Assembly: GCA_026388155.1 (NCBI GenBank)
Contig: JAPLKI010000006.1
Span: 68,401 to 132,400, forward strand
Reading direction: 5' to 3'
DNA: 64,000 bases
DNA from: Elusimicrobiota bacterium
GTDB lineage: Bacteria; Elusimicrobiota; Elusimicrobia; Elusimicrobiales; UBA9959
In this document: piece by piece, positions 1 to 64,000 of the stretch
How positions within the stretch are numbered: position 1 is the first letter of the stretch
Layout of the letters: every line of letters begins with the position of its first letter
Translations under genes and position numbers: made by a program
Notes under the pieces: generated by a model
Databases searched by the model: none
The model's input: the letters and a program-made list of their open reading frames with translations, nothing else
What the model was told of the DNA's origin: nothing

Positions 1-3
1 CTT

Positions 4-1173
4 TTACAACATCGTAGCCGCGCTTATCGCGCAGCCTTTCAGTTTTTTTACTCCGGCACGGCCTTTTATTTCAAGCACCGGCCCCGCCAGGCCGCAGGAA
101 CATTTCCGGCGCACGCAGCCGAAATCCGAAGACAACACCGAAAGCGACGGGTAGCTTGTAAGATACGGCGTTATAAACTGCAAAAGACCCGTTTTACCAT
201 ATTCAAGCGGTTTAAGCGTACCGGGGTCGCGCGCTATTACGCGGCCGTAATTGGGAATGTGAAAGTTCCCAAGCCTGCAATCCACATAGGGAACGCCGTG
301 CTCCACCATGCCGAAAAGGTCACGCACCCGCTCCACGGGTATGCCCAGGTTATCGGCCAGGATCTTGCGGTAAACCTGCTTATCTATAGCTTCGTCGGAA
401 AGCGTTTTCCAGCCGCCGCCGGTAACCACGCTGGAACCGGGGTTAAGGCGCGGGTAGCGGCCATGGAGTTTTTTGAATTCCTCGGTGAGTTTAAGGGCGA
501 AAGCGGGAAAACCCACCAGGCGCACCAGGCTTTGAGAGGCCTCGAATTTTTTCATGGCCGAAACCGCGCCGTCAATATCAAAGTAAAAGTCATTTTTGGA
601 CTTGCTCCAGCGGAAAGTGTAGAAAATCTCGCCTTTTTTGGTAAACCCGGTAAGCAGTTTGTCGGTCCAGGCCGTACCCAGGTCTTTGGCGACTTCCGGG
701 TCGTAGGTGAAGCAGATATAATCGTGCGCGCGCTCAAGGTCCGTCAGGCCCAGGCCCTCGAACACTTTCCAGGCCATGCGGCGCACGCGCATAAGCGAGC
801 CCTTATCCAGCTGCATACGGCTGCGCTGGCCCGAAGTGCCGCTGGATTTAAGCTCCAGCACTATTTCACTCTCGGGCAGCGTGGTGAGGTCACGTTCTTT
901 AAGGGCCGCCACAAAAACATAAGGCATGGCGGCTATGTCCTTCTCCGCCTTTATTGAAGAGGGATCAAAGCCTTCCCGCTTAAAAAAACTGTTCAGGAAC
1001 TTTGAGCGCCGCGCCTGGAAGGCCATAGCTTCGCGCATAGCGGCGCAGAAGGCCTTTGAAGTTTTTGGCGAATATTCAAAAGCCGGCGTTTCAAAAAGCG
1101 CGTCAAGCGCGGTACGCCCCTTGAGCGGTTTATAAAAAGGCGGCAAGCGGTCTTCAATTGAAAGGTCGGCCAT
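4..1173 (-). CDS. LuxE-like acyl-protein synthetase / ANL-superfamily adenylate-forming enzyme
   Basis: 389 aa; SSGTSGQRS adenylation-type P-loop motif, GGGWK; size and motif spacing fit LuxE/PaaK-like family; stop TAA at 4-6. Confidence 0.5.
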   Translation of the reverse strand: MADLSIEDRLPPFYKPLKGRTALDALFETPAFEYSPKTSKAFCAAMREAMAFQARRSKFLNSFFKREGFDPSSIKAEKDIAAMPYVFVAALKERDLTTLPESEIVLELKSSGTSGQRSRMQLDKGSLMRVRRMAWKVFEGLGLTDLERAHDYICFTYDPEVAKDLGTAWTDKLLTGFTKKGEIFYTFRWSKSKNDFYFDIDGAVSAMKKFEASQSLVRLVGFPAFALKLTEEFKKLHGRYPRLNPGSSVVTGGGWKTLSDEAIDKQVYRKILADNLGIPVERVRDLFGMVEHGVPYVDCRLGNFHIPNYGRVIARDPGTLKPLEYGKTGLLQFITPYLTSYPSLSVLSSDFGCVRRKCSCGLAGPVLEIKGRAGVKKLKGCAISAATML

Positions 1174-1181
1174 AATTAATA

Positions 1182-1252
1182 GGGGCTAGCGGATAGAGGC
1201 GAGAGGATTAGGGAAGGAGTTCCTTAATACCTAACCTTCTACATATTACCCT
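1182..1252. repeat. Family-A intergenic palindromic element (core AGGGAAGGAGTTCCTTA), copy A1
   Basis: ggatagaggcgagaggattAGGGAAGGAGTTCCTTAat...; shares core and flanking GATAG/CTATAC words with 7 other copies. Confidence 0.6.
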
Positions 1253-1264
1253 TTCATCCTGTAA

Positions 1265-2461
1265 TTACTTCGGCTCCGATTTGAACACCAGTTCTATGTA
1301 GTTTTCACGCCAGAGCTTAAGATATTCCCTTAAGAAGTTCTTGTACAGCGAAATAATTTTCACGTTCCTGAAGTCCAGCACGTCAAAGGTGCGGGAGAAG
1401 GCTATGCAGTCGTAACGCTTCATGCCCACTTTTTTCACGCAGGGAAAATAGGCGCTCGGGATAAAGCGCGCGTCCATAGCTTCCCGCTGGAGGGCCGGGG
1501 AATAGGCGTCTATGATCACCTCTATGTAGGCCATATCCATTTCGCTTACTTTATGGGCCAGGCTTTCCAGCACCACAGTGAAACTTTTTTCCGCGCTCAT
1601 GCCGCCCACGATCACACTGTATTTGTCTTTTTTATTGTAGGTAAGGTAAACTTCGGTGGCCTGGTCGGGGGTAATAAGTATAAGGTTCGGCTCATGAAAG
1701 GGCATTACGATATGCTCGAAAAAACCGGAGTTTTTGAATTTTTTATACCGGTTTTTTATGAAATCCGGCGCGGTAATGACTTCAAAAGAAAGAGGCGGTA
1801 TTTTCTGCTTGTGATCGCTGTAGTCCCCCTGCACATCTTTAATTGAGGGCTTGTCCAGGTCCATCTGCCTGCTCACTATCTCGTAATAAGGAGCGACTTC
1901 GGGTATAAGGCGGGGCCGGCATCTCCGTTTTGACATGGCCTGGGCGGTGAAATAGCCCGTAAGGCAGTGCGTTTCATTTTCCTGCACTTTGTGGGTGTTA
2001 GGAAAAATACCGAGTTTCACAAAACCCAGGTTCTCGGTCAACTTCTGCGGGGCGTAATTGGCGGTGCGGGTCGTGGCGTATACCATGTCCACAAGGTCCT
2101 TTACCTTGGTGATATCGTCAAGGATAAGCTTCATCATGGTGTAGGCCAGATCAAGCTTGCGGAATTCCTGCGACACCACGGCGCCGAAGGCCTTGGAAAT
2201 ACGGTGAGGCAGATCCACTTCATAAACCAGGCTGCCAACTATCCTGTCGGAAGATTCGGCCACCAGCCAGTAATAATCGTCATGTTCTATGGCGCTGCGC
2301 ATCTTTTCTTTGTCCGTGACTATCGGAATGGAATAATTACCGCCGTATATTTCGGCGTAAAGCATTTGTATGCGGCGCATATCCTGAACTTTGGCAAGGC
2401 GTATTATCACATCCGGTTTGCCGGACACTTTTATTATCTGTTCTATTTTTTTGATAGACAT
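1265..2461 (-). CDS. hypothetical protein with GNAT-like N-terminal region
   Basis: 398 aa ORF, coding-like composition; N-terminus resembles acetyltransferase fold; no specific family recognised. Confidence 0.35.
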   Translation of the reverse strand: MSIKKIEQIIKVSGKPDVIIRLAKVQDMRRIQMLYAEIYGGNYSIPIVTDKEKMRSAIEHDDYYWLVAESSDRIVGSLVYEVDLPHRISKAFGAVVSQEFRKLDLAYTMMKLILDDITKVKDLVDMVYATTRTANYAPQKLTENLGFVKLGIFPNTHKVQENETHCLTGYFTAQAMSKRRCRPRLIPEVAPYYEIVSRQMDLDKPSIKDVQGDYSDHKQKIPPLSFEVITAPDFIKNRYKKFKNSGFFEHIVMPFHEPNLILITPDQATEVYLTYNKKDKYSVIVGGMSAEKSFTVVLESLAHKVSEMDMAYIEVIIDAYSPALQREAMDARFIPSAYFPCVKKVGMKRYDCIAFSRTFDVLDFRNVKIISLYKNFLREYLKLWRENYIELVFKSEPK

Positions 2462-2477
2462 AATTCCAACTCGCTCA

Positions 2478-2547
2478 TGCGAATATACTGCGAATGAAGA
2501 ATATGCGAATGTGTGCGAAACTTATAAGAATTCAAATTCATTCGCAT
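2478..2547. promoter_or_regulatory. array of TGCGAAT heptamers (x4 direct, ~10-15 bp phasing) plus inverted ATTCGCA in divergent promoter region
   Basis: tgcgaat at 2478, 2489, 2504, tgcgaaa 2514; attcgcatgag at 2540; lies between divergent genes 1265..2461(-) and 2610..3644(+). Confidence 0.3.
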
Positions 2548-2609
2548 GAGCTTATCCTTGAGATTTCCCCTTAATTAATATAATATAGTAAAAATCAAGG
2601 TATTTTTCT

Positions 2610-3644
2610 ATGGCAAAGGTCAAAAAATCCGCGGCCGGCGGTTTTATGAAGATAAAAATTATTTTACCGCTCGCGGCGGCGCTGCTGAGTGCCGCCTGCG
2701 CCTCGTTTCAGTCGGGCAACATACTGCTTGAAAGAAACACGCTTCAGGCGCTGCTTGAAGACAAAAGCATTAAGCCCTTCTCCAAAATTCAGGTAAGCTG
2801 GCAGAATTATCCGTTCAGAAATCCCACCGACTCAATAGGCGAGGGCTCTATTTCAAATCCCAAAATAATAGTTCCGCTGCCTGCGCAAAGCGAAGATCTG
2901 GAATATTTCAGGGGCAAAGCCGAAGATGTTTTAACCGAGTCCGGCCTTTATGACCTGAAAAACGGCTCCGGCACTATCAAGCTCAGTCTTACCACAGCAG
3001 GCCGCTGGACTTACCATGACCTTTTCAGGTCGTTCTTTGTGGAAACGCCTTTTGTTTTTATAATCCCCTCCTCCATAAAAGTCACCTACGCGTTAACAGC
3101 CGAATGCGCGGCTTCTTCCGGGACGCTGACGACAGAAGTAATAGCCTATAACAAGACCGCGTTTCACCTGCTGCTGGCGCCTTTGTATCCGCTCCTCTCC
3201 CCCGGAGCCGGGGAAAAAAGCCTGATAAGGCACATGATCTGGCGCGCATCCGCTGAAATTTATAAAAAAATGAAAAGCGGGGCGTATGAAAAGGAAAACC
3301 GCGGACAACGCCGTAAACCGGACAGCGCTCCGGGAACAGCGGGATGGACGGAAACACGCCCCCCTGCCGGCCCGCCGGAACCGCCGGACAGGACCTGGCT
3401 GCCGCCAAAACCGGCGGAAGGCGCACCCTCAGGCAATGATAACGAAGATTTTAAACCGATAGTTCCGGAAACTCCGGACAAAACATGGGTGGTGCCGCAA
3501 GCGCAAAAAATGGCGCAGGAAGACAAAGGCGAAACCGCCCAGCCGGCGGCGGAAATAAAACCGGCCCCGCCGGAAAGAACCTGGATACCGGCAACCGTAC
3601 CGGCGCAGGACGCTGACAAAAGCGGCGCCGAAAAAAAACCCTGA
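2610..3644 (+). CDS. lipoprotein with Pro-rich C-terminal repeats (PPERTWIP / PPDRTWLP / TPDKTWVVP)
   Basis: signal peptide + lipobox-like LLSAAC; repeated P-x-x-x-TW-x-P units in C-terminal third. Confidence 0.5.
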   Translation: MAKVKKSAAGGFMKIKIILPLAAALLSAACASFQSGNILLERNTLQALLEDKSIKPFSKIQVSWQNYPFRNPTDSIGEGSISNPKIIVPLPAQSEDLEYFRGKAEDVLTESGLYDLKNGSGTIKLSLTTAGRWTYHDLFRSFFVETPFVFIIPSSIKVTYALTAECAASSGTLTTEVIAYNKTAFHLLLAPLYPLLSPGAGEKSLIRHMIWRASAEIYKKMKSGAYEKENRGQRRKPDSAPGTAGWTETRPPAGPPEPPDRTWLPPKPAEGAPSGNDNEDFKPIVPETPDKTWVVPQAQKMAQEDKGETAQPAAEIKPAPPERTWIPATVPAQDADKSGAEKKP

Positions 3645-3649
3645 CGATT

Positions 3650-3780
3650 AAACAGGTTGCAGGTGTCAGGTAGCAGGTTACAGGGGAGACGGTTTTGTGG
3701 TTTTACCCCCGGCTTTCCAAGACTCTTATTTTCCAGTTTTCTGCCTGACACCTGTACCCTGTAACCTTTCCGTTAACAGT
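3650..3780. repeat. long imperfect palindrome built from CAGGT/ACCTG words
   Basis: caggttgcaggtgtcaggtagcaggttacagggg ... cctgacacctgtaccctgtaacc. Confidence 0.45.
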
Positions 3781-3785
3781 GTAAT

Positions 3786-3823
3786 AAAAAAGCCCTCCGC
3801 GTGAAGCGGAGGGCTTTTTTATT
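3786..3823. terminator. bidirectional rho-independent terminator
   Basis: aaaaaagccctccgcgtgaagcggagggcttttttatt; A-tract/T-tract flanking GC stem; between convergent genes. Confidence 0.75.
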
Positions 3824-3840
3824 CGCTTTGATCGTCCGGC

Positions 3841-4353
3841 CTAGTCTTCGTCTTTCGCCTGCCCGGAAGTTTTACCGGCCGGTTTGTCGGTTTTCACGGC
3901 ATTTTCGGTTTTCACGGCGCTGGCCGGCGCCGGTTTCACTTCAGCTTTTTCAGCGGCGGGAAGTTTTGACAGGGCCTCTTTGGCGTCCTGGACGAATACG
4001 CTGTCCGGGTTGTCTTTTATAAACTTAGATAGCGCCAGGCGGCCATCCTCAACATTGCCGTCCACCGACAGCTGGACGGCGTCCGTGAACTGGCTTTTTT
4101 CGGCGTCCAGTTTTTTCTGGGCGTTGTCCGAAACACCGCCCTTCCAGTAAAGCGCCATGGGGTCAGAACCCTGCTTTGCGCCTCTTACCGCGGCCACCGC
4201 GCTCACCCTGGTTTTTGACGTAAGACGGGTCTGTATCCTGGTTTTAAGGCCTTTAAGGAGATTATTGTACCAGCCTTGCCAGTCTTTTGATTCCTGGGCC
4301 ATTACGGAATTAACGGAAAACATCAGCACCAGCGCGAACAATGTTTTTTTCAT
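3841..4353 (-). CDS. secreted hypothetical protein
   Basis: start moved to MKKTLFALVLMF (signal peptide) with AGAGG RBS; K/A/E-rich C-terminus. Confidence 0.5.
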   Translation of the reverse strand: MKKTLFALVLMFSVNSVMAQESKDWQGWYNNLLKGLKTRIQTRLTSKTRVSAVAAVRGAKQGSDPMALYWKGGVSDNAQKKLDAEKSQFTDAVQLSVDGNVEDGRLALSKFIKDNPDSVFVQDAKEALSKLPAAEKAEVKPAPASAVKTENAVKTDKPAGKTSGQAKDED

Positions 4354-4494
4354 AACCACACCTCTTTTAGTTGTCTGCCGTTCAATCCCGGCGCACACCG
4401 ATATAATAACTCATGGAACGACAATTTTCAATGGACTTTCAGTCACAGCCGCTTTTCACCCGCACGATTTTTTTCAGCCGCGGGCGGCCGGGAA

Positions 4495-7400
4495 CTATTT
4501 TGCAAGTTTATCCCCGATATCCTTCAGGTCCGGATTGATTTTCGCCGCTCTGTCCACGAAAGTTCTGACATCGTCCTGATTTCCGGTTTTTACGGCGGTC
4601 CGGGCCAGGTTCAGCCAGATATCTCCGTCGTAGGAGTCGGCCTTGGCGGCCTTCATATAAAAAGCTCGCGCCTCGTCGTATTTGCCGAGCGAGAAACTTA
4701 TGTTGCCCAGGTTATTGATGGCTGCGGCATTTTTAGGGTCTTTCTCAAGCACCTTGTTCAGGCGCTTTATCCCCTCATCATAATCCTTGTACTGGCCCGC
4801 CAAAATACCGAGGTTCAGATTGGCGTCCAGATCGCTTGGGTTTTCACGCAGCACATTTCCGTAGTATTTTTTGAAATATTCATATCGCGCCTTCATCAGA
4901 ACGTCAACGGCCCCCGTCACCCTTTCAGCAAGATTCGGAAGATCGTATTTTTCGTCTCCCGTTTCGGCGAGGGTAACCGGTTCGAACTCGCTCCAGGCCG
5001 CGTGGGTGTCTATTATCCTGACATCCGCGCCGGCTTTTTTGTACATGTCGGCCTGGTGAACTATGGCGTCATAAATATTAGTTCCCACCATGGTGGTTTC
5101 AAGCCCCACCCACCAAGTGTTGTTGTAATTTATAAGATATTCTTCAGGGATGCCGACCTCCTTGGCTTCCGAGGCGCCGGTGTCGAACATCATTGATATG
5201 TGCGCGGGGTAATCAAGCAGGGCCGTGTGTACGCCTGAGGCCTCAAGCATCGAGGTGAACAGCGCCGTCAGGTCGTCGCAGTCGCCGCTTCTGAGCTTCA
5301 GGGTGGTGCGGGGGAACTGCACGGTGTCCAGGGACAGATCCTTTGCGGATGAGGATTTTATAGCCGCGTACGGGTTTGTCGGGTCCGACAAGTAGCTTAC
5401 CCCGTGCTCGCCCAGCGCCTCCCAGACCATCAGGGCCGTAACCAGGTTTTCGTTTAAAAGGTCCGATTCTTTTTCAAACTTTTTCTTGTTGCTCAGCGCG
5501 TAACGGTCAAAAGCGAACACCGGGGTGTCTTTGGGAGTGATGAAGTTCCCCATGCGCTCCGCCCTGTCCCACACTATGGCGTTCTTTGACAGAACCTTTA
5601 CCGGCTTGTTCAGCTGGAAAGTTTTCTCCTGCCCGTCCATATAATAGGTCAGCGTCAACTGGCATTGCACCGGCGTATCCTCGGTGATGCTCAGTATGCG
5701 GTTGTTCAGGGTAGCCATCAGGTCCACTTTGGCGGTGGCTTTGGGACCTATTTCCGGCACCACGGTGTCGGTGGGAAAATCCATAAAATCCTTGAAGTAG
5801 AAGGAAAGCTTGACGTTGCTGAAGGCGGTGTCGGTGTTGTTTTTCACCGTCACCCTGCCCACCGGGTTTTTGAGATAGTGCTTATAATTTGCCGAGAATA
5901 TATAGTTAAGCTCGGTGGGCACTATTTCCATGGGAGCCATGTTTTTGGCGTCGCCCGTATATGAGCCGTCGGCGGAGGCGGACTGCACCTGCACTCTTTC
6001 CGCCGGCTCCTGAGGGCCTTCTAAAAACACCTCCACGGGCTCGCTCATTTCGCCTGTGGAACCGGTAACGGAAACACTGACCACGGAATAATAATAGGTG
6101 GCGTTCAAAGCCAGACCGGAGTCGGAATACTCGGGCTTAACGGGCGAAGCCACAAGCTTGGGTTCCACGTCCGGATTATTGGCCCTGTAAAGGACGAATT
6201 TCTTGATCCAGGGGCCGGCTTTAGTCTGCCAGGAAAGTTTAACCGCGGCTCCTTCAACGGAAGCCGCCAGCAGCGGGGCCTCGGGTATGTAATCCAGGCT
6301 GAAGGCGAGTATCCTCGCGCCCTCTTTGTCTGAAATGTAGAGCGTGTTGCCTCTTACGGCAAGATACTGCGGGTCCAGCAGTTCCCGCTCGCCCTTGCCT
6401 TTGGCGAAAAAGCTGGCCGTGAATTTGCCGTTTTCGTCAAAGACCTTCACATTTGAAGCTCCCTTGTCAAGAATATAGAAATAGCCTTTGCCGTCGTAGG
6501 CGAGCGCCACGGGGTTCTGCAGATCGCCGGAATCCTCCCAGATCCTGAGAAATTTGCCCGAAGCGTCGGTCACTATCACCTTCTTAAGCCCGGCATCCAG
6601 AATATAAACGTTCCTGTTATTGTCCAGGCTCACGCTGATCGGTTTCTGCAGGATAATGCCGCCGATCTTCGGGCCCGCGGTGAACAGAAAAAACCCGTCG
6701 GAATTAAAGGCCTGCATCCGCTTATTGCCCGTGTCGGCTATGTATATATTGCCCTTGCTGCTTACGGCAAGGCCGGAAGGGCTGTCAAAATTGCCCTCCT
6801 TTGAACCGCTTTCGCCGAACGAATTCACGAAAGTGTCCGAGGCGTCAAAGATCTGCAGCCTGTCATTGCCGGTGTCCGCCACGTAAAGCCTGCCCGCCGA
6901 ATCGGAGGCGAAACCAGCGGGGTTTTTCACCTGGCCCTGTTCTTTGCCCTGGCGCAGCAGCGTTTTTTTGCCGGAAGCGTCTATGCGCGCGGCCTCGCGG
7001 CCTTCCGGCAGCCAGGCGACTATCGCGCCGTTGGGCCTTACCACAAAAGCCTCGGCCTTGAAAGCGTATTTACTGGAAGGCCCTTTTATATTAAAGCGGC
7101 CCGCGGCTGCGGCTTTTTCCAGCTTCATTTCCGGCAGCTGACCCTCAAGGTTTATGATGGAAACTTTTTTATTGCCTTCGTCGCAGAGATAAAGCAGGCC
7201 GGCGGCGTCAAGCGTTATATCGCTTAATTTCAGAAATTCGCTCTTGCCCTTGCCCCTGGTGCCGAAAGTTCCCGCCACCTCTCCGTTCTGGTCCAGCTCC
7301 CGCACCTTCCCCTCCTTGCCGTTTACGACATACACAACGCCGTACTCGCTTACGGTCATGGCGTTGTTTTCCATGGAATATTCTTTTACAAGCCTGCCGG

Positions 7401-7986
7401 TCCTGTCGTATTTCTGTATAAGGGCCTGGTCCGGAGACGAGACATAAATAAATCCCGCCCGGTCAGCGACTATCTTTGAAAGTTTGAACTTGGCGTTGCC
7501 GCCTTTAAATACGGGGAATCCGTAGAGAAAAATGCCGTCGGAATTAAAAATCTCGACCCTGGCGTTGCCGGTATCAGCCACATAAAGGCGCTCGTCAGGG
7601 CCGAAGGCCACTCCCATGGGGGAATCAAGCTGGCCGGGCGCGGAACCGGAACCCGAAAACTGCCAAAGCGCGTTGCCTTCGCTGTCCAAAACGGCGATCT
7701 TTGAGGCATCGCTTTCAGCCACGTATAATTTACCGTTCCCGAAAGAGATCCCGGAGGGCGTCGCAAGCGGCGCCTTGGTTTTATTCAGCAGTTTGCCTGC
7801 GGGATCAAAAATAAAAACGGCGTTGGCTTTCGTGTCGGCCACGAAGATCCGGCCTTCAGCCGTGGCCACGGCTGAAGGTTTTACCATAGCCGAATTGGTT
7901 ATCTGGCCCTTGAACTCTATCTTTTCATAAGCCCCCGCATAGGAGCACGACAAAAGGAATACGGAATAAAAAAGGATCTTTTTCAT
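4495..7986 (-). CDS. large secreted NHL-repeat beta-propeller / fibronectin-III / transglutaminase-like cysteine protease / TPR multidomain protein
   Basis: signal peptide; repeated NHL-type units (…YVADTGNxR…); TGase-like core LRSGDCDDLTALFTSMLEASGV…H…D; C-terminal TPR repeats; AGGAGG RBS. Confidence 0.7.
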   Translation of the reverse strand: MKKILFYSVFLLSCSYAGAYEKIEFKGQITNSAMVKPSAVATAEGRIFVADTKANAVFIFDPAGKLLNKTKAPLATPSGISFGNGKLYVAESDASKIAVLDSEGNALWQFSGSGSAPGQLDSPMGVAFGPDERLYVADTGNARVEIFNSDGIFLYGFPVFKGGNAKFKLSKIVADRAGFIYVSSPDQALIQKYDRTGRLVKEYSMENNAMTVSEYGVVYVVNGKEGKVRELDQNGEVAGTFGTRGKGKSEFLKLSDITLDAAGLLYLCDEGNKKVSIINLEGQLPEMKLEKAAAAGRFNIKGPSSKYAFKAEAFVVRPNGAIVAWLPEGREAARIDASGKKTLLRQGKEQGQVKNPAGFASDSAGRLYVADTGNDRLQIFDASDTFVNSFGESGSKEGNFDSPSGLAVSSKGNIYIADTGNKRMQAFNSDGFFLFTAGPKIGGIILQKPISVSLDNNRNVYILDAGLKKVIVTDASGKFLRIWEDSGDLQNPVALAYDGKGYFYILDKGASNVKVFDENGKFTASFFAKGKGERELLDPQYLAVRGNTLYISDKEGARILAFSLDYIPEAPLLAASVEGAAVKLSWQTKAGPWIKKFVLYRANNPDVEPKLVASPVKPEYSDSGLALNATYYYSVVSVSVTGSTGEMSEPVEVFLEGPQEPAERVQVQSASADGSYTGDAKNMAPMEIVPTELNYIFSANYKHYLKNPVGRVTVKNNTDTAFSNVKLSFYFKDFMDFPTDTVVPEIGPKATAKVDLMATLNNRILSITEDTPVQCQLTLTYYMDGQEKTFQLNKPVKVLSKNAIVWDRAERMGNFITPKDTPVFAFDRYALSNKKKFEKESDLLNENLVTALMVWEALGEHGVSYLSDPTNPYAAIKSSSAKDLSLDTVQFPRTTLKLRSGDCDDLTALFTSMLEASGVHTALLDYPAHISMMFDTGASEAKEVGIPEEYLINYNNTWWVGLETTMVGTNIYDAIVHQADMYKKAGADVRIIDTHAAWSEFEPVTLAETGDEKYDLPNLAERVTGAVDVLMKARYEYFKKYYGNVLRENPSDLDANLNLGILAGQYKDYDEGIKRLNKVLEKDPKNAAAINNLGNISFSLGKYDEARAFYMKAAKADSYDGDIWLNLARTAVKTGNQDDVRTFVDRAAKINPDLKDIGDKLAK

Positions 7987-8248
7987 TTAACCCTCCTGAA
8001 AATGATTACCGGTTAATTCTATTATATTTAGCGGGCTCTGCAAAGTGTATTTTTGGGATATTAGAAAATTTAAAAATGACATAAGTTTTTATACTTTCCA
8101 ACGCTCCCTTTTAGTTTCTAGAATAGATACAGATGTTCCGGCAGGCTGTCTGGCTCTGAAGCGCTGAAGAGCTGAAGCCTGAAGTTTTTCTTTCAACGCT
8201 TCGTAATTGCGGCTTTCAGCCATTCTACTTATAAAGAGGTTTTATATC

Positions 8249-8923
8249 ATGGATATCACATTTATTAAAAGACTGGTTACAACTTCAATAGGGCGGAAAG
8301 CCCTGATGGCCGTTTCCGGGCTCGCGCTGGGAATTTTTATGCTGGTGCACCTGGCCGAGAACCTGCTGCTGTTCAAGGGCGAGATAGCCTATAACAACTG
8401 GGTGGACCTGCTGCTTACAAACCCGGTGACCCCTTTCCTGGAGTGGGGCCTGGCCGCGGTATTTCTGGTCCATATCTTTTTCGGCGCCTGGGTGCGCCTG
8501 GAAGACTGGCTGAACGCCCCCAGAGGCTATGAAGCCCGGAAATGGCAGGGCGGCCGCACTATAGGCTCCGCCACCCAGCTTTATACCGCCGCGGCAATTC
8601 TGGCTTACCTGACATACCATATGCTGACTTTCAAGTTCGTGGACCATTCCATCGGCTTTTATCAGATGGTTACCTCGGCTTTCAGAAGCAGGGTTTTTGT
8701 GGCGGTATACATCTGCGGCGCGGTGGCGCTGGTCATACACCTGACCCACGGCCTGCAGAGCGCGTTCCAGACTTTGGGCGTAAACCACCCCAAATATACC
8801 CCTATCATCAAGGCAGGCGGCTGGCTAGTGGCGCTGGCTATGCTGGGTTTTGCGTGCATTTCGGTATATTTCCTGCTTAATCTTGACTCAGGAACGGCGG
8901 CAAACATGGTGGTGGTTATATAA
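8249..8923 (+). CDS. sdhC: succinate dehydrogenase/fumarate reductase cytochrome b subunit
   Basis: 5 TM helices with His ligands, Bacillus/Geobacter-type b subunit; AAGAGG RBS before ATG 8249; directly upstream of sdhA. Confidence 0.75.
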   Translation: MDITFIKRLVTTSIGRKALMAVSGLALGIFMLVHLAENLLLFKGEIAYNNWVDLLLTNPVTPFLEWGLAAVFLVHIFFGAWVRLEDWLNAPRGYEARKWQGGRTIGSATQLYTAAAILAYLTYHMLTFKFVDHSIGFYQMVTSAFRSRVFVAVYICGAVALVIHLTHGLQSAFQTLGVNHPKYTPIIKAGGWLVALAMLGFACISVYFLLNLDSGTAANMVVVI

Positions 8924-9045
8924 TAGTGGGTAGTGTAGAGTGGATAGTGTAGAGATTGGAAAAGAGTTCTCTTCATACTCTACACACTACACTCTCAACT
9001 CTACACTTTCGATTTGGTTTTCAGTATATCGTGGAGGATAAAAAT
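8924..9045. repeat. palindrome of GTGTAGAG / CTCTACAC words between sdhC and sdhA
   Basis: agtgtagagtggatagtgtagag…ctctacacactacactctcaactctacac. Confidence 0.5.
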
Positions 9046-10959
<1,914 letters not shown>

Positions 10960-10964
10960 CGAAA

Positions 10965-11047
10965 GGGGATAGCGTATAGAGACTAGGGTTTAGGGAAGGA
11001 GTTCCTTATTTCGGAACCCTATACCCTCGCCCCTATACGCTGCTATT
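10965..11047. repeat. Family-A palindromic element copy A2, located in sdhA-sdhB intercistronic gap
   Basis: ggggatagcgtatagagactagggtttAGGGAAGGAGTTCCTTAtttcggaaccctataccctcgcccctatacgctgctat; arms gatagcgtatag / ctatacgctgctat. Confidence 0.65.
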
Positions 11048-11063
11048 ATCAGGAGGCTTTATC

Positions 11064-11882
11064 ATGGACAAACATTTCAGCGTTACTATCCGGGTTTGGC
11101 GGCAGAACGGCCCCGACGAAAAGGGAAAGATGGTCCCCTATCAGGTGAATGATATCTCCCCCGATATGTCTTTCCTTGAGATGATAGATGTTTTAAACGA
11201 AGACCTTATCAGGAAAAACGAACGCCCCATAACGGTGGAAAGCGACTGCCGCGAAGGCATCTGCGGCTGCTGCGGCCTGGTGGTGAACGGCGAGGTGCAC
11301 GGCCCCGACGAGCACTCCACCGTCTGCCAGCTGCACATGCGCCGCTTTAAGGACGGGGATGTTATTGTCGTAGAGCCCTGGCGCGTGAAATCGTTCCCGA
11401 TAATCAGGGACCTGGCGGTTGACCGCTCGGCTCTGGACAGGATTATACAGGCGGGCGGCTACATTTCCGTGAACACGGGGGCCGCGCCGGACGCCAATTC
11501 GATACCGGTTAACAAAGAGAACGCCGAAGAAGCCATGGACTCGGCCGCCTGCATAGGCTGCGGGGCGTGCGTGGCGGCCTGCCCGAACGGCGCAGCGATG
11601 CTTTTTACGGGCGCGAAGGTATCGCAGCTCGCGCTTTTGCCGCAGGGCAAGCCGGAAAGGGAAAGGCGGGTGCTCTGCATGCTGGAGGCGATGGACAGGG
11701 AAAGCTTCGGCAACTGCACGAATGAGTATGAATGCGAGGCGGTCTGTCCCAAAGAGGTAAAGGCCTCCAATATCGCCAGGCTGAACCGCGAATTTCTGCT
11801 GGCGAACCTGTTCGGCAAAGCCGAACCGAAAGCCGCCGCCAGGCATCTGATCTCCACCCCCGACGTGCCGGAAGAAGAATAG
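11064..11882 (+). CDS. sdhB: succinate dehydrogenase/fumarate reductase iron-sulfur subunit
   Basis: 2Fe-2[11 protein letters not shown], 4Fe-4[13 protein letters not shown], 3Fe-4S C…CEAVCP; AGGAGG RBS. Confidence 0.9.
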
Positions 11883-11891
11883 AAGAACGGC

Positions 11892-11975
11892 AGGGGATAG
11901 CGTATAGGGGTTAGGGATTAGGGAAGGAGTTTCTTATTTTTGATCCCTATACCCTCGCCCCAAGCCCCTCTACCC
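11892..11975. repeat. Family-A element copy A3
   Basis: ggggatagcgtataggggttagggattAGGGAAGGAGTTTCTTAtttttgatccctataccctcgcc. Confidence 0.6.
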
Positions 11976-11993
11976 TGCCGTTGACGGGGACTT

Positions 11994-12027
11994 GGCCGTC
12001 TGATGAGCATAGCTCTTGTCACGGCAC
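11994..12027 (+). promoter_or_regulatory. conserved 5' leader motif GGCCGTCTGATGAGCATAGCTC…ACGGCAC (copy 1 of 2)
   Basis: 22-nt identical / ~30 of 34 nt shared with 30904-30937; both lie shortly upstream of plus-strand genes. Confidence 0.3.
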
Positions 12028-12059
12028 TGGCATAGCCTTGAAAAACACCGATTTTTAAT

Positions 12060-12093
12060 GTACTATATAGTAGACATCTGTCTACTATATATG
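12060..12093. promoter_or_regulatory. near-perfect palindromic operator abutting MNT start codon
   Basis: ACTATATAGTAGACA tc TGTCTACTATATAT immediately before ATG 12094. Confidence 0.45.
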
Positions 12094-12699
12094 ACAACAT
12101 CTATCACACAAGGCATTTTTGGCCGGAAGTCCCGCCTGGAAGTTTTACGCTGTCTTTACGATTCGGGAGAAGAACTTACGGGGCGTGAAATAGCCAGGCG
12201 CTCCGGCTTCAGCCCCCAGCAAACCCACAACGAACTTAAGGCGCTGGTTTCACTGGGAATCGCGGAACGGAAGATAGCGGCGCCGGCCCATTTGTTCCGC
12301 CTGAACAGGGAACATTGGGTAGTTAAAGATGTGGTTAAGGTTGTTTTTGAGAAAGAAAAACAGTGGTTGGATGAACTACTTAAGGAATTCGGCGGGAAAC
12401 TGCCGCATTCGGTAAAATCCCTTATTCTTTTTGGAAGCGCGTCGCGCAGCCAGCTCCGGCCGGAAAGCGACATAGATCTGTTGGCTTTGGTTGAGAACGA
12501 AAAAGACGAGAAAGAAGTGGTGGATTGCTTCAGCGAGCATGGCCCAAAAGTGTTGGCACGGTATCATTATCCGCTGGCCCCTGTTATTTTAACCATGGAT
12601 GAATTCCGCAAACGGTACAAACAAAAGGATAAATTCGCCCGGGAAATCCTGAGAACAGGGAGAGTTGTACGAGGGGAGTTGTTTACGGAAATTCTATGA
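12094..12699 (+). CDS. winged-helix + minimal nucleotidyltransferase (MntA-like antitoxin)
   Basis: wHTH (GREIARRSGFSPQQTHNELKALV) followed by NTase motif LILFGSASRS…ESDIDLL; 4-nt overlap (ATGA) with downstream HEPN gene. Confidence 0.7.
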   Translation, partial: TTSITQGIFGRKSRLEVLRCLYDSGEELTGREIARRSGFSPQQTHNELKALVSLGIAERKIAAPAHLFRLNREHWVVKDVVKVVFEKEKQWLDELLKEFGGKLPHSVKSLILFGSASRSQLRPESDIDLLALVENEKDEKEVVDCFSEHGPKVLARYHYPLAPVILTMDEFRKRYKQKDKFAREILRTGRVVRGELFTEIL

Positions 12700-13100
12700 C
12701 GCCAAAAGAAACCCGTCTCACAAAAATTTCACGCGACCGCTATACCCTTTACTGGGACAAAGCGATGGAGTTCTTTGAAGCCATGGTGGATGCTTCCCAG
12801 AAAAAGAACTGGAACGCCACGGGCCTGGCCGGCGTTCACTGCTGTATATCGGCGACGGACGCTTTATTGGTAAAACACGCGGGTATCCGTTCCTCGTCGG
12901 ATTCCCACCAGGATGTGGTGGGGCTGTTGAGCGCCAAAATCAGCGATCCTGATATTTCCAGACAGGCAAAAAGGCTGGGAGAGATCCTGGCCCAGAAAAA
13001 CCTGATTGAATACGTTGACAAATCTTTCCCGGAAAAAAACGCGCAAGCCTTAAAAATCAGCGTGGAGCGATATATTGAATGGATCAGGAAACTTCTTTGA
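12696..13100 (+). CDS. HEPN-domain protein (HepT-like toxin)
   Basis: 134 aa all-helical, partner position downstream of MNT; HEPN-like R-x4-6-H region (SSDSHQDV). Confidence 0.65.
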   Translation: MTPKETRLTKISRDRYTLYWDKAMEFFEAMVDASQKKNWNATGLAGVHCCISATDALLVKHAGIRSSSDSHQDVVGLLSAKISDPDISRQAKRLGEILAQKNLIEYVDKSFPEKNAQALKISVERYIEWIRKLL

Positions 13101-13357
13101 GGAAACAGTCATGGGGTTGCCCATTCCGCCGCGTAGGAAACCCTCCCGTGGTTTCCCTCCAACCCGGATTGTGGGGTTGGAGCCTCCCATCCGCTATGCG
13201 GCTACAGAGCAATCCCATGCCTGTCCCTCCTTATATAATAGGTGTCCCCGCCCTTATCGTAGATACGGCAATAATTACCCACCCGGTGGAAAACTTATGG
13301 GGAATAAGGTGACAGGCCACTTTTGGTATTAAGGATATTTGTTTACCACTGGGCGGG

Positions 13358-13394
13358 CCCCGCACTTTTTCCGAAATGGGCCAAAGTGCGGGGC
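13358..13394. repeat. Family-B hairpin copy B1 (CCCCGCACTTT–14 nt–AAAGTGCGGGG)
   Basis: perfect 11-bp stem; orphan copy without downstream SD/start. Confidence 0.6.
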
Positions 13395-13443
13395 GGGTAA
13401 ATGTGGATGTACCTAAATTAAGGGTGGGAAGTGTTATATAAAA

Positions 13444-13736
13444 AGTCGCCAGCGGATTTTCTGCGCGCTCCTTAGAGGGTTTAAGCACGGGGTCTGGAGC
13501 GTATCGCTATCATTAGCGACGGCGGTGAATGTTTGAGCCGAGCACTGTGTGCGAGGCGAGTTCGCACGCCGGCGTAAGACCCCGTGCTTATCCGCCAAAA
13601 CCCGGTCTTGGAGCGCGCAGGAAATTTGCTGGCGACTTATAAAGTGAAAAAGGTACTTTTTCCGGCGGAATGGGCAGCCCCATGACTGGCCCTCTCCCCG
13701 GAGTTCGCAGGAAATTTGCCGGCGACTACATTAAGA
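13444..13736. repeat. Family-C multi-stem element, upstream of fumarase (with duplicated 3' arm)
   Basis: outer stem agtcgccagcggattttctgcgcgctcc / ggagcgcgcaggaaatttgctggcgact; inner stems ttaagcacggggtct/agaccccgtgcttat, tcgcta/tagcga; 3' arm repeated at 13706-13727. Confidence 0.55.
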
Positions 13737-13753
13737 AATAAATAAGGAGATTT

Positions 13754-15382
13754 ATGGCTGAAACCAAACTTACATTCAAATATCAGGAAATGTTCGAGCT
13801 GACCAAGGGCAAGACCAAATTCCGCCTGCTTACTAAAGAGGGCGTGAAAGTTATAAAAGCCGGGGGACGCGAAATACTTGAGATAAAGCCTGAGGCGCTG
13901 GCCGCGCTCGCCCGCGAAGCCGTGCGCGATGTTTCCTTCCTGCTCCGCACCGCCCACCAGGAACAGGTGGCCAAAATTTTCAACGACCCAGAAGCCTCCG
14001 AAAACGACAAATTCATCGCTTATTGCCTGCTGGAAAACGCCGCCATTTCGGCCAAATTCGAGCTGCCGTTCTGCCAGGACACCGGCACCGCCACCGTGGT
14101 CGCTAAAAAAGGCGAACAGGTGTGGACCAGCGCGAACGACGCCGAATGGCTTTCAAAAGGCATCTGGGAGACCTACACCGCGGAAAACCTGCGCTATTCC
14201 CAGACCCTGCCGCTTACAATGTACGAGGAAAAGAACTCCGGCAACAATTTACCCGCGCAGCTGGACCTATACGCCGTGCCGGGCATGGAGTATAATTTTT
14301 TAATTGTCACAAAAGGCGGCGGCTCGGCCAACAAAATCATGCTCTACCAGGAAACCAAGGCCACCCTGACCCCTGAAAAATTAAAGCCCTTCCTTATTGA
14401 AAAAATGAAGTCGCTCGGCACCGCGGCCTGCCCCCCCTACCACATAGCTTTCGTGATAGGCGGAACCTCGGCCGAGATGTGTTTAAAAACCGTGAAGCTC
14501 GCCTCCGCCGGCTACCTGGACGGGCTCCCCGAAACCGGCAATGAAGGCGGCCGGGCCTTCCGCGACAAGAAACTGGAACAGGAACTGCTTAAAGCCTCGT
14601 ATAAACTCGGCTACGGCGCGCAGTTCGGCGGCAAATATTTCGCGCACGACATAAGGGTAATAAGACTGCCCAGGCACGGCGCGTCATGTCCCATAGGAAT
14701 GGGGCTCTCCTGCTCGGCGGACAGGAACATACTGGCGAAAATAGACAAGAACGGCCTCTGGATAGAAGAGCTTGAAAAGGACCCGGGCCGGCTTATCCCC
14801 GCGGAGATACGCTCTAAATTCTCGTCGGCGGCGCAATGCGTCAGCATAGACCTGAACCGGCCCATGAAGGAAATACTGGCCGAGCTTTCCAAACATCCCA
14901 TAGGCACGCGGCTCTCGCTTAACGGGCGCATAGTGGTGGCCAGGGATATCGCCCACGCAAAATTCAAGGCGCTGCTGGACGGCGGCAAGGACCTGCCCGA
15001 ATACCTTAAAAAGCACCCGGTCTATTACGCGGGCCCGGCCAAGCAGCCTGAGAACAAACCCTCCGGCTCGTTCGGGCCCACCACGGCGGGCCGCATGGAT
15101 CCCTACGTGGACCCGCTCCAGGCCAAAGGCGCGTCCATGGTGATGATAGCCAAGGGCAACCGCTCGCAGGCCGTCACCGACGCCTGCAAAAAATACGGCG
15201 GTTTCTACCTGGGCTCCCCCGGCGGGCCGGCCGCCCTTCTGGCGGAGCGCAATATAAGGAAAGTGGAAACGCTGGACTACCCGGAACTTGGAATGGAAGC
15301 CGTGTGGGCGATAGAGGCGGAAGACTTTCCCGCTTTCATACTGGTGGACGACAAGGGCAATGATTTTTTCCGGAAGATATGA
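13754..15382 (+). CDS. fumA: class I (Fe-S) fumarate hydratase, fused alpha/beta type
   Basis: [10 protein letters not shown]…, catalytic/ Fe-S Cys pattern, 542 aa; AAGGAG RBS. Confidence 0.9.
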
Positions 15383-15456
15383 CCTCCCCCGCACCCGACT
15401 TCCGCAATGAGGCACCCTGACGCCCGCGTATCTTGCTGGAACGGGCGCCGGCGCTT

Positions 15457-15619
15457 TCCCCGCGCGCTCCGGGACCGGGTTTTAAAGAAGAATCCTGAAG
15501 TCTTCCGCCGGCTCCGGAACGCGTCTGAAAGACAATGCTTTCAGACTTGAACGGTCCTCACCGTCGCGGAGCGATCCACTCCAGACTTCAGGATTAAACC
15601 CTCTAAGGAGCGCGCGGGG
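15457..15619. repeat. Family-C multi-stem element, downstream of fumarase, inverted relative to upstream copy
   Basis: ccccgcgcgctcc…aatcctgaagtct pairs with agacttcaggattaaaccctctaaggagcgcgcgggg; shares exact 22-mer gcgcgctccttagagggtttaa (as reverse complement) with 13463-13484. Confidence 0.55.
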
Positions 15620-15625
15620 AAAACA

Positions 15626-16129
15626 CCACCGCCCTTTGACTCTTCCCTTTTTTACAACAAGTTTCTTCCTTGAATAAATGGAGCGGGTGCTGCCGGAGCC
15701 GGGTTAGCGGGGCCTTCGCGAACCTGAGACTTACGCAAGCGCCGAAGGTGAGTGATGGAAGCCGGCCACGGTGTGGACGGCTGTCCCCGCGTTCCGGTCC
15801 GGCGGCAGGCCCAGCCCTTTTGGCCCAGAAGCCATAGCTAATTAGCTCCAGCTTGTATAATTGACTGTTGCCGCAAAGCCAAAAGAGCTGGGCAGGCCCC
15901 GCGAACCCGTAAGGCCGGCTGCCGGATAAAAAACATTCCCCCCTCTTACCCTTGAGGCACCCGGATTTCAAGAGAGATGCCAATGAAGAGACGGTGATTT
16001 TTAGGGGGCCTGCGGAAGTCCGGAAAAGAGCGGGGCAGGCCCCGCAAAAATTCCTGGTTAAATGTTGGGGGGTTTCAGCGGAATTCCAAAACAGTTCTAA
16101 AACAATATTGTGTCCCCGGATTCCCGGAG
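15626..16129. other. ~500-nt structured GC-rich non-coding region (candidate ncRNA; identity unresolved)
   Basis: no credible ORF (only low-complexity Arg/Gly-rich frames); duplicated hairpin GCKGGG-CAGG-CCCCGC at ~15888 and ~16029 with shared AAAAGAGC prefix; weak GGAAGUCCGG P4-like / CCGGAAC SRP-like words. Confidence 0.2.
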
Positions 16130-16279
16130 TTACAGCTTATCGGCGGGAATGCGAACCACTTTACCGTTTTTCCAGACAGCCAGCGGCCGGCCGGACTTCT
16201 TGTGCTCCGCAACAACCTTTCGCACCGCGCTTTTCATGGCCAATTCAGCTTTATCCTGCAAGGAAAGTCTTTTCTTCAT
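16130..16279 (-). CDS. small protein (49 aa) immediately downstream of zeta-like kinase; MazE/AbrB-like VRIPA strand
   Basis: ATG 5 nt after toxin stop; MKKRLSLQDKAELAMKSAVRKVVAEHKKSGRPLAVWKNGKVVRIPADKL; not in ORF track (under length cutoff). Confidence 0.4.
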   Translation of the reverse strand: MKKRLSLQDKAELAMKSAVRKVVAEHKKSGRPLAVWKNGKVVRIPADKL

Positions 16280-16285
16280 GCAGCC

Positions 16286-16858
16286 TCAAATCTCTCCGGT
16301 AATATTTTCGAACAACGCGGCATCTATGACTTCCAAATGCCCGTTGTTTCCCTTCGCAATCAAGACCGGCTTGGCTCCCGCATTATTAAACAACATCCAG
16401 GAATTTGCCAGCGGTTTATACAACTTGAAAAAATTGGGAATGGACCGGCTAAACCGGCGTTCAATATCCTCCGCGGGAACATCGTGTCCGCCTGAGGCGA
16501 CCCTCTCCTTAATCCTGACAAGCGAAAGGCTGGGACCCGGCACCCATAGAAAAAAAATATGCACTTTATACCCGCGAGCTTTAAGACGCTTAAATAAATT
16601 CAGACAGGTTTTTCCCGAAAGGGTGGTCTCAAATCCAAAATCCGCGCCAATCCCCGCAAAATCATGTATACGGGTTAAAACCAGTTTACCAGCCTTGATG
16701 GCCGCCGCGCGCGGCACAAAAGGAGACAAACCCTGGGCTATCAAATCGGCATTGACAAAATTGGGGCATTTGGCGTAATACGGCAGAAATTCTTTGGCAA
16801 AAGTGGTTTTTCCCGCCCCATTCGGCCCCGCAACCACATAGACATTCTTAATCCTCAT
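16286..16858 (-). CDS. zeta-toxin family P-loop kinase
   Basis: Walker A VVAGPNGAGKTTF, FETTLSG, ~190 aa; typical zeta/PezT-like architecture. Confidence 0.6.
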   Translation of the reverse strand: MRIKNVYVVAGPNGAGKTTFAKEFLPYYAKCPNFVNADLIAQGLSPFVPRAAAIKAGKLVLTRIHDFAGIGADFGFETTLSGKTCLNLFKRLKARGYKVHIFFLWVPGPSLSLVRIKERVASGGHDVPAEDIERRFSRSIPNFFKLYKPLANSWMLFNNAGAKPVLIAKGNNGHLEVIDAALFENITGEI

Positions 16859-17004
16859 ATCCCTAATATATCAAATTTAAGAAAGTCCGGGGGATTAAGC
16901 TCGTGTGACCTGATATGCGAAAGTTGTGTGGAATTAAATATTATGTCCCCGAACCACATAATCGGTATTATCCCCGGGATTCCCTTTAAAATTCTGGAAT
17001 TTTT

Positions 17005-17478
17005 TTAATTCGGCACCAGCCTGATGGCTATCTGTTCGGCTTCCGCGTGGGATATTTCGTGGCCGCTGTACATCTGGAACCCCGAGAGTTCCCTGATGTA
17101 AGCCACCCTGGTCTGCCGGGATGTCGGACCGGGCACTTCTATCGTATTCCCGCATATAGGACACTTTACCTGGGGAATAGCGTTTGGCGCGGGGGAAGAC
17201 CGCTTTTGCCCGGCCGGCGCCGGGTAAGCTCTTCTCGCCTCAGGCTGCGGCATTACCGCCTGGGGTTTGGGCCTTTCTTTGTCATAGAGAAATCTTTTTA
17301 CGGCGTCGGACAGCGTTTCATAGGCCTCGTTCAACTGCTGGGCGATTTGCGTTGAACCGCCCTTGTCGGGGTGCGCGTTAAGCTCGCTCATCAGCGTGCG
17401 ATAAGCGCTCTTAATTATCGCCGGGTCCGCGTCCGGATGCACTTGAAGAAGTCTGTAGTAATCTTTATCCGACGGCAT
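17005..17478 (-). CDS. J-domain (DnaJ-like) protein
   Basis: DYYRLLQVHPDADPAIIKSAYRTLMSELNAHPDKGG with HPD motif; single CPICG motif downstream. Confidence 0.6.
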   Translation of the reverse strand: MPSDKDYYRLLQVHPDADPAIIKSAYRTLMSELNAHPDKGGSTQIAQQLNEAYETLSDAVKRFLYDKERPKPQAVMPQPEARRAYPAPAGQKRSSPAPNAIPQVKCPICGNTIEVPGPTSRQTRVAYIRELSGFQMYSGHEISHAEAEQIAIRLVPN

Positions 17479-17577
17479 TCTTGTTGTTCCTCAAAACAAT
17501 TTTACGCTATTACAGGGATGCCGCGCAATATCCCGGTTATTTTTACATCTCGCATTCAAGCGTTCAAGCGGCGCCCC

Positions 17578-18879
17578 TTATGGAAGGGAGGAGGGCCATT
17601 TGTAGACCGTATCCCCCCAGGAAACCCGCGGAGCGCCGTAGCTCAGAACCTGGATGCCCGCCATGGTGGACGAATCAAAGTATACATGGGCATGAGAGTT
17701 GGATTGCACATCGGCCACCCCTTTAACAAGCAGGACTCCGTGGAGCAGGTTGCTGTTCCCGCCGCCGTTGGGGATGGAGAAGTTGCCGGCGACATACACG
17801 AAACCGTGGATGGAGGGGGCGATGTTGTAGGTCACGCCGCTGGCCTGGTAGTTGTAGTTCAGGCTGCCGAAGCAGGCCGGCTTGCCCACGGCGTACGTGT
17901 CATAGGCCTGGTAGGCGGCCCAGTCGTTGCAGTACTCTTTCCATGCGAACGGCGGGACGACCGCATCGTAAGCGTCAACGCTGGGCTGTTTGCCGTTTGA
18001 GAACGCGAGGTCGCCCATCACGATGATATTGCCGGTGAAGGCGCTGTTGAAGTCGGACCAGTTCCCCCCGATATAATAAGTATTCCCATTATCCTGCTTT
18101 TTGTTGCAGTCGGTGAATGACTTCTTGTCGTAGCTGCCGGCTGTATAAAAATTGTTATTACAGTGATCCTTGAGGGGGTGGGCCGGGTCGGGGCCGATGG
18201 CAAGGGCCTTGTAGGCCTCGGTGTTTATTGTCGGAAAAGGCGGGACAGTGGTATCATAGGAATGCCACCACCAGTTATTGGGGTCGTTATTGAGGGGCCA
18301 GGGGCCGTTGGTGTCCAGGTCAATGCCGGCGACTGCCCTGTAAGTGGGATGGAGCTTGTCGGCAATGGTGGCCGTTCCGTGGGAGACTATGCCGCCCCAT
18401 TCAACCTGCACATTGTTGCCGCTCATATAGACGGCTGTGGCCACCTCATAAGTGACGGCTCTGCTGTTGTATGCGTTGCCGTAAACCGCCTTCACAGCCC
18501 GCACTTCTTTACTGGTAGCGCCGTTCTTATCGCGGCCGAGGCCGATGATGGTTATTGACTGGGGGCCGGGGCCGCTTGTGATGTACACTACATAAGAGCC
18601 GCCGGGCAGTTCGGTGTAAGCCGTGGGAGTGCTGGCGTTAAACCCCGGCAGGGCCTGTCCGTCCATGAGGCTTTTCCAGGTAGTGGTGGATTCAGTCGCT
18701 TTCTGATGGCCCCTTTCCAGCGCGGCTTCCGCCAGCTGGAAAGCGTTGGAGTTTTGTCCCTGTTTCACGCTCCATTTCGCTTCATTTCTGACATACATCA
18801 CCATAATAGGAACGATTATGGCCAGCACCGCCAGGATCAGGAGCGCCCCGACCAGAACCTGCCCTTTATTTTTTCTCAT
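17578..18879 (-). CDS. PilX-like minor pilin / pilus-associated protein
   Basis: N-terminal MRKNKGQVLVGALLILAVLAIIV hydrophobic segment typical of PilX N-domain; W/N/Y-rich C-terminal domain; immediately downstream of two prepilin genes. Confidence 0.5.
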   Translation of the reverse strand: MRKNKGQVLVGALLILAVLAIIVPIMVMYVRNEAKWSVKQGQNSNAFQLAEAALERGHQKATESTTTWKSLMDGQALPGFNASTPTAYTELPGGSYVVYITSGPGPQSITIIGLGRDKNGATSKEVRAVKAVYGNAYNSRAVTYEVATAVYMSGNNVQVEWGGIVSHGTATIADKLHPTYRAVAGIDLDTNGPWPLNNDPNNWWWHSYDTTVPPFPTINTEAYKALAIGPDPAHPLKDHCNNNFYTAGSYDKKSFTDCNKKQDNGNTYYIGGNWSDFNSAFTGNIIVMGDLAFSNGKQPSVDAYDAVVPPFAWKEYCNDWAAYQAYDTYAVGKPACFGSLNYNYQASGVTYNIAPSIHGFVYVAGNFSIPNGGGNSNLLHGVLLVKGVADVQSNSHAHVYFDSSTMAGIQVLSYGAPRVSWGDTVYKWPSSLP

Positions 18880-19386
18880 CTAGTTCATTATCCTCACTTT
18901 CTGGATGGATAGCTGCAGCGCTTTCTTGCCGCCCATATAGGTGGGCGACTGGGTGGTGATGGCCACCGAGATCAGGGTTGTGTCGTCCGTGCGCGGGTAA
19001 GTGAACGCGATGTAGGAAAGGTTGTAGGACAGCACGGAGATATTGCCGTTATTGGACATGTAGAGCCTGTTCCCTTTCTGGTAAAAGAGCATGGTTACAG
19101 TCTGCCCGCTTTGATTTATGACTGAAAACTGCAGGCGCGAAGCGGGAGGCTGCCCCGAAGCGTTGTCTATTATTACCGTGTCGCCCTGAGCCTGGCGGGC
19201 GAACCTGTTTATTGTGTCAAGGGCTACCCTCACATCCCGCTGAATGTCGTTTCTGGCCGTGGTCTGCCGCCAGAAGTTGGTCATCTGCCTCATGATCGGA
19301 AAGGCCATACCGCCCACGATGCCGATAATGGCGACGGTCAGCATTACCTCTATAAGGGTATACCCTTTTTTAAGTTTTATGGCCAT
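18880..19386 (-). CDS. type IV prepilin / pseudopilin
   Basis: class III signal MAIKLKKG|YTLIEVMLTVAIIGI (Gly-1, Glu+5); 8-nt overlap with upstream gene. Confidence 0.8.
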   Translation of the reverse strand: MAIKLKKGYTLIEVMLTVAIIGIVGGMAFPIMRQMTNFWRQTTARNDIQRDVRVALDTINRFARQAQGDTVIIDNASGQPPASRLQFSVINQSGQTVTMLFYQKGNRLYMSNNGNISVLSYNLSYIAFTYPRTDDTTLISVAITTQSPTYMGGKKALQLSIQKVRIMN

Positions 19387-22001
19387 GTGAAATTCTTCCC
19401 CGTCGCTGTGGCTGTGGCGATGACTACGACAGAGGAGAGCGTTTTGCTGGTATAGCTCACCGAGCCGGTCTGTACGTTCACCATGGGGTAAAAAGCGCGC
19501 ATTTGATAAGTGCCGCCGGAACGCACATCCAGGCTGTAGGTCCCGTCCGCCTGGCTTGAGACGGAATAAAGAATGGTCTGCGCGGGGGAGGTCTGGGCGT
19601 AAACGGCCGGCAGGGGGTCGGGGACGGCCGCCGTGCTTGCGACTATCAGCACGCCGGTGGTGATAGCGGCGCCGCCGTTAGTGACGCTCCCCGTAATAGT
19701 TCCCATGCCGCCCACTACCGTGATAGTTCCTACCTGAACGGTGCCTCCGGCGGTGGTAACCAGGGCCAGAAGAGGGCTTGTGGGCGCCGTAGTATAAGTC
19801 TGGAGCGGATCCAGCTCGGGCGTAACGGTGTAGTAGCTTGCCGAGACTGGCGCGTTGATATAGAAGTACCCCGTATTATCGCTGACGTCCTGATATACAT
19901 CCTGGTTCAGAATCGCCGTGACCGTGATATTGGGAAGAGCGCCCGTTCCGGGGGTGACATACCCCTTTATGACTCCGACCCGGGACAGATGAAAATCGGG
20001 TACGGTCGTTACCGCCCCCTGCGTTATATTGACGATAGCGTCGCTGGTGCCGTAGCTTGAGTCGGCCGAATTGTAATTGGCGGTAAGCGCCGCGGTGCCG
20101 ACAGGCAAAGCCAGAAGATACCAGCCCTTTGCGTCGGTAACGGTGGAAGCCCCGTTATTCGCCCACACCGTTTTTCCCGCCAAAGGCGCGGTATAGGCCG
20201 TATCCACGCCGTAAACGAAACCGGAAGCCAGACCGCCGGTATAGGTGGAAGTGAGCGCCGTGTAGCTGAAACCGGAGGCGGGCCAGGAAGACACGGTGAT
20301 GCCGTTGGGAACGCCTGTGCTTACATTCTGCGTCACTATGACGGTGGAAATAGTCTGCATGTAGTTCCCCGACACGACCGTAACTTTCCAGGTGCCGGTG
20401 GCAACTCCCACTAAAGTAAAAGACGAAACAGGGCAGACCTGCCCCTGAGCGCCGGTCACTGAACTGTTGAACGCCAGCGCCGCCGCGGATTGTCCGTCGT
20501 CGGCGAAAACATAAGCGGACGTCGCCGGCGCGCCGGAGAGTATGGTCTGGGCGGTAAGGCTGGAGGATCTGCTGAAAGGCTTATAAGAGATGCCGGCCGC
20601 GGTGAGGGCATTGTTGTAGTAAAAACTGGTCGCGTTATTGCCGCTGTCATAGGCCCTGCCGTAGGTTATCCCCACGGCGCAGGGCGTGGAAAACCGCACT
20701 ATCTGGTCGCCCTGAAGCAGGCCGTGGGGGGTCGCCCCGCCGTTAAACGGTATGCAGTTGCCTTCGCACTGCGCGGGGTCTGACTCGTGAGTCCAGCCGA
20801 CGGCGTCAAGGGGATTGCCGCCGCTGTCGGTCAGCCAGACGGCCCCGTTATGGCCCGACTGGATAAGCCGCTTGACGAGCGGCGCGGACCAGTCCGGCGG
20901 AGCGGGGGAACAGGAAATGTTGGCTGTGTCCGTGTAATAGGCGTCGGCGGTATAATTTGTTCCCATCACCGTGACCGAAGACCTGTTCGCTATCAGGTAA
21001 TAACCGCCGGGGGCTACGGAGGTGTTTACATAGTTCAGGTTGACATCCTGGCAGGTTCTGGCGGCGCCGCAGGTAGAGGCGATGTTCAGGTTTATAGAAT
21101 GCGCGGAAATGCTGCTGCCGACGGTAATAGCGGCGGTGGTGGGATTGAACAGCTCGATATACTGGGCGTCAAAACTGCCGGGCGCCTGAACTGTTGAAGC
21201 CACCACCTGGCTTATGAGCAGGCCGGGGCTTACGGTGTAAACGCTGGCTGAGCCCACCGTGCCGGTACCAATACGGACCAGCGAAAAATTTTGCGCCGTA
21301 TATGCGCCGTCGGCGACATAAACGGGAGCGCTGGTGGGGTTGGAATAGAAGCCCGCCGAAGAGCAGACAAGAGTATAGCTTCCCGTAACCACCTGGAAAG
21401 TGTACTTGCCGTCGGAGCCCGAGTAGCCCTTCCACCTTGGAGAGCCTATCACCTGAACCAGCGCTCCGGCAAGATTGCCGCCGCCGCTGATGGTCACGGT
21501 ACCGTTAAATCCCGAGTTTAAAGTGACAGCATCGGGATTCTGGTAGTAGCTGTCCAGCTGGACTTTCTTTTTCACCCCGCGCTCCGACCACAGAACATAA
21601 ACGGTTATCCTCTTCATGCCGGGATCATCCGAAGAGTAAGGGACCGTGGAAACGCTGGTTCCGGAAACTGACGCATAATCCACATTTACGACCCGCGTAA
21701 AAGCCTGTGATCCCCACATAGCAAAGATTTCAGGGGGATAATTGCTCGAGTCATATACAAAATTGGGGCTATAACCGGAACTGACCGCCGGGTTAACGGT
21801 CACCAGAAGCTGATAATAGGATTTGTTTTTCAACATCTCCATTTTTTCCTGGGCCAGGTTGGTGGCGATGGTTTTAAGGCGGGCCTGGGAGATCGCCATG
21901 TTAATATACTTAAAAGCCCCCATGCTGGCCAGCACGCCGAAAGTAATAACAGCCACGGCGATCATGAGTTCGATAAATGTCGCGCCTTTTCTGTTTAACA
22001 T
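19377..22001 (-). CDS. giant prepilin-type protein (875 aa) with Thr/Ser/Gly/Val-rich beta-sandwich repeats (putative pilus tip adhesin)
   Basis: leader MLNRKG|ATFIELMIAVAVITFG (Glu+5); start set to ATG 21999-22001 rather than upstream TTG; long low-complexity T/S/G/V region. Confidence 0.7.
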   Translation of the reverse strand: MLNRKGATFIELMIAVAVITFGVLASMGAFKYINMAISQARLKTIATNLAQEKMEMLKNKSYYQLLVTVNPAVSSGYSPNFVYDSSNYPPEIFAMWGSQAFTRVVNVDYASVSGTSVSTVPYSSDDPGMKRITVYVLWSERGVKKKVQLDSYYQNPDAVTLNSGFNGTVTISGGGNLAGALVQVIGSPRWKGYSGSDGKYTFQVVTGSYTLVCSSAGFYSNPTSAPVYVADGAYTAQNFSLVRIGTGTVGSASVYTVSPGLLISQVVASTVQAPGSFDAQYIELFNPTTAAITVGSSISAHSINLNIASTCGAARTCQDVNLNYVNTSVAPGGYYLIANRSSVTVMGTNYTADAYYTDTANISCSPAPPDWSAPLVKRLIQSGHNGAVWLTDSGGNPLDAVGWTHESDPAQCEGNCIPFNGGATPHGLLQGDQIVRFSTPCAVGITYGRAYDSGNNATSFYYNNALTAAGISYKPFSRSSSLTAQTILSGAPATSAYVFADDGQSAAALAFNSSVTGAQGQVCPVSSFTLVGVATGTWKVTVVSGNYMQTISTVIVTQNVSTGVPNGITVSSWPASGFSYTALTSTYTGGLASGFVYGVDTAYTAPLAGKTVWANNGASTVTDAKGWYLLALPVGTAALTANYNSADSSYGTSDAIVNITQGAVTTVPDFHLSRVGVIKGYVTPGTGALPNITVTAILNQDVYQDVSDNTGYFYINAPVSASYYTVTPELDPLQTYTTAPTSPLLALVTTAGGTVQVGTITVVGGMGTITGSVTNGGAAITTGVLIVASTAAVPDPLPAVYAQTSPAQTILYSVSSQADGTYSLDVRSGGTYQMRAFYPMVNVQTGSVSYTSKTLSSVVVIATATATGKNFTWP

Positions 22002-22093
22002 AAGTCGAGGGTACAAGTGATTCAAGATTTAAGATTTAAGACTTAAAATTCCCTTCTTACTCTTCCTAACCTTAAAGCCAATCTTGAATCCGG

Positions 22094-22110
22094 AATCTTG
22101 AATCTTCAAT
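22094..22110 (-). promoter_or_regulatory. 17-mer ATTGAAGATTCAAGATT (gene-sense) upstream of pilin operon; embedded in AAGATT/AATCTTGA repeat cluster
   Basis: exact 17-nt match to 24958-24974 in same orientation relative to downstream gene; flanked by caagatttaagatttaagactt and aatcttgaatccggaatcttga. Confidence 0.35.
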
Positions 22111-22151
22111 ATTTTTTGCTTTACCGGTTACTGTTCCTTACAGCTTTCCAC

Positions 22152-22967
22152 CTACGGATACGACCCGGCATCCTCCTCGGCGGCGGGGGGCGGCGGGGCG
22201 GCGGGCGTGGCGCCGGCGGCGGGCTCGTTAGCCATTATATCCTCTTTGGGCTCCGGGGCCTTGGCCGGAACCGCGGCTTTTTTCTTTAAAACGCGCTTTT
22301 TTTTGTGCGCGGGCGGCCGGACCGAGTCATGTTCCTTATCCACCATCACAGAGCCGGGCTCCTCTTCGGCGGCGGCTTTAGCGGCTTCGTCCGGCTGGGC
22401 CGCCGGGACGGCGTCAGAGACTTCATCCGGCGTGGGAAGGCGTTTCTTTTTTAACACCCTGTGTTTCCTGACAGGCTTCGGCGCGGCGGACTTACCGGGA
22501 ACGGCCGGCGTTTCGGCCACTGCCGGCTCCTCTTGCGGGGCGGATTTGTTTTTCGCGTCCAGCATGGCGGCGTAGCTCTGGCGCTGTTCTTCGTCAAGAG
22601 AATCTTTTATAAGGTCCGATATGGAGCGGTTTATCTGCAGAAGGCCGCGGCGCTGCCCATCCACTTTATAGCGCAGGTTTTTTTCCTCGGCCGAGGTCTT
22701 GTCGTACTCCTTCATCAGCCTGTCAAATTCTTTAGCCTTTTTGTCTATGGCGTCGGTCAGCCGCGATTCCTGCTTTGAGCTCAGGCGCAGAGGGGAAAGT
22801 TCGAGCATTATTCTCTGGGAGTTCGGCCTCTGCACCGCTTCCACGGACTCCGCTGTGGGCTCATCGGCGGCCCCCTGCTGACCGTCAGCGGAAGCGGGGT
22901 TTGAGTCCTGCGCCCCGGCAAAAGCGAAAGGCCAGGCAAGTATTGCCGCGATCATGATCTTTTTCAT
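22152..22967 (-). CDS. secreted K/E/A/P-rich coiled-coil protein
   Basis: signal peptide MKKIMIAAILAWPFAFAGA; charged helical middle; Pro/Ala-rich C-terminus. Confidence 0.5.
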   Translation of the reverse strand: MKKIMIAAILAWPFAFAGAQDSNPASADGQQGAADEPTAESVEAVQRPNSQRIMLELSPLRLSSKQESRLTDAIDKKAKEFDRLMKEYDKTSAEEKNLRYKVDGQRRGLLQINRSISDLIKDSLDEEQRQSYAAMLDAKNKSAPQEEPAVAETPAVPGKSAAPKPVRKHRVLKKKRLPTPDEVSDAVPAAQPDEAAKAAAEEEPGSVMVDKEHDSVRPPAHKKKRVLKKKAAVPAKAPEPKEDIMANEPAAGATPAAPPPPAAEEDAGSYP

Positions 22968-23116
22968 TTTCCCCTCCTACAGATAAAATAAATTTTCCAA
23001 TAAAACACCGCCAACCGCCTGAAGTTGCATTGACCTATTATAACATAAACCGGTATTTGACATTGGCGGGATTCATTGTTATATTATTACAGATATCGGC
23101 CTAAGGGCGGGCAAGT

Positions 23117-23169
23117 CCCGCACTTTTTCCGAAGAGGGCCAAAGTGCGGGGCAAGGGAGAACACAAAAA
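23117..23169 (+). promoter_or_regulatory. Family-B hairpin copy B2 fused to SD (…AAAGTGCGGGGCAAGGGAG–N12–ATG)
   Basis: cccgcactttttccgaagagggccaaagtgcggggcaagggagaacacaaaaaATG. Confidence 0.5.
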
Positions 23170-24009
23170 ATGTACCCGGAAAGAAAAACATCAAACTGGA
23201 AACTATTGCTTTATATGTCGCCTGTTTACATTGCCATAATCGTAGGCATACCGATGGTGAAACACGCAATGACTAAAAAAACGGCGGATACGGAGATTTC
23301 CAACGCGCCTAAAGCCGTCAATGCCCCGCTGGGCGAAATTAAAAAAGCCGGCGCCCCGCAGTACGGCACGGAGCAGCCCAACACCGGCACCCCGCTCAAT
23401 TACGAACCGGAAAAAACCGCCGCCGCAAGGCCGGCGCCCGCGGCGGAGCCCGTCAAACAGCCGGCCGCGCAGCCGGAGGCGCGCAAAAGCGGGGCCGGAG
23501 GCGAGCGGCAAACGCCTAAGCCGCGCAACCCCAAAGAAGCGCGGAAGGACATGTCTATCGGCTACACCAAGGACTATATTACCTACATGGCGGGCAAGAA
23601 CCTGTCCGTAAAAGGCGTGAGCGCCCTTTTAAACAACTCTTTCGTGGTTAAAGGCTTCATGGCAAGAGGCACGGTAAAAGCGGCTTTAGGCAGCCCTCAG
23701 GGTTTGCAGAATTATCTTTCAAACTCCGAGGCCGTGAATAGTTTTTTGAATAAGAGCGTGATAAAGGCGGGCATGGGGAACCAGCAGCTGATGAACGCCG
23801 TGTTCTCAAGCGAGCTGGCCAACGCCGTCCTGGATACGCCGGCGATGCAGAACCTGCTGAAACACCCTGACGCCTTGAACAATCTGATGGTTTCCAATCC
23901 GCAGATAGCCATGACGCTGGCCACCAACCCCAATATCATGAACGCCCTGATGAACAATCCCCGGACAGCCGGCGCGGCGGGCAAAATGAATATGGGCGGC
24001 ATGCCGTAA
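23170..24009 (+). CDS. membrane-anchored protein with Pro/Ala-rich linker and C-terminal STI1-like NP-x5-L repeat domain (paralog 1)
   Basis: N-terminal TM (LLLYMSPVYIAIIVGIP); C-terminal …NPQIAMTLATNPNIMNALMNNP…; 45-55% identical to adjacent gene. Confidence 0.5.
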   Translation: MYPERKTSNWKLLLYMSPVYIAIIVGIPMVKHAMTKKTADTEISNAPKAVNAPLGEIKKAGAPQYGTEQPNTGTPLNYEPEKTAAARPAPAAEPVKQPAAQPEARKSGAGGERQTPKPRNPKEARKDMSIGYTKDYITYMAGKNLSVKGVSALLNNSFVVKGFMARGTVKAALGSPQGLQNYLSNSEAVNSFLNKSVIKAGMGNQQLMNAVFSSELANAVLDTPAMQNLLKHPDALNNLMVSNPQIAMTLATNPNIMNALMNNPRTAGAAGKMNMGGMP

Positions 24010-24030
24010 AGGCGGCAGGGGCACATTTTT

Positions 24031-24900
24031 ATGGAAGAAAAAGATAAAAAATCAAGCTGGAAAATATGGCTGTATCTGACGCCTGTTTACATTCTCATAG
24101 CCATACCCCTGATACAATGGACAAAGAAGGTAAATTTAGGGGATGTGGACGTTTCAAAGGACGAAGAAACGGTTTTTAATTCCTCCGAGGGAGAAATAAA
24201 AAAAAGCACTGTCGTTTACACCCCTAACCTGGAAGATAACGTTCTTTCGCTGCATTACAAGAGGGGCTCCGGAACGCAAACAGGCGACGGGCCGAGAGAA
24301 CCGGATAACGCGAAAACGCGGGGCTCGGGCAAAACACAGAACCCCGGCAAAGCGCAAAACCCCGCCGCCCGCCCGCGGGATACTAAAGGCGCGGCCGACG
24401 ATCGGCAGTCGCCGCTGGCCGGCCTGCGGACGCAGGAACAGAGGGGTTTCGGCTTCAAAGAAGGCTATCTTAGCTACGCTGTCGGAAAATTCATGAATAA
24501 CCCGAAAGCTCTGGGCGCGATTTTAAACAACAAATACGTTATCAACGGGTTTATGTCCAGGGACAATGTAAAAGCCGCCACGGCAAGCCCCCAGGCTTTG
24601 GCTAATTACCTGAAAAGCGGAACCGCGATAACTAATTTCATGAAGGACAGCGTTGTGCAAAGCGCCTTTAACAATCCGAAGGCGCTTGACGCCATGGCGT
24701 CAAGCGGGATGGTGACCGCTTTGCTGGACACACCCGCCGGCAAAGCCCTGCTGAACAATCCCCAGGCCATGGCCGACATCGTCACCGCGAACCCGGAACT
24801 GCTGGGATTGATGAAGGACCCTAAGATCATGGGCCTGCTGATGAGCAATCCGAACGCCAGCAACTACATCAACCAGATGAACGTAGGCGGCGGGCGGTAA
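24031..24900 (+). CDS. tandem paralog of 23170..24009 (STI1-like repeat protein, paralog 2)
   Basis: same architecture: TM (IWLYLTPVYILIAIPLI), low-complexity linker, …LLNNPQAMADIVTANPELLGLMKDPKIMGLLMSNP…. Confidence 0.5.
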   Translation: MEEKDKKSSWKIWLYLTPVYILIAIPLIQWTKKVNLGDVDVSKDEETVFNSSEGEIKKSTVVYTPNLEDNVLSLHYKRGSGTQTGDGPREPDNAKTRGSGKTQNPGKAQNPAARPRDTKGAADDRQSPLAGLRTQEQRGFGFKEGYLSYAVGKFMNNPKALGAILNNKYVINGFMSRDNVKAATASPQALANYLKSGTAITNFMKDSVVQSAFNNPKALDAMASSGMVTALLDTPAGKALLNNPQAMADIVTANPELLGLMKDPKIMGLLMSNPNASNYINQMNVGGGR

Positions 24901-24957
24901 ACGCCAGGGTGAAGCCGGGGGTAGCCAGTAACCAGTATCCGGTAACCGGTAAAAAAC

Positions 24958-24974
24958 ATTGAAGATTCAAGATT
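24958..24974 (+). promoter_or_regulatory. 17-mer ATTGAAGATTCAAGATT upstream of S8 peptidase gene
   Basis: identical to gene-sense motif upstream of pilin operon (22094-22110). Confidence 0.35.
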
Positions 24975-25063
24975 GAAGATATTAATTGTAACCCGTTGGT
25001 TGCTAAACCGCCAGCCTCTGTGCCCCTTAGACTCTTGACTCCCAGACTCTTAGACTTGCAGCT

Positions 25064-25092
25064 TATCTTGACTTTTATCAAACAAAAGTCCT
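25064..25092 (+). promoter_or_regulatory. sigma70-like promoter candidate (TTGACT-18-TATATT)
   Basis: ttgacttttatcaaacaaaagtcctatatt ~40 nt before ATG 25130. Confidence 0.35.
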
Positions 25093-25129
25093 ATATTTGG
25101 AGTTCTTGATATTCACGCTGGGAGGAAAA

Positions 25130-26332
25130 ATGAAGAAATTACTCTGGATATTTGCCGGCGCGCTGCTGATGAGCGCGGCCCGCGCGCAGGCTTCGCAGAA
25201 AATTATAAGCTTTGATCCGGCCTACCGCGGCGGCGCCATGGCGAAAAGCATTGAAGACATCGGCGGAAAGGTGACAAAGGAATTTAAAATAATAGACGCC
25301 CTGGTAGCTGTTTTTCCTGATGCCATTAAAGACGCCAGCATTTACGCCCTCAAAGGAGTTACAACCGTTGAAGAGGACAAATATATCAAATGGATAGAGG
25401 AAACCCCCCTGTCCATGACGGGAAACCCGCTTCCCACCATGGAGCAGGCGATGGACCTGATACGCGCAGGCGCGGGCCTGCCTGTTTTCGGGGACAGCAA
25501 ACCCGCCGCGGACCCGGCGCTCGCTGAAATACCCTGGGGCGTGAAGCGCGTAAACGCTTCCGGCGCATGGAATTTCACCGAAGGCGCGGGAGTTAAGGTG
25601 GCTATTATAGACACCGGCATGGACTACAACCACCCTGACCTGAAAGCTAATTACGCCGGCGGCTATAACGCCATTGTCTCTACGATGACCCCCATGGACG
25701 ACCACGGCCACGGCACACATGTGTCCGGCACCATAGGCGCGGTGAGGGATTCTGTTGGCGTGGTGGGCATAGCCCCCAGGGCAAGCCTTTACGCCGTGAA
25801 AGTGCTGGACAAGAACGGCTCCGGCACATATTCCAATGTCATTTCAGGCATCGAATGGGCGGCCCAGAACAAAATGAATGTCATCAACATGAGCCTGGGC
25901 GGCGGCGGTTCGGTGGACGCCATGGCAAAAGTCATGACGGCGGCAAACCAGGCCGGCGTCACCATAGTCTGCGCGGCCGGCAATGATTCGGGCCCGGTAA
26001 ATTACCCGGCCAAATACCCCGAAGCTATAGCTGTTTCCGCATCCGATTCAGGCGACAAGATAGCTTCCTTCTCCTCAAGAGGAGCTGAGATCGCCTTTAT
26101 AGCGCCCGGCGTTAATATTTATTCCACCTACAAAGGCGGGAAATACACGACCATGTCGGGAACCTCCATGGCCTGCCCTCATATGGCGGGCCTGGCGGCT
26201 TTGGCGGTGGCGGCCGGGGCAAAAACTCCGGCGGCGGTACGGGAAGCCCTAACCAAATCGGCTTCAAGCCTGGGCCTTAAGCCTGTTGAAGAAGGCGCGG
26301 GCCTTGTAGACGCGGCAAAGATCGCGCATTAA
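25130..26332 (+). CDS. subtilisin-family serine peptidase S8 with propeptide
   Basis: signal peptide; catalytic triad blocks VAIIDTG (Asp), HGTHVSGTIGA (His), GTSMACPH (Ser); GGGAGG RBS. Confidence 0.85.
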   Translation: MKKLLWIFAGALLMSAARAQASQKIISFDPAYRGGAMAKSIEDIGGKVTKEFKIIDALVAVFPDAIKDASIYALKGVTTVEEDKYIKWIEETPLSMTGNPLPTMEQAMDLIRAGAGLPVFGDSKPAADPALAEIPWGVKRVNASGAWNFTEGAGVKVAIIDTGMDYNHPDLKANYAGGYNAIVSTMTPMDDHGHGTHVSGTIGAVRDSVGVVGIAPRASLYAVKVLDKNGSGTYSNVISGIEWAAQNKMNVINMSLGGGGSVDAMAKVMTAANQAGVTIVCAAGNDSGPVNYPAKYPEAIAVSASDSGDKIASFSSRGAEIAFIAPGVNIYSTYKGGKYTTMSGTSMACPHMAGLAALAVAAGAKTPAAVREALTKSASSLGLKPVEEGAGLVDAAKIAH

Positions 26333-26361
26333 AGAATCGCTGGAATTAAGAGCGAACAATT

Positions 26362-26398
26362 AAAAGTCCCGCGGAAATATTCCGCGGGACTTTTTTAA
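26362..26398. terminator. bidirectional rho-independent terminator
   Basis: aaaagtcccgcggaaatattccgcgggacttttttaa. Confidence 0.75.
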
Positions 26399-26400
26399 TT

Positions 26401-26460
26401 TTCCGCTAAGGAATTCCTTCCCTATTCGCTACTCGCTAACCCCTATACGCTTTCTTCAAC
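26401..26460. repeat. Family-A element copy A4 (inverted core AAGGAATTCCTTCCCT)
   Basis: ccgctaaggaattccttccctattcgctactcgctaacccctatacgc. Confidence 0.5.
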
Positions 26461-27176
26461 TACCAGCCGAGGTTTTCGCCGGTCAGCTGTCCGACGCGCT
26501 CCTGGACTATTTTATCCTTGTTGACTTTCCTGCTTTCGATGCTCTTCTTAAGATGGGCGAGGTCGCTCTCTATCCTTTTGACTTTTATGCCCTGGGCCAC
26601 AAGCCGCAGGTCAAAGAGTTCCGCGACTTTGGCCTTCAATTCGGCTTTTACACCCTCTTTGTCCGCATCGGCGGCCTTTTCATATTTGCGCGACAACCTT
26701 TTGGTCTCATATTCAAGGAAAAGACCGCGCACCGCGTCCGCCTCTATTTTATCGTCGTTCTCCATTCTGGCCTGTCCCAGCAGTTTCCCCGACATCATAA
26801 GCAGCATCTTGTATTCCCCGGGGGATGTTTCCTTGAGGCCGGTTATTGTTTCCGCGAATTTCGCGTCATGTTTCTTTATGACGCTTATAACTTCGTCCTC
26901 AGCAAGGAACATAGGTCCGCCGCCGCCTCTCAGACCGGGTTCGCCGAAGGGGGCCTCGCCGGCAAAACCCTTCTTAACTCCGCGCTTGGGCGCGAAGCCC
27001 TCTTTCTGGCGCTGCTGCATGTCCGGGCCCATTTCCTGGTCGGGGCCGGGAGCCTCTCTTTGCACGGATTCCCTCTCGTCCGGGCCGCCTCCGCCCTGGT
27101 CCTGTGCGGCGCTGTAAACCGCCGGAACCGCCAGTATAGCTGAAACCGCCGTTAAAAACACCAGTTTTCTGTTCAT
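26460..27176 (-). CDS. periplasmic helical protein co-transcribed with ECF sigma/anti-sigma (hypothetical)
   Basis: signal peptide MNRKLVFLTAVSAILAVPAVYSA; Gly/Pro-rich N-region then charged helices. Confidence 0.45.
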   Translation of the reverse strand: MNRKLVFLTAVSAILAVPAVYSAAQDQGGGGPDERESVQREAPGPDQEMGPDMQQRQKEGFAPKRGVKKGFAGEAPFGEPGLRGGGGPMFLAEDEVISVIKKHDAKFAETITGLKETSPGEYKMLLMMSGKLLGQARMENDDKIEADAVRGLFLEYETKRLSRKYEKAADADKEGVKAELKAKVAELFDLRLVAQGIKVKRIESDLAHLKKSIESRKVNKDKIVQERVGQLTGENLGW

Positions 27177-27238
27177 ACAATTTCTCCTTATTATACGCCT
27201 TCAACTCCCCTATCCCTCAGCCTTCAGCCCTATTCCTG

Positions 27239-27769
27239 TTATACGCTGTCCGCATTCGCGCCAGTTGCTATCTTTGACTCCAGGTCGGAATACTTGTAGT
27301 CGAAATCGGCCTGCCATAACGAGGTATTCTCCCCCTGAAGCTGGCAAATGCTGTACTCCGCCGCATCCAGCCTGCTCTCTATATCGCTTTTCCAGGACAC
27401 GTTCTTATATCCCGTTGAAGCGAAGCCGATGGCAAAAACGACCGCCAGCGCGGAAGCCGCGACAGTCCGGCGCCAGGGGAAACCGCGCTGCGGTGTCCCC
27501 TCAGCCGTTGGGAAAGGGTCAGCAAACGCCAGGATTTCAAGGAATCCGCGCGGACGCATATCATTGACAAGCTCAAGCACCTTTTCCGTTAAAGCGGCCG
27601 GAGGCTCGGAACCGGCGCTTTTAAGGTAAAGACCGGTCTCCGCAAGCGCGGCTATCTGGGCCGAGCAATACCGGCAGGCTTTTATATGGCGCTCCGCCTG
27701 GTACGCCGCGGAGCCGTCAAGCTCTCCGTAAAAGTACAGGATCGTTTTTTCCGCCTCTTCGCAGGTCAT
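27239..27769 (-). CDS. anti-sigma factor (zf-HC2 type)
   Basis: MTCEEAEK…HIKACRYCSAQ zinc-finger anti-sigma N-domain, followed by TM segment; downstream of ECF sigma. Confidence 0.65.
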   Translation of the reverse strand: MTCEEAEKTILYFYGELDGSAAYQAERHIKACRYCSAQIAALAETGLYLKSAGSEPPAALTEKVLELVNDMRPRGFLEILAFADPFPTAEGTPQRGFPWRRTVAASALAVVFAIGFASTGYKNVSWKSDIESRLDAAEYSICQLQGENTSLWQADFDYKYSDLESKIATGANADSV

Positions 27770-27799
27770 ATTCCCCTCCTACCCATATAACGCAAAATC

Positions 27800-27925
27800 C
27801 GGGGTTTTTATTGCAGGTCTTTGTTGGTACTGCTCAAGTAGACAGGATTCAGTAGTCAGAATCCAGAATAGGGAAGTTTACTCGTCACGGGTATTCTCAT
27901 TCTGACTACTGAATTCTGGCTACTG
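27800..27925. repeat. ~120-bp long hairpin (ATTCAGTAGTCAGAAT arms) between sigma and anti-sigma genes
   Basis: ggattcagtagtcagaatccagaata … tattctcattctgactactgaattctgg. Confidence 0.5.
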
Positions 27926-27938
27926 GATTCCTTAGCAG

Positions 27939-28496
27939 TTACTCCCTGTTTTCCAGTTCCCTCCTCAGCACGGCGGCGGCCCTGGACACGCGGGCTAAAG
28001 CCGTGCCTATGGGTATTTTAAGCAAAGCCGCAATTTCCCTGAAAGAAAGGCCGGAATAATGCCTGAGGTAAAAGATCTCGCGCTGATCTTCCGAAAGAAG
28101 CGCGAGAGCTTTTTCAACGCGGCGTTTAAGCTCCAGGTTCTGAACCGCCTGCTCAGGCCCGGGCTCGCCTGAAGCCAGGCAGTCGGCGGCCCCCGGGTTT
28201 TCCGCGTCCCCGTCAAGCGGCACCGTTTTTTGCGCCGAACGGCGCCTGAAATAATCCATGGCCGCGTGGTGCGCCACGGTAAAAAGCCAGGCGGAAAACT
28301 TAAACCGCTCCCCGTAGGCCTTTGGCGACCGGGCAAGCTTGACAAAAACATCCTGGAACAGGTCCTCCGCCGCGGCCGTATTGCCGGTTATGCGCAGAAG
28401 ATAATTAAAAAGCGGCGTTTTGTAGCGGGCAATGATCTCTCCCAGGGCTTCGGTTTCCCCGTTCGCGAAAGCCTCCATCAGTTCAGCGTCGGTCAT
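27939..28496 (-). CDS. ECF (sigma-24/RpoE-like) RNA polymerase sigma factor
   Basis: region 2 (…FQDVFVKLARS…) and region 4 HTH (LSFREIAALLKIPIGTALARVSRA). Confidence 0.85.
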   Translation of the reverse strand: MTDAELMEAFANGETEALGEIIARYKTPLFNYLLRITGNTAAAEDLFQDVFVKLARSPKAYGERFKFSAWLFTVAHHAAMDYFRRRSAQKTVPLDGDAENPGAADCLASGEPGPEQAVQNLELKRRVEKALALLSEDQREIFYLRHYSGLSFREIAALLKIPIGTALARVSRAAAVLRRELENRE

Positions 28497-28620
28497 ATAA
28501 GAAGAAGCGAATAGGGGTTAGCGAATAGCGATTAGGGGAGGAGTTTCCTTCAACACCACAAACCTCTATTCGCTATCCACTGCCCTTTTGCTATTCGCCA
28601 TTCGCTATTTCGCTACCCAC
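28497..28620. repeat. Family-A element copy A5 (core GGGGAGGAGTTTCCTTCAA with GCGAATAG/CTATTCGC arms)
   Basis: gcgaataggggttagcgaatagcgattaggggaggagtttccttcaa…ctattcgctatcc…ctattcgccattcgctatttcgct. Confidence 0.55.
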
Positions 28621-28657
28621 AATAATTTCATACGATATCATTATAAAACTTTATACC

Positions 28658-30787
28658 ATGCGCCTTATAATTATTTTTGCCCTCATTTTGTCTAACGCCT
28701 GCCTCAAAGCCCGGGCCGCGGCTCCCGACAACACGCCGGCCCCGCACTTTGGCCCTTCCGGACAAAGTGCGGGGCAGCCGGACGCCTATTCCTATTATCT
28801 TAAAGGCGAATTGCCGAAGGCCGGAGCCGAATATATGCGTATGGCCGCGCTTGAGCCCGCGAACCCGGAGCCGCTTTTAAACGCCGCCATGTGCTGGCGC
28901 CAGGCCGGACAATACCGTCTGGCCGCGCAGGTCATGGACAAGGCGGCGGCCCTGGCTCCGGACAACCCCGACATTCAGGCGGAAACCGGCTGGCTGAAAT
29001 TCCACCGGGCCGATTACGCCGCCGCCAAGGAGGCCTTTGAGCTGGCGCTGCGTCTCGCGCCGGACCACGAACGCGCCACCCTCGGGCTTGCCAGCGTCTA
29101 TTCAAACCTTGAAGATAAGGATAAAACGATAGAGCTTCTTGGCCGCTATAAACAGCTGCGTCCGGATTTCGCCGGGGTGGACTATATTATCGCCTGGAAT
29201 TACATGAATTTCAAGATGTACAAAGAAGCCGAGGCCGCGCTGATAGAAGCTCTGCGCAAGGACCCGACTTTTACCGAAGCCCGCCTGCCGCTTGCCGGTA
29301 TTTACGCGAGGGACGGCAAGTTCAACGAAGCATGGAACCAATATCACAGGGTGCTTGATTCCGCGCCGGGCCATCCGGTGGCCTCCAAGGCGATAAAAGT
29401 GCTGGAAGGCAAACTTACAAAACAACCGGAAGAGATCCGCCCGCCTTTTAAAATAATCCGCCCGCTTTCCATGGAGCCGATGGATGTGATAAACAGCCTG
29501 TCAAAGTCGACGAAAATGCGCGTGGGCATAGGCACCGGCAACACGGGCAAACAGGGGCGGAATAATTACCTGAAATTCAAGTCTTTTGAGGGGCTTGCCA
29601 TAAACGGCAAGAGAAGCGGCAAATTATACGCCGAACTTCCGCCCGACGAGGAATGGACGGCGGAATACTCCGGGGAACGCCTGGTATTGAAAGATTCAAG
29701 CGGCACGGTTTACGGCCGTTTTAAGGGGCCGCTTATTCTGGCCTCAAAAGACGCGAAAAACGGCTCCGTTATTTTTGAGAGCTCGAAAAAATGCGGCAAC
29801 CCGTGGTTCGCGTTCTCGGACCGCCAGTACCGCGGGGCCATAGAGCTTTATCCTATACGCGGCAGGGGCCTTGGCGTGATAAATATTCTTGAGATGGAAC
29901 AGTACCTCATGGGAGTCGTGCCAAGCGAAGTTTCGGCGCAATGGCCCTATGAAACCCTGAAAGCGCAGGCCGTGATAGCCCGCACCCAGGCTATAATACG
30001 GCGCGCCCGCGGCGGCGCGCACAAGGCCGACGGCTACCATATCTGCGACGGCGAGCACTGCCAGGCCTACAAGGGGATGGGAAACGAGGCCAACTCGACC
30101 AACCGCGCGGTGCTTGACACCGAAGGGGAGCTGCTGCTCTATCACGGCAAACCCGCTTATACCTTTTATCATTCGAACTGCGGCGGCTGGATACAGGCCT
30201 CCGGCGAGGTCCGCGGCTGGGGCGATTCGCCGTATCTCTACGACCACCCCGACAGCGTGGAGATTTCCTCCGCCGCCGCGCTGCCCCCGTGGGAATTCCA
30301 CCTTTGGCTTACCGGCAACCCCGAGGCCAACTGCAATTACCCCGGCAAAGTGCGGGCTTCCGAATACCGCTGGATGAAGATCATAAAGCACAAGGACCTG
30401 GACTTCCGCGTAAAACGGGACTATTCCATAGGCGACCTGCGCGAAATTGTGCCGCTCCGGCGCAGCCGCTCCGGCAACGTGAATTCCATTAAGCTGGTGG
30501 GCTCCAAAAAGACCATAACCATAACCAAAGAGCACCTTATACGGAACCTGCTCGGCTTTGCCCCCCTTAAAAGCACTCTCTTTGAAATTGAAATAAACCG
30601 CTTCAAGGACGGCAGGATACGCAATTACTGGTTTTATGGCGGCGGCTGGGGCCACGCCATAGGGCTGTGCCAGTCGGGCGCGGCGGGACTTGCGGGAAAA
30701 TACAATAAGAACTACAGGGAAATAATTGAATTTTATTTCCCCGGCACCGCGCTGAGGAAAATAAAGTACATCAAAAAGAAAGGCTGA
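28658..30787 (+). CDS. TPR-repeat + SpoIID/LytB-domain protein
   Basis: signal peptide, N-terminal TPRs, C-terminal SpoIID-like region (…YHSNCGGWIQASGEVRGW…); N-terminal coding region contains a Family-B hairpin in frame. Confidence 0.7.
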   Translation: MRLIIIFALILSNACLKARAAAPDNTPAPHFGPSGQSAGQPDAYSYYLKGELPKAGAEYMRMAALEPANPEPLLNAAMCWRQAGQYRLAAQVMDKAAALAPDNPDIQAETGWLKFHRADYAAAKEAFELALRLAPDHERATLGLASVYSNLEDKDKTIELLGRYKQLRPDFAGVDYIIAWNYMNFKMYKEAEAALIEALRKDPTFTEARLPLAGIYARDGKFNEAWNQYHRVLDSAPGHPVASKAIKVLEGKLTKQPEEIRPPFKIIRPLSMEPMDVINSLSKSTKMRVGIGTGNTGKQGRNNYLKFKSFEGLAINGKRSGKLYAELPPDEEWTAEYSGERLVLKDSSGTVYGRFKGPLILASKDAKNGSVIFESSKKCGNPWFAFSDRQYRGAIELYPIRGRGLGVINILEMEQYLMGVVPSEVSAQWPYETLKAQAVIARTQAIIRRARGGAHKADGYHICDGEHCQAYKGMGNEANSTNRAVLDTEGELLLYHGKPAYTFYHSNCGGWIQASGEVRGWGDSPYLYDHPDSVEISSAAALPPWEFHLWLTGNPEANCNYPGKVRASEYRWMKIIKHKDLDFRVKRDYSIGDLREIVPLRRSRSGNVNSIKLVGSKKTITITKEHLIRNLLGFAPLKSTLFEIEINRFKDGRIRNYWFYGGGWGHAIGLCQSGAAGLAGKYNKNYREIIEFYFPGTALRKIKYIKKKG
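28741..28775. repeat. Family-B hairpin copy B3, inside the annotated ORF (encodes PAPHFGPSGQSAGQ)
   Basis: ccccgcactttggcccttccggacaaagtgcgggg; loop in opposite orientation to B1/B2. Confidence 0.6.
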
Positions 30788-30903
30788 AGGCTGAAGTTGA
30801 GAAAATTATCTTATAAACCCTCAGCCCTCAGCCCTCAGCCTTCAGCCTAAACAACCTGCGCCGTTCCTGATTTTGCTAGAATAGCGTGAAGGTAAAAGAC
30901 ATC

Positions 30904-30937
30904 GGCCGTCTGATGAGCATAGCTCCTTATACGGCAC
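30904..30937 (+). promoter_or_regulatory. conserved 5' leader motif GGCCGTCTGATGAGCATAGCTC…ACGGCAC (copy 2 of 2)
   Basis: 23 nt upstream of flotillin ATG; near-identical to 11994-12027. Confidence 0.3.
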
Positions 30938-30959
30938 CTACACAAGTATTGGAGGGGCA

Positions 30960-33041
30960 ATGACAAATACACTTGGGCAACTGATGCTGCAGCCGGATGT
31001 TATAACGGCGATAGTAATGACGCTGGCGATAATTCTTTTTTTGATAGTTTACAATTCCGTGGTCATAGTGGGCGGCGTGCAGATAGCCGTGCTTGAACGG
31101 CGCTGGTTCGGCCGGGCGATGCCCAAAGGCCGCGTGGTGGCCATGCCCGACGAAGTGGGCATTCAGGCGCGCATACTGCCGCCCGGCCTGCACCTGCTGA
31201 TACCTTTCCTTTACCGGGTTGAAAAAAATCTGATGATAAAAGTGGAGGAACAGGAAGTGGGGCTGGTGGAATCCATAGACGGCCTGCCGGTGGCCGCGGG
31301 CAAAATTTTTGCCAAGGTGGTTCCGGGGCACAACCTGTTCCAGGACGGAGAGGAGTTTTTAAAGAACGGCGGCGAAAAGGGCCCGCAGGTACAGATCCTC
31401 CCGCCCGGACTGCACAGGATAAACCCTTACCTTTTCAGAGTGCAGAAAGTTCCGCTGGTAAAGATCCCAAGCGGTAAAATAGGCGTGGTGGTGGCCGCCG
31501 ACGGCCAGCCTATAGTCCCGGGCCGGCTGCTGGCCAAAAGAAGCGAGGGGCACAATAACTTTCAGGACGGTCAGGCGTTCCTGGAAAAAGGCGGGCAGAA
31601 AGGCCCCCAGATAGATATACTGCTGCCCGGCTCCTACCGCATTAACTCAAAAATGTTCTTTATTGAAATGCGCGAAGCCACCATAGTGCCGACCCGGCGC
31701 GTGGGCCTGGTTACGGCAAAAGACGGCGAGCCTTTGCCCGCGGGCGAATATGTGGCAAGGCCGGTTGAAGGACACAAGGAATTTCAGGACGCGGCGAGTT
31801 TTCTTGAGGGCGGCGGCCAGCGCGGGCCGCAGCTTGATTTCCTGAAGCCCGGCACGGTTTACATCAACCCCATGATGTTCGAAGTGAACACGGACGACGT
31901 TCTGCAGGTGCAGCGCGGCGAAGTGGCCGTTATAGTTTCAAACATAGGAAAGGATCCCTCGCAGCAGGCCCCCGTCCCGACGGCCCCGGCTGATTCCGTA
32001 GGCGACGGGCTGAAAGCGGGCGTTGAGCGCTATGTGGTGGAGCCGGGCTACCGCGGCATACAGAAAGAAGTTCTTGGCCCCGGCATGTATTACCTTAACA
32101 AACTGGCTTTCACGCCGCATATCATCCCCACCACCAATATCACCATAGACTGGGCGGAACAGAAACCGGAGCAGTCTATGCCGCTTGTTTTCAACCCGCT
32201 GGCGATAGTTTCAAAAGACGGGTTCGAGATGACGGTGGAAGTGAAAGTGATAATCCGCGTCCTGCCGCAGGAAGCGCCGCACATGGTGGCGCGTATCGGC
32301 ACCATACAGAACCTGATAGAGGCGGTCATACACCCGCTTATAGACAGCTCGTTCCGCAACCAGGCTTCTTCCACCGAGGCCATGATGTTCATGCAGGACC
32401 GGCACGAGCAGCAGCGCAAGGCCGAACAGCATGTGGTGGAGGAGCTGACCAGGTATCATGTTGAATCCGTCAGCGTGCTTATCTGCCAGATAAAGCTGCC
32501 GGAGCGCCTTATGCAGACGCTCACGAATAAAGTGGTGGCCACACAGCAGAAATCCATGTACGACGCCCAGCAGGAAGCGGAAGGCCGCCGCCGGGAGATG
32601 GAAAAGACCAAAGCTCAGGCCGACCTCCAGCCGAACCTGGTAAAAGCTGAAATTGACGTGCAGATAGCGACCCAGCAGAAACAGCAGTCCATCACTATAG
32701 CTGAAGGCCGCGGTCAATCCACCAAGCTTGAACAGCAAGGAATAGCCGGCGGCATTGAGGCGGTCGGCAGGGCGGAAGGCGAAAAGATACGCGCCATAGG
32801 CGACGCCACCGCCCAGGCCTACACAAAACAGGCGCTGGCGCTGGGCCAGTCGCCGCTGGCGGTGATAGAGATAATGAAGCGGGTTTCGGAAGGCAAGATA
32901 AAAATAACGCCTGATGTGCTGGTGCAGGGGGCCTCCGGCGAGGGCGCCTCGTCAAATGTGCTGGCCGCGTTTATAGCGAGCCTGATGGCCGGCACGATAA
33001 AAGTGGTGCAGGGCTCCGGCCCCGATAAACCCGCAGTCTGA
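30960..33041 (+). CDS. flotillin/SPFH-family protein with triplicated ~100-aa N-terminal repeat
   Basis: N-terminal TM; three repeats each containing GHxxFQDGxxFLxxGGxKGPQ…LPPGxxRINP; C-terminal flotillin-like charged coiled coil (…AQQEAEGRRREMEKTKAQADL…). Confidence 0.7.
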   Translation: MTNTLGQLMLQPDVITAIVMTLAIILFLIVYNSVVIVGGVQIAVLERRWFGRAMPKGRVVAMPDEVGIQARILPPGLHLLIPFLYRVEKNLMIKVEEQEVGLVESIDGLPVAAGKIFAKVVPGHNLFQDGEEFLKNGGEKGPQVQILPPGLHRINPYLFRVQKVPLVKIPSGKIGVVVAADGQPIVPGRLLAKRSEGHNNFQDGQAFLEKGGQKGPQIDILLPGSYRINSKMFFIEMREATIVPTRRVGLVTAKDGEPLPAGEYVARPVEGHKEFQDAASFLEGGGQRGPQLDFLKPGTVYINPMMFEVNTDDVLQVQRGEVAVIVSNIGKDPSQQAPVPTAPADSVGDGLKAGVERYVVEPGYRGIQKEVLGPGMYYLNKLAFTPHIIPTTNITIDWAEQKPEQSMPLVFNPLAIVSKDGFEMTVEVKVIIRVLPQEAPHMVARIGTIQNLIEAVIHPLIDSSFRNQASSTEAMMFMQDRHEQQRKAEQHVVEELTRYHVESVSVLICQIKLPERLMQTLTNKVVATQQKSMYDAQQEAEGRRREMEKTKAQADLQPNLVKAEIDVQIATQQKQQSITIAEGRGQSTKLEQQGIAGGIEAVGRAEGEKIRAIGDATAQAYTKQALALGQSPLAVIEIMKRVSEGKIKITPDVLVQGASGEGASSNVLAAFIASLMAGTIKVVQGSGPDKPAV

Positions 33042-33061
33042 GGAAGGTAATAAGTAAAATT

Positions 33062-33095
33062 GAAAAGCCCCGGTTTCCCGGGGCTTTTCAATTTT
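33062..33095 (+). terminator. rho-independent terminator
   Basis: gaaaagccccggtttcccggggcttttcaatttt. Confidence 0.75.
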
Positions 33096-33104
33096 AGCAG
33101 GCAA

Positions 33105-33433
33105 AAAACCTGCGCAAGTTTACCGACCATTAAGGCTCCTGCTGCCTTTTCCACAAAAACCTGCGCAAGTTTATCGGCCATTAAGGCTCCTGCTGCCTTT
33201 TCTCCGCCCCGCCATAAAATAAACCGCCGGGAAGATATGCCCGTAAAAAGGCATAAAAAGCATAAAAAGGTACCAGGTACCTTTTTAAGGGTTGGTTCCC
33301 GATAAATTATCCTTATCTTATAAGCATTTTCTCTATACTAATATAAGGCTCCTGCTGCCTTTTCTCCGCCCCGCCATAAAATAAACCGCCGGGAAGATAT
33401 GCCCGTAAAAAGGTACCTGGTACCTTTTTAAGA
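33105..33433. repeat. cluster of direct repeats: 2 x ~47-bp unit (AAACCTGCGCAAGTTTAYCGRCCATTAAGGCTCCTGCTGCCTTTTC) and 2 x ~90-bp unit ending in GGTACCWGGTACC palindrome
   Basis: units at 33105-33151 / 33156-33204; 33183-33290 / 33346-33433. Confidence 0.6.
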
Positions 33434-33529
33434 GTTGGAAAATCAGCCGTCCTGCTGTAAAACAAAACCGCCGGGCATATTCTCCCGGCGGCAAGTCCCC
33501 AATCTCATAAGCGATTTTGTAACCAGACT

Positions 33530-33775
33530 CTAATGGCAATGTATCTGGGAACTGGTCTTTGCCGAAAACGCCCCCACGCCTATCAGGAAGCCCAATTCGT
33601 ATAATTTTCCCTTGTTGTTCGTTTCATACACCGAAACGTCATCATTGAACAGGCTTACGATGAACGTGATAAGCGCTATCAGGCCGTGCCATAGCCCCAC
33701 CCAGAACCCGGCGGGCGCCGCGCCCTGGACTTTAAACCGAGAATCTTTTCCCGCCACGTATAATCTGTTAGGCAT
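33530..33775 (-). CDS. small hypothetical membrane protein
   Basis: 81 aa, one hydrophobic helix (FWVGLWHGLIALITFIVSLF). Confidence 0.3.
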   Translation of the reverse strand: MPNRLYVAGKDSRFKVQGAAPAGFWVGLWHGLIALITFIVSLFNDDVSVYETNNKGKLYELGFLIGVGAFSAKTSSQIHCH

Positions 33776-33830
33776 ATTTTTATCTCCTTAAATAAATAAC
33801 CGCAAAATGTGAATTTCAAGCGGCCAGGGG

Positions 33831-33905
33831 CTAGCCGTGAGGGGTTGGGGAATGTAAAGAACTCCTTCCCTAATACCCTATACGCTGTACGCTAGATCCC
33901 AACCT
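33831..33905. repeat. Family-A element copy A6 (inverted core)
   Basis: gaggggttggggaatgtaaagaactccttccctaataccctatacgctgtacgc. Confidence 0.55.
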
Positions 33906-33911
33906 CTGCTG

Positions 33912-34913
33912 TTATTTTACTTCCCACGCGTCGGGGCCGGAGAGCAGCGTTTCAAGCTCATTGCCCTTCGTATCGCCCACGGCGGCTACCTGGTTATAAT
34001 AAAGCTCCTCATATGACGGCTTCTCCGAGGCCCGGAATACGCCGAACGGTATCGGGAATTCGGGAGCCTGAAAACCGCTTATCAGGTAGGCCATCTCGGC
34101 ATTGGTTTCGTCATAAACGGCCACCTCGGCGGGTATGGAGCCGGCCTCGAATTCCACTATTTCGGACCTGAAGTTCCTGAACACTATGCCCTTGTTCCTG
34201 TTCTTGCCGAAGATGAGCGGCTTGCCATGTTCCACCTTTATGGTCAGGTCGTCTTTTTTCTGCGGATCTTTGAGATCGTCAAATTCCTTTTCGGAGAAAG
34301 GCAGGCATTTCTGGAATATTTCCACGAACGCCGTGCCTTTATGCCCGGCAGCCCGCTCAAGTATACGGCTTGTGAGCGCCATATCCGTATCCAGGCCGCG
34401 GGCGACAAACGTGCAGTCAAGCCCTATCGCAAAGCGCGCCGGATTGAAGGGATAATCTATGGTTCCCATGGGCGTGGTTTTTGTCTTCGTCCCCAACTGC
34501 GTGGTGGGGCTGGCCTGACCCTTGGTCATCGCGTAAATACGGTTGTTGAAAAGCAGTATTTTCAGGCCGATGTTCCTTCTTATGGCGTGCAGCATATGGT
34601 TGCCGCCTATGGAAAGGCCGTCGCCGTCGCCCGTGACTACCCACACGGAAAGCTCGGGGTTTGAAAGTTTTATGCCCGAAGCCACCGCCGGCGCCCGGCC
34701 GTGTATGGAGTGGACGCCGTAGGTGTTCACGTAATAGGGGAAGCGGCTTGAGCAGCCGATGCCTGAGACCACCACGTATTTCTCGTGCGGCAGGCCCATG
34801 GCGGCCATGGTCTTATGTACCTGGGCGAGTATGGCGAAGTCGCCGCAGCCGGGGCACCACTTTACCGGCTGGCTGGGCGCGAAATCTCTGGCTGTCAGTT
34901 TTGTGTTTTCCAT
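33912..34913 (-). CDS. korB: 2-oxoacid:ferredoxin oxidoreductase beta (TPP-binding) subunit
   Basis: CPGCGDF motif, TPP-binding GDG…N region; start set at MENTKL with GGAGG RBS. Confidence 0.85.
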   Translation of the reverse strand: MENTKLTARDFAPSQPVKWCPGCGDFAILAQVHKTMAAMGLPHEKYVVVSGIGCSSRFPYYVNTYGVHSIHGRAPAVASGIKLSNPELSVWVVTGDGDGLSIGGNHMLHAIRRNIGLKILLFNNRIYAMTKGQASPTTQLGTKTKTTPMGTIDYPFNPARFAIGLDCTFVARGLDTDMALTSRILERAAGHKGTAFVEIFQKCLPFSEKEFDDLKDPQKKDDLTIKVEHGKPLIFGKNRNKGIVFRNFRSEIVEFEAGSIPAEVAVYDETNAEMAYLISGFQAPEFPIPFGVFRASEKPSYEELYYNQVAAVGDTKGNELETLLSGPDAWEVK

Positions 34914-35183
34914 ATTAGGAGCCTCCGTAGAATAAATTGAACATTTGACTGACCGAATTTGTGGCGAAACAAGGAACGAGGAACGCGCTATAGCACCGCT
35001 ATGTAAGTGACGAGTGACGCAGTTGTAGCCCAAAAGTGGTCAGCCCCCTTGGGGAGGCTCACCTTTGAGCGTCTGCTTCGTTACTCCTCCTCAATGTAGG
35101 CCCAGCTACACCTTCGTCGTCGTGCCTCACATCCATCTCAAATCTGAGCCTCCAAATGCTCAAGTTATTCTGCGGAGGCTCCT

Positions 35184-37040
35184 CTATGAACCTCTCAGGA
35201 TTTCTTTTATTTTCACAAGGATCTCGTCCGAATTGAGCGCCTGGCCCTGGACTTTATTGAGACCGATAGGCTCCAGCGCGTAAGCCGCGCGCAGCATCAT
35301 CCTGAACTGGCCGAAATTTTCCTCCGGCACCAGGATCTTTCTGAACCTGCGCATCACCGTTCCAAGGTCCGGCGGCAGCGGGTTCATGTATTTGACATGC
35401 GCGGATGAGACCTGCAGACCCGTCCGCCTGGCCTCGTTCACGGCCTGTGTGATGGCGCCGAATGTGGAACCCCAGCCTACGACCAGCAGATCCCCCTCCA
35501 GCGCGCCGTAGACTTTGGTCGGCGGTATGTCCGCCGCCACTCTGGCGATCTTCTCGGCCCGTAATTTGGACATCAGCTCATGGTTTTCCGGGTCGTGGCT
35601 GACGGCGCCGTCGCCGTCGGATTTTTCAAGACCGCCTATTCTGTGTTCATAGCCTTTAAGGCCGGCGTACGCCCAGGGGCGGGCCAGGGTTTCAGGGTTT
35701 CTCATGTATGGTTTGAACTGTCCCGGCTCCGGCAGGCGCGGAACGTCGAATTTGGGCAGTTCTTTCAGTTTGGGTATCCGGAACGGCTCGGAGCCGTTGG
35801 AGAGATACGCGTTGGAAAGCACTATGACCGGCGTCATATATTTTACGGCTATCCGGGCGGCTTCAAGCGTTGTGGTGAAGCAGTCCGCCGGACTTGAGGC
35901 GGCAAGCACCACCAGCGGCGATTCGCCGTGTCGGCCATAAACGGACTGCAGGAGGTCCGACTGCTCGGTCTTGGTCGGAAGGCCGGTGGAAGGGCCGCCT
36001 CTCTGCACGTTCACTATAACCAGCGGCAGTTCCGTGATGACCGCGAGGCCCATAGCTTCCGTTTTAAGCGAGAGGCCGGGACCGCTGGTGCCGGTGGCGG
36101 CCAGGCACCCCGCGAACGAGGCGCCTATGGAAGCGCAGATCGCGGCTATTTCGTCCTCCGTCTGAAAGACCACCACGTCGTTAGCCCTATGCTTGGCCAG
36201 CGTCTGAAGGATCTCGGTCGCCGGAGTTATGGGATAGGAACCGTAGAAAAGTTTTCTTTTAAGGAGTTTGGCGGCGGTAATAAGCGCGTAAGCCGCGGCC
36301 TCGTTGCCGGTGAGGTTCCGGTAATTGCCCGGCGCCACGGGGCTTTTCTTTATCTGGAATCTGGCGTCGAACATCTCCGTGGCCTCGGAGTAAGCGGAGC
36401 CGGCCGCAAGAACCAGTTGATTGGCTTTGGCCAGTTCCGGCGTTTTTTTGAATTTTATCTTTATCCAGTTCACTGTGGGTTCTAAGGGCAGGCCGTACAT
36501 CCAGTACATGATGCCCAGCATATAGAAATTCTTGCACTTTAAGATCTGCGACCTGGTAAGCCCGGAATCCTTAAGCGTGTTTTCCGTGAGCGTATTCACG
36601 GGCACGGGCAGGACCCTGTAGTTGGCGAGCGTGCCGTCCTCCAGGGGATTGGAACTGTAGCCCGCCTTTTCAAGGGCGCCCTGGTTGAACGCGTCCGAAT
36701 TGGCGATTATCACGGAACCTTTATCCACGTTCTTTATATTGACGGCGAGCGCCGCCGGATTCATGACTATGAGCACATTCGGCTTGGTGCCGGGCGTCTT
36801 GACCGATTCATCGCCGAAACTTATCTGGAACCCGCTGACCCCGCCCAGCGAGCCCGCCGGAGAGCGGACTTCGGACGGATAATCCGGCAAAGTGCTCAGG
36901 TCATTGCCGGCTATAGCGGTGGCATTGGCGAACTGATGGCCCACAAGCTGTATGCCGTCGCCGGAATCGCCGGCGAAACGTATAGTTATGGAATTCAGCT
37001 CGCTTATCTTGACTTCTTTTTTAGATGGGGACTTATTCAT
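35184..37040 (-). CDS. korA: 2-oxoacid:ferredoxin oxidoreductase alpha subunit (gamma-alpha fused)
   Basis: N-terminal gamma-like domain (ITIRFAGDSGDGIQL…), large alpha domain; 618 aa. Confidence 0.85.
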   Translation of the reverse strand: MNKSPSKKEVKISELNSITIRFAGDSGDGIQLVGHQFANATAIAGNDLSTLPDYPSEVRSPAGSLGGVSGFQISFGDESVKTPGTKPNVLIVMNPAALAVNIKNVDKGSVIIANSDAFNQGALEKAGYSSNPLEDGTLANYRVLPVPVNTLTENTLKDSGLTRSQILKCKNFYMLGIMYWMYGLPLEPTVNWIKIKFKKTPELAKANQLVLAAGSAYSEATEMFDARFQIKKSPVAPGNYRNLTGNEAAAYALITAAKLLKRKLFYGSYPITPATEILQTLAKHRANDVVVFQTEDEIAAICASIGASFAGCLAATGTSGPGLSLKTEAMGLAVITELPLVIVNVQRGGPSTGLPTKTEQSDLLQSVYGRHGESPLVVLAASSPADCFTTTLEAARIAVKYMTPVIVLSNAYLSNGSEPFRIPKLKELPKFDVPRLPEPGQFKPYMRNPETLARPWAYAGLKGYEHRIGGLEKSDGDGAVSHDPENHELMSKLRAEKIARVAADIPPTKVYGALEGDLLVVGWGSTFGAITQAVNEARRTGLQVSSAHVKYMNPLPPDLGTVMRRFRKILVPEENFGQFRMMLRAAYALEPIGLNKVQGQALNSDEILVKIKEILRGS

Positions 37041-37170
37041 TTTGCACCTCTTTGGAAGCGCCGTTACTGGACTTGGCGCCTAAATTTATACTACAAATTA
37101 TATAATGAGAGTATCAATAACGCACGACAACCGATTTTTGACCGCCAAAAACATCACCTGAGGAGCCCTT

Positions 37171-38331
37171 ATGAAACTGCTTGAATACGAAGGCAAGGAA
37201 ATTTTTGAAAAGTACGGCCTGCCTCTGCTAAAAAGGATAGGCGTGCTTAAAATAGGCGATAACCCGGAAAAACTGAAGTTTGACGGCCAGGGCCCCTGGG
37301 TAATAAAGGCCCAGGTGCTGGCCGGGGGCCGCGGCAAGGCGGGCGGCGTTAAAATAGCCAACACCGCCGACACGGCGCGTGAGCTGGCGCAAAAAATGCT
37401 CGGGATGCAGCTTATAACGCACCAGACACAGGGGCGCGCGCTTACGGTGGAGGAAGTGCTGGCGGAAGAAGCCTGCGACATTGAAAGGGAAATTTACATT
37501 TCAGTGGTGCTTGACCGCAAGGAGGGTGTGCCGGTGGTCATCGCGTCGGCCGAGGGCGGCATGTCCATAGAGGAGCTTGCAAAAACCCGGCCCGAACTTA
37601 TAATTAAAACGCCCGTGGACCCGGATTGCGGCCTGCTTGACTTCCAGGCGCGCGAACTCGCCTTTGGCCTGAAAATGCCGGCGGGCGTGTTCCGCGAATT
37701 TACGGAACTCGCTAAAGCCCTGGTGCGGCTGTTCATTGAGCAGGACGCAAGCCTGGTTGAAATAAACCCCCTTGCCATAACGCGCGCAGGGAAGCTGACG
37801 GCCATAGACTCAAAGATAGTGACCGACGACAACGCCTTTTTCCGCCATAAAGAACTGGCCTCAAAACCGGACCATGAGACCTCGGAAATTGAGAAAGAGG
37901 CCAAGGCCATAGGCATAAACTATATCGGCCTTGACGGCAATATAGGCTGCATGGTGAACGGCGCCGGGCTCGCCATGGCTACCCTTGACACAGTGAAACT
38001 TGCCGGCGGCAACGCGGCGAACTTCCTGGACGTGGGCGGCGGGGCCACGGTGGAGCAGATAACCAAAGCTTTCCAGATAATATTGAAGGACGAGAAGGTA
38101 AAGGCGATACTCATCAATATCTTCGGCGGCATAATGAAATGCGACAATATAGCCGCCGGCGTGGTTGAGGCCTCAAAAAAAGTGAGCATAGGCGTGCCGC
38201 TCGTTGTGCGGCTTGAAGGCACCAATGTGGAGCAAGGCAGGGCGATACTAGCCGCGTCAGGCATAAAAATAGAGCAGGCCGGTTCGCTTTGGGAAGCCGC
38301 GCAGAAAGCGGTGGGCGCAATCAGAGGCTAG
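37171..38331 (+). CDS. sucC: succinyl-CoA synthetase beta subunit
   Basis: MKLLEYEGKEIFEKYGLP…, ATP-grasp, GGRGKAGGVK; ends with TAG. Confidence 0.9.
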   Translation: MKLLEYEGKEIFEKYGLPLLKRIGVLKIGDNPEKLKFDGQGPWVIKAQVLAGGRGKAGGVKIANTADTARELAQKMLGMQLITHQTQGRALTVEEVLAEEACDIEREIYISVVLDRKEGVPVVIASAEGGMSIEELAKTRPELIIKTPVDPDCGLLDFQARELAFGLKMPAGVFREFTELAKALVRLFIEQDASLVEINPLAITRAGKLTAIDSKIVTDDNAFFRHKELASKPDHETSEIEKEAKAIGINYIGLDGNIGCMVNGAGLAMATLDTVKLAGGNAANFLDVGGGATVEQITKAFQIILKDEKVKAILINIFGGIMKCDNIAAGVVEASKKVSIGVPLVVRLEGTNVEQGRAILAASGIKIEQAGSLWEAAQKAVGAIRG

Positions 38332-38406
38332 CGGATAGCGTAGAGGGGATTAGGGAAGGAGTTCTTTACCTTCCCCAACCCCTCGCCTCTAACCCCTAGC
38401 CGCTCG
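38328..38406. repeat. Family-A element copy A7 in sucC-sucD intercistronic gap
   Basis: ctagcggatagcgtagaggggattAGGGAAGGAGTTCTTTAccttccccaacccctcgcctctaacccctagccgctc. Confidence 0.6.
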
Positions 38407-38442
38407 AAATTCACATTTTTGGTTATTCAAGGAGATAAAAAT

Positions 38443-39369
38443 ATGTCAATTTTACTTAACAAGAACAGTAAACTTATAGTGCACGGGCTTACGGGTTCGC
38501 AGGGCTCGTTTCACGCCCGACAGTGCCTGGATTACGGTTCAAAAATAGTGGCGGGCGTGACTCCCGGCAAGGGCGGCACTGAGCATTTGGGCGTTCCGGT
38601 GTTCAACACAACGCGCGAAGCGGTGAAACAGACGGGCGCCAATGTTTCGCTGATCTTTGTGCCGCCGCCGTACGCCGCGGACTCCATACTGGAAGCCTGC
38701 GACGCCGACATTAAGGTTATTATCTGCATTACCGAGGGCATACCGGTAATGGACATGGTAAAAGTTAAAAGCCGCCTTAGAAGGCTTAACGCCGAGGGCG
38801 CAAATATAACCCTGGTGGGCCCCAACTGTCCCGGTGTAATAACGCCCGGGGAATGCAAGGCCGGGATAATGCCGGCCTACATACACAAGAAGGGTTCCGT
38901 CGGAGTAGTGTCGCGCTCCGGCACGCTTACTTACGAAGCCGTATGGCAGCTGACCTGCAACGGCCTTGGCCAGTCCACGGTGGTGGGCATAGGCGGCGAC
39001 CCCGTGCAGGGCATGAATTTCGTTGACACGCTCAAACTTTTCCAGAACGACCGTCAGACCAAAGCCGTGGTAATGATAGGCGAAATAGGCGGCGCGGCCG
39101 AAGAAGACGCGGCGCGCTATATTAAGGACTGCATGACCAAACCCGTGTTTTCCTTTGTGGCGGGAAAAACCGCCCCCCCGGGGCGCCGCATGGGCCACGC
39201 GGGCGCCATAGTGGAGGGGAATGCGGGCACGCACGCCTCTAAAGTGGAAGCGCTTAAAGCCGCGGGTGTTACGGTGGTTGAGAACCTGTCCGAAATAGGC
39301 GCGACCGCGGCCGCCGTACTTAAAGCGAAGCCAAAAACGGTGAAGCAGATCCATGATAAAAAAGTATAA
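38443..39369 (+). CDS. sucD: succinyl-CoA synthetase alpha subunit
   Basis: CoA-binding GxTGxxG (HGLTGSQGS), phospho-His loop (…SRSGTLTYE…); GGAGA RBS before ATG 38443. Confidence 0.9.
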
Positions 39370-40279
39370 GTTTGAAAACAACCAGCTGGTTTTATCGGAA
39401 ATCAGCGCCTCGCCGGTTCTGGTCGTGATAAACCCGAACGACGACGAAAAACAATGGCTGGTGGAGAATTTTAAGCTGGACGAGCACAACCTCACTTCCG
39501 CCTTTGACCCCGAAGAGCCCTCCCGTCTTGAATTTGAGCCTGACCATCTTGAGCTGATCTTAAAGCGCCCCAAGAATTATTCCTCAAAAGACCACTTTCT
39601 GTTCAAGGTTTCCTCCATGGGACTGTTCCTGTTCAAGGACAAGCTCATTCTGGCTCTTTCCGAAGACATAAACATGTTCTCCGGCAAATATTTCAAACAT
39701 GTCGCCGGGATACGGGAAGTTTTTCTGAAACTCATTTACAATTCTATTTTTCATTTCATGGAACACCTCAAGGCCATCAACATGATAGCCGACGAACTGG
39801 AGAACAAGATAAATTCCTCCATGGAGAACAGGCATTTGCTGAACCTGTTCACCCTGGAAAAAAGCCTGGTTTACTACCTTAACGCCACAAACGCGAACGC
39901 CTATGTGATAGACCGCCTTAAGCATAACGCGGAAAAGATCGGCTTCTCGCCGCGCAGCCGGGAATTTCTGGACGACATCTTAATTGAGAACAACCAGTGC
40001 ATGCGGCAGTCTGAAATTTATTCGAGCATTCTCGCCGGTCTTATGGACGCCCGGGCCTCCATAGTCAGCAACAACCTCAATGTGATGATGAAAAATCTGA
40101 ACGCCGTGGTTATAGCCGTGGCGGTGCCGAGTTTCTTCGCCGGGGTGGGCGGAATGTCCGAGCTCTGCACGGTTACCGGCATAGCGGACCCGCACCTGGC
40201 CTTCCTGGCGTTTGTGGCCGTTATGACCGTCATAGGCCTGCTAACTTATTACATCATCAAACGCATGGAAAAACATTAA
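39353..40279 (+). CDS. CorA-family divalent cation transporter (GMS variant of GMN motif)
   Basis: cytoplasmic domain + two C-terminal TMs, …FAGVGGMSE… loop; overlaps sucD end by 17 nt. Confidence 0.55.
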
Positions 40280-40282
40280 AGG

Positions 40283-40385
40283 AACAGCGGATAGGGGCTA
40301 GGGGCGAGAGGATCAGGGGAGGAGTTTCTTAATGCGGAAATAAGGGACTCATTCCCTAAGCGCCAACCGCTATACGCTATCCCCT
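40283..40385. repeat. Family-A element copy A8
   Basis: gcggataggggctaggggcgagaggatcAGGGGAGGAGTTTCTTAatgcgg…ccgctatacgctatcccc. Confidence 0.55.
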
Positions 40386-40396
40386 TTCTTTCATCT

Positions 40397-41833
40397 ATGG
40401 AAAAAGTATTCATCGTCAGCCTTGGCTGCCCGAAAAACCTCACGGACGCGGAAGTGATGGCGGGGGAACTGCTGGCCGCCGGCTACGAACTGACCGGCAA
40501 CGAGGATAAAGCCGACATCGCGCTGGTAAACACCTGCGCTTTTTTAAGCTCGGCCGCTCGCGAATCCGAGATGGAGCTTGAGCGCTTTTTGTCGCTTAAA
40601 AAGCGCGGCAAACTAAAAGCCGTGGTAGCCGCGGGCTGCCTTGGCGAACGCCTGCAGGGCGACATTCTAAAGCGTTTCCCCGGACTTGACGCCGTGGTAG
40701 GGATAAACGCACTGAACAAAGTCGTTTCGGCCTTACGGGAGAAAAAAGCCCGCCTCCCCCCGCCTGAAGCCAGGCTTTATTCGCCAATTTTCAAGGCCCG
40801 CCTTACAGCCCCGCACAGCGCCTACCTTAAAATAGCCGACGGCTGCGACAACCACTGTTCCTACTGCCTGATACCTTCCATACGCGGGCGCTTCCGCTCA
40901 AAACCGCTGGAAGCCGTTATTGAAGAGGCCAAAAAACTGGTTTCGAGCGGCGCCAAAGAAATTTCACTTATAGCCCAGGACACCACTTCCTACGGCGCGG
41001 ACCTCTACGGCAGGCCTAAACTGTTCGAACTGCTGAGAAGCCTGACAAAAACAGAAGGCCTTGAGTGGCTCAGGTTAATGTATGTTTACCCGGAGCGGCT
41101 CACAAAAAACACTTTGGCTTTAATGCGCGACCGCGGCAACATCTGCCATTACCTGGATATGCCGCTCCAGCATATCTCGGACGAGATATTGAAAAAGATG
41201 AACCGCCGTTCCTCGGAGCGTTCCATAAAGCGCAAGATCAGCGAGATCCGCGCTTTAGTGCCGGGCATAGCGCTCCGCACGAATTTCATAGTCGGATTTC
41301 CCGGCGAAACCGGCAAAGACTTCGCCCGGCTTGAGAAATTCGTCAGGGAAGCCCGTTTTGACAACCTGGGCGTGTTTAAATATTCACAGGAAAGCGGCAC
41401 CTCGGCCGCCTCTTTCCCAGGACAGGTCGCCGACGAGGTGAAGACGGAGCGTTTTAATTCTTTAATAAGCACACAGAGCACGGTGATAGACGATATCAAC
41501 TCAGGCCTTAAAGGAAAGTCTTTCAAGGTTCTGATGGATTCCCATATTTTCGGCCGCACATACCGCGACGCGCCGGATATTGACGGAAAGGTGGAAGTGA
41601 TAACGGACGCCATAAGCCATAAGGGCGCCGCGCCCGCCATAGGCCATATGCCAGAGGCCATAAACCGTAAGAAAACTCCTGAAAAGCATATAGCGTACGG
41701 CTTAAAGCCTATGGCAGCCTTTTATGGCAGCGCGGGAGGAACTCCCGTGCTGAAGGCGGGGGATTTTGTGACGGTTAAGATAACGGGCGCGTCGGGCTAC
41801 ACGCGCAGGGGAATAATCACGAAAAGGAATTAA
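40397..41833 (+). CDS. rimO: ribosomal protein S12 methylthiotransferase (radical SAM MTTase) with C-terminal extension
   Basis: MTTase N-domain Cys (LGCPKN, NTCAF), radical SAM CSYCLIPSIRG, TRAM-like C-term. Confidence 0.8.
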   Translation: MEKVFIVSLGCPKNLTDAEVMAGELLAAGYELTGNEDKADIALVNTCAFLSSAARESEMELERFLSLKKRGKLKAVVAAGCLGERLQGDILKRFPGLDAVVGINALNKVVSALREKKARLPPPEARLYSPIFKARLTAPHSAYLKIADGCDNHCSYCLIPSIRGRFRSKPLEAVIEEAKKLVSSGAKEISLIAQDTTSYGADLYGRPKLFELLRSLTKTEGLEWLRLMYVYPERLTKNTLALMRDRGNICHYLDMPLQHISDEILKKMNRRSSERSIKRKISEIRALVPGIALRTNFIVGFPGETGKDFARLEKFVREARFDNLGVFKYSQESGTSAASFPGQVADEVKTERFNSLISTQSTVIDDINSGLKGKSFKVLMDSHIFGRTYRDAPDIDGKVEVITDAISHKGAAPAIGHMPEAINRKKTPEKHIAYGLKPMAAFYGSAGGTPVLKAGDFVTVKITGASGYTRRGIITKRN

Positions 41834-42036
41834 AATTGAAAGCCGTAAATCCGGCCGTGACGCCCGCCGACATAAAAGATTTTGCACGCAAATCCTTACA
41901 TTTAAGGAACAGCTTACGGTATTACAAACCCGGTGGATAAGCCGGATCCGCCGGAGTTTGTATTAAAGAACGGTCAAATAAAGTAGAATCGACATTCGTA
42001 GTGGTTTAAACAACTCTCTGTAAAAAAGGCTTTATA

Positions 42037-43581
42037 ATGCTTATCGCTTTCATGCGCAAACTCCGCATAGTCACACTGGTAGCGGCTATCTCTGTCTGCG
42101 TCTATTTTATAGCCCGGGTGATACTATTCTCCTACTCGGATTACACAAGGCTGGAAAAGCTCTTCGGCCTGTTCCTGCTGCTCGGCGAAACCTATATACT
42201 GGTGCACGCCTTCGGCTATATGATGAACGTCTTCACGCTGACCTCCTGGCGAGGCGAGCCCAAACTGGTAAAACCGGAACCCGGCCAGGAACCGTCGGTG
42301 GCCATAGTGGTGGCGGCAAGGCACGAGCCAAAAGAAGTGCTTGAGGGCACTATAATCACCTTCCGCAACGTGGATTACCCGAATAAGACCATCTACTTTC
42401 TGGACGACTCCTCGGAACAGGCATACAAGGAGGAGGCCGACGCTCTGGCGCGCGATCACGGGATAAAAATATTCAGGCGCGAAGCGCGCCACGGCGCCAA
42501 GGCCGGCATAGTCAACGACTTTCTGCGCGGCATGACCGAGAAATATATAGCCATCTTCGACGCGGACCAGAACCCGATGCCTGATTTTCTCAATGAAATA
42601 GTCCCGATACTTGAAGGGGACGAGAAACTGGCCTTCGTTCAGACTCCGCAGTTCTACACGAACATCGGAGAAAGCCCCGTGGCAAAAGGAGCGGCCATGC
42701 AGCAGGCCATCTTCTACGAGACCATCTGCGAAGGAAAGAACGCCACTGGCTCCATGTTCTGCTGCGGCACCAATGTGATTTTCCGCAGGGAAGCGCTGCT
42801 GGACGTGGGAGGTTTCGAGGAGGAATTTATTACCGAGGACTTCGCCACCTCCGTGAATCTGCATATAAAAGGCTGGCGTTCCTGGTACCACAACCATGTG
42901 GTGGCTTTCGGACTGGGCCCCGAGACCCTGCCGGCCTATTTCAAGCAGCAGGCCCGCTGGGCCGGCGGCACCATTAGCGTTTTCCGCAAACTGCTCAGCA
43001 CTCTTTCCAGACACCCTTTCAGCCTTTCCCCCGCCCAGTGGTGGGAATATATGCTCGCCGGCACCTATTATTTCGTCGGGTGGGCATTCTTCTTTCTGAT
43101 GATCTGCCCTATAGCCTACCTGCTTTTCAATGTCCCCTCGTTTTTCCTGTATCCCCAGATATATCTTGCCGCTTACATACCGTATTTCTGCCTGACACTG
43201 CTGATATTCTTCGGGACGATGAAGGAGCGGCATTACAACATCAAGCAGATCTACTACGGTCTTATACTCGGCTCTCTCTGCTTCCCGCTGCTTATGCGGG
43301 CCGCCGTATACGGCCTGCTTGGCAAACGCATGACATTCGTGGTGACAACAAAAGGCAAGGCCGAAATAATGCCGCTATCGGCCCTTTGGCCCTACGGCGT
43401 GATGCTGGGACTCAATATTGCGGCTTTCGCTGTAGGCCTGACGAAGTTCAGCCATAATCCCTACCCGGTGGGCGCAAACATGTTCTGGGTCGCCTATCAC
43501 CTTTTTATACTCTGGAATATTTTCTTTTTCAACCAGCTGCCGGTGCTTGGCAGGGAGGAAAAAGCGAAATGGCGGGCCTGA
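42037..43581 (+). CDS. processive family-2 glycosyltransferase (cellulose/chitin/hyaluronan-synthase-like), membrane-embedded
   Basis: D, DxD (FDADQ), QTPQFY, FCCGTN, ED…TS, QQARWAGG (QxxRW); TM helices at both ends; no PilZ domain. Confidence 0.8.
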   Translation: MLIAFMRKLRIVTLVAAISVCVYFIARVILFSYSDYTRLEKLFGLFLLLGETYILVHAFGYMMNVFTLTSWRGEPKLVKPEPGQEPSVAIVVAARHEPKEVLEGTIITFRNVDYPNKTIYFLDDSSEQAYKEEADALARDHGIKIFRREARHGAKAGIVNDFLRGMTEKYIAIFDADQNPMPDFLNEIVPILEGDEKLAFVQTPQFYTNIGESPVAKGAAMQQAIFYETICEGKNATGSMFCCGTNVIFRREALLDVGGFEEEFITEDFATSVNLHIKGWRSWYHNHVVAFGLGPETLPAYFKQQARWAGGTISVFRKLLSTLSRHPFSLSPAQWWEYMLAGTYYFVGWAFFFLMICPIAYLLFNVPSFFLYPQIYLAAYIPYFCLTLLIFFGTMKERHYNIKQIYYGLILGSLCFPLLMRAAVYGLLGKRMTFVVTTKGKAEIMPLSALWPYGVMLGLNIAAFAVGLTKFSHNPYPVGANMFWVAYHLFILWNIFFFNQLPVLGREEKAKWRA

Positions 43582-43624
43582 CAACAACTTCGGCGTTCGC
43601 GCAAAAGACGACGGTTGAACTGGC

Positions 43625-43681
43625 GCTTTAAACCCCGCACTTTGGCCGTTTCGGAAAAAGTGCGGGGCAAAGGGAGGAGAG
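43625..43681 (+). promoter_or_regulatory. Family-B hairpin copy B4 fused to SD (…AAGTGCGGGGCAAAGGGAGGAGAG-ATG)
   Basis: ccccgcactttggccgtttcggaaaaagtgcggggcaaagggaggagagATG. Confidence 0.5.
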
Positions 43682-43924
43682 ATGGGCGTTGAAAAAGCAG
43701 AATTAATAAAAATGCTGGAGGAGGCCTTCTTTTTGGAAGAGCAGGCCATGCCGATATACAGCCGCCACCTTAAGACCGCCCTGTTCTGGAGAGGTCTCAA
43801 CGCCGCCACGCGGGAGCAATTGCGCATACAGCTGGGCATACTTGAAAAGGAATCCAACCGGCACGCGAAAGTGCTCGGTGAGATGAAAAAGAAAATTGAG
43901 GAGGACAAACGGAATGTTTTCTAA
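43682..43924 (+). CDS. small helical protein, half of a possible split ferritin-like four-helix bundle (E…ExxH)
   Basis: 80 aa; EEAFFLEEQ … EKESNRHAKV. Confidence 0.35.
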   Translation: MGVEKAELIKMLEEAFFLEEQAMPIYSRHLKTALFWRGLNAATREQLRIQLGILEKESNRHAKVLGEMKKKIEEDKRNVF

Positions 43925-44144
43925 AGAAGACTACATCAAGTACTTCCTCCAGATAAGGAAAGTGGAGCTTACCATGCGGGATAAATTCCTTGGCTATTCC
44001 CAAATCGTGGACGACCCGAAATTAAAGAAATTTTTTTTCGGCCTGCACCGGGAAGAGAACGCCCATTACAAGATAGTGACCGGCATGCTTGAAACTTTTG
44101 GTTATAAGGAAACACAGGGCGGGCCGGAAGGAAACCTTAAATGA
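43914..44144 (+). CDS. small helical protein, second half-ferritin-like partner (E…ExxH)
   Basis: 76 aa from MFSKEDY; …HREENAHYKIV; overlaps previous gene. Confidence 0.35.
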   Translation: MFSKEDYIKYFLQIRKVELTMRDKFLGYSQIVDDPKLKKFFFGLHREENAHYKIVTGMLETFGYKETQGGPEGNLK

Positions 44145-44941
44145 AAACCTTCCGCTATTTTGACTGCGGCATATTTAAAGCACTGATCCTGTTTTCATCC
44201 CTGCTTTTTGCCAACGGTCCCGGCTTCGCCTTTTCGCCCACAGGCTACCCCGGAGCAGTATGGATGCTGTCAGGCAGGGACACAAGCGGTATAGACGGGA
44301 CCAACACCCAGGGCATGGTCAGGCAGGGCGTTGAACTGCTGCGCCTCAGCGGCGGGCGGAGCCTGCAGGTTTACGGGCGCTATAACTGGCGGTACAGAAA
44401 TATAAATCAGGATTATTATAACGCTTACACCCCGTATGTCGGGACAATGTTTTCATTCAAGCGCCTGGACCTGGGCGCCGAGTTCGGCTGGCCGCGCTAT
44501 ACCGCGCTCTCCAACAGCAGCAGGGATTATAATATATTCGCCAACTGGTCCCGATACTGGGGACTGAAGGAATGGAGCAGGGACTCACTGATAAAGGCGC
44601 TTCCGTTCTCTACCTGGGGAAACGCGTCCTACGACCTGGGCAACCAGAACGGCTCTTCCACGATGGGCTGGGCAAAACTGGAGGCGGACCTGTTCTGGCT
44701 GCCGCACAACTTTATGGCGGGCCCGTACGCCTCGTATAACTGGCGCCTGCGCACCCGCAACGCGGATTATTTTAACATCAATGAGGTTTGCGCCGGCTTT
44801 GAAATAGGCAACGGCGAGATAGAACTTGGCACGCAATACGCGTGGCGGCGGTATCCGAAGATCAACCAGCGGGATCGCGGCCTTGAACTTTTTATCACCA
44901 TTTATAAGGCCTGGGACCTTAAGCCTAAAAATTCCCGTTAA
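44141..44941 (+). CDS. hypothetical W/Y/N-rich exported protein (possible outer-membrane beta-barrel)
   Basis: N-terminal hydrophobic segment; alternating aromatic pattern; last gene of GT2 operon. Confidence 0.35.
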   Translation: MKTFRYFDCGIFKALILFSSLLFANGPGFAFSPTGYPGAVWMLSGRDTSGIDGTNTQGMVRQGVELLRLSGGRSLQVYGRYNWRYRNINQDYYNAYTPYVGTMFSFKRLDLGAEFGWPRYTALSNSSRDYNIFANWSRYWGLKEWSRDSLIKALPFSTWGNASYDLGNQNGSSTMGWAKLEADLFWLPHNFMAGPYASYNWRLRTRNADYFNINEVCAGFEIGNGEIELGTQYAWRRYPKINQRDRGLELFITIYKAWDLKPKNSR

Positions 44942-44956
44942 GTTAACCTTCCCCGG

Positions 44957-46540
44957 CTATCTGCGGGCGGCCTGTCTGAAATCCTGGGGGGACGGTATGG
45001 CACCGGGCGGAATTCCAGCATACGCCGGCAACGGCGACCACTTCCCGTCTTTCTGCTTGTAAATATACCCAAGCCCCAACCTCATCACGGCGGCATTTTC
45101 ATTTTCCGCCATAAAATCAGTGCCGGGTATTTCCGAGGCGATAGCGGCGGGCTTGCCTGCGTCTTTGGTATAGGGGTTATGCCGCAGGAATTCAGCGACA
45201 AGCCACGACAGTGCCTGAAGACTTGCGGGTTTGGTTATTACCTGCGGCTTTACGGTGTCCGCGTAAAAACTTTTTCCGATCAATTTCACGGCGAACGGTA
45301 AGACGACTATGGACGGAAGCGGGATTTCCCTGACGTCTTTTGCCTGCATTTTGGTGCCCGACAAAGCCGCGCCGTGTTCCGGCACGAATATAACCACCGC
45401 ATTGCGGCCTGATCTTTCCACCTCCAGGAAAAACTCTTCCAGCTGCGCCGTCATCTCGGTAAGCCTCTGTCTGTAGGAGGCAGCGTCGTCCGGCCCCCTG
45501 GAACCGCCGGCCTTATGCGTGCCTATATGAAGATTGGCGGTATTGTAATAAAGCGCGGCCCGCGGCGCCTTGGAATCTTCCCTGGCCTTCCAGAATTTAT
45601 GCAGCGCCGCATTGTCGGCGTAGAGAGGCGTACCGTCGAACATCTGGTATTCCACCGGCAGGCCCGCTATGCCTAGTGGCGCGTCCGCGTGGCCGTATTT
45701 TTGCACACCCGCGGAAAAATCAGCGTACACACCGTCATGGCTGAACATCGTGTATGTCTTAAAGCCAAGTTCCCGCAGGTTGTCCATAAGATAACAGCTG
45801 GCGGGGGCGGCGGCATAAAGCTGCGGGTGCGGCATTTGTCCGCACGAAGATCTTAAAACACGCAGTGCCGCCGGCCCGCTATAGGAGCAGGCCGCGCTGA
45901 AATTGGTGAAAACATAATCAAATTTAGAAAGGAACGGCATCAGGTCGGAGCCTGAATCTTTAATATCCTCCCATGACAGCGAGCAGATGTGCAATATAAG
46001 CACGTCAAAAGGCGGGGAGTTTTTTGCGGGCGGAGAGAATTCCACTACCCTGCCGCTTTCCTTTTTATAGAAAGCCTCAGGCGACTCGCTGCCCAGATCC
46101 GGGATAGTCCGCTTAGGCTGCATGACCCACGCCGCAGTAAGGATACAATAGGCGGACATGGCAAGCAGCACATACTTTTTGCGGGAAGCTAACAGCGTTA
46201 TCGCAAAAAGAACGATCCCGGCCGAGAGCATCCATAAACTTATGGATTGCCGGACAAATTCCATAACATACTGCATTGACGGACGGGTAACGGGATCCGC
46301 CAGAAAGGAAACAAGTTTAGAGACTGGAGGCAGATAAGATTCCCGCCATAGCAGGGCGAGCGCCGCAACCGGAACCGCAACCGCTTTAAGGCCGGTAATA
46401 AGGCGGGGTTTTGAGAAGACCGGAGGGACCGGCAGATGCACGATAACCGCGAGCGCCGCCGTCAGGAATATGTCCAGGATGATATACCCCGAAAAGGAAA
46501 GCGCAGCCGCCGCAAATAAGTACCAGTACCAGAAGATCAT
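44957..46540 (-). CDS. membrane-anchored alkaline-phosphatase-superfamily protein, BcsG-like phosphoethanolamine transferase candidate
   Basis: 4-5 N-terminal TMs then sulfatase-like domain with ICSLSWEDI motif. Confidence 0.5.
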   Translation of the reverse strand: MIFWYWYLFAAAALSFSGYIILDIFLTAALAVIVHLPVPPVFSKPRLITGLKAVAVPVAALALLWRESYLPPVSKLVSFLADPVTRPSMQYVMEFVRQSISLWMLSAGIVLFAITLLASRKKYVLLAMSAYCILTAAWVMQPKRTIPDLGSESPEAFYKKESGRVVEFSPPAKNSPPFDVLILHICSLSWEDIKDSGSDLMPFLSKFDYVFTNFSAACSYSGPAALRVLRSSCGQMPHPQLYAAAPASCYLMDNLRELGFKTYTMFSHDGVYADFSAGVQKYGHADAPLGIAGLPVEYQMFDGTPLYADNAALHKFWKAREDSKAPRAALYYNTANLHIGTHKAGGSRGPDDAASYRQRLTEMTAQLEEFFLEVERSGRNAVVIFVPEHGAALSGTKMQAKDVREIPLPSIVVLPFAVKLIGKSFYADTVKPQVITKPASLQALSWLVAEFLRHNPYTKDAGKPAAIASEIPGTDFMAENENAAVMRLGLGYIYKQKDGKWSPLPAYAGIPPGAIPSPQDFRQAARR

Positions 46541-46653
46541 AATTTACCCGTGAACCACGCACTTTTTCCCAAGAGGCAGGGGAAACCGCTACGGCGGTGC
46601 CCGCCAGTCGCGGACAACGCCATAGGCCCGCGACAGGCCCGAGGCACTGTGGG

Positions 46654-47658
46654 TCAATCCCCGGAAGGGGTCCCGTCAAAGTGCGGGGTAAACAGCCATT
46701 CCAGGCTTTTATCCGAACACTCAAAACGCCCGGCGCCACAGGAACCATAAAATTGAGCGCGCATTTCGTCAGAAGAAAGTGCCCAGTCGCGCTCCTTGTT
46801 GATGTTAAACCAGATAACAGCCTTTACCGCCGGAAATCTTTTCCCGATGGAACCCAGCAGCCGCCCTATCCATAGAACCTTGTCGCCGCCGTTTGAGCAG
46901 GAGGCTGTTTCGGTCAAAAAAACCGGTTTTAAAGGAAACGCCTTTACCGTCCTCTCATAGGCCGCGCCGAACATTTTCCAGGGCTTTACCCATTTCTGCC
47001 AGGTCTTTTGGCCGCCGCCCCAGTTATAGGCGTCTATGCCTATTACATCGGCGCAGTCGTCGCCCGGATAGTAATTTTCAAACCGGTTCCATGCTTCGGC
47101 GGGAACATCTTCCGCGTTAACGGAAAAAACGAATTTAGCGGTTACATTGTTCTGGTTTAAAAATATCTTCCGGACCCGGCGGAACGCTTTTACATAAAGC
47201 TCGGGCGCCGCATTTACGCCCGACCAGCCGTACCAGTCGCTGTTAGGCTCATGCCCGAACCGTATAAACACCGGCCCACCGCCGGCTTGCCTGGCGAAAC
47301 GGGCTATATAAGCGTCGTATTTGCCGCCGGCTATGGCCGGCAAAAGGGTGTCGCGCCTGAGGTCTTGAAGATACGGCTCCCATGTTATCATCGGGACCGC
47401 CCCGGAAGCCCGTATAGCCTTTACCGCCGATGCCGGGAAAGAGGTTTTCCAGTTTATATAAATGTTGCGGATGCCGGCTTTTTCGGCTGAAATAACTCCG
47501 GTCGGCTCGGATACCCCGATAACACAGACCGGATATTGTTTTTCCATTTCGGTTTTCCGGCGAAAAAGCTCAGGACTCTCCTTGCGAAGGATAAAAAAAG
47601 CCGCCGCAGCGGCGATAATAACTGCGGCGACTGCGGCTTTTATCCACTTCATGATCAT
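46654..47658 (-). CDS. glycoside hydrolase family 26-like (beta-mannanase/endoglucanase-type)
   Basis: signal peptide; FGHEPNSDWYGW block typical of GH26 catalytic acid region. Confidence 0.5.
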   Translation of the reverse strand: MIMKWIKAAVAAVIIAAAAAFFILRKESPELFRRKTEMEKQYPVCVIGVSEPTGVISAEKAGIRNIYINWKTSFPASAVKAIRASGAVPMITWEPYLQDLRRDTLLPAIAGGKYDAYIARFARQAGGGPVFIRFGHEPNSDWYGWSGVNAAPELYVKAFRRVRKIFLNQNNVTAKFVFSVNAEDVPAEAWNRFENYYPGDDCADVIGIDAYNWGGGQKTWQKWVKPWKMFGAAYERTVKAFPLKPVFLTETASCSNGGDKVLWIGRLLGSIGKRFPAVKAVIWFNINKERDWALSSDEMRAQFYGSCGAGRFECSDKSLEWLFTPHFDGTPSGD

Positions 47659-47683
47659 TCCTTATAAACCGGCTGCGGCGTGG

Positions 47684-48820
47684 TCAGAGATTTTCCGGGT
47701 AGACAGCCTCAAAAACCGTGCCCCCGGGACCGGAAGAACAGGAAACGCTGCCTTTCAGGTATTTCTCGGTAAGAAGCCTTATGCTGTAGGTGCCAAGGCC
47801 GCGCCCCACCCCTTTGGTGGAGAAGGATTTTTGGAATATCTGCAGCCTTGTGCTCTCGCTCATGGGAGTGGGATTACTCACCGAAAAAGCTATTCCCGCA
47901 GGCGTTTGGCGGCATGAAACTTTTATCTCCGCCCCGGCCCTTTCGGCTTCCACTGCGTTCTTTACCATGTTGCCGATGACCCTTGAGAGAAGAACGCCGT
48001 CGGTTTTCAGAGACAGGTCCTGTGAATCGGGGGTTATCGTGATCTTACGCCCTTTTGCCGCCTCGTGGCCGGAAAAGACGTCCGCTATCTCTTTAATGAG
48101 TTCCAGCGCCCTGACTTCGGCCGCCTGCGGGTTTAGTTCTCCCCTCTCGGCGGCGGCCAGGTCCCTCTGGGACAGGATCTGCTCTACCAGCCGCCTGGCG
48201 GCGTCATGAGCCGTCGGCACATAGGTAATTATCTTCTCAGGACCGAGCATCAGCATAAGCTCCGTAAGCCCGCTTAAGCTTCCCGCGGTGTTAAGAACGT
48301 CATGGAAGAAAATGTGTTCAAGCGCGGTCCTGCGCTTTTCATGGCTTATGTCCACAAAGGAAAATATAATGTGGTCCTGGTTCTCCTGTTTGAACGGCTG
48401 GCTTTTGACCAGCAGGTTGAGGTCGTCGCCTCCGGCTTTAGTGATGATCCTGCACTCTTCCACCGACTCGGTCCCCGCAAGGGCGGCGGCCAATGCTTTG
48501 GCCGCGCCGCATTCACGGCAGAACTTCGTGGTTCCGCAGCCGCCCGGGGTCTCCGCGGAATGTTTACATCCCATTATCTCGCCCGGACGAAACCCGATAA
48601 TCTCTTTTTTTACATCTTTTCCGCTGTTGAAATCGCGGAACGCTTTATTGACAAAAACCGCCTGCCTGTGTCTGTTAAGTATCAGAACAAAACCGATTAT
48701 GGCGTCAAGAAGCTCCGCAAGCAGCGGGATATGATTGATAAATTCCCGCTGGCGCGCGACTTCATCCGCATCGGCTCTCTCCGCGGGCAAAAACTCAGTA
48801 TGCATTTTCGCGTCGGACAT
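47684..48820 (-). CDS. cytoplasmic sensor histidine kinase with Cys-x10-Cys-x6-Cys-x2-Cys cluster
   Basis: H-box FFHDVLN, HATPase_c (N, G1, G2 blocks); GCKHSAETPGGCGTTKFCRECG in N-terminal sensor region; no TM. Confidence 0.75.
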   Translation of the reverse strand: MSDAKMHTEFLPAERADADEVARQREFINHIPLLAELLDAIIGFVLILNRHRQAVFVNKAFRDFNSGKDVKKEIIGFRPGEIMGCKHSAETPGGCGTTKFCRECGAAKALAAALAGTESVEECRIITKAGGDDLNLLVKSQPFKQENQDHIIFSFVDISHEKRRTALEHIFFHDVLNTAGSLSGLTELMLMLGPEKIITYVPTAHDAARRLVEQILSQRDLAAAERGELNPQAAEVRALELIKEIADVFSGHEAAKGRKITITPDSQDLSLKTDGVLLSRVIGNMVKNAVEAERAGAEIKVSCRQTPAGIAFSVSNPTPMSESTRLQIFQKSFSTKGVGRGLGTYSIRLLTEKYLKGSVSCSSGPGGTVFEAVYPENL

Positions 48821-48834
48821 TCAGCCTCCCTTTG

Positions 48835-48870
48835 CCCCGCACTTTGGCCGCTTCGGAAAAAGTGCGGGGG
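48835..48870 (-). promoter_or_regulatory. Family-B hairpin copy B5 fused to SD of histidine kinase gene
   Basis: minus-strand reading: cccccgcactttttccgaagcggccaaagtgcggggcaaagggaggctgaATG. Confidence 0.5.
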
Positions 48871-50610
48871 TTACTTCACTTTCCCGAACCGCCTCAGGGC
48901 GGCGTTAACCCTGGCCACTACGATGTTCTGCTTGAAAGGCTTGGTGATATAGTCGTCGGCCCCGAGCTGCAGGGCAAGTTCCTGGCTTTCGTCGGAGGTT
49001 TCAGTGGTCAGTATTATTATCGGCATATCGGTGATGCCGAGGCCCTGCCTTATGCCTTTTATAAGGTCCAGCCCGTTCATGTGCGGCATGTTGATATCGG
49101 AAATCAGCAGGTCGGGGGATTGCGCCGCTATAGAGGTAAGCGCCTCTTCCCCGTCCACGGCTTCTTTCACTTCATAGCCCTGCGCCTCCAGGGCTTTCCG
49201 CAGCAACAGGCGAATGATCGGTATGTCGTCCACCACCATCACGCTCATCGGCCCGCCCGCAGCCGGGCCCGGGCTCCGGGCCTGCGCGTCGGCCTCGGCC
49301 TCCGTCTGAAGGACAGGCGCAGTGGCTGGGGCAGGGGCGGCCTCAGCCGGTTTTTTGTCCAGGAGCAGGTACGGACTTATCTCGCCAAGCGAAGTAACGC
49401 CTTCTGCAAGATGCCAGAGCGCGTCACGGGTCATAGTCCGGAGGTTACCTGAGTCCAGCGCGATGCGGGTTATTTCCGCACCTTGAGCGCCGGAATTTAT
49501 AACGGTCTTTATGGCGTCAGTGATAAGAAGCAGCTCAACAATGGAGGTGCGGCCGGCATGCCCCTCGTTACCGCATTCTTTGCAGCCCTTTGAAACATAA
49601 TACTTTTCCGGATAGCCATGCTCGCGGAGGGCCGCCAGGATGGCCGGGTCCGACAGGTCCCGCGGAACTTCCGCTTTGCAAGCCGGACAGAGCTTTCTGA
49701 CCAGCCGCTGGGCCGTGATCGCCAGCAACCCGGGGGAGATTTTAAAGCGCTCGACCCCCATATCCACCAGGCGGGAAATAGTGGAAACCGTGTCATTGGT
49801 GTGCAGAGTGGAAAACACCAAGTGCCCCGTCATGGCGGCCTGGAACGCGATATCCGCCGTTTCATGGTCGCGTATTTCGCCCACCATTATGATGTCGGGG
49901 TCCTGCCTTAGCACCGAGCGGAGCACGGCCGCGAAATTAAGCCCCTGCTTCTCGTTGACCTGCACCTGGTTTATGCCTTGAAGCTTATACTCTATGGGGT
50001 CTTCCACGGTGGTTATGTTGGTGCCTTCGCTCCTGCATTTGTTCAGCACCGAGTAAAGCGTGGTCGTCTTGCCTGAGCCGGTAGGTCCCGTGACAAGAAT
50101 TATGCCCTGAGGGGCCTCTATGCATTTTTCAAAGGCCCGCGAAATCTCGGCCGCGAAGCCGAGTTTTTCAAAAGGGACCTCGGCCGCCCGCTGGTCCAGT
50201 ATGCGCATTACCACTTTTTCCCCGTACGAGGTGGGCAGGGTGGAAACCCGCAGGCCCACTTCCACGCCGGATATTTTGAGCTTTGCCCTGCCGTCCTGCG
50301 GCCGCATGTGGTTTGAGATGTCCAGTTCGGCCATTATCTTTATGCGGGCGACCAGCGGCCCGGCCGCTATGTGCTTGGGGATGGACATGATATTTTTCAG
50401 CACGCCGTCTATCCTCACGCGCACGTGGCTGATCTTCTCTTCGTGCTCTATGTGTATGTCGGAGGATTTCTGCCTGTGTGCCTGCGAAATTATGGAGTTG
50501 ACCAGCATTATAACCGGGGTGCCTACCTTGCTGTCTTCTTCCGCGGCGGCTTCCCCCAGCACTTCTATCTCTTCCGGGGCTTCCACTTTAGCCAGCAGTT
50601 CGGCTATCAC
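48871..50610 (-). CDS. GspE/PilB-family secretion ATPase (N2+CTD) fused to C-terminal CheY-like receiver domain; GTG start
   Basis: Walker A LVTGPTGSGKTT, Asp box DPIEY, Walker B, His box GHLVFSTLHTND, CPAC…CKEC zinc motif; C-terminal MSVMVVDDIPIIR…DLLISDINMPHMNGL…TKPF. Confidence 0.85.
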   Translation of the reverse strand: MIAELLAKVEAPEEIEVLGEAAAEEDSKVGTPVIMLVNSIISQAHRQKSSDIHIEHEEKISHVRVRIDGVLKNIMSIPKHIAAGPLVARIKIMAELDISNHMRPQDGRAKLKISGVEVGLRVSTLPTSYGEKVVMRILDQRAAEVPFEKLGFAAEISRAFEKCIEAPQGIILVTGPTGSGKTTTLYSVLNKCRSEGTNITTVEDPIEYKLQGINQVQVNEKQGLNFAAVLRSVLRQDPDIIMVGEIRDHETADIAFQAAMTGHLVFSTLHTNDTVSTISRLVDMGVERFKISPGLLAITAQRLVRKLCPACKAEVPRDLSDPAILAALREHGYPEKYYVSKGCKECGNEGHAGRTSIVELLLITDAIKTVINSGAQGAEITRIALDSGNLRTMTRDALWHLAEGVTSLGEISPYLLLDKKPAEAAPAPATAPVLQTEAEADAQARSPGPAAGGPMSVMVVDDIPIIRLLLRKALEAQGYEVKEAVDGEEALTSIAAQSPDLLISDINMPHMNGLDLIKGIRQGLGITDMPIIILTTETSDESQELALQLGADDYITKPFKQNIVVARVNAALRRFGKVK

Positions 50611-50616
50611 CTTGTC

Positions 50617-51084
50617 CTAGTTAAACAGCTCCTCCATGCAGCTTTCTATATCGCGGGGCAGAGCGTATAGCGGCACGGCGGCGCGGGCGGTCAGCGCCTG
50701 GATGTCGGACAAAGCGTCCAGATTAAGCGGGTCGGCCGTCGCTATCTGTATTTCATCGTCCGAGGCGGCCACGGGCAGGACCAGGTACTTGCGGCAAAGC
50801 CTTTCCGAAAGAATTGTCAGCCCGAACTTATCCACTTTTTCCGGAGTTATTTTGACGCTCTTCACGCGGTAAACGGCCAGTACCGCCTGGGCAAGCTGCT
50901 CCGGAAAAACGGCCTTATCATCAATAAGGGCCTGGGACAGCAAAGGCCGCTGCTCGGAGCGCAGTTTAAGCACCAGGGCCGGGCTGACGACGGGTATTGT
51001 CGCCACGGCTTTCAGCAGCCATTCATCTTTGAAGCGCCATGTTTTTTCCATATTCAAATCTCCCCGCGCTGAAATTATTTTCAA
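50617..51084 (-). CDS. GspE N-terminal (T2SSE_N/MshEN-type) domain protein, separated from ATPase by single in-frame TAG
   Basis: …YLVLPVAASDDEIQIATADPLNLDALSDIQALTARAAVPLYALPRDIESCMEELFN*; same frame as downstream ATPase ORF. Confidence 0.75.
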   Translation of the reverse strand: MKIISARGDLNMEKTWRFKDEWLLKAVATIPVVSPALVLKLRSEQRPLLSQALIDDKAVFPEQLAQAVLAVYRVKSVKITPEKVDKFGLTILSERLCRKYLVLPVAASDDEIQIATADPLNLDALSDIQALTARAAVPLYALPRDIESCMEELFN

Positions 51085-51093
51085 GACACTACA

Positions 51094-51450
51094 CTAGTAC
51101 AGGCCCTTCTGCCGGAGTTCGGCGTCGGTAATTCCGAAGTGATGGGCTGTTTCGTGCATTACCACGTTGCGTATTTCAGCCTTGATATCCCGCCCGTCCA
51201 GGCAGGCGGCCTCGATGTTATCCTTGAAAAGCGTTATTTTATCCGGCATGGCTCCGCTGTAAAAACGCCCCCTGTCCGGCAGCGGAACGCCCTCGTAAAG
51301 CCCCAAAAGTTTCCCGCTGAATTTTCCCGCCTGCGCCGCGCCCGGCCGGGCGCGGACAGTGATAACGACATTTACCATCCGCTCCTTAAAAAAAGCGGGC
51401 AATGCCCTTACGGCGACCGCCACTGCCCTCTCAAATTCATCAATGGTCAT
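51094..51450 (-). CDS. small zincin-like metallopeptidase (HExxH)
   Basis: 118 aa, MHETAHHFGITDAEL. Confidence 0.55.
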   Translation of the reverse strand: MTIDEFERAVAVAVRALPAFFKERMVNVVITVRARPGAAQAGKFSGKLLGLYEGVPLPDRGRFYSGAMPDKITLFKDNIEAACLDGRDIKAEIRNVVMHETAHHFGITDAELRQKGLY

Positions 51451-51611
51451 AATCAGCCGCCATAAGCCATATGCTTTAGGCCATAAGTTATAAGAAACTC
51501 CTTAAAAGCCTATGGCTTAAGGCATATCGCCTACGGCCTGTTTTAAGCGTATGGCGTATGGCAAAAGCCGTATCTAAAACTTATAGCTTATGGCATATCA
51601 AAATCGCACAG
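51451..51611. repeat. dense array of TATGGC/GCCATA-type words (>=9 copies)
   Basis: gccataagccatatgc…ggccataag…cctatggc…gcgtatggcgtatggc…cttatagcttatggc. Confidence 0.5.
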
Positions 51612-52040
51612 CTATTTTGATATAAAATATATTCCGCCGGAGATGAGCAGCGTGCCCATCAGCTTGTTCAGGGTAAAATTTTCTCCGAGGAAAAACATGG
51701 CCAGCGCGAATGTTATAAACGGGTAGGTGGAACTTAAAGGCACTATTTTTGAGGCTTCGCCGCCGCTCATGGCTTTGAGATAAAAAAAGACCCCGCCCAT
51801 CGTCACTACCACGCTTGAGAGGATATAGACAGAAGCCAGCTTATTGGAATTCAAAAGCGCGTACCTGGCCGGGATATATTTCCACGCGAGGAAGGGAATG
51901 AAAAGGATCAGCATGAAGAGCGTTCTGATATAAAAAGCTCCGGAAGCGTCCACATATCTCAGCGTCATTTTGTCCAAAAAAGCGCCCGAGCCCCAGGCGA
52001 TTATTGCAAGCACAAGGAATATTATCGTGGATAGTTCCAT
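51612..52040 (-). CDS. small EamA/DMT-family membrane protein (ArnE/ArnF-like size)
   Basis: 142 aa, 4 TM helices. Confidence 0.5.
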   Translation of the reverse strand: MELSTIIFLVLAIIAWGSGAFLDKMTLRYVDASGAFYIRTLFMLILFIPFLAWKYIPARYALLNSNKLASVYILSSVVVTMGGVFFYLKAMSGGEASKIVPLSSTYPFITFALAMFFLGENFTLNKLMGTLLISGGIYFISK

Positions 52041-52195
52041 AAGTGGCAGTCACAAGTCACAGGAACACAGGAGCACAAGTAAGAAGCCGGGAAGAAAGAA
52101 CAGAATATAAAGTTTTTTAAAAGCTATTACTTTTGCTCTTGTTTGTTTTCACGCTTGTGACCTGTGCTCCTGTGTTCTTGTGCTCTTGTAACTTG
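52041..52195. repeat. long imperfect palindrome of CACAAG/CACAGG words
   Basis: cacaagtcacaggaacacaggagcacaagtaag … cttgtgacctgtgctcctgtgttcttgtgctcttgt. Confidence 0.5.
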
Positions 52196-53389
52196 TTACG
52201 GCGGCGGAAGCGTGCCGGGCAGTTCCGCCTCGGTGAAAGGTTTTTTAAGATAGTTGCCTATAGACTCGGCAAATCCCCAGTCGTCTTTATACGCCTTGGC
52301 CTCTTTGTAAAATTCAACGGCTTTGGCGCGCTCGCCTTTGAGGTCGTAAACATTGCCAAGGCGCACTATGGACCACACGGCCCACCGCGCCGGATGCACC
52401 GACGGATCGTCTTTAATGGTGGCGGCGGCTTTGGCAAAGTATTCCCCGGCCACAGCGTAATTTTTCTCCGCCAGGTAGGTGGTGCCGATGGCGGTAAGAA
52501 TGCGCGGCAGGTAGCGCTTGCGGTATCTGGGGCGGCCTTCGTTTATCGCCTTCAGATAATCAAGCGATAGTTCGCGCGATTCTTCGTACTTTTTATCCTC
52601 AAAAAGCGAAACTATTTCAATGAACTGCATCTGCGGTATCGCCGGGTAGAGGGTTAACAGTTCGCGCGACCACTTGACAGCCGTTTCAGGATTGGAAAAC
52701 TTGCTGCCGGTCTGCGTATAAATCTCTATAAGCAGCAGCTTCGCGCCCAGCGCGTTGAAATATCCTTTTTCCCTGCACAGATTCAGGTATTCTATGCCTT
52801 TATTGGCGTCGCCGCTTAAAAAAAGTTTGGCCAGCAGCTTTATGACGCCGGGGAGCGTTCCGGCGTAGTATTCATACATCCCAAGCCCCAGGTAGGCGTC
52901 GTAAAGTTCGGGGTCTGTCTTAAGGGCCTTACGGGTATGCGCAAGCGCTTTCTTACCGTCAAAATACGCGGCAAACCAGCGATGCTGCAGCACAGCCAGG
53001 CGGGCCCGCAGGCCGTACATGCCGCCAACGCATAAATGCGCGTTGCCGTCGCCCGGATGTTTTTTAAGCCACTGACGCCCGACCTCTATGGCATGGTCGG
53101 TCATTTCCGAATATTCCTTATCAAGCTTGGGGTCCGATTCGTCTTCAAGGTACTCAAGCGAGGCCCATTTGGTTATGGCCACGCCGAAATGGGGGAACGG
53201 GTTATCCGGAAACTTTTTCAGCGCTTCTTCAAAATTAGCGCGCGCGGTTTCAATGTCCACCTCGTAAATGGCGTCCAACCCTTTTTTTGAAAGCTCCCGC
53301 AGCTCAGGCGCCATGGACTCGGAAACATCCCGGGCGGCAAAAGCGCCTGAACTTAAAAACAGCAGCGGAATAATTGACAGTCTTTTCAT
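52196..53389 (-). CDS. exported TPR-repeat protein
   Basis: signal peptide; multiple TPR-like helix pairs; overlaps serS stop. Confidence 0.55.
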
Positions 53390-54669
53390 AAGGTTTCACA
53401 GCACATGTATTTGCGCAGCGCCTCCGGCACGGCAACGGAGCCGTCTTCCCGCTGGTAATTTTCAAGTATGGCCGCGAAAGTGCGGCCCACGGCCAGGCCC
53501 GAGCCGTTGAGCGTATGAACAAATTCCGTTTTACCGGCGCCCGCGCGCTTAAAACGGATGTTTATACGCCGCGCCTGGAAATCCAGGCAGTTGGAACAGG
53601 AGGAAATTTCCCTGAAACGGTTTTCGCCCGGCATCCAGACTTCAAGGTCGTAGGTTTTAGCCGAGGAAAAGCCCATATCGCCGGTACATAGTTCCAGAAC
53701 GCGGTAAGGGATCTTAAGGAGTTTAAGTATTTTTTCGGCGTCGGAGCGGAGGCTCAGCAGGGCCGCCATGGACTCTTCGGGTTTTGTCAGCCACACCAGC
53801 TCCACTTTGTTGAACTGGTGGTTGCGTATAAGCCCCCGGGTGTCCTTGCCGTAGGAACCCGCCTCCTGCCTGAAACAGGCGCTGTAGGCGGCAAAGCGCT
53901 TAGGCAGATCTTCTTCTTTAAGGATGTCTCCCCTGTGCATGTTGGTAAGCGGGACCTCCGCCGTGGGGATAAGATACATCGGCGGCTCGGAAGCTGTTTT
54001 ATAAAGTTCCTCTTCAAACTTGGGCAACTGGCCGGTGCCGGTCATGGTTTGCGCGTTCACAAGGAAAGGCGGGAAAATTTCGGTATAACCGTGCTCAAGG
54101 GTGTGGACATCAAGCATCAGCGAAATGATGGCGCGCTCAAGGCGGGCGCCCGCGCCTTTCAGGAGGGCGAAGCGCGCGCCCGAAAGCCTGGTGGCGGTTT
54201 CAAAATCGAGTATTCCCAGTTTCTCTCCGATGGCGTGATGGTCAAGCGGCTTGAAAGAGAACTCGCGCCGGTTTGACGCGTCCGCGAACACTTCTTTATT
54301 GTCTTCAGGGCCCGCGCCCCTGACCACGCTTTCATGAGGGAGGTTCGGCACGCCTAAAAGCAGGGTATTCAGCTCTTGTTCAAGGAAGGAGAGCCGGTCC
54401 TCCCTTTCTTTTATGGCCGCTTTAACAGTGTTGGCCTCGGCCATCGCGAGCGCGACTTCAGCCTCGTTTTTGGCGAGTTTAAACACCTGTATTTTTTTTG
54501 AAACCTCGTTGCGCTTTGAGCGCAGGTCCTCGGTTTCGGCGAGCAGGCCGCGCCACAGGGCGTCGGTTTCAAGAACCTTCTCAAGCGCCGGAAGGTAACG
54601 CCCGCCCCTGTCTTTGAGGGCGGCCCTGGCGGATCCGGGATTGGAACGCAGAAATTTAAGGTCAAGCAT
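53386..54669 (-). CDS. serS: seryl-tRNA synthetase
   Basis: N-terminal coiled coil, class II motifs; 427 aa. Confidence 0.95.
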
Positions 54670-54758
54670 AAGAACTACAGCGAATAGTAACTAGCGAATG
54701 GCGAACAGTGGTGGTAATACGGATATTAATGTCTTTTCTGTTTTTCCTTTCCTGTTCG

Positions 54759-55283
54759 CTATTTATCCGTTACCGGGAGAACAGACTCTTGCGTTATGCC
54801 GGGGAGTTCCACCCCATAACGGGGATCGACCGTTACTTCCAGCTTCAGGGCGTCAAACCAAAAGCCCGTACCGGCCAGTTTTTTTATCTGTTCGTTCAGT
54901 CCAAAGCGCTCGGCGCGCACCTGCTTTGACTCTCCGGCTCCCGCTTTGGCGAGACGCAGTTCTTCCACGCGGAAAGGCACGTTCCAAACCCCGTTTTCCG
55001 GGCTGTCTCCGTCTTTGATCAGGCGAAGGCGCAGGGCATAGCGCAGTACAATGCCCTCCACCGCGGACGCGGATGAATTGTGCACGGTAAAGATAGCGCG
55101 CAGCTTGTCCGTCAGTTTCTGGTGCGCCGTAAGCTTCAGCCCGGCTACCGGCATGAACGGCGTCCAGGTTTTGGCGCGCGGAGATGAAGACTCCCAGGAT
55201 ACCGCCGTCACCCGCACCTGCGCGGACGCGGCCGCGGAGAATAACAGAAAAAAAATCGCGAAAGGAATTGTTTTTTTTATCAT
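54759..55283 (-). CDS. secreted hypothetical protein
   Basis: signal peptide MIKKTIPFAIFFLLFSAAASAQV. Confidence 0.4.
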   Translation of the reverse strand: MIKKTIPFAIFFLLFSAAASAQVRVTAVSWESSSPRAKTWTPFMPVAGLKLTAHQKLTDKLRAIFTVHNSSASAVEGIVLRYALRLRLIKDGDSPENGVWNVPFRVEELRLAKAGAGESKQVRAERFGLNEQIKKLAGTGFWFDALKLEVTVDPRYGVELPGITQESVLPVTDK

Positions 55284-55879
55284 ATTTTATTATCGCCGAT
55301 GGAGCACTTTTTAAGCTCTTCCTCAAGTTTTTCCGGGATAATGCCTACAACTTCGGCCCGGGTGACAAGCTGGCCGCATTGCAGGCCAAGCATGATCGAA
55401 ATAAGACTGTACTTCGGTCCTTTACCCAGACCGGCCGCAAGCGACTCAAGCAAAAACCGCTGCGAGCCCTTAAGGGACTTCACCCCGGACGGGATAAAGC
55501 TTCGTTCTAAAGCGTTGGAAAGCGAACCCGTAAACGCATTGAGTATGATGTTTCCAAGTTCCGAAAGCAGCAGATCTTCCGCCTGGTTAATATCGACCAG
55601 GCGCGGAAAATCGTAATCGGGGAAACACATTGAGATATGCTTTCTATCCGCGGACCGGAAAATCAGCATGGCGGCAAAAGGGTGGTCTTCGGAAACTTCA
55701 AAATAGACGGCCGTCCCTCCCTCTCCCGCGCGGCGATCAAGCGCTAGTTCGCTTAAAGCGCCGCGTGACACGCTCATATCCGCCAGGCTCCAGCGGCCGG
55801 TGGAGGCTTTTGAGAGGCTGCTCAGGCATTTTTCAAGGCCCGCGGCTGCGATGGTTTCAAGGGCGCTGTCAGGGTTCAT
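55280..55879 (-). CDS. CheC/CheX-family phosphatase-like protein (copy 1)
   Basis: LSELGNIILNAF (ExGN-type motif); 199 aa; 65-70% identical to 56334..56942. Confidence 0.5.
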   Translation of the reverse strand: MNPDSALETIAAAGLEKCLSSLSKASTGRWSLADMSVSRGALSELALDRRAGEGGTAVYFEVSEDHPFAAMLIFRSADRKHISMCFPDYDFPRLVDINQAEDLLLSELGNIILNAFTGSLSNALERSFIPSGVKSLKGSQRFLLESLAAGLGKGPKYSLISIMLGLQCGQLVTRAEVVGIIPEKLEEELKKCSIGDNKI

Positions 55880-55942
55880 GGTAGTGTTTCCGGCTCCGCC
55901 TCAGCCGCGGACTACGCCAGAGGCCCGCGGCAGGCCAGTGTC

Positions 55943-56296
55943 TCAGGCGATGGCTTTCAATAGATCCTTAAACTCTTCAAAAGAGAAAGGTTTGCGCATT
56001 ATGGCGTCAGCTCCCTTGCCGGAAAGCTGCCGGTCTATTTCCTCCTGCTCCACGGCGGTAATAATGACTATTTTGGGCTTCGGGTCGATCTTGCGCAATT
56101 CCTCAAGTATCTCCACCCCGGACTTGCCCGGCAGAATGAGGTCTAAAAACACCACGTCCGGTTTCGACTCCATGAAACAGCTCACCGCTTCCGCGAAATC
56201 CCCGGCTTCGCCGACCACCTTGTGGCCCAGCCTTTTCAGCAGGGATTTAATGGTATAGCGCGTAAGCACATTGTCTTCAACTATCAACACTTTCAT
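55943..56296 (-). CDS. CheY-like single-domain response regulator (copy 1)
   Basis: ED at 8-9, FLDLILPG (Asp52), T, K motifs. Confidence 0.85.
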   Translation of the reverse strand: MKVLIVEDNVLTRYTIKSLLKRLGHKVVGEAGDFAEAVSCFMESKPDVVFLDLILPGKSGVEILEELRKIDPKPKIVIITAVEQEEIDRQLSGKGADAIMRKPFSFEEFKDLLKAIA

Positions 56297-56333
56297 AACA
56301 AGCCCCCCTTGTTAAATGAGTTTTTCGTCACAC

Positions 56334-56942
56334 TTACCGCAAATCCCCTGAAAATTTTCCGCCGGAAGCTTTTTCAAGCTCTTCCTCAAGTTTTTTCGGG
56401 ATAATGCCTATAACTTCGGCCTGGGTGACAAGATGGCCGCATTGCAGGTCGAGCATAATTGAAATAAGGCTGTATTTCTGCTCTTTATCAAGGCCGGCTA
56501 AAAGGGACTCGAGCAAAAATTGCGGCTTGCCCGTCAGGCACTTCGGCTCGGACGGGACAAAGCTTAGTTTTAAAGCGTTGGAAAGCGAGCCCATGAACGC
56601 ATTGAGTATGATGTTTCCAAGTTCCGAAAGCAGCAGTTCATGCGCATGGTCTATATCGGCCATACGGGGGAAAGCGAAACCAAGGAAACACTTTGAGATG
56701 AGCTCTATATCAGCGGACTGAAAAATTATCATGACGGTGAAAGGATGGGCTCCGGAAATTTCAAAATATACGGCCGTCCCGCCCTTTCCCGCGCGGCGCT
56801 CAAGCGCTATTTCGCTTAAAGCGCTGCGGGATACGCTCACATCCGCCAGGCTCCAGCGGCCGGCGGATACTTTTGAGAGCTTTCCCACGCACTTTTCAAG
56901 GCCCGCGACTGCGATGGTTTCAAGGATGCTGTTAGAGTTCAT
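56334..56942 (-). CDS. CheC/CheX-family phosphatase-like protein (copy 2)
   Basis: LSELGNIILNAF motif; paralog of 55280..55879. Confidence 0.5.
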   Translation of the reverse strand: MNSNSILETIAVAGLEKCVGKLSKVSAGRWSLADVSVSRSALSEIALERRAGKGGTAVYFEISGAHPFTVMIIFQSADIELISKCFLGFAFPRMADIDHAHELLLSELGNIILNAFMGSLSNALKLSFVPSEPKCLTGKPQFLLESLLAGLDKEQKYSLISIMLDLQCGHLVTQAEVIGIIPKKLEEELEKASGGKFSGDLR

Positions 56943-57005
56943 GATAGTGTACCCGGCGCCGCCTCAGCCGCGAACTACGCCAGAGGCCCGCGGCAGGCCA
57001 GTGTC

Positions 57006-57359
57006 TCAGGCGATGCTTTTCAGTAATTTTTTAAACTCCGCGTAAGAGAAAGGTTTGTGCATTATAGCGTCGGCTCCCTTTTCGGAAAGCTTCCGGTCTA
57101 TTTCCTCCTGCTCCACTCCGGTGAGAATGACTATTTTAGGCTTCGGGTTGATCTTGCGCAATTCGTCAAATATCTCCACCCCGGATTTGCCCGGCAGGAT
57201 AAGGTCCAAAAACACCACGTCAGGGTTTAACCTGGTGAAGTGCCGCACCGCTTCCGCGGAGTCCCCGGCTTCGCCCACCACCTCGTGGCCCAGCTTGTCC
57301 AGCATGGATCTGATAATATAGCGCGCAAGCTCGTTGTCGTCAACTATCAAGACTTTCAT
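57006..57359 (-). CDS. CheY-like single-domain response regulator (copy 2)
   Basis: ~80% identical to 55943..56296. Confidence 0.85.
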   Translation of the reverse strand: MKVLIVDDNELARYIIRSMLDKLGHEVVGEAGDSAEAVRHFTRLNPDVVFLDLILPGKSGVEIFDELRKINPKPKIVILTGVEQEEIDRKLSEKGADAIMHKPFSYAEFKKLLKSIA

Positions 57360-57486
57360 AACAAGCCCCCTTTTCGCTTCAACCCCGGATTTCCCTGTTG
57401 AAAATTTTCGCGCAAAGGGGAAACCGCGGTGCGGCGTTCCCTCAGCCGCGGACCCGCCGGGTTGCCTGGCGGGCCAGCCTTAAATT

Positions 57487-58689
57487 TTATGCCCTCGCCG
57501 CGACGCGGATTTTCACTCCGCTCATGGCTTTTTTTCTGAGCATTTCGGCGGCGTTGATTTTTTCCCACTCAAACTTCACGTCCATGCGTCCGAAATGGCC
57601 GTAAGAGGCGGTTTTTCTGAAGACGGGCTCGCGCAGTTTAAGATATCTTATTATGCCGCGGGGCGTGAAATCAAAAGAGTTCAGCACTATTTTTGCAAGC
57701 TTCTCATCCGAGATCACGCCGCTGCCGTGGGTGTCCACATAAAGCCCCACGGGTTCCGCCACGCCGATCGCGTAGGCAACCTGCAGGGTGCACTCCCGGG
57801 CCAGGCCCGCGGCTACTATATTTTTTGCCACATAGCGCGCCATGTAGGCGGCCGAGCGGTCGACTTTGGTCGAGTCTTTGCCGGAGAAAGCGCCGCCGCC
57901 GTGCGGGGCCACGCCGCCGTAGGTGTCCACTATGATCTTTCTGCCGGTCACGCCGGTGTCGGACTGCGGGCCGCCCACCAGGAACTTACCGGTCGGATTT
58001 ATCAGGAACCGGGTGTCTTTATCCAGCAGGTTTTTATCAAGCACCGGCAGGGCCACCGTTTCAATGATCTCGCGCTTGGAGGTCTCGGTGATGTGCATGC
58101 CGGTCTTGTCAAGGATATCCTCGGTGTGCTGCGAAGAAAGCACCACGGTTTCAATGCGCCTCGGCCTGCCGTCCACATACTCCACGGTCACCTGGGATTT
58201 GCCGTCGGGTCCCAGATAATCCAGAATATTTTTCTTCCGTACTTCCGCGAGCCGCATGCTCAAGCGGTGCGCCAGCACCAGCGACATGGGCATGAACTCC
58301 TGGGTTTCATCGCAGGCATACCCGACCATCAGACCCTGGTCGCCGGCTCCGCCGGTATCCACTCCCTGGGCGATATCGGGGGACTGGCGGCCTATAACAT
58401 TTACCACCGCGCAGGTTTCGTAGTTAAATCCGTACTTGGCGTGGGTATAGCCGATGTCCTTTATAACCTGGCGCGCCAGGGTATCCACATCCACATAGGT
58501 TTTGGTCGTAATTTCGCCGCCCACCACCACGAGGCCCCTGGTGATGAAAGTTTCGCAGGCCACGCGGCCCGCCGGATCTTTTTTCATTATCTCGTCCAGC
58601 ACCGCGTCCGAAATCTGGTCGCAGACCTTGTCCGGGTGTCCTTCCGTCACCGATTCCGAGCTTACCAGCCTTTTCCCCTTGAAGTTCAT
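57487..58689 (-). CDS. metK: S-adenosylmethionine synthetase
   Basis: [17 protein letters not shown]…, GGGAFSGKD. Confidence 0.95.
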
Positions 58690-58712
58690 GTATCCTCCTG
58701 GTTATTCCAGAT

Positions 58713-60131
58713 TTATTTCTGGTCCGTCAGTTTAAGCGCCAACTCAAGAAATTTTTTTGTATTCTCCGGGCTGTCCGTTTCGGCATAGGTCCGAAGCAGC
58801 GGCTCCGTGCCGGAAGGACGCATTAAAAGCCAACTGTCGTCTTCCAAAATTATTTTGAGGCCGTCCATGGTGCTGGTCTCGGCTATTTTCCTGCCCAGGA
58901 GCGTCTTTGGCAGCTTCTTTTTTATTTTCACGGCGAAGGAGTGTTTATTGGGGATCGGCTTTTCAAGCGCGAAATCCCTCCTGGCAAAGAAAGACCTGCC
59001 GTATTTAGTTTCAATCCCTTTGTAAAGTTCCGAAACGGTTTTTTTGGTCTTAACAGCCATTTCCATGAACATCAAAGCGGTAAGCAGACCGTCGCGCTCC
59101 GGCAGATTGCCCTTCCAGGCGTAACCGCCGGATTCCTCAGCGCCGAAAGACACATCCTCGGAGAGCATTTTCTCGGCTATATATTTGAAGCCCACCGGAG
59201 TTTCCTCAAAAGGCAGGTTATGCGCCCTGGCAATGCGACGGGTAAGATAGCCCATGGAAACGGCCTGGGCCAGCTTCCCCTTGAACTTGTTCCGGCTAAG
59301 CAGGTATTCAAAAAGCATGGGCGCTATCTGGCAAGGGGTCATATACTGGCCCTTGTCGGAGACCAAAGCGAAACGGTCGGCGTCTCCGTCAAGCGCCACG
59401 CCGAAAAGCGCTTTATTCTTTCTTACGGCTTCGATCAGCGGTACCAGGTTCTGCTCCACCGGCTCAGGCGCCATGCCGCCGAAAAGCGGGTCGTGGGCGG
59501 CGCGGATCTTTATGATATTTTTCGATTTAAAGATCTCTTCCGCAAGCTCGGCTCCGGTACCGTGCATAAAATCCACTACCACGGGGCCGGGCAGTTTGGC
59601 CATTATCGCCGCTGCGGGCAATTTGGAGTTCAGGTAATCAACGTAAACTTTTTTAAAGGATCTTACGGCCGCCGGCGGGTTGGCGGGAGTGCGCATGGGC
59701 ACGGCTTTTGCCGAATAATTTTCTATCTCGGCTGTCACGGAAGGCGGCGCCGAGCGCCCGTTCTGCTTTATTTTAATGCCATTATAGAAGTGCCGGTTGT
59801 GGCTCGCCGTTATAACCACGCCAAGGCCATAACCTTTAACCGTGAGCAGGCTGATCGCGGGCGTGGGAAGCGGCCCGTCAGCGAGCACGGCAGTAAGTTT
59901 GTTAGCGGCCAGAATATCGGCAAAAGCGCGGGCGAAACGCTCACCCATGAAACGGCGGTCGTAGCCCACTACCACCTGCGGCTTTTCCGGACTGCGCATA
60001 TGCTTATAGGCGATATAATCCGCCATACCCTGCGCTATTTTTCTTACAATTTCATAGGTGAAACCGCGGGCCACTATACCCCTGAAGCCGTCCGTGCCGA
60101 AAGAAATCTGGTTTGACTGGTGAGAACCCAT
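58713..60131 (-). CDS. phosphoglucomutase/phosphomannomutase-family protein
   Basis: GTDGFRG, active-site Ser loop TASHN, Mg loop DGDADR. Confidence 0.85.
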   Translation of the reverse strand: MGSHQSNQISFGTDGFRGIVARGFTYEIVRKIAQGMADYIAYKHMRSPEKPQVVVGYDRRFMGERFARAFADILAANKLTAVLADGPLPTPAISLLTVKGYGLGVVITASHNRHFYNGIKIKQNGRSAPPSVTAEIENYSAKAVPMRTPANPPAAVRSFKKVYVDYLNSKLPAAAIMAKLPGPVVVDFMHGTGAELAEEIFKSKNIIKIRAAHDPLFGGMAPEPVEQNLVPLIEAVRKNKALFGVALDGDADRFALVSDKGQYMTPCQIAPMLFEYLLSRNKFKGKLAQAVSMGYLTRRIARAHNLPFEETPVGFKYIAEKMLSEDVSFGAEESGGYAWKGNLPERDGLLTALMFMEMAVKTKKTVSELYKGIETKYGRSFFARRDFALEKPIPNKHSFAVKIKKKLPKTLLGRKIAETSTMDGLKIILEDDSWLLMRPSGTEPLLRTYAETDSPENTKKFLELALKLTDQK

Positions 60132-60337
60132 TTAGGAACCTCCGCGAAATAACAAGTCCGCTTTGTTTAAACCTGAACTATATGATATTAAAAATATAAT
60201 CTGTTAATCAATATTTTTGCGGGCCAGAAGCGGGAAAAGTGGCCCGAAATCCCCGATATTATGTATATTACAATAGAATATGCTACCAAACTTAAAAAAC
60301 CGGGGATCTTAAAATGTCCCGGAAGGCGGAACCTGAC

Positions 60338-61363
60338 ATGAAAAGAAAGTTGCTGAAAACAGTATGTTTTATCTGCGCGCTGGCGTCTGTCGCGGCGGTT
60401 AACGCGGCGGGCCCCGGCTACCGCGTGATAAAGAAGATCAAGCTGGGCGGTGAAGGCCGCTGGGATTATCTTACCGTGGACGGCGCGGCCCGGCGTTTGT
60501 ATATTTCCAGAGCCACGCATGTGATGGTAGTGGATATAGAGAAAAATAAGCTGGCGGGAGATATACCCGATACTCCGGGTGTGCACGGGATAGCTATCGC
60601 TCCCGCGTTAAACAGGGGCTTTACCAGCAACGGCAAAGCGGACAGCGCCACCATTTTTGACCTGACGACTTTAAAAGTGCTCGGCCAGGTAAAGACCGGC
60701 GGCAATCCGGACTCAATTCTCTTCGACCCGGCCACGAACAGGGTTTTCACGTTCAACGGCAAGAGCCATGATACCACGGTGATTGACGCTTCTTCAGGAA
60801 CCGTCGTAGCCACTATCGCGCTTGGCGGCAAGCCGGAATTTCCCGCGGCGGATGGAGAAGGCCGGGTTTATGTGAACATGGAAGATACCAGCGAGGTGGT
60901 TGAACTTGACAGCCGGAACCTTACGATTACAAAACGCTATCCTCTGAAGCCTTGCGAGGAGCCGTCGGGAATGGGTTTTGACAAAAAGAACCGCAGAATA
61001 TTCTCCGGCTGCGACAATAAAATAATGACCGTACTGGACGCCAATGAAGGCAAAGTTATAGCCGCCGTACCTATCGGCGAAGACGTAGACGGCAACGCTT
61101 TTGACCCTGAAACCGGTTTTATCTTCAGCGCGAACGGGGACGGGACTTTTACTATAGCCCGGGAAATTTCACCCGGCAAGTTTGAGGTTGTTCAGACAGT
61201 GCCCACCAGGAAAGGCACCCGCACCATGGCGATCGACCCTAAAACCCATAACATCTATCTGCCGTCCGCCAAATTCCTGCCGGTCAAAGCCGACAAAGAC
61301 GGAAAAACGCCCAAACCCCAGCCGACAAAGGACAGTTTTACCCTGCTGGTGGTGGGAAAATAA
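60338..61363 (+). CDS. YVTN-family beta-propeller repeat protein (exported)
   Basis: signal peptide; repeated …V…D…T…V…IALGGKP units. Confidence 0.6.
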   Translation: MKRKLLKTVCFICALASVAAVNAAGPGYRVIKKIKLGGEGRWDYLTVDGAARRLYISRATHVMVVDIEKNKLAGDIPDTPGVHGIAIAPALNRGFTSNGKADSATIFDLTTLKVLGQVKTGGNPDSILFDPATNRVFTFNGKSHDTTVIDASSGTVVATIALGGKPEFPAADGEGRVYVNMEDTSEVVELDSRNLTITKRYPLKPCEEPSGMGFDKKNRRIFSGCDNKIMTVLDANEGKVIAAVPIGEDVDGNAFDPETGFIFSANGDGTFTIAREISPGKFEVVQTVPTRKGTRTMAIDPKTHNIYLPSAKFLPVKADKDGKTPKPQPTKDSFTLLVVGK

Positions 61364-61440
61364 GCGGCGGCTGTCGCAAATACATGGTTTTACACCTGAA
61401 AGAGGGCTTTTGTTTATAAATGCAGGAAAAGGAGAAAAAA

Positions 61441-62259
61441 ATGAAGGTATACGCCCGTATTTTAACCGCTGTTCTTGTTTCGGGTTTTGTCGCATCCGCC
61501 GCTTTTGCTGAGGATTCGGAGCCTGTTGAAATGACTGTCGGCTCGCCTCCGATGATATCCGACGATACAGGCACTCCCGGCCCTAAAAGCTGGGAGATCA
61601 ACGCCGTGTTCGATGCCGTTCTTTCCAAAGACAGCAAGTCTTATGAAGTGCCATTATTGGATATCAATTACGGCGTCGGGGAGACCATTCAGTTAAAATA
61701 CGAAGTTCCCTATGTTTTCAACGACAACACAGGCGAGAAAGCCCGCGGCATCTCAAATTCAAAAATTGGCGTGAAGTACAAGTTCTATGATAATGAAAAG
61801 AACGGTTTATCGCTGGCTGTGTATCCTCAAATCGAGTTTCTAACTCCGGGCTCAAAACTCGCAGGCGCCAGGGAAGAAGGCGGCGAAGGCGGAGTGGCCG
61901 AAAAGGGCGTAACTTACGAGCTGCCTTTTCTTTTAACGAAAGAGTTCGGCAAATTCTCCGTCACCGCGAATGTCTCCGGTGAAAGGTCCTCCGAGGATAC
62001 GCATATTGCCGCCTTCGCCAGCTTAGGCGCGGGGACGCGGCTTACGGACAAACTCGCTATTCTGTGTGAAATTGCCGGCTCTGATTTAAACAATGCCGAT
62101 GAAAAACGCGTTTTGGCGAATCTCGGTTTCAAATTTAAATTGAGCGACCAGCACGCCATCGTAGTATCCGCAGGGCGGGACATTCACGCGCCTGCCGGCA
62201 GCCAGAAATATTCTTACGCGACCATCGCTTATCAGCGGTTCATTGAATACAAAAAATAA
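61441..62259 (+). CDS. exported protein, possible outer-membrane beta-barrel
   Basis: signal peptide MKVYARILTAVLVSGFVASAAFA; alternating pattern; C-terminal aromatic residue region; AAGGAG RBS. Confidence 0.4.
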   Translation: MKVYARILTAVLVSGFVASAAFAEDSEPVEMTVGSPPMISDDTGTPGPKSWEINAVFDAVLSKDSKSYEVPLLDINYGVGETIQLKYEVPYVFNDNTGEKARGISNSKIGVKYKFYDNEKNGLSLAVYPQIEFLTPGSKLAGAREEGGEGGVAEKGVTYELPFLLTKEFGKFSVTANVSGERSSEDTHIAAFASLGAGTRLTDKLAILCEIAGSDLNNADEKRVLANLGFKFKLSDQHAIVVSAGRDIHAPAGSQKYSYATIAYQRFIEYKK

Positions 62260-62300
62260 TTCTGATTTTAGCGGCGGCGGGGAACCCTTGCAACTGCGAT

Positions 62301-63161
62301 TTACTGCGCCTGGGCGCGGTTCACTTCCGCCTTTTCCCCGCGCGCTTTGCGTTTTGGCACGATAAACGAATCCAATCGCTTGTTTTCCTCGTCAAATACG
62401 TTTATGGAAAGACCGTCTTCAGAAACGGAAAGCACGCAATAATTGTATTTTTTAAGAAACAGCTGGCTGTATGGATTCTTCTTTTTGAGGTCGTAAAGCG
62501 GGGCGCCGCCTCCGCCCGTTACTATATAACAAACGCCGTCTTTGTACAGCCGTTCATAATCGTGGTCGTGGCCGGCAAATACTATGTCCACTCCGTATTT
62601 TTCAAATAACGGGACCAGAGAGGCCGCCAGTTCCCGGTCGGAGCCGTGTTTGCCTGAGGTGAAAACCGGAATATGCATAATGACAGCGGTAAAGAGATTT
62701 TTGCCGGAAGAGGTTGATAATTGCGCTGCAAGCCAGTTGTATTGTTCCGAACCTTTCCCGAGCGCGCTTTCCGAATCCAGAATAATAAAATTGATCCCGT
62801 TCCTGTCCAGCGAATACCATTTCTTGTTGCCGGGAATTTCCAACTGCCGGAAATAGTTCTTGCCGTTGCCCTCGTGGTTGCCCCTCGCGGGAAAGAAATC
62901 CGTTTTGTTCCTTAATTCCGCGGTTATTTCGCGGAACCGGGCCCACTCATTGAGATTTTTGTCTTTGCCGACGAAGTCCCCCACATGAAAAACGGCGGCG
63001 GGTTTCCAGCGGAGGATTCCGGCCACTATTTTTTTGTGGATTTCATGGCCTGTCCTGCTGTCCCCGTAAACGACCGCCGTCGAGGAGGATAGATCCTGCG
63101 CGGCGGCCGGAAGAATTAAGAACAAGATCTGAAACACCGTCGGCAGTATAATCGCTTTCAT
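62301..63161 (-). CDS. calcineurin-like metallophosphoesterase (exported)
   Basis: GDSRTG…HVGDFV…GNHE…GHDH motifs; start set at MKAIILPTVF with AAGGA RBS. Confidence 0.7.
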   Translation of the reverse strand: MKAIILPTVFQILFLILPAAAQDLSSSTAVVYGDSRTGHEIHKKIVAGILRWKPAAVFHVGDFVGKDKNLNEWARFREITAELRNKTDFFPARGNHEGNGKNYFRQLEIPGNKKWYSLDRNGINFIILDSESALGKGSEQYNWLAAQLSTSSGKNLFTAVIMHIPVFTSGKHGSDRELAASLVPLFEKYGVDIVFAGHDHDYERLYKDGVCYIVTGGGGAPLYDLKKKNPYSQLFLKKYNYCVLSVSEDGLSINVFDEENKRLDSFIVPKRKARGEKAEVNRAQAQ

Positions 63162-63236
63162 AGAAGGTTTTTTCCTTTGTTCACAGGCCCATTGTATCAA
63201 AAATCGAGGAGTTCTCTCCCAGATAAAACATAAATA

Positions 63237-63449
63237 TTGAACAACAAGAATGCCGTTGTTTTTTCCGCCGGGCGCGATATTTACACGCCTGCCGGCAGCC
63301 AGGAATGTTATTACGCTACCACACTTACCGGCAGTTCATTAAATACAAAAATAATTCTGATTTTAGCGGCGGCGGGAAAAATTTACAACCACGATTTACT
63401 GCGCCTGGGCGCGGCCAAGAACGCCGCGCTCTTCCTTGAGCTCGCCTGA
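63237..63449 (+). pseudogene. C-terminal gene fragment derived from duplication of the 61441..62259 gene
   Basis: 70-aa ORF whose first ~35 codons align to last ~34 codons of upstream gene; no N-terminal part. Confidence 0.5.
63252..63414. repeat. ~160-bp diverged duplicate of 62158-62319 (3' end of 61441..62259 gene + convergent intergenic + last codons of neighbouring minus-strand gene)
   Basis: AVVFSAGRDIYTPAGSQ vs AIVVSAGRDIHAPAGSQ; shared …taattctgattttagcggcggcggg…gatttactgcgcctgggcgcgg. Confidence 0.7.
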
Positions 63450-64000
63450 AGGGGTTATGTGCGGGTCAATAATAAATATCGCATAAAGCTCGGCGCTTAA
63501 AGCCAGAACCGCGCGGGCGATCAGCAGGCAGGCTACGCCGTATGTGTTCCACAGGAACCCGCCCATGACCGGGCCGAGCGTCTCGCCAAGGTTTTCGCCG
63601 ATGGTCATAGTGCCGATGGTTTGGGCGCGGCGGGCGCGGTCCGCTCCCGATATCTTTGCCATCATGGCGCCCCAGGCGGGGCGGAACGCCGCCTTGCCCA
63701 TGTCGTCCACAACCTTGCCCACCGCCACGCCCGCCAGCGTGGGGAAGATCAAATAAAGCAAAGAAGAAATAGTGTTTGAGGCGCTCCGGATAAGAAGCAC
63801 AAGCTTGCGGCTGACATTATCGGAAAGCCAACCGAAAAGCGGGCCTGAAACCAGCATGAGAGTGGTTGAAACCCCGAAAATCAGGCCGGTCTGGGCTTCA
63901 CTTAGATGCGCGTACTTGGTCGCTAAAAGCGGGAAGAGCGAGTTCAGCATCGCGCTGGTGCTGGTAATCAGGAACCCGAAACCCGCGAAAGTCAGTATGG
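63396..64000 (-). CDS. MFS transporter (C-terminal part; gene continues beyond window)
   Basis: TM-rich; reading frame open to window edge; C-terminus …RAQAQ overlaps the duplicated segment. Confidence 0.55.
   Translation of the reverse strand, partial: ILTFAGFGFLITSTSAMLNSLFPLLATKYAHLSEAQTGLIFGVSTTLMLVSGPLFGWLSDNVSRKLVLLIRSASNTISSLLYLIFPTLAGVAVGKVVDDMGKAAFRPAWGAMMAKISGADRARRAQTIGTMTIGENLGETLGPVMGGFLWNTYGVACLLIARAVLALSAELYAIFIIDPHITPSGELKEERGVLGRAQAQ

Follow-up and report, generated by a model that had tools for sequence, protein, structure and literature searches.

A 64-kb stretch of Elusimicrobia DNA (hereafter the window) was found to contain nine copies of a previously undescribed repeat, designated Family A, at eight loci. 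The repeat has an unusual architecture and belongs to a poorly known phylum. Tandem arrays of a 7-nt unit, themselves of a known class of intergenic simple-sequence repeats (SSR), keep a fixed phase with a centre that hardly varies, and full copies are imperfect palindromes. We favour, at a probability of roughly 55%, the interpretation that Family A is an interspersed hairpin repeat specific to the Elusimicrobia lineage, resembling REP and MITE sequences and bearing slippage-prone heptamer arms. Putative machinery encoded elsewhere would spread the copies into intergenic DNA and would need the centre to do so; the arms would then lengthen, shorten and drift through 7-nt slippage, and individual copies would decay neutrally.

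The 17-mer core of the repeat, AGGGAAGGAGTTCCTTA, matched the window eight times with no more than three mismatches, at 1210+, 10992+, 11920+, 26407-, 33855-, 38352+, 40315+ and 40341-. Dinucleotide-preserving shuffles gave an expectation of 0.11 matches, and none of 100 shuffles reached eight. A shorter core, AAGGAGTTYYTTA, likewise yielded eight matches vs 0.36 expected. A ninth and more degenerate core at ~28535, AGGGGAGGAGTTTCCTTC, emerged when the window was searched with a profile derived from the remaining copies (28504-28551, E=4e-12). All eight loci listed in an initial annotation of this DNA are therefore real, since they are covered by the core matches together with this profile-recovered copy, which was listed there at 28497. 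The same annotation had allowed that the copies might not align beyond the 17-nt core, a doubt that the alignments dispel. The 35 nt to the left of the core are heptamers in a fixed register, the copies at 10958 and 11886 share 87% identity across 76 nt, and 33804-33895 is 88% identical to 38328-38419 across 92 nt; the copies thus align far past the core.

Genes in the window were assigned by Pfam and include sdhC (8207-8923), sdhA and sdhB (11064-11882), korA and korB on the minus strand, sucC (37171-38331) and sucD (38443-39369), corA, a MiaB/RimO-like radical-SAM gene, and a divergent pair consisting of an ECF sigma gene and a SpoIID/TPR gene. The contexts first described for the eight loci are borne out by this assignment, namely the sdhA-sdhB, sucC-sucD, corA/MiaB-like and LuxE/GNAT gaps, the positions after sdhB and after korB, the divergent ECF-sigma/SpoIID gap, and a convergent site beside a canonical terminator. 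Copy 1 (1178-1260, plus strand, core 1210-1226, profile E=4e-14) is antisense to the LuxE-like and GNAT genes at its sides, both of which are on the minus strand; it has four left heptamers and a degenerate right arm. Copy 2 (10961-11047, plus strand, core 10992-11008, E=1e-13) occupies the sdhA-sdhB intercistronic gap, where it begins 2 nt past the sdhA stop codon and is followed by the own RBS of sdhB (AGGAGG). Directly downstream of sdhB lies copy 3 (11886-11982, plus strand, core 11920-11936), the hairpin of which reaches out to AACGGCAGGGG / CCCTGCCGTT. A half copy on the minus strand (26405-26454, E=4e-12) consists of TAGCGAN-type heptamers and the core AAGGAATTCCTTA without a right arm; it is located after the stop of the ORF 26460-27176(-) and adjoins a canonical bidirectional terminator at 26362-26394. 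Copy 5 (28504-28620, plus strand) lies where the ECF sigma gene (-) and the SpoIID/TPR gene (+) diverge, and flanks its degenerate core with the arm words TAGCGAA / TTCGCTA. Copy 6 (33815-33900, minus strand, core 33855-33871), downstream of korB, has a degenerate right arm. Copy 6 plus a 47-nt tail, in which lie the RBS and ATG of the small ORF that follows, shares ~88% identity with copy 7 (38323-38404, plus strand, core 38352-38368, E=2e-14), which sits in the sucC-sucD gap and contains the sucC stop codon TAG within its first heptamer. The gap between corA and the MiaB/RimO-like gene holds a doublet (40283-40391, within a locus of 40283-40396) made of two mutually inverted half elements with one core each, at 40315-40331 on the plus and 40341-40357 on the minus strand.

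An alignment anchored on the core was made from 36 non-redundant copies, nine from the window and the others from metagenome contigs and three further Elusimicrobia MAGs. It gave the consensus ..taGgG..taG.G..taGgG.tTAGGGAAGGAGTTCCTTAt ttctgc accc.. and a clear division into three parts. The centre, TAGGGAAGGAGTTCCTTAT(TTCTGC), is ~24 nt long and near-invariant; 17-19 of its positions are at least 80% conserved, and the terminal TTCTGC is often present. The left arm is built of 3 to 8 or more heptamers (tAGsGnn) in tandem and in strict register with the centre, such that TAG repeats at -7, -14, -21 and -28 relative to it. The right arm is, in most copies, an inverted run of complementary heptamers (nnCsCTa). 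The number of perfect units ranges from 3 to ~8 among copies of different genomes, as slippage predicts, for instance ~8 of (CCCCTAG) at locus L145 and at least five of (GCTAGGG) at L059; TRF reported period 7 or 14 at 1179, 11905, 28506 and 28590. Half copies without a right arm, mostly of TAGCGAN words, occur at 26405-26454 in the window and at L018, L106 and L041 (position 1545). The overall size is ~50-120 nt, and full copies form an imperfect palindrome of ~70-110 nt, commonly starting with AGGGG and ending with CCCCT. Taken as terminal inverted repeats, the arms are inverted arrays of ~78% complementarity with frequent AGGGG...CCCCT ends, variable in length and sequence, and some copies are one-armed. 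The arms had been described initially as inverted and made of GATAGCG/CGCTATC and GTATAG/CTATAC words. The inversion is confirmed for most copies, the exceptions being the copy at 26401, which has no right arm, and copies 1 and 6 with their degenerate ones; the words are really tandem 7-nt tAGsGnn units and their complement. This heptameric simple-sequence nature had been missed, as had the wider class of heptamer hairpins considered below.

A degenerate version of the core was used to scan 185,579 species genomes. Among the matches listed, the element-bearing ones belong to the Elusimicrobia MAGs UBA9634 (at least 6 loci), OS_PC_MetaG.mb.28 (at least 3) and JACQYT01 (at least 1), and the other matches listed are scattered through unrelated taxa with one or two loci apiece. 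When the window was aligned to the element-bearing genomes by BLAST, the element alone was common to both, at 73-93% identity over 40-99 nt. An exact 19-mer was present in 16 metagenome contigs, 14 of which showed the full architecture. The 19-mer had no match in viral contigs, and a phage origin was rejected on that ground. The SucD protein of the window has a 100% identical counterpart in an NCBI entry named 'MAG: Elusimicrobia bacterium', and all close SucD and SdhB homologues with a source name are from Elusimicrobia. Judged from these sequence matches, Family A appears to be restricted to this lineage, where the 36 non-redundant copies were contained in ~308 kb of sequence. All Family A matches (37 of 37) fall outside called ORFs. 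Between co-directional genes, 13 are in sense and 10 in antisense orientation, showing no bias. Many copies reside inside housekeeping operons (sdhCAB, sucCD, etfBA, nuoMN, def-fmt); the neighbours in other genomes are etfB-etfA-enoyl-CoA hydratase, nuoM-nuoN, def-fmt, ddl, mnmA, recN and sppA. A Pfam scan of 44 window ORFs and of 10 ORFs adjoining copies in other MAGs revealed neither a RAYT nor any other transposase, and no candidate mobilising gene was found in the window and a few loci of 8-17 kb. The motif is not a generic RBS context, since an SD sequence is much shorter than the 17-mer, sdhB and sucD have their own RBS further on, and an ATG lies at start distance in only 4 of 36 copies.

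The gene order sigma gene - SpoIID - korBA - sucCD - corA - MiaB-like gene is kept in relatives, in which orthologous sites could be compared directly. The sucC-sucD gap of the window (SucD 100%) is 111 nt long and holds an intact Family A copy. In L125 (SucD 92% identical), the gap is 160 nt and contains a hairpin whose words differ and surround a partial core (TTTAAGGAGTTCC); L147 (91%) has a Family-A-type right arm (CTTATTTCTGCCCCTATTCGCTATTCGCT) with a decayed core; L127 (86%) retains a recognisable homologous left arm (GGATAGATGCGTAGAGGGCATGGGAAG) without the 3' half of the core; and L128 (85%) has a different hairpin. The site is empty in L130 (84%), with a gap of 5 nt, and in L149 (83%), where the two genes overlap. 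The presence/absence difference at orthologous sites is therefore one between species. The sdhA-sdhB gaps of L150 (91% SdhB identity) and L151 (88%) are expanded and made of different words, and downstream of sdhB both have only a left-arm remnant (CAGGGGATAGTGTGTAGG) without the core. An intact core was found in no relative at the orthologous sites checked. A profile search of the relatives' 17-kb syntenic loci also detected no intact Family A copy, vs five cores there in the window. The comparison between species shows that turnover of individual copies is fast. Within the species, the only contigs are four from Logan that encode the identical SdhB; they match the window at 100% across both sdh copies and so display no polymorphism in presence or heptamer number. 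Copies are quickly gained, lost and decayed while the family consensus stays sharp, which is the pattern expected of an interspersed propagating repeat and not of a regulatory site tied to a locus. The left-arm remnants could also mean that heptamer arrays pre-existed locally and only the centre moved, or that everything evolved in place. In addition, a centre so much better conserved than the arms is not predicted by a simple recent-burst model and could mean host selection on each copy.

A rival interpretation is a cis-acting RNA element of the host, in which a transcribed stem-loop with an AAGGAG-bearing apical loop would be kept to tune operon expression. It could act through RNase III processing, 3' exonuclease protection, translation decoupling, or a factor that recognises GGA or SD sequences (CsrA, the 30S subunit). 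Five of the eight window copies fold much better than shuffled sequences, with copy 7 the best (z=-5.1), followed by copy 5 (z=-4.2), copy 3 (z=-3.2), copy 2 (z=-3.0) and the doublet (z=-2.0); copy 1 (z=-1.4), the half copy at 26405-26454 (z=-0.4) and copy 6 (z=-0.2) do not. The location of many copies in intercistronic gaps of respiratory/TCA operons (sdhA-B, sucC-D, etfB-A, nuoM-N, def-fmt), the near-invariance of the centre between species against variable arms, and the presence of AAGGA on both strands of the loop also agree with a host function, and in the L041 copy at 1545 the core AAGGAG is correctly spaced as the RBS of the next gene. Such an element is nevertheless considered unlikely. 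For a 32-pair stem in an alignment of 22 copies, 78.6% of the cells were paired, hardly above the 75.5% obtained when partners were shuffled among the sequences. Almost all arm pairing therefore derives from the conserved AG.GG / CC.CT skeleton, and pairing mostly fails at the two positions that vary within a heptamer. There was a modest excess of double-sided changes (56 cells vs 35.6 in shuffles, with 0 of 500 shuffles reaching 56). Arm mismatches were divided equally between G-T and A-C (39 vs 35); there is thus no sign of pairing selected in the RNA of one particular strand, and the unbiased orientation of the copies also speaks against a transcribed function. Moreover, half copies entirely lack the right arm, the downstream genes retain their own RBS, and the cores are decayed or absent at the orthologous sites of close relatives, two of which have no element-bearing gap at all. 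Two inverted arrays of a heptamer constrained in sequence are the best description of the structure, and not a compensated RNA helix.

The suggestion in the initial annotation that the element works as a bidirectional attenuator finds no support either. In a scan for a stem plus T-tract, no Family A copy scored as an intrinsic terminator, and the canonical one at 26362-26394 is a separate structure next to the half copy. As an interspersed repeat, Family A would nonetheless enter mRNA, because copies sit within operons in either orientation. Judging by this position, operon-internal copies are probably co-transcribed and would form long imperfect stem-loops, which could serve as RNase III sites or exonuclease barriers, not as terminators.

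The source genome holds a wider class of heptamer hairpins, of which Family A is the most uniform. Intergenic DNA of the window is self-similar at lags of 7, 14 and 21 nt (0.318 at lag 7 vs a baseline of ~0.26), in contrast to coding DNA, which shows only 3-nt periodicity. The strongest self-similarity is at 7 nt in 17 of 36 gaps, vs eight Family A loci, and TRF reported many arrays of period 7 or 14. The words tend to be specific to the gap, such as CAGGTnn at 3652, CCCTCAG at 30818, GATTTAA and AATCTTG at 22019-22110, CAGTAGT at 27834-27927 and GCCATAA at 51459. Such gap-specific words would be expected of heptameric microsatellites that form in place by polymerase slippage and hairpin-templated correction, a mechanism suggested for the heptameric SSRs of Xanthomonas and Nostoc, with no copying of Family A between loci. 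The 7-nt self-similarity of intergenic DNA is likewise in keeping with this. The differing heptamer counts and the hairpins of other words in the relatives' orthologous gaps point the same way, as do the G-rich heptameric intergenic repeats that vary in length and sequence between related species (Rehm et al., 2015; PMC4692102). We consider an origin in place quite improbable for Family A. Slippage cannot produce the centre independently, because the 17-24 nt of the centre are asymmetric, non-repetitive and identical at dozens of unrelated loci in several species. Over 70-90 nt, moreover, the identity between copies of different genomes exceeds 75%.

A discrete event in a sister family further argues against formation in place. 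Compared with all six orthologues, the closest of which are 88-89% identical, the window's MiaB/RimO-like protein carries an insertion of 38 residues in the C-terminal region. The inserted DNA is a 114-nt hairpin of GCCATAA words (~41606-41719) that lies in frame and is absent from L147 and L125. Since this insertion is discrete, in frame and missing from the closest orthologues, elements of the wider class do insert, and on a short timescale. A related element outside Family A was located at 51451-51611 on the minus strand; it has GCCATAA / TTATGGC arm words and the core AAGGAGTTTCTTA at 51491-51503 (minus, 23.1 bits), and a similar element is present in L139. The Family A core here stands between arms of GCCATAA words; the centre is therefore not bound to one kind of arm. 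One core common to all heptamer hairpins of the window was considered and rejected, as the core PSSM is strong only in Family A and at 51489(-) and weak at 8950, 27867 and 41680.

The occurrence of the invariant centre in at least two arm families (TAGGGGN and GCCATAA words) raises a more speculative idea, which we regard as a long shot. The centre might be the recognition module of an undescribed Elusimicrobia propagation system that seeds hairpins and copies their arms in enzyme-coupled 7-nt steps. If true, this would define a class of self-propagating 'SSR hairpins' distinct from both REP/RAYT and IS-derived MITEs, able to colonise nearly half of the intergenic gaps and even to enter genes in frame.

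Two further interpretations at the DNA level were weighed. The phased tAGsG heptamers and the near-palindromic AAGGA-GT-TCCTT could be where a nucleoid-associated protein, a regulatory protein or a recombinase binds. The constraint on the skeleton (A, G, G every 7 nt) seems to lie in sequence rather than in pairing, either orientation is tolerated, and half copies exist that have no hairpin at all. The copies at 33815-33900 and 38323-38404 also constitute a 92-nt inverted repeat around korAB-sucC, which could support inversion. A protein-binding array is very unlikely all the same. The centre of the element is consistently asymmetric (GAGTTC, not GAATTC), unlike a simple dimer site; with a 7-bp period, neighbouring sites would not share one face of B-DNA; orthologous sites show decay of the copies; and no candidate protein is at hand. 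The G-rich arm, (GGGGnTA)n, might instead fold into a G-quadruplex (G4) that regulates transcription or translation. Some copies of other genomes do have four or more runs of G3+, and G-rich heptamer repeats of Xanthomonas and Nostoc have been studied as G4 formers (PMC4692102). This possibility is scarcely credible for Family A, in which the canonical motif (G3+N1-7 x4) occurs in 8 of 36 copies and in none of the nine of the window, and the sister heptamer families are not G-rich.

Among known systems, Family A resembles in distribution the REP, BIME and REPIN sequences, which are short, imperfectly palindromic, highly repeated, extragenic and RAYT-associated in proteobacteria (PMC3333891, PMC3116915). 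Family A copies are also short, imperfectly palindromic, highly repeated (eight loci in 64 kb) and extragenic, occur in both orientations within operons and at 3' ends, and show a REPIN-like layout in the inverted doublet at 40283-40391. However, REPs conserve the stem and a 5' GTAG and vary the loop, whereas in Family A it is the centre that stays invariant and the stems, as heptamer arrays, that vary; no GTAG is preserved at the hairpin foot, and TAG is found in every heptamer. There is no sequence similarity between the two, nor was a RAYT found among the window and flanking ORFs scanned. The heptamer arms recall the STRR of Calothrix and Nostoc and the GGGAATC / GGGGA(T/C)T repeats of Xanthomonas and Nostoc, which are heptameric and intergenic, with some in inverted pairs and some within operons (Rehm et al., 2015; PMC4692102). 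Like these, Family A has tandem, partly variable, G-rich 7-nt units in intergenic DNA including operons, arranged as inverted pairs and varying between genomes. It differs in that its arrays are short, locked in phase to a conserved non-repetitive centre and dispersed as a unit over loci and species, and in that G4 potential is mostly absent; the heptameric SSRs of Calothrix, Nostoc and Xanthomonas are not reported with a conserved centre.

With bacterial MITEs, Family A shares its form of ~100-nt intergenic palindromes and a presence that differs between relatives. MITEs such as the Correia elements of Neisseria, ERIC and RUP are ~100-nt non-coding palindromes in intergenic DNA that are co-transcribed with their neighbours and differ in presence among relatives; they have defined terminal inverted repeats and target-site duplications (TSD) and are IS-derived. 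No TSD, defined terminal inverted repeat or parent IS was found for Family A in the window and the loci searched. In 35 copies inspected for TSD, a check proposed at the outset, there was no direct repeat at the outermost paired positions, and apart from AGGGG/CCCCT no defined terminal repeat of the transposase type was seen; both observations weigh against propagation. The initial classification as a REP/BIME/MITE-like family accordingly stands for a dispersed, hairpin-prone, intergenic repeat with a REP/BIME-like distribution (operons, 3' ends, both orientations). Strict membership in REP/REPIN or MITE does not, given the missing TSD, the lack of a transposase among the window and flanking ORFs scanned, and the inverted pattern of conservation. 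Rickettsia palindromic elements (RPE) are palindromic repeats able to insert in frame into protein genes and have no heptamer arrays. The sister-family insertion at 41606-41719 resembles them in this respect; Family A itself has never been seen within an ORF and has no sequence relationship to RPE. The small dispersed repeats (SDR) of Nostoc punctiforme described by Elhai et al. in 2008 are reportedly conserved intergenic units of ~20-27 nt, often in hairpin or heptamer-repeat contexts. They offer a lead as dispersed conserved intergenic units, from a different phylum and with a different sequence. The claim that the family is undescribed for its lineage holds. Rfam gave no match at the gathering score in the whole window, and around four copies searched at E<=5 it returned only miRNA-precursor-like hairpins 40-90 bits below threshold; a literature search found no description of Elusimicrobia repeats of this kind.

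Elusimicrobia are almost wholly uncultivated. In the genome studied here, Family A and the wider class of heptamer hairpins fill a large share of the intergenic DNA, including gaps in core respiratory/TCA operons, and they are relevant to understanding operon expression in this phylum as well as to metagenome assembly and strain typing. The joining of phase-locked heptamers to an invariant centre brings together simple-sequence repeats and interspersed palindromes, which are usually handled apart, and could reveal how one yields the other. The elements also affect gene annotation, through in-frame insertions into genes and through spurious ORF starts that extend into the elements, as at sdhA.

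The heptamer hairpins, intergenic elements built of 7-nt words, are not represented by Family A alone. A hairpin with CAGTAGT/CAGAATT words lies at 27834-27927 in the window, and hairpins of the same family recur across Elusimicrobia genomes, being found at 4494-4609 in one comparison locus (L125) and at 37-126 in another (L050). The window and L050 copies are 79% identical over 94 nt, and the copy in the relative L125 occupies the korB-korA gap. Family A, the subfamily defined by tAGsGnn words around a near-invariant core, therefore shares its dispersal between species with at least one other subfamily.

Another word family has entered a coding sequence. A 114-nt hairpin with GCCATAA/TTATGGC words (41606-41719) is inserted in frame into a MiaB/RimO-like radical-SAM gene (ORF 40397-41833), adding 38 residues to the protein close to its C-terminal TRAM region. 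The insertion is absent from all six MiaB/RimO-like orthologues compared, including the nearest ones with 88-89% identity. This hairpin belongs to one family with the element at 51451-51611.

Within the sdh operon, a third hairpin element, composed of AGTGTAG/CTACACT words, fills positions 8925-9010 of the sdhC-sdhA gap; the sequence at its centre, GGAAAAGAGTTCTCTTCAT, bears a loose resemblance to the core of Family A. Since the sdhA ORF as listed begins with TTG at 8956 and runs through this hairpin, the real start probably lies about 30 codons further downstream. SdhA measures 667 aa in the window versus 637 aa in the relative L151, where the sdhC-sdhA gap is 41 nt.

Extended similarity links the Family A copy that follows korB (33775-33900) to the one that follows sucC (38323-38445). 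About 150 nt are common to both overall, and a 47-nt tail within this stretch carries the ribosome-binding site and ATG of the next gene. As an inverted repeat with a spacing of about 4.4 kb, the two copies enclose korAB and sucC; inversion or gene conversion could use this pair as a substrate.

A second repeat family in the window is a GC-rich hairpin, CCCCGCACTTT..GGCC..GGAAAAAGTGCGGGG, present in five copies (13357-13394, 23117-23152, 28740-28776, 43633-43669, and 48835-48871). In three of them (23117, 43633, and 48835), the hairpin is immediately followed on the 3' side by a Shine-Dalgarno sequence (AAGGGAG) and a start codon. The family has no Rfam match at the gathering score, and it may act as a 5'-UTR regulatory hairpin.

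Inverted-repeat regions of ∼200 nt (13443-13638 and 15440-15637) lie on either side of the class I fumarase gene (13754-15382). They match each other in inverted orientation over 46 nt at 85% and also hold internal 29-31-nt palindromes that end in GGAGCGCGC. Direct repeats are densely clustered at 33104-33487, in the gap that follows the Band7 gene: a 51-nt unit occurs twice at 96% identity, and a 70-nt unit has two copies with 100% identity and a spacing of 162 nt. They are accompanied by AAAAAGGTACCTGGTACCTTTTT palindromes. Tandem paralogous segments (55308-55607 and 56371-56670; 62139-62319 and 63236-63414), spaced about 1.06-1.1 kb apart with 78-90% identity, indicate local gene duplications among small ORFs without a Pfam domain.

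What the first reader, a model, noticed from the sequence alone, without database searches (positions are those of the whole stretch)
13444..15619. Fumarase gene bracketed by two related multi-stem elements (family C) in inverted orientation, at a TA-module-rich hotspot
The upstream element (13444-13736) and downstream element (15457-15619) each fold into a long outer stem of about 28 bp with inner hairpins. They share an exact 22-mer, GCGCGCTCCTTAGAGGGTTTAA, in reverse-complement orientation (13463-13484 and 15594-15615). The upstream copy has its 3' arm duplicated (13610-13637 and 13706-13727). The surrounding segment between sdhB and the DnaJ-like gene also holds an MNT/HEPN pair, an orphan B hairpin, a roughly 500-nt structured non-coding stretch and a zeta-toxin module. 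The conserved TCA operon therefore looks invaded by accessory elements, and fumA itself may sit on a composite cassette.
Basis: seen in the sequence. Interest (0 to 1): 0.7.

Follow-up and report, generated by a model that had tools for sequence, protein, structure and literature searches.

The report
Structured intergenic repeats flanking fumarase gene
Two diverged copies of a roughly 195-base, tightly folded non-coding element sit on either side of a native fumarase gene in an uncultivated Elusimicrobia bacterium; they belong to a small, lineage-specific family of RNA-like elements absent from Rfam, and they are not the ends of a transposon carrying the gene.

Summary
U (13442-13639, +) and D (15441-15636, sense on -) are full-length homologues, about 70% identical. 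Each folds into a 28-bp outer stem, two internal loops, a 12-bp stem and a three-way junction.

Nine distinct copies from seven related Elusimicrobia assemblies give strong covariation: 94% of cells paired and 43 of 67 pairs changed on both sides. The same strand always folds better, which points to a single-stranded, probably RNA, function. No Rfam, phage or plasmid match was found.

Copies occur between sdhB and fumA in either orientation, downstream of groEL, and upstream of tmk. There are at least 2-3 per genome, without target-site duplications and with variable outer stems.

U is part of a recurring module. A second structured element (E, 13103-13232) and U point away from each other, each preceded by a conserved about 65-nt box (M). 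D is paired back to back with a third element (X, 15676-15822). Apical domains come in two types that are exchanged between loci.

fumA is native: sdhCAB-fumA synteny holds in the ten loci from related Elusimicrobia that were fetched, and its GC content matches sdh. The composite-cassette idea is not supported. The function remains unknown. The best guess is a family of small structured RNAs driven by M.

The parts
13442..13639 (+). Element U: family-C copy with an alpha-type apical domain. P1 arms are 13443-13471 / 13610-13638 and the P2 stem is 13482-13495 / 13577-13590.
   Evidence: Folding, repeats, CM R1 at 206.6 bits, covariation. Positional orthologues are L007 9626-9826 and L016 5519-5723.
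15441..15636 (-). Element D: family-C copy with a beta-type apical domain and its sense on the minus strand. It is convergent with the fumA 3' end.
   Evidence: Alignment. Fold is -120.6 kcal/mol on the minus strand versus -103.4 on the plus strand. CM R1 gives 208 bits on the minus strand versus 39.6 on the plus strand.
13700..13727 (+). Orphan copy of a C 3' arm, 89% identical to 13610-13637. An equivalent orphan arm lies at L007 9436-9463.
   Evidence: It can replace the proximal arm only at a cost of about 23 kcal/mol.
13663..13688 (+). 26-nt fragment identical in sense to the 3' end of element E (96% complementary to 13106-13131). A scar of rearrangement.
13103..13232 (-). Element E: a second structured element of about 125 nt, with an outer stem plus three hairpins. 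It points away from U. Its sense is probably the minus strand.
   Evidence: 95% identical to L023 11735-11854, 81% to L016, 77% to L005. RNAalifold gives 7 of 38 compensatory pairs. The minus strand folds equally well or better in 4 of 4 copies.
13231..13299 (-). M box, copy reading towards E.
   Evidence: nhmmer E = 2e-15; pattern search; alignment of 11 M copies.
13335..13445 (+). M box, copy reading towards U. It is interrupted by the 40-nt B-hairpin insertion at 13351-13390 and ends in TGTTATATAA just before P1 of U.
15676..15822 (+). Element X: a third structured element, back to back with D across a 39-nt spacer (15637-15675).
   Evidence: Homologues at L010 4126-4268 (+) and L007 8216-8358 (-). 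RNAalifold gives 14 of 46 compensatory pairs. The plus-strand orientation folds better in 3 of 3 copies.
13754..15382 (+). fumA, a class I fumarate hydratase of 542 aa. It is a native gene lying between the two C copies and is not part of the element.
   Evidence: Pfam Fumerase and Fumerase_C, homologues, synteny, GC content.

Best explanation
U and D are two old, diverged paralogues of a small family ('C') of structured non-coding elements restricted to one Elusimicrobia lineage. Each is about 195 nt. From the outside in, it has a 28-bp terminal stem (P1), a conserved internal loop (UUAGAG / CGGUCUU), a short GGGUUU/AAACCC helix, a bulge, a 12-bp stem (P2) and a three-way junction (P3, and P4 capped by P5) with conserved unpaired bases.

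Shown: the fold is maintained by compensatory change. It is maintained on one strand only. It is kept at orthologous sites across species.

Inferred: the element acts as an RNA. It is transcribed from the conserved M box that directly precedes it in most loci, or as part of neighbouring transcripts where M is missing, as for D.

Inferred further: the long, sequence-variable P1 works as a processing or protection stalk, a likely double-strand RNase substrate. The conserved loops and junction are the part that binds a partner.

U belongs to a recurring divergent module E <- M' ... M -> C that sits in the sdhB-fumA spacer. D belongs to a second, M-less pair, D <-> X. Their flanking of fumA reflects the accumulation of such modules around this conserved operon junction, not a mobile cassette. 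Copies exchange their apical domains (alpha and beta types) by recombination or gene conversion.
For: Structure:
- MFE z-scores are -12.8 and -9.2.
- MAFFT plus RNAalifold on 4 copies gives 25 of 67 pairs with compensatory change.
- In 9 distinct copies, 94% of cells are paired and 43 of 67 pairs change on both sides. 0 of 500 shuffles reach this, and slid controls give 38-47% paired.

Strand:
- The sense strand folds better in 10 of 10 copies, by 2-24 kcal/mol.
- At consensus pairs there are 21 G-U against 5 A-C.

Selection:
- U plus the M box upstream of it is 84% identical to the UBA9634 orthologue. fumA DNA is 81% identical and the rest of the spacer does not align.
- The orthologues differ by paired changes in P2.

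Distribution:
- Copies lie in the sdhB-fumA spacer (window, L007, L016 on the plus strand; L018/L019, L027 on the minus strand), after groEL (L003 minus, L023 plus, truncated in L020-22), and before tmk (L005).

M box:
- 11 full copies plus one truncated at the contig start of L003, found only next to C, E or X in about 440 kb of Elusimicrobia DNA.
- In each case the better-folding strand of the neighbouring element reads away from M.

Module:
- E <- M' M -> C recurs at three unrelated loci.

Mosaic:
- U versus L007: 92% in outer P1 but 62% in P4-P5.
- U versus L003: 42% in outer P1 but 90% in P4-P5.

Not a known family: no Rfam match.
Against: - There are no expression data, so transcription is inferred.
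- The sigma-70 consensus scan finds no promoter in 12900-16300. M is therefore a promoter only by position and by its TATATAA box.
- D, L018/19 and L027 lack M.
- No terminator follows the element except in L003.
- Orientation flips, orphan arms, truncated copies (L013 2157-2226), core replacement inside a shared outer stem (L016 versus L027) and assembly breaks at copies all resemble the behaviour of recombinogenic repeats more than that of a housekeeping RNA gene.
- G-U asymmetry would also fit a single-stranded DNA function.
- The 9-copy alignment was fitted to the model structure, which inflates pair counts somewhat.
- Sampling of loci was biased towards fumA and groEL neighbourhoods.
Confidence: 0.5

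Rival explanations
1. C, together with E, X, M and the A and B repeats, is a selfish or semi-domesticated dispersed intergenic repeat of the ERIC / bcr1 / BIME kind. It spreads by an unknown transposition or recombination route. It is co-transcribed with neighbours and acts only in cis on mRNA ends, through stability, RNase cleavage or termination.
For: - Several copies per genome at unrelated intergenic sites, in both orientations.
- Contigs break inside copies.
- Fragments and orphan arms exist.
- Mosaic exchange between copies.
- The neighbouring B hairpin is a clear insertion.
- Copies lie at ends of highly expressed operons (sdh, groESL).
- Known MITE-like repeats such as bcr1 are transcribed and show compensatory changes (PMC3184786).
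Against: - No target-site duplications.
- The outermost stem sequence is not conserved between loci.
- The exact-word scans found only one copy in the GTDB representative genomes and one in JGI metagenomes, so the copy number seen is low.
- Orthologous copies are kept across species with paired changes.
- The three-way junction and its conserved unpaired bases are more elaborate than a stabilising hairpin needs.
- A dedicated M box travels with the element.
Confidence: 0.3
2. The elements act as DNA. They would be hairpin or cruciform sites for a recombinase, a single-strand origin or a primosome site, or a nucleoid protein. The strand bias would reflect a single-stranded DNA intermediate.
For: - Strand-specific folding also fits single-stranded DNA.
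- Sequence is conserved inside the inner 17 bp of P1.
- Different cores (C in L016, X-like in L027) sit inside the same outer stem at the same site.
- Whole-module inversions occur at the groEL and sdhB-fumA loci.
Against: - No recombinase, Rep or relaxase gene is seen near any of the loci (gene tables).
- No similarity to plasmids or phages.
- G-U-type pairs contribute far less stability in DNA.
Confidence: 0.1
3. U is a cis-regulatory leader, a riboswitch or attenuator, controlling fumA.
For: U, L007 and L016 lie 70-115 nt upstream of fumA on the same strand, with no terminator in between. L005 lies about 50 nt upstream of a tmk-like ORF on the same strand.
Against: - In L018/L019 and L027 the element in the same spacer is inverted.
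- Other copies are convergent with groEL or fumA.
- Relatives L010, L013 and L015 have fumA without it.
- There is no expression platform: the RBS is 100 nt or more away and unpaired in the fold.
Confidence: 0.05
4. One reading: U and D are the inverted ends of a composite mobile cassette that carries fumA.
For: The two copies are in inverted orientation around a single gene. Accessory genes lie nearby.
Against: - fumA keeps its place after sdhCAB in all relatives.
- U is orthologous in two other genomes that lack D.
- U and D are only about 70% identical and of different sub-types.
- No target-site duplications.
- fumA GC content is like that of the core genes.
Confidence: 0.03

Closest known systems
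ERIC / IRU sequences of Enterobacteriaceae, and bcr1 of the Bacillus cereus group (MITE-like, transcribed, long imperfect palindromes)
   Same: - Intergenic, about 130-200 nt, folding into one long hairpin at the RNA level.
- Found in either orientation and conserved between related species.
- bcr1 shows compensatory base changes. ERIC affects mRNA decay when co-transcribed (PMC3184786).
   Different: - Those repeats have conserved terminal inverted repeats and flanking target duplications (TA for ERIC, 5 bp for bcr1), and tens to hundreds of copies.
- C has neither, and only 2-3 copies per genome were seen.
- C has an elaborate three-way junction.
- C travels with a conserved upstream M box and a partner element (E or X).
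BIMEs (mosaic REP clusters) of E. coli
   Same: Mosaic combinations of several distinct motifs (here C, E, X, M, A, B) in intergenic regions after operons. They are hot spots for rearrangement.
   Different: REP units are 20-40 nt, occur in hundreds of copies and are linked to RAYT transposases (own knowledge). C is five times longer, low in copy number, and no RAYT was seen.
Orphan structured ncRNA motifs found by comparative genomics (the kind collected in Rfam, such as raiA, OLE, HEARO)
   Same: Lineage-restricted, with strong covariation, conserved unpaired nucleotides at junctions, and unknown function.
   Different: No Rfam family matches. C shows paralogue exchange, inversions and fragments that most such motifs do not.
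RNase III processing stalks of rRNA and some sRNA precursors
   Same: A long terminal helix formed by the 5' and 3' flanks, variable in sequence but conserved in pairing, enclosing a conserved core (own knowledge).
   Different: This is an analogy only. No cleavage data exist, and the inner half of P1 is conserved in sequence.

Membership tests
MITE / composite transposon ends | Terminal inverted repeats conserved in sequence among copies (the transposase binding site) | tested here: not met
   The outer 13 bp of P1 are only 31-62% identical between non-orthologous copies, while pairing is kept.
MITE / composite transposon ends | Target-site duplications flanking each copy | tested here: not met
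   The longest shared flanking words are 3-4 nt in 8 of 9 copies. Only U shares TATAAA, which is part of the M box.
MITE / composite transposon ends | Many near-identical copies and a cognate transposase | tested here: inconclusive
   Exact-word scans found 1 true hit in GTDB representative genomes and 1 in JGI metagenomes. At least 2-3 diverged copies per genome were seen. No whole genome could be scanned with the CM. No transposase appears in the gene tables of the loci.
Composite cassette carrying fumA | The bracketed gene moves with the ends (variable location, foreign composition) | tested here: not met
   sdhCAB-fumA synteny holds in L007, L010, L015, L016, L018 and L027, and sdhB-fumA adjacency in the shorter contigs L011, L013/14 and L019. 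GC content is like sdh.
REP / REPIN / BIME | 20-40 nt palindromic units (REPIN doublets of about 100 nt), hundreds of copies, RAYT gene | tested here: not met
   The unit is about 195 nt with a three-way junction, and the copy number seen is low. RAYT was not looked for genome-wide.
Integron attC site | Conserved R''/R' core sites (GTTRRRY) at the ends, a variable centre, and a cassette array next to intI | tested here: not met
   Here the ends vary and the centre is conserved. There is no GTTRRRY at the ends and no integrase in the neighbouring gene tables.
Riboswitch / cis leader of fumA | Fixed sense orientation upstream of the regulated gene, with an expression platform | tested here: not met
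   The element is inverted in L018/19 and L027. Other copies are convergent with groEL or fumA. There is no terminator or RBS pairing.
Any Rfam 15 family (including 6S, Y RNA/YrlA, SRP, retron msr, group I/II introns, ribozymes) | A score at or near the family's gathering threshold | tested here: not met
   There were 0 hits at gathering thresholds in the 64 kb window. Only chance-level hits with E >= 0.85 appeared in focused scans of U, D, X, E and M.
Retron ncRNA | A reverse transcriptase gene immediately downstream | tested here: not met
   None of the loci has an ORF with an RT domain next to the element (gene tables; Pfam).
Independent small RNA gene | Its own promoter and defined transcript ends | not testable with these tools
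   A conserved M box with TATATAA lies upstream in 6 of 9 loci. The sigma-70 scan is negative. No expression data are available.

The most novel reading that the evidence does not exclude
C, E and X would be interchangeable 'plug-in' RNA genes of a previously undescribed modular system in Elusimicrobia. A dedicated promoter/operator box (M) drives whichever structured core sits in a locus-specific hairpin 'socket'. Cores and apical domains are swapped between sockets by hairpin-guided recombination. This would be a new way of moving and diversifying non-coding RNA genes, with the RNAs serving a shared, still unknown RNP function.
Probability: 0.12. Interest if true: 0.8.

Novelty: new member of a known kind. 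Interest (0 to 1): 0.5.

Why it matters
This adds a well-supported new structured non-coding family, and two companion motifs (E and X) with a shared upstream box, in a phylum with almost no cultured members and no described lineage-specific RNAs. The strand-specific covariation, low copy number and conservation at orthologous sites argue for a host function. The orientation flips, fragments and domain swapping show unusual evolutionary behaviour. Together they offer a tractable case for asking how structured RNA genes, or domesticated repeats, duplicate and recombine. The analysis also corrects a tempting but wrong reading that a core TCA-cycle gene is mobile.

Tried and rejected
- Rfam at gathering thresholds on the whole window, and at E <= 10 on three sub-regions: nothing credible.
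- Exact-word scan of GTDB genomes with an 18-mer: 1 true hit and 2 chance hits. A gapped pattern in JGI metagenomes: 1 true hit and 1 chance hit. So the element is rare, or its core words vary.
- Phage and plasmid collections by blastn: no match.
- Viral contigs: 0 hits for the E word. The 32 hits for a 15-mer of C were all rejected by the CM.
- Sigma-70 and terminator consensus scan: no promoter, and terminator-like sites below chance level.
- Target-site duplication search: none.
- Coding potential: no conserved frame. Copies differ by 1-, 3- and 5-nt indels.
- 6S, Y-RNA/tRNA-like, k-turn, group II domain V, retron, attC and ssoA analogies were considered from memory. None fitted the sequence or the context.
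- A short motif, CCCGACTTCCGCA, brackets D and X in inverted orientation and sits at both ends of contig L007. It is not above chance within the window and was left open.
- Literature searches for Elusimicrobia RNA motifs found nothing relevant.
- Verification of the 'HEPN' partner failed.
- The window's own 174-kb contig was not retrievable, so copy number in this genome could not be counted.
Full report
OBSERVATION

The 22-mer GCGCGCTCCTTAGAGGGTTTAA occurs exactly twice in the window, at 13463-13484 (+) and 15594-15615 (-). No shuffle produced any match. The similarity is not limited to this word. U read on the plus strand and D read on the minus strand align over about 195 nt.

Each has a terminal stem of about 29-31 nt: 13443-13471/13610-13638 and 15440-15470/15607-15637. 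Each folds far better than shuffled controls. U(+) gives -127.2 kcal/mol (z = -12.8) and D(-) gives -120.6 (z = -9.2). The second copy of the 3' arm is at 13700-13727. I set the element boundaries at 13442-13639 and 15441-15636.

ORGANISM AND GENE CONTEXT

The bracketed ORF (13754-15382) is a class I fumarate hydratase. It is 100% identical to a protein of an Elusimicrobia MAG on a 174-kb contig. All 120 listed homologues are 71-100% identical, and all but one of those that a source names are called Elusimicrobia.

Upstream lie sdhA and sdhB. The order sdhC-sdhA-sdhB-fumA is kept in UBA9634 (L007), L010, L015, L016, L018 and L027, and the shorter contigs L011, L013/14 and L019 keep sdhB next to fumA. 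fumA GC content (0.52-0.62) matches sdhA/B. The MNT-like pair and the zeta-toxin region are lower, at about 0.48-0.50. fumA is therefore a resident gene.

A REAL, CONSERVED STRUCTURE

An 18-mer scan of one genome per GTDB species found one true relative: Elusimicrobia UBA9634, downstream of groEL, 54 nt from a contig end. A gapped pattern in JGI metagenomes found one more, L005, just upstream of a tmk-like ORF.

A MAFFT plus RNAalifold analysis of these four copies gave 67 pairs, 25 of them with compensatory changes. A covariance model built from them then found further copies in DNA fetched around fumA and groEL homologues:
- L007 9626-9826 (+) and L016 5519-5723 (+), both upstream of fumA;
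- L018 6489-6686 and L019 2408-2605, in the same spacer but inverted;
- L027 4663-4864 (-), right after sdhB;
- L023 12166-12367 (+), downstream of groEL;
- truncated copies at the ends of L020-L022.

For nine distinct copies, 94% of cells are paired and 43 of 67 pairs change on both sides. None of 500 shuffles reaches any of the five measures, and slid controls give 38-47% paired. That alignment is model-fitted, which favours the structure. The independent four-sequence result points the same way.

STRAND

In all ten full-length copies the strand I call sense folds better than its complement, by 2 to 24 kcal/mol. At consensus pairs there are 21 G-U against 5 A-C. The structure is therefore selected on one strand. 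That means a single-stranded nucleic acid, most simply RNA. U is sense on the fumA strand and D is sense on the opposite strand.

NOT A KNOWN FAMILY, AND NOT PHAGE OR PLASMID DNA

Rfam gave nothing at gathering thresholds for the whole window. Focused scans gave only chance-level hits. There is no similarity in the phage or plasmid collections. None of 32 viral contigs sharing a 15-mer passed the CM.

NOT A TRANSPOSON END

No copy has a credible target-site duplication. The outermost 13 bp of P1 are 31-62% identical between non-orthologous loci, yet they stay paired. This is the reverse of what a transposase-bound terminal repeat shows. U has positional orthologues in UBA9634 and L016 with nearly the same outer stem. 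D has no counterpart downstream of fumA in any relative, where the next gene follows within about 150 nt or overlaps.

THE LARGER PICTURE AROUND U

Immediately upstream of C in the window, L007, L016, L005, L023 and, truncated, L003 lies a conserved box of about 65 nt that I call M. Its consensus reads roughly GTTTACCACYGGGYGGGTAAAT-GGATGTATCTAAATTAAGGGYGGGRA-n-TATATAA.

An inverted copy of M lies next to a second structured element, E (window 13103-13232). E is 95% identical to L023 11735-11854 and is also present in L016 and L005. The arrangement is therefore E <- M' ... M -> C. It recurs at three unrelated places: the sdhB-fumA spacer, downstream of groEL, and between an upstream ORF that ends in a cysteine-rich tail (possibly a reductase, not tested) and the tmk-like ORF.

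In UBA9634 a third element, X, takes the place of E next to M'. In L027, M is followed by an X-like core enclosed by the same outer stem that encloses C in L016. An HMM of M finds it nowhere else in about 440 kb of Elusimicrobia DNA. For C, E and X the better-folding strand is always the one read away from M. This is why I read M as a dedicated promoter or operator. The generic sigma-70 scan does not call it.

The space between the two M boxes takes up foreign DNA:
- a 40-nt B hairpin in the window, 13351-13390, absent from L016, L027 and L007;
- an HNH endonuclease gene in UBA9634;
- two unknown ORFs in L005.

In L027 a methyltransferase ORF likewise lies between C(-) and the M box in front of the X-like core, although no second M box is found there.

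THE PICTURE AROUND D

D is back to back with X (15676-15822), separated by 39 nt, without M. X also lies between sdhB and fumA in L010. So U and D belong to two different modules.

PARALOGY AND EXCHANGE

The apical P4-P5 domain comes in two types. Alpha occurs in U, L003, L018 and the L022 fragment. Beta occurs in D, L007, L016 and L023.

The types do not follow the locus. U and its positional orthologue L007 are 92% identical in outer P1 but 62% in P4-P5. U and the groEL-linked L003 are 42% and 90% identical in the same two regions. The UBA9634 genome has one of each type. The window organism has U (alpha) and D (beta).

It probably also has a third, alpha, copy after groEL. Contigs from the same sequencing runs as the window's fumA contig break inside that copy. 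The orphan 3' arm (13700-13727, with a counterpart at L007 9436-9463), the E fragment (13663-13688) and a half copy in L013 (2157-2226) are scars of such recombination.

HOW IT MOST LIKELY WORKS

Shown: a conserved, strand-specific fold under purifying selection, present in a few diverged copies per genome, and associated with a private upstream box.

Inferred: it is transcribed. The variable but always paired P1 is a processing or protective stalk. The conserved loops (UUAGAG/CGGUCUU, GGAGCG-A, YGUUYRAG, CGMGUUC) and the junction bind a partner.

I put 0.5 on 'functional structured RNA family' and less on the specific processing idea. The main rival, at 0.3, is an ERIC- or bcr1-like dispersed repeat acting only in cis. 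Such repeats are transcribed and can show compensatory change (PMC3184786), but they have conserved ends, target duplications and higher copy numbers. A DNA-level role (0.1), a fumA leader (0.05) and the composite cassette (0.03) fit less well.

VERDICT

The mobile-cassette reading of fumA is not supported. What is there is a new, lineage-restricted structured element family with companion motifs. It is a new member of a known kind and of moderate interest. Its function is open and can be tested directly with transcript data and a clade-wide model search.

Noticed in passing
window 15676-15822 (+); L010 4126-4268 (+); L007 8216-8358 (-); X-like core at about L027 5805-5925: Element X is a conserved, GC-rich structured non-coding element of about 145 nt. 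RNAalifold gives 14 of 46 compensatory pairs and there is no Rfam hit. It lies between sdhB and fumA in relatives but downstream of fumA here.
   Followed up: partly
window 13103-13232; L023 11735-11854; L016 5155-5266; L005 2545-2648: Element E is a four-way-junction-like element of about 125 nt. It is 95% identical between the window (sdhB-fumA locus) and GWF2_52_66 (groEL locus). It is always convergent with the upstream gene and divergent from C. There is no Rfam hit.
   Followed up: partly
window 13231-13299 (-) and 13335-13445 (+); 11 full copies in fetched loci: The M box has two GGGYGGG motifs about 30 nt apart, followed by TATATAA. It is found only next to C, E or X. It may be a dedicated promoter or operator. 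The four G-tracts could in principle form a G-quadruplex.
   Followed up: partly
window 13351-13390: The B hairpin (CCCCGCACTTT..AAAGTGCGGGG family) is a clean 40-nt insertion into the loop of a small hairpin in M, absent from L016, L027 and L007. It is flanked by GGGCGG on both sides. Other B copies are at 23117, 28740, 43633 and 48835. It looks like a mobile REP-like hairpin.
   Followed up: partly
window 10958-11033, 11886-11961, 1178-1228, 38320-38370, 40283-40333, 33804-33895 / 38328-38419, 26412-26452 / 28505-28545: Family A repeats (GGGGATAGCGTATAGGGGTTAGGGATTAGGGAAGGAGTT...) are scattered through the window in both orientations. One follows sdhA and one follows sdhB.
   Followed up: no
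L016 5519-5723 versus L027 about 5795-5935: At the same site, after the same M box and a 57-nt leader, L016 has a C core and L027 has an X-like core. Both are enclosed by the same outermost 10-bp stem (GGGGCGGCGG / CCGCCGACGCCCC). The core has been replaced inside a conserved hairpin.
   Followed up: partly
L007 9041-9400 / L008 8576-9454; ERZ1426829 contig: A free-standing HNH endonuclease gene (HNH_repeat plus HNH; weak IscB-like HNH match only) is inserted between the two M boxes in UBA9634. It is also upstream of fumA in another contig.
   Followed up: partly
window 15394-15414 (+) and 16003-16027 (-); both ends of L007: The short motif CCCGACTTCCGCA brackets D and X in inverted orientation. 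It also sits at both ends of the UBA9634 contig, with a 21-nt exact match. It is not above chance within the window.
   Followed up: partly
window 12696-13100 and 12016-12699: The upstream ORF is an HTH-fused MNT-like nucleotidyltransferase. Its 134-aa partner has no detectable family and is unrelated to the NTase_sub_bind partner found at the same position in L013, so the 'HEPN' label is unverified. This pair has lower GC content than its neighbours.
   Followed up: partly
window 16286-16858 (-): This is a zeta-toxin / AAA_33-like ORF on the minus strand. Two terminator-like hairpins containing a repeated 25-mer follow it on that strand, at 16045-16030 and 15900-15884.
   Followed up: no
window 33104-33430; 55308-55607 / 56371-56670; 62139-62319 / 63236-63414: Other local repeats include an exact 70-nt tandem-like duplication at 33182/33344 with nearby palindromes. 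There are also two pairs of diverged 1.06-1.1 kb-spaced repeats, probably paralogous genes.
   Followed up: no
L018 9684-11126; L019 5650-7092: An RtcB RNA ligase gene lies about 1.3 kb downstream of fumA in the genomes where C is inverted. This is probably a coincidence.
   Followed up: no

What the first reader, a model, noticed from the sequence alone, without database searches (positions are those of the whole stretch)
44957..51084. Operon coupling the secretion ATPase and a histidine kinase to glycan-modifying enzymes, convergent with a GT2 synthase operon
The minus-strand order is GspE_N, GspE-REC, Cys-rich histidine kinase, GH26-like hydrolase, then a BcsG-like membrane phosphoethanolamine transferase (ICSLSWEDI). 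Directly opposite and convergent at 44941/44957 is a plus-strand operon: a processive GT2 synthase with QTPQFY, FCCGTN and QQARW but no PilZ domain, two half-ferritin-like 80-aa proteins, and a W/Y-rich exported protein. Together these look like an uncharacterised exopolysaccharide synthesis/modification/export module under two-component control.
Basis: inference. Interest (0 to 1): 0.65.

Follow-up and report, generated by a model that had tools for sequence, protein, structure and literature searches.

The report
PilZ-less glucan synthase with split-ferritin partners
An uncultured Elusimicrobia bacterium carries a compact six-gene kit for making, phosphoethanolamine-decorating, trimming and exporting a cellulose-like sugar polymer, whose synthase lacks the usual c-di-GMP switch and is always paired with two tiny iron-protein-like subunits; the neighbouring "secretion ATPase" and sensor kinase look like a separate module placed next door.

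Summary
The proposed unit is not supported.

**Exopolysaccharide module.** Comparison with about 25 related loci shows that GH26 and BcsG belong with the convergent operon GT2–sp80–sp82–OMP266. This six-gene module recurs, rearranged, in other Elusimicrobiota.
- Its core is a BcsA-like synthase without PilZ or BcsB, followed by two translationally coupled helical-hairpin proteins of about 65–80 aa.
- The core also occurs in Omnitrophota and Patescibacteria, in every informative locus.
- The two small proteins carry a conserved E / (D/E)xxxH + E / ExxH ligand set and weakly match only diiron ferritin-like proteins.
- OMP266 is predicted to be a 12-strand outer-membrane barrel. It also accompanies canonical BcsA(PilZ)–BcsB–BcsG operons in other Elusimicrobia.
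- The closest solved relative of the GH26 is a lichenase, so the product is a β-glucan: cellulose-like, possibly mixed-linkage.

**ATPase/kinase module.** "GspE_N" and "GspE-REC" are one MshEN–PilB–REC gene cut by an in-frame TAG. That gene and its kinase form a separate Elusimicrobia-wide pair, and it was never found beside the exopolysaccharide module elsewhere.

**Verdict.** This is a new variant of synthase-dependent glucan secretion. The role of the small proteins is inferred, not shown.

The parts
42037..43581 (+). BcsA-like processive GT2 glucan synthase, 514 aa. It has no PilZ domain and no BcsB partner.
   Evidence: Pfam GT2 families, and TIGR03030 CelA at 230 bits (below the cutoff of 699). 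Best PDB hits are BcsA 5ej1/4hg6/7lby, E ~1e-40, covering BcsA residues 85-510 including the gating loop. Motifs: DDS 123-125, DAD 175-177, QTPQFY, FCCGTN, TED 266-268, QQARW, FxVTxK 434-439. Two N-terminal and about four C-terminal hydrophobic segments. No BcsB in the window.
43634..43666 (.). REP-like palindrome (CCCGCACTTT-N13-AAAGTGCGGG) followed by GCAAAGGGAGG and the sp80 start codon.
   Evidence: Five copies in the window against 0 expected by chance.
43682..43924 (+). sp80: an 80-aa cytoplasmic helical hairpin, the first half of a split ferritin-like (diiron-type) four-helix bundle.
   Evidence: No Pfam or PDB hit on its own. AF2 pLDDT 89.9, helices 5-34 and 41-74. The family has 217 representative clusters. 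E19, H29, D/E57 and H61 are conserved in 89-96% of 148 representatives. It sits immediately after the GT2 or GH26 gene in all informative loci.
43914..44144 (+). sp82: 76 aa from ATG 43914, the second half of the split ferritin-like bundle. Its start overlaps the end of sp80 by 11 nt.
   Evidence: Orthologues start at MF(S/T)K.DY. E18, E48 and H51 (E...ExxH) are conserved. A concatenated sp80+sp82 profile hits only diiron proteins: DF1 at E 1.3e-4, bacterioferritin 3e-3, EncB 0.01, rubrerythrin-like 2fzf 0.04, EncFtn 0.06. A natural fusion exists, P0297.
44141..44941 (+). OMP266: a signal-peptide-bearing outer-membrane barrel predicted to have 12 strands. Candidate glucan export pore.
44957..46540 (-). 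BcsG-family membrane phosphoethanolamine transferase, 527 aa.
   Evidence: PF11658 at 410 bits; TIGR03368 at 398.6 bits against a cutoff of 410.2. E. coli BcsG 9b8v_B at E 5e-75. Conserved residues: Zn ligand Cys186, Tyr220-Ser221 nucleophile, disulfide Cys233/Cys249, His338/His342, Glu388-His389, Arg404. N-terminal hydrophobic segments are present.
46654..47658 (-). Membrane-anchored periplasmic GH26 beta-glucanase, lichenase-like. It takes the place of BcsZ.
   Evidence: PF02156. Best PDB hit is the C. thermocellum CelH GH26 lichenase 2bv9, E 1.7e-37; mannanases score only 1e-8 or weaker. Both catalytic Glu are conserved: HE137PNSDWY and LTE250TAS. N-terminal TM segment 1-28. Syntenic with BcsG or GT2 in relatives.
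47684..48820 (-). Cytoplasmic PAS-type histidine kinase with a 4-Cys cluster. Partner of the PilB-REC ATPase, not of the exopolysaccharide module.
   Evidence: HATPase_c plus a weak PAS hit. H-box FFHDVLN 171-177 and Cys85/95/101/104. A 54%-identical orthologue directly follows the PilB-REC orthologue in L026. Absent from the 19 related exopolysaccharide/BcsG loci searched by tblastn.
48836..48868 (.). Second copy of the REP-like palindrome, between the ATPase stop and the kinase start. It is again followed by GCAAAGGGAGG and a start codon.
48871..50610 (-). C-terminal 579 aa of a PilB/GspE-type ATPase with a fused receiver domain.
   Evidence: T2SSE at 435 bits, REC at 108 bits. Walker A 175-183, Walker B, His box, CxxC...CxxC, and REC acceptor D505 are all intact. 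Homologues are ~725-aa MshEN+T2SSE+REC proteins, widespread in Elusimicrobiota.
50617..51051 (-). N-terminal MshEN domain (144 aa) of the same ATPase gene. It ends at an in-frame TAG (50619-50617) that falls in the interdomain linker.
   Evidence: PF05157. In-frame read-through sequence ...EELFN*DKVIAELL. Homologues have S/A/G/P at that position. The same split is present in 4 independent Logan assemblies.

Best explanation
The region holds two modules that happen to abut.

**Module 1 (42037-47658, both strands).** This is a synthase-dependent beta-glucan system.
- A BcsA-like GT2 polymerises UDP-glucose and threads the chain across the inner membrane. It has no PilZ domain and no BcsB.
- sp80 and sp82 are translationally coupled. 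The proposal is that they form a cytoplasmic heterodimeric four-helix bundle with a diiron-type ligand set, and that this bundle is an obligate partner of the synthase. It may be a redox/O2/iron-responsive or purely structural substitute for PilZ and/or BcsB.
- In the periplasm, BcsG transfers phosphoethanolamine from phosphatidylethanolamine onto the glucan.
- The membrane-anchored, lichenase-like GH26 trims or releases chains, which is the BcsZ role.
- The 12-strand barrel OMP266 conducts the polymer through the outer membrane.

**Module 2 (47684-51051).** This is an Elusimicrobia-wide MshEN-PilB-REC ATPase with its cognate PAS histidine kinase. In this lineage the ATPase is split at the interdomain linker by a TAG codon. 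It is presumably a phosphorelay-controlled type IV pilus / type II secretion motor.

**Shown versus inferred.**
- Shown: homologies, catalytic residues, predicted folds and synteny.
- Inferred: product identity, complex formation, metal binding, and any regulation.
For: **Synteny**
- GT2, sp80, sp82, OMP266, BcsG and GH26 co-occur in L005, L006 and L007, with the order rearranged in L005, and all six again in L019 (L018 is the same region but the contig ends before OMP266).
- GT2-(GH26)-sp80-sp82-(OMP) occurs in L017 and L020-L023.
- BcsG-GT2-sp85-sp62-GalU occurs in a Falkowbacteria genome.
- GT2-sp79-sp63 and GH26-sp79-sp64 occur in Omnitrophota. GT2-GH26-sp73-sp67-ferredoxin, GT2-sp80-sp63-NTP_transferase-hemerythrin, and REC-HK-REC-GT2-sp102-NTP_transferase occur in other contigs.
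- None of these GT2s has a PilZ hit on record.
- sp80/sp82 were not detected by tblastn in the canonical BcsA(PilZ)-BcsB-BcsG-OMP loci L009-L011.

**Small proteins**
- The sp80 stop and the sp82 start overlap by 11 nt, here and in relatives.
- A fused form exists, P0297.
- Putative ligand residues are the best-conserved positions.
- All top profile hits are diiron ferritin-like proteins.

**Enzymes and pore**
- Enzyme homologies and active-site residues.
- Barrel model.

**Module 2**
- Architecture and the in-frame TAG.
- The ATPase-kinase pair is conserved in L026.
- No ATPase, HK378 or MshEN homologue was found beside any related exopolysaccharide locus.
Against: - No experiment supports any step.
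- The natural ferritin-like hits are statistically marginal (E 3e-3 to 0.2). The sp80 half has E-x3-H rather than ExxH. One Omnitrophota pair (L039a) lacks the ligands.
- A 12-strand barrel is narrower than the 16-strand BcsC and PgaA pores.
- BcsG is missing within the flanks of about half the GT2-sp80-sp82 loci, so phosphoethanolamine modification is optional.
- The lichenase affinity of GH26 leaves cellulose versus mixed-linkage glucan open.
- HK378 is only 25 nt upstream of GH26. REC and HK genes recur near the core in other phyla. Regulatory coupling to the kinase therefore cannot be excluded.
Confidence: 0.72

Rival explanations
1. First reader's model. A single minus-strand operon places the glycan-modifying enzymes (GH26, BcsG) under a two-component system, and the GspE-type ATPase contributes to export of the polymer made by the convergent GT2 operon.
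For: - The genes share a strand with short gaps: 25 nt from the kinase to GH26, and 50 nt from the ATPase to the kinase.
- The kinase-GH26 adjacency is reproduced in independent assemblies.
- REC and HK genes lie inside or beside GT2-sp80-sp82 clusters in Omnitrophota and in L041.
- In one relative, the ATPase lies about 16 kb from the GT2 cluster on the same contig (L021/L024).
Against: - The ATPase, MshEN and HK378 were not detected by tblastn in any of the 19 related exopolysaccharide/BcsG loci.
- ATPase orthologues sit in unrelated neighbourhoods.
- The ATPase gene is interrupted by a stop codon.
- From established knowledge of BcsA, synthase-dependent glucan export is driven by polymerisation and needs no secretion ATPase.
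- The same-strand run continues through housekeeping genes: Zincin_1, EamA, TPR and SerRS.
Confidence: 0.12
2. The module makes a mixed-linkage (1,3;1,4)-beta-glucan or another non-cellulosic beta-glucan. BcsG decorates that polymer rather than cellulose.
For: - The nearest solved relative of the GH26 is the lichenase CtLic26A, at E 1.7e-37, far better than any mannanase.
- BcsA-like GT2s are known to make mixed-linkage glucan. RiGT2 does so, and S. meliloti BgsA has been proposed to (PMC10374906).
- The synthase scores far below the CelA equivalog cutoff.
Against: - BcsG and OMP266 homologues also serve canonical BcsA(PilZ)-BcsB operons in other Elusimicrobia.
- The best synthase hits are BcsA.
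- Linkage type cannot be read from the sequence (PMC10374906).
Confidence: 0.3
3. sp80/sp82 are generic small iron-storage or oxidative-stress proteins (half-ferritins), or plain structural helices. They ride along with the synthase gene and have no specific role in it.
For: - They show ferritin-like similarity, and two JGI records annotate family members as 'rubrerythrin'.
- One divergent pair lacks the ligand residues.
- A hemerythrin gene and a ferredoxin gene lie nearby in two loci.
Against: - They are adjacent to a PilZ-less GT2 or to its GH26 in every informative locus across three phyla, despite rearrangement of the other genes.
- They are translationally coupled.
- They were not detected in the canonical BcsAB loci.
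Confidence: 0.12

Closest known systems
E. coli / Salmonella type II Bcs system (BcsRQABZC + BcsEFG, phosphoethanolamine cellulose)
   Same: - A BcsA-type processive GT2 with all catalytic motifs and the gating loop.
- BcsG with the full active-site residue set.
- A periplasmic endoglucanase and an outer-membrane barrel.
- Synthase-dependent logic.
   Different: - No PilZ, BcsB, BcsC (TPR + 16-strand barrel), BcsE, BcsF, BcsQ or BcsR.
- The hydrolase is GH26 rather than GH8.
- The pore is a 266-aa, 12-strand barrel.
- Two split-ferritin-like small proteins are added.
- The host is Elusimicrobiota, not Proteobacteria.
PilZ-less or c-di-GMP-independent BcsA-like synthases: S. meliloti BgsA, R. 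ilealis RiGT2, clostridial CcsA, plant CesA
   Same: - A BcsA-like core working without BcsB.
- The product may be cellulose or mixed-linkage glucan.
- Regulation does not run through the canonical PilZ/c-di-GMP route.
   Different: - BgsA has its own C-terminal c-di-GMP-binding region and an HlyD-like partner.
- RiGT2 retains a PilZ fold that it needs for activity (PMC10374906).
- None of these is reported with half-ferritin partners, BcsG or a GH26.
Half-ferritins / encapsulated ferritins (EncFtn, M. xanthus EncB/EncC) and designed 'due ferri' DF1 helix-loop-helix diiron proteins
   Same: - Helix-loop-helix units of about 60-100 aa with an E...ExxH motif, which build a diiron site only on dimerisation.
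- The profile aligns in register with these proteins.
   Different: - Here there are two different hairpins, forming a heterodimer.
- sp80 has E-x3-H plus an extra conserved His29 and an LFWxGL turn.
- There is no encapsulin context.
- The pair is genomically tied to a glucan synthase.
PilB/MshE/GspE type IV pilus and type II secretion ATPases
   Same: MshEN N-domain, Walker A and B, Asp and His boxes, and a tetracysteine Zn motif.
   Different: - A C-terminal receiver domain is fused on, an architecture common in Elusimicrobiota.
- This copy is split by a TAG codon.
- The first MshEN motif lacks the RLG arginine and glycine (read by eye).
- No PilC or PilM was found next to it among the genes scanned.

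Membership tests
BcsG (cellulose phosphoethanolamine transferase, PF11658 / TIGR03368) | Family HMM match over the catalytic domain. | tested here: met
   PF11658 at 410 bits (cutoff 24.8). TIGR03368 at 398.6 bits, just under the equivalog cutoff of 410.2.
BcsG | Active-site set, in E. coli numbering: Cys243, Tyr277-Ser278, Cys290/Cys306 disulfide, His396, Glu442-His443, Arg458. | tested here: met
   All align and are conserved: C186, Y220-S221, C233/C249, H338/H342, E388-H389, R404 (residue roles from PMC8892547).
BcsG | Works with BcsA through BcsF/BcsE in a type II Bcs operon. | tested here: not met
   No BcsE, BcsF or BcsB among the cluster genes scanned. tblastn with the Elusimicrobia BcsB from L009 finds nothing in the window.
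BcsG | Transfers phosphoethanolamine from phosphatidylethanolamine to glucan. | not testable with these tools
   This needs biochemistry or solid-state NMR of the polymer.
BcsA cellulose synthase (TIGR03030) | GT2 motifs D, DxD, TED and Q(Q/R)xRW, plus the FFCGS-like motif and the FxVTxK gating loop. | tested here: met
BcsA cellulose synthase (TIGR03030) | C-terminal PilZ domain that binds c-di-GMP. | tested here: not met
   No PF07238 hit. The protein ends 16 residues after the last TM segment. A control, the BcsA of L009, does show PilZ.
BcsA cellulose synthase (TIGR03030) | Co-catalytic BcsB partner. | tested here: not met
   No BcsB in the window or in the GT2-sp80-sp82 loci.
BcsA cellulose synthase (TIGR03030) | Equivalog score cutoff. 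| tested here: not met
   230 bits against a cutoff of 699.
GH26 glycoside hydrolase | Family HMM match and the two catalytic glutamates on the (beta/alpha)8 fold. | tested here: met
   PF02156 at 37 bits (cutoff 20.2). E137 and E250 align with the acid/base and nucleophile of CtLic26A.
GH26 glycoside hydrolase | Substrate specificity: lichenase versus mannanase versus cellulase. | not testable with these tools
   Only relative similarity is available: lichenase at E 1.7e-37 against mannanases at 1e-8 or weaker.
Ferritin-like diiron four-helix bundle (half-ferritin type) | Helix-loop-helix with Glu on helix 1 and ExxH on helix 2. | tested here: inconclusive
   sp82 has E18...E48-x2-H51. sp80 has E19...D/E57-x3-H61. 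The hairpin fold is predicted for sp80.
Ferritin-like diiron four-helix bundle (half-ferritin type) | Significant sequence or structure match to family members. | tested here: inconclusive
   No Pfam hit. Profile against PDB: DF1 at 1.3e-4, bacterioferritin 3e-3, EncB 0.01. Foldseek returns only generic hairpins.
Ferritin-like diiron four-helix bundle (half-ferritin type) | Binds two iron ions at a dimer interface. | not testable with these tools
   This needs purified protein. A complex model was not made with the tools offered.
BcsC / PgaA-type exopolysaccharide outer-membrane porin | 16-strand barrel preceded by periplasmic TPR repeats. | tested here: not met
PilB/GspE secretion ATPase | Intact MshEN/N1-ATPase polypeptide with Walker A and B, a His box and a Zn motif. 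| tested here: not met
   The motifs are intact, but the ORF is broken by an in-frame TAG between the MshEN domain and the ATPase.

The most novel reading that the evidence does not exclude
GT2 + sp80 + sp82 defines a new class of bacterial beta-glucan (cellulose-like) synthase found in Elusimicrobiota, Omnitrophota and Patescibacteria. In this class, a heterodimeric split diiron (rubrerythrin/half-ferritin-like) protein replaces the PilZ/c-di-GMP switch, and possibly BcsB. It would couple polymer synthesis to O2, peroxide, redox state or iron. In some lineages the polymer is phosphoethanolamine-modified by BcsG, which would place phosphoethanolamine cellulose well outside the Proteobacteria.
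Probability: 0.3. Interest if true: 0.8.

Novelty: new variant of a known kind. Interest (0 to 1): 0.6.

Why it matters
- Bacterial cellulose synthases are textbook c-di-GMP-gated BcsA-BcsB machines, and phosphoethanolamine cellulose is described for Enterobacteriaceae. This module would show a minimal alternative build: no PilZ, no BcsB, no BcsC, and none of BcsE, F, Q or R.
- It would extend BcsG-type modification to deep-branching, mostly anaerobic and uncultured phyla.
- It would assign a genomic context, and a testable role, to an unannotated small-protein family of at least 217 clusters at 50% identity.
- If the split diiron pair gates the synthase, that would be a new input (O2, redox or iron) into matrix production.
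- It would also offer a compact, c-di-GMP-independent cassette for engineering modified cellulose.

Tried and rejected
- **sp80, sp82 and OMP266 against Pfam, NCBIfam and PDB by sequence:** no hits.
- **sp80 versus sp82 by hhalign:** not detectably homologous (probability 1.8%). They are therefore treated as two distinct hairpins, not paralogues.
- **Foldseek of the sp80 model:** only generic helical hairpins such as EsxB and designed dimers. Uninformative.
- **Assembly or strain-variation artefact at the module junctions.** I considered this because the Logan contigs break there. The breaks coincide with copies of a repeated palindrome, and the kinase-GH26 adjacency is seen on single contigs. 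Rejected.
- **The TAG as a sequencing error:** rejected, because it is present in four independent assemblies.
- **TPR397 (52196-53389) as a BcsC/BcsK-like TPR partner:** no homologue in the related loci searched.
- **Literature searches** for BcsG or cellulose synthase in Elusimicrobia, and for BcsA with GH26, found nothing relevant. The cellulose synthase / Omnitrophota / Patescibacteria search was run with min_terms 2 and none of its 15 listed papers contained 'cellulose synthase', so it is uninformative.

Full report
**1. What is in the sequence**

The minus strand carries, in order of transcription:
- an MshEN-domain ORF, 51084/51051–50617
- a T2SSE + REC ORF, 50610–48871
- a PAS/HATPase_c kinase, 48820–47684
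- a GH26 protein, 47658–46654
- a BcsG protein, 46540–44957

The plus strand carries:
- a GT2, 42037–43581
- two ~80-aa ORFs
- a 266-aa ORF ending at 44941, which is 15 nt from the BcsG stop

Genes upstream on the plus strand are housekeeping: succinyl-CoA synthetase, CorA and MiaB. Beyond the MshEN ORF, the minus-strand run continues through Zincin_1, EamA, a TPR protein and SerRS.

The source is an Elusimicrobiota MAG. The identical proteins are NCBI 'MAG: Elusimicrobia bacterium' entries, and the closest genomic relatives are Elusimicrobia MAGs.

**2. The enzymes**

*GT2.*
- Its best matches are BcsA structures, at E ~1e-40. The match covers BcsA residues 85–510.
- It has the D, DxD, TED and QQARW motifs, the FCCGTN motif and the FxVTxK gating loop.
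- It has no PilZ hit and ends just after its last membrane segment.
- No BcsB is encoded in the window.

*BcsG.*
- It scores 410 bits on PF11658 and E 5e-75 against E. coli BcsG.
- It keeps every residue reported as catalytic or structural.
- It falls 12 bits short of the NCBIfam equivalog cutoff.

*GH26.*
- It is far closer to the C. thermocellum lichenase CtLic26A (E 1.7e-37) than to any mannanase.
- Both catalytic glutamates are conserved, and it has an N-terminal membrane anchor.

**3. Synteny separates two modules**

I ran a genome scan with BcsG and a metagenome scan with an sp80 alignment, then searched the window proteins against the loci with tblastn. The results:
- GT2, sp80, sp82, OMP266, BcsG and GH26 co-occur in L005–L007 and in L019 (L018 is the same region but ends before OMP266). 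Gene order and orientation differ between loci.
- GT2–GH26–sp80–sp82(–OMP) occurs in L017 and L021–L023 with no BcsG inside the flanks; the short contig L020 holds only the end of GT2, sp80 and sp82.
- No ATPase, MshEN or HK378 homologue appears in any of these loci.

The ATPase has more than 100 orthologue clusters in Elusimicrobiota. Almost all are single ~725-aa MshEN+T2SSE+REC proteins. Three orthologues examined in context sit next to other two-component genes:
- In L026 a 54%-identical HK378 orthologue follows the ATPase directly.
- In L024 an Hpt protein and hybrid kinases lie alongside.
- In L027 a CheB/CheR-kinase lies alongside.

I conclude that GH26 and BcsG belong to the convergent exopolysaccharide operon, and that the ATPase and kinase form their own pair.

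**4. The ATPase is one interrupted gene**
- The MshEN ORF and the ATPase ORF are in the same frame, separated only by TAG (...EELFN*DKVIAELL).
- Orthologues have Ser, Ala, Gly or Pro at that position, and it lies in the interdomain linker.
- The same split is called in four independent Logan assemblies. It is therefore real in this population and not a one-off error.
- All ATPase and receiver motifs remain intact. A functional two-piece protein is possible, with re-initiation at the GTG 6 nt downstream. Recent inactivation is equally possible.

**5. The two small proteins**
- Neither has a Pfam or PDB sequence hit on its own.
- The sp80 model is a confident helical hairpin.
- An exhaustive profile search finds 217 representative clusters. 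Nearly all are stand-alone proteins of 72–84 aa. One is a 149-aa sp80–sp82 fusion.

Contexts were recovered for five further family members:
- Two Omnitrophota contigs (L039 and L045, the same arrangement): TPR–GT2–sp79–sp63–REC–HK–REC–GH26–sp79–sp64.
- L041: REC–HK–REC–GT2–sp102–NTP_transferase.
- L043: TPR–GT2–GH26–sp73–sp67–ferredoxin.
- L044: GT2–sp80–sp63–NTP_transferase–hemerythrin.
- The Falkowbacteria locus L012 reads BcsG–GT2–sp85–sp62–GalU.

Three patterns follow from these contexts:
- In every informative locus, the pair directly follows a PilZ-less BcsA-like GT2 or its GH26.
- The pair was not detected by tblastn in the canonical Elusimicrobia operons BcsA(PilZ)–unk319–BcsB–BcsG–OMP.
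- The sp80 stop overlaps the sp82 start by 11 nt, here and in relatives. This suggests equimolar production.

The most conserved positions in sp80, counted across 148 representatives, are:

| Position | Conservation |
|---|---|
| E19 | 95% |
| H29 | 90% |
| D/E57 | 89% |
| H61 | 96% |

In sp82 the most conserved positions are E18, E48 and H51.

A concatenated profile hits only diiron ferritin-like proteins:

| Hit | E-value |
|---|---|
| Designed DF1 'due ferri' | 1.3e-4 |
| Bacterioferritin | 3e-3 |
| EncB | 0.01 |
| Rubrerythrin-like 2fzf | 0.04 |
| EncFtn | 0.06 |
| Symerythrin | 0.2 |

However, the evidence is marginal for natural proteins, sp80 has E-x3-H rather than ExxH, and one Omnitrophota copy has lost the ligands.

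**6. The exported protein**
- The AF2 model is confident (pLDDT 87.9). It shows a signal peptide followed by a 12-strand barrel.
- The protein is an internal duplication, with the YNWRxRxxNxDY(Y/F)N motif present twice.
- Homologues sit beside BcsG or GT2 in both the PilZ-less and the canonical Elusimicrobia operons.
- This fits a role as the outer-membrane conduit in place of BcsC. That role is an inference.

**7. Mechanism proposed**

Steps that follow from homology:
- The GT2 polymerises UDP-glucose and translocates the chain.
- BcsG adds phosphoethanolamine in the periplasm.
- GH26 trims the chain.

Steps that are inferred:
- OMP266 exports the polymer.
- sp80/sp82 form a heterodimeric four-helix bundle that is an obligate partner of the PilZ-less, BcsB-less synthase.
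- The bundle may sense O2, redox state or iron. Ferredoxin and hemerythrin neighbours give weak support.

The product may be cellulose or a mixed-linkage glucan. BcsA-like enzymes can make either (PMC10374906), and the GH26 is lichenase-like.

**8. Comparison with known systems, and novelty**
- Known Bcs operon types rely on BcsA(PilZ)–BcsB, with BcsC or BcsK and a GH8 BcsZ. BcsEFG marks the enterobacterial type II system (PMC8892547, PMC11379886).
- I found no paper linking BcsG or cellulose synthase with Elusimicrobia, or BcsA with GH26. The Omnitrophota/Patescibacteria search listed no paper containing 'cellulose synthase' and was uninformative.
- The system is a new variant of synthase-dependent glucan secretion, with a previously unannotated pair of accessory proteins.
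- The headline claim of the finding, coupling to a secretion ATPase and kinase, is not supported by comparative evidence.

Noticed in passing
window 13359-13392, 23117-23150, 28741-28773, 43634-43666, 48836-48868: A REP-like palindrome, CCCGCACTTT-N13/14-AAAGTGCGGG, occurs in 5 copies against 0 expected by chance. Three copies are followed by GCAA(A)GGGAG(G) and then a start codon within 4-12 nt (the ORF at 23170, sp80 and HK378). The element may therefore supply or carry a ribosome-binding site. k-mer assemblies break at these sites.
   Followed up: partly
window 50617-50619 (minus strand): An in-frame TAG splits an otherwise intact MshEN-PilB-REC gene at its interdomain linker. It is fixed in four independent assemblies. 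It could be a functional split with re-initiation at GTG 50610, or a young pseudogene.
   Followed up: yes
window 48871-51051; proteins P0018-P0136: The MshEN + T2SSE + C-terminal receiver domain architecture (~725 aa) is very common in Elusimicrobiota: more than 100 clusters at 53-70% identity. It looks like a phosphorelay-controlled PilB-type motor. By eye, the first MshEN motif lacks the RLG arginine and glycine, so c-di-GMP binding is doubtful.
   Followed up: partly
L009 4188-12402; also L010 and L011: Other Elusimicrobia carry a canonical BcsA(PilZ)-unknown319-BcsB-BcsG-OMP289 operon. In L009 it is flanked upstream by a GH10 and an adenylate/guanylate cyclase, and downstream by a GAF/HD-GYP protein. 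BcsG-type modification with classical cellulose synthases therefore exists outside the Proteobacteria, using the small barrel instead of BcsC.
   Followed up: partly
L019 10585-20028: An expanded cluster reads GT2-sp80-sp82-GDPD-BcsG-Metallophos-GH26-Metallophos-PAP2-OMP, with PilM and a secretin just upstream. The extra phosphoesterases suggest more elaborate phospho-decoration or recycling of the polymer.
   Followed up: no
L039 714-8424 (Omnitrophota): Two sp80/sp82 pairs lie in one cluster. The pair directly after the GT2 has lost the putative metal ligands, while the pair after GH26 keeps them. REC-hybrid HK-REC sits between the two pairs.
   Followed up: partly
P0297 (149 aa, ENA contig): A natural fusion of sp80-like and sp82-like halves, supporting the idea that the two proteins act as one four-helix unit. 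Its second half lacks the His.
   Followed up: partly
window 47684-48820, residues 84-105 of HK378: A Cys cluster, C-x9-C-x5-C-x2-C, lies inside the PAS-like region of the kinase. It could be a Zn or Fe-S site. Its nature is not established.
   Followed up: no
window 54759-57359 (minus strand): Two stand-alone receiver-domain genes (55943-56296 and 57006-57359) are interleaved with three ORFs of 174, 199 and 202 aa that have no Pfam hits. They lie between SerRS and MetK.
   Followed up: no
P0221 (530 aa): A repetitive protein, probably eukaryotic, matched the sp80 profile through eight copies of 'EERACLVYCRHL'. This is most likely a spurious low-complexity match.
   Followed up: no

Follow-up and report, generated by a model that had tools for sequence, protein, structure and literature searches.

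The pilus and secretion ATPases PilB and GspE/EpsE are built in the order N1 (MshEN/T2SSE_N), flexible linker, N2D and CTD, and carry five ATPase motifs. The c-di-GMP motif of MshEN domains consists of two tandem 24-residue copies of RLGxx(L/V/I)(L/V/I)xxG(L/V/I)(L/V/I)xxxxLxxxLxxQ, 5 residues apart, and such domains can co-occur with a receiver domain (REC; Wang et al. 2016, PMC5013675). Receivers are reported to work on pilus motors in trans: PATAN-REC regulators bind the Synechocystis pilus motor (bioRxiv 10.1101/2021.06.11.447907), DrdR acts on PilB/PilT in Xanthomonas (PMC13507683), and the response regulators PilG and PilH of the Pil-Chp system control PilB. Neither a description of a fused PilB/GspE–REC family nor experimental results on it were found in the literature searched.

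The 64-kb stretch of Elusimicrobiota DNA analysed here in its entirety (hereafter the window) contains a gene for such a fused protein, interrupted on the minus strand by an in-frame TAG at 50619-50617, as read directly from the sequence (Table 1). The junction translates as ...SCMEELFN*DKVIAELL.... This position, and that of an in-frame GTG six bases further on (50610-50608), were found as given in a preliminary description of the locus, and its view that one gene has been cut by a single in-frame TAG is supported by colinear orthologues that encode one protein. NCBI annotates the two parts separately, the N piece as a hypothetical protein of 144 aa (exact 144-aa entry P0121) and the C piece as a 579-aa 'ATPase, T2SS/T4P/T4SS family' (100% match to NCBI/Logan protein P0001). 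Merged across the TAG they form a single protein of 726 aa, in which the N piece aligns colinearly with residues 1-144 of orthologues of ~725 aa. The start of the N piece had been placed at TTG 51084. A start at ATG 51051 is the most likely one: GGGGAG lies 8 nt upstream of it, and translation from this codon matches the N-terminus of the orthologues (MxxxWRFxDEW), so that the N piece would comprise 144 rather than 155 aa. When the 144 aa of the N piece served as the sole protein query, to find stand-alone MshEN relatives, the matches listed contained only the N piece itself, in confirmation of its NCBI annotation.

Table 1. Features of the interrupted ATPase–receiver gene and its downstream neighbour (positions within the window)
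Feature	Position	Strand	Basis or remark
N piece, 144-codon ORF, N1 (MshEN/T2SSE_N-type) domain of ATPase	50620..51051	-	Pfam MshEN; colinear with orthologue residues 1-144
Premature in-frame TAG stop	50617..50619	-	Residue 145 of ancestral single protein
GTG, nearest possible re-initiation codon	50608..50610	-	6 nt past TAG, same frame
C piece, 579-codon ORF + TAA: linker, N2 domain, ATPase core, C-terminal receiver	48871..50610	-	Pfam T2SSE + Response_reg
GspE/PilB-type ATPase domain, C-piece residues 31-411	49378..50520	-	Pfam T2SSE, 434.9 bits (cut-off 24.9)
CheY-like receiver domain, C-piece residues 457-568	48907..49242	-	Pfam Response_reg, 107.9 bits (cut-off 30.2)
Predicted phospho-acceptor Asp codon of receiver	49096-49098	-	
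GC-rich hairpin, 11-bp outer stem, between ATPase-REC stop and kinase start	48835..48869	-	RNA fold
Soluble histidine kinase, 378 aa, PAS-like sensor with Cys/His cluster	47684..48820	-	Pfam HATPase_c, weak PAS_9

Domain scans placed all three expected domains above their Pfam thresholds: MshEN in the N piece (PF05157, 57.7 bits against a cut-off of 23.1, E 1.2e-15, residues 66-143), and T2SSE (PF00437, E 2e-130, profile positions 6-368 of 370) and the receiver (PF00072, E 4e-31) in the C piece. The ATPase motifs are intact, comprising Walker A (GPTGSGKTT), the Asp box, Walker B (DPDIIMVGEIRD), the His box (TGHLVFSTLHTN) and the tetra-Cys set, and their residues fall in invariant columns of an alignment of 23 sequences (A1), for example G322-T331, D384-D395, T408-N419, C455, C458, C490 and C493 in the numbering of the merged protein. 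In the same numbering, D608/D609, D652, T682 and K704 of the receiver are conserved, with D609, D652, T682 and K704 invariant in A1. The complete receiver and full motif set reported in the preliminary description are confirmed by these invariant columns. The C piece scored below the NCBIfam equivalog cut-offs for both PilB (TIGR02538, 494.7 vs 675.65) and GspE (TIGR02533, 504.7 vs 630.25); its lack of N1 lowers these scores.

The position of the stop was compared with domain boundaries and with an AF2 model. The last residue of the N piece covered by MshEN is 143, and T2SSE coverage begins 31 residues past the GTG. In the model, pLDDT is ~90 for N-piece residues 10-140 and again ~90 for the receiver, which is preceded by a disordered linker of ~35 residues (566-598). 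The stop falls within a 4-residue coil between helix 132-142 and helix 147-155, past which pLDDT drops from ~90 to 62-70. The predicted structure therefore places the TAG at the boundary of a folded N1 domain and a flexible linker.

The tandem c-di-GMP motif is missing in the window, where the best segment has 5 of the 11 key positions in a single copy that lacks the R, both G and the Q; among orthologues the count is 4-7 of 11. In view of this motif result, sensing of c-di-GMP by the N piece was rejected for lack of support.

The TAG is real and not an artefact. Four Logan contigs of 2.2-6.7 kb, from runs SRR25046533, SRR25046532, SRR20698639 and SRR20698641, match the window at 100% identity, junction included, and one of them occurs in nine samples. 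All four stop at 48841, inside the hairpin 3' of the ATPase gene. A sequencing or assembly error, with a sense codon as the true state and an ordinary single ORF as the gene, had been among the explanations first offered; occasional consensus errors do occur in MAG assemblies, and identity was judged here from assembled contigs. However, the four contigs were assembled separately from four runs in two accession series and agree with the NCBI MAG across the site, and the site shows a base substitution with non-repetitive surroundings (AACTAGGAC) rather than a homopolymer indel. We therefore consider such an error extremely improbable and in effect excluded. A search of 5.8 billion protein clusters gave no unsplit allele above 65% overall identity, and the junction pattern, left free at the stop codon (GAGCTGTTTAACNNNGACAAGGTGAT), had no match in GTDB species genomes or JGI metagenomes, and hence no alternative allele or second copy of the genome there. 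The TAG allele accounts for every sampled instance of the organism. As all sampled contigs are 100% identical, they may stem from one clonal population, and 'fixed' may mean one strain.

Whether orthologues are single ORFs or carry the same stop, a question raised in the preliminary description, was answered by alignment. More than 100 orthologue clusters encode one MshEN–T2SSE–REC protein of ~725 aa, the three domains being joined in a single ORF in 118 of the 120 best clusters. All 52 species-representative loci that had both an N and a C part, adjacent and in upstream-to-downstream order, were uninterrupted, with one frame and no stop at the TAG position. Residues at this position are Ser, Ala, Pro, Thr or Arg, and the closest loci (L005 and L009) have the Ser codon TCG, so a single C>A change would explain the TAG. 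On this comparative evidence the TAG is private to this lineage.

Fourteen of the 54 large ORFs in the window (26%) end on TAG, including a BcsG-like gene and sucC (37171-38331), the latter having been cited earlier as proof that TAG is a genuine stop in this genome; that statement holds. In-frame stops were not found within any other conserved gene of the window, and on these two grounds genome-wide reassignment of TAG was rejected, the share of large ORFs ending on it indicating that the codon is not reassigned. Programmed readthrough or recoding at this one site (by a suppressor tRNA, pyrrolysine or context leakiness) would yield the full-length 726-aa protein, possibly beside a short N piece. 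The stop does lie in frame with a fully conserved downstream frame, and a low natural level of readthrough is possible at any stop codon. The stop conservation that marks a readthrough site is nevertheless absent, none of the 52 loci and none of the more than 100 orthologue clusters having a stop there. Within the 64-kb window there is likewise no tRNA gene of any kind, suppressor and Pyl tRNAs included, no use of TAG as a sense codon and no other gene interrupted by it. Readthrough, although listed among the original options, is thus without support and seems to us very improbable; by these comparisons the TAG is not a recoding signal. For annotation, the 144-aa and 579-aa ORFs represent one interrupted gene, and neither two genes nor a recoding event.

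A second interruption was observed in a related Elusimicrobia lineage (P0091; ENA ERZ1426847), where a member of the same orthologue group is also called as two genes, of 184 aa (MshEN) and 546 aa (T2SSE–REC), with the break again in the N1–N2 linker region. Unlike the window, where the break is an in-frame TAG, the P0091 genes lie 46 nt apart in different frames, according to gene coordinates only, and the difference in frame suggests a break of the frameshift type. A shared ancestral split was rejected, as P0091 is nested in another clade of a neighbour-joining tree and is not sister to the window sequence, and its pieces are in different frames. Judged by tree and frame, the P0091 break is independent of the window TAG.

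Both reading frames around the stop are intact, and the alignment, in which conserved residues are kept, bears no sign of decay. The window sequence deviates at 1 of 17 columns conserved in all others in N, at 4 of 176 in the core and at 1 of 44 in REC, with similar counts in intact orthologues. The ratio of N to core identity was 0.60 for the window sequence, against 0.63-0.78 in the other 17 sequences, and REC is shifted similarly; the branch of this lineage is long and isolated, identity across conserved columns not exceeding 72%. The excess divergence of the N piece could reflect relaxed constraint or, given the similar shift in REC, may be a general property of the long branch.

Downstream of the stop, the nearest GTG encodes the conserved Val of the motif xD-x-V-I-x-D-L-L, a position at which most orthologous loci have GTC, GTG, GTT or GTA and some distant ones ATG, TTT, ATC, ATT or GAG. 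The preliminary description had seen no Shine-Dalgarno (SD) sequence ahead of this codon, which is nearly right: an AGGA core is present 4 nt upstream, and its pairing is weak (anti-SD duplex of -3.9 kcal/mol vs a gene median of -5.75, with 32% of random positions as good). Genes in the window use GGAG-type SD sites, and about a third are without one. Three further in-frame starts precede the ATPase domain, GTG 50586, GTG 50562 and ATG 50508, situated 30, 54 and 108 nt past the TAG. An in-frame start within a few nucleotides of the stop, as is looked for in termination–reinitiation, is present.

The two other options of the preliminary description, a nonsense lesion and a stop–reinitiation split, both stand and are inseparable by sequence alone. 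Loss of a pilus or secretion ATPase is a common route to phage resistance, and the locus could be a plain loss-of-function allele, in which translation would end at a recent nonsense mutation, little or no motor–receiver protein would be made and the gene would be a young pseudogene. Such a null allele would fit a stop that is due to one lineage-specific substitution, the gene being perfectly colinear in all other respects, and a weakly preceded restart codon that is an unmodified conserved Val codon rather than an evolved start. No pilus or secretion partner genes whose expression would depend on the ATPase gene lie nearby, the N piece is slightly over-diverged, and the independent P0091 break in the same linker region shows that lesions of this kind do arise sporadically. 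Less easily accommodated are the lack of secondary lesions, both ORFs being intact with conserved residues kept at the rate of intact orthologues (which a very recent null would also allow), the fact that no sample showed any allele but the split one, and the spacing of 6 nt from the stop to an in-frame start, the classical geometry of translational coupling. We regard a null allele as a serious possibility that falls somewhat short of probable.

The reading that we favour, and hold to be modestly probable, is that of an ordinary, fixed nonsense mutation in a conserved three-part gene whose motor–REC part could still be produced through re-initiation. The locus is the Elusimicrobia orthologue of this gene, in which a hexameric ATPase of the PilB/GspE type follows an N1 domain (MshEN-type) and is itself followed by a CheY-like receiver at the C-terminus. 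In this lineage a single substitution, most simply TCG (Ser) to TAG, has placed a genuine stop at the N1/linker boundary. Ribosomes ending at the TAG could begin anew a few codons further along, using GTG 50610 or one of the three later in-frame starts, yielding a free 144-aa N1 domain and an N1-less motor–receiver protein. The core of the latter would correspond to the N2D–CTD part that matches solved chains of GspE and PilF without the N1 region (1P9R, 5IT5), whose alignment with the query begins near residue 174-183. This motor would still be controlled via its receiver, with the Cys-cluster histidine kinase encoded next door as the probable controller, and what would have been lost is tethering or regulation by a covalently attached N1. 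That the motor part is still made and at least partly functional has, in our estimate, about an even chance. An extension of re-initiation to a maintained two-polypeptide, phospho-regulated motor of the PilB–REC family, with free N1 acting in trans, an N1-less ATPase–REC produced by termination–reinitiation and a soluble Cys/His-cluster kinase (responding perhaps to metal or redox state) as its driver, appears unlikely. In a weaker variant, low-level readthrough of the TAG could supply split and full-length forms from one gene. The natural split allele offers a ready-made test of whether N1 must be covalently attached to the motor.

The kinase gene begins 50 nt downstream of the ATPase-REC gene on the same strand, and residues C85, H87, C95, C101, C104 and C123 of its product, together with the FFHD H-box, are invariant in five orthologues. 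By its adjacency, the kinase is the likely partner of the receiver. The preliminary description had placed both genes in the same operon. Adjacency and strand were as described, and an operon is plausible at most, given the strong hairpin between the genes and the pairing of a kinase directly downstream of the ATPase-REC gene in 4 of ~17 related Elusimicrobia loci (L006, L007, L011 and L060). The hairpin (-24.4 kcal/mol, z = -1.8) was rejected as a terminator of the ATPase gene, as it has no U-tract and was absent from an intrinsic terminator scan. Genes for a platform protein (PilC/GspF), pilins or alignment-complex proteins were not found among the ORFs scanned in the 64-kb window. Elusimicrobia orthologues L005, L009, L010, L013, L014 and L015 have unrelated neighbours too, while on the P0091 contig and in Calditrichia (L047) the ATPase lies beside pilus genes.

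Fusion of a GspE-type ATPase to a receiver had been called unusual. The database search showed it to be widespread, MshEN–T2SSE–REC being the standard architecture of an orthologue group that spans at least five phylum-level groups, among them Elusimicrobia, Gemmatimonadota (with an added GAF domain) and Calditrichota; a GAF domain is present in some members. The intact PilB/GspE–REC family is of more interest than the stop itself.

In comparison with described systems, the window ATPase shares with PilB and GspE/EpsE the domain order and all five ATPase motifs, and its best solved-structure match is PilB of Geobacter metallireducens (PDB 5TSG; E 5e-117, query residues 32-559). It differs from them in its C-terminal receiver on a disordered linker, in having N1 as a separate ORF, and in lying outside a pil or gsp operon, as do most of its Elusimicrobia orthologues. 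The N piece has the PF05157 match of MshE-type domains and their N-terminal place on a GspE-family ATPase, and resembles the non-binding XpsE type described in PMC5013675. With PATAN-REC, DrdR and PilG/PilH the window ATPase has in common the coupling of a receiver to a pilus-type motor ATPase; two-component control over the activity or localisation of a motor has a precedent in these systems. Unlike in those systems, the receiver of the window is covalently fused to the ATPase C-terminus, and in place of a CheA-type kinase the candidate here is a small, soluble PAS kinase with a Cys cluster. In cyanobacteria, Xanthomonas and Pseudomonas receivers are known to control the motor in trans, and the fused family would represent a cis version of such control.

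The in-frame TAG is a true nonsense substitution, private to this lineage, and it cuts a conserved gene for a PilB/GspE-type ATPase–receiver at the boundary between two domains. The minus-strand junction reads TGC ATG GAG GAG CTG TTT AAC TAG GAC AAG GTG ATA GCC, with TAG (50619-50617) and GTG (50610-50608) in the same frame, as the preliminary description had it. That description extended the upstream ORF over 50617-51084; TTG 51084 could indeed open it, but ATG 51051 is the better supported start. Because the latter is preceded by GGGGAG 8 nt upstream and gives a product (MEKTWRFKDEW...) that begins as all orthologues do (MxxxWRFxDEW), 144 aa is taken as the length of the N piece, as gene callers also had it. 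The C piece comprises 579 codons and ends at TAA 48871. All three expected domains were matched in Pfam (see table), and Walker A, Asp box, Walker B, His box, four cysteines and receiver D/D/D/T/K residues fall in columns that are invariant across 23 aligned sequences. The C piece reached neither the PilB nor the GspE equivalog cut-off of NCBIfam. A Zincin_1 gene (51094-51450, minus strand, stop TAG) shares one reading frame with both pieces, which looks like coincidence.

Features of the split ATPase–receiver gene, its neighbours and orthologous loci
Feature	Position	Strand	Details
MshEN (PF05157)	N-piece residues 66-143	-	Pfam, 57.7 bits
T2SSE	C-piece residues 31-411	-	Pfam, 434.9 bits
Response_reg	C-piece residues 457-568	-	Pfam, 107.9 bits
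In-frame start ahead of ATPase domain	GTG 50586	-	anti-SD pairing -1.5 kcal/mol
In-frame start ahead of ATPase domain	GTG 50562	-	anti-SD pairing -3.5 kcal/mol
In-frame start ahead of ATPase domain	ATG 50508	-	anti-SD pairing -6.0 kcal/mol, spacing long
GC-rich hairpin, 11-bp outer stem	48835-48869	-	-24.4 kcal/mol; no U-tract; between ATPase–REC stop and kinase start
Soluble histidine kinase, 378 aa	47684-48820	-	Pfam HATPase_c, weak PAS match
GH26-like ORF, weak	46654-47658	-
BcsG-like phosphoethanolamine transferase	44957-46540	-
GT2 cellulose-synthase-like glycosyltransferase	42037-43581	+
Kinase orthologues	L006 6795-7925; L007 9753-10874; L011 9751-10881; L060 9749-10879
MshEN–T2SSE–REC–GAF orthologues	L022 7533-10238; L029 7428-10172		~900-915 aa; Gemmatimonadaceae, Vicinamibacterales

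An NCBI/Logan entry (P0001) matches the 579-aa product exactly, and four Logan contigs, assembled separately from runs SRR25046533, SRR25046532, SRR20698639 and SRR20698641, agreed with the window at 100% identity over 2.2-6.7 kb. All four carried the junction verbatim, one being seen in 9 samples, although these near-identical contigs may represent one clonal population. Since the change is moreover a substitution and its surroundings are not repetitive, an error of assembly or sequencing, earlier listed as an option, is very unlikely. All four contigs end at 48841, inside the hairpin, which points to the inverted repeat as a break in the assembly graph.

TAG terminates 14 of the window's 54 large, non-overlapping ORFs, including sucC (37171-38331), a POR subunit gene and the BcsG-like gene, in agreement with its earlier assignment as a true stop. 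Scanning the window for pairs of long open frames parted by one stop revealed no other interrupted conserved gene; the sole other striking case was TAG 18880, which is followed by a typical signal-peptide start. The 64-kb window also contained no tRNA gene. On these three grounds programmed readthrough or recoding, by which the TAG would be translated, is without support and can be considered highly improbable.

Searching with the joined protein returned more than 100 clusters, nearly all from Elusimicrobia (715-750 aa, 58-65% identity), with MshEN, T2SSE and Response_reg on a single chain; no closer match than these was found apart from the split product itself. Among 80 loci recovered from GTDB species representatives, the N part adjoined a receiver-bearing C part in 52, and in every one of these the two parts shared one frame, uninterrupted by any stop. 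Where the window has its TAG, the orthologues carry Ser, Ala, Pro, Thr or Arg, and the codon there in the closest loci (L005 and L009) is TCG, from which a single C>A change yields TAG. GTG 50610 corresponds to a conserved Val codon of D-x-V-I-x-D-L-L (GTC, GTG, GTT or GTA at most loci). The TAG is thus special to this genome, and the GTG is no purpose-built start.

Only one other cluster among the top 120 lacked MshEN, namely P0091 from a related Elusimicrobia lineage; this list was score-ranked, and breaks elsewhere in the gene would escape it. On the P0091 contig (ENA ERZ1426847) a MshEN gene of 184 aa is followed after 46 nt by a 546-aa T2SSE–REC gene in a different frame. This broken gene comes directly after a GspE–PilC–PilM cluster and is itself followed by a short HATPase_c gene and an FKBP gene. 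Since P0091 is nested within another clade of the neighbour-joining tree and its frames differ, its break, judged from gene coordinates, represents a separate frameshift-type event.

When the joined sequence was modelled with AlphaFold2 (mean pLDDT 82.8), residues 10-142 formed a compact domain (pLDDT ~90), and the stop (residue 145) fell in a coil of four residues that links helix 132-142 to a short helix spanning 147-155, with pLDDT of 62-70 across residues 141-180. A disordered linker (residues 566-598) joins the receiver. The closest solved structure was Geobacter PilB (5TSG, E 5e-117, residues 32-559 aligned), while solved GspE and PilF chains lacking the N-terminal domain (N1) start aligning at approximately residue 174-183. 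The position in an inter-domain coil, together with these matches, implies that the cut parts N1 from an N2D–CTD–REC unit, whose core alone resembles the solved N1-lacking chains.

A stop 6 nt ahead of a start is the classical geometry of termination–reinitiation. Ribosomes stopping at TAG would re-initiate downstream and yield the motor–receiver part, and we favour, with about even confidence, the reading that this part is still made in this way and works without covalently attached N1. The reported lack of a Shine-Dalgarno sequence was largely upheld: anti-SD pairing in the 20 nt ahead of GTG 50610 is weak (-3.9 kcal/mol, matched by 32% of random positions; median -5.75 over 38 window genes), but an AGGA core exists 4 nt upstream. 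Almost equal weight goes to a young null allele. At columns conserved in all other sequences (at most one other deviant allowed), the window deviated at 1 of 17 in the N piece, 4 of 176 in the core and 1 of 44 in REC, and intact orthologues showed similar counts. Mean identity to the close clade was 0.427 for the N piece versus 0.708 for the core, a ratio (0.60) that was the lowest of 18 sequences (others 0.63-0.78). The REC/core ratio was likewise low (0.91), and both may be a trait of a long branch, the window standing alone on a deep branch of the neighbour-joining tree. As a finding the split is mostly ordinary; its modest interest lies in an unstudied PilB–REC family and in a naturally split gene that could serve to test what N1 does.

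The soluble Cys-cluster histidine kinase described after the ATPase was recovered, with an FFHD H-box and invariant C85, H87, C95, C101, C104 and C123 (GC-x-H...GGCGTT..C..CG...ECRI) in a PAS-like sensor, which may constitute a metal or redox site; no specific NCBIfam family was matched. Its orthologues (52-55% identity) lie directly 3' of the ATPase–REC gene in four loci and not in the other related loci. The proposed shared operon is thus only partly borne out: the kinase is directly downstream, but a strong hairpin intervenes and the pairing is confined to those loci. Kinase and receiver are plausibly a cognate pair, and their genes may be co-transcribed. An exopolysaccharide-type gene set (42037-47658) adjoins the kinase, with no link to the ATPase shown. 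Elsewhere, adjacent ~200-aa ORFs (55280-55879 and 56334-56942, minus strand) without Pfam matches look like tandem paralogues, their upstream regions also being similar; the first 256 nt of L001 match one region at 100% and a second (56369-56625) at 85%.

No platform protein, pilin or secretin gene was found in the 64-kb window, and neighbours of the Elusimicrobia orthologues were unrelated and variable (FKBP isomerase, sigma factor, adenine deaminase, phosphoketolase); by contrast, P0091 adjoins the pilus-type cluster given above, and one Calditrichia orthologue is followed by a prepilin peptidase. MshEN–T2SSE–REC also occurs in Calditrichota and one deltaproteobacterial MAG, and with an added GAF (~900 aa) in Gemmatimonadota and Vicinamibacterales. 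The receiver fusion noted earlier is therefore real, but is a conserved multi-phylum architecture rather than an oddity of this genome. We found no description of a fused PilB/GspE–REC family in the literature searched. The tandem c-di-GMP-binding motif that Wang et al. 2016 (PMC5013675) defined for MshEN is missing from the N domain, which has one copy only, with 5 of the 11 key positions matched (4-7 of 11 in orthologues); a role as c-di-GMP receptor was rejected as unsupported. The nearest functional counterparts of PilB–REC are receivers acting on PilB in trans, namely PATAN-REC proteins of Synechocystis (bioRxiv 10.1101/2021.06.11.447907), DrdR of Xanthomonas (PMC13507683) and PilG/PilH of Pseudomonas.
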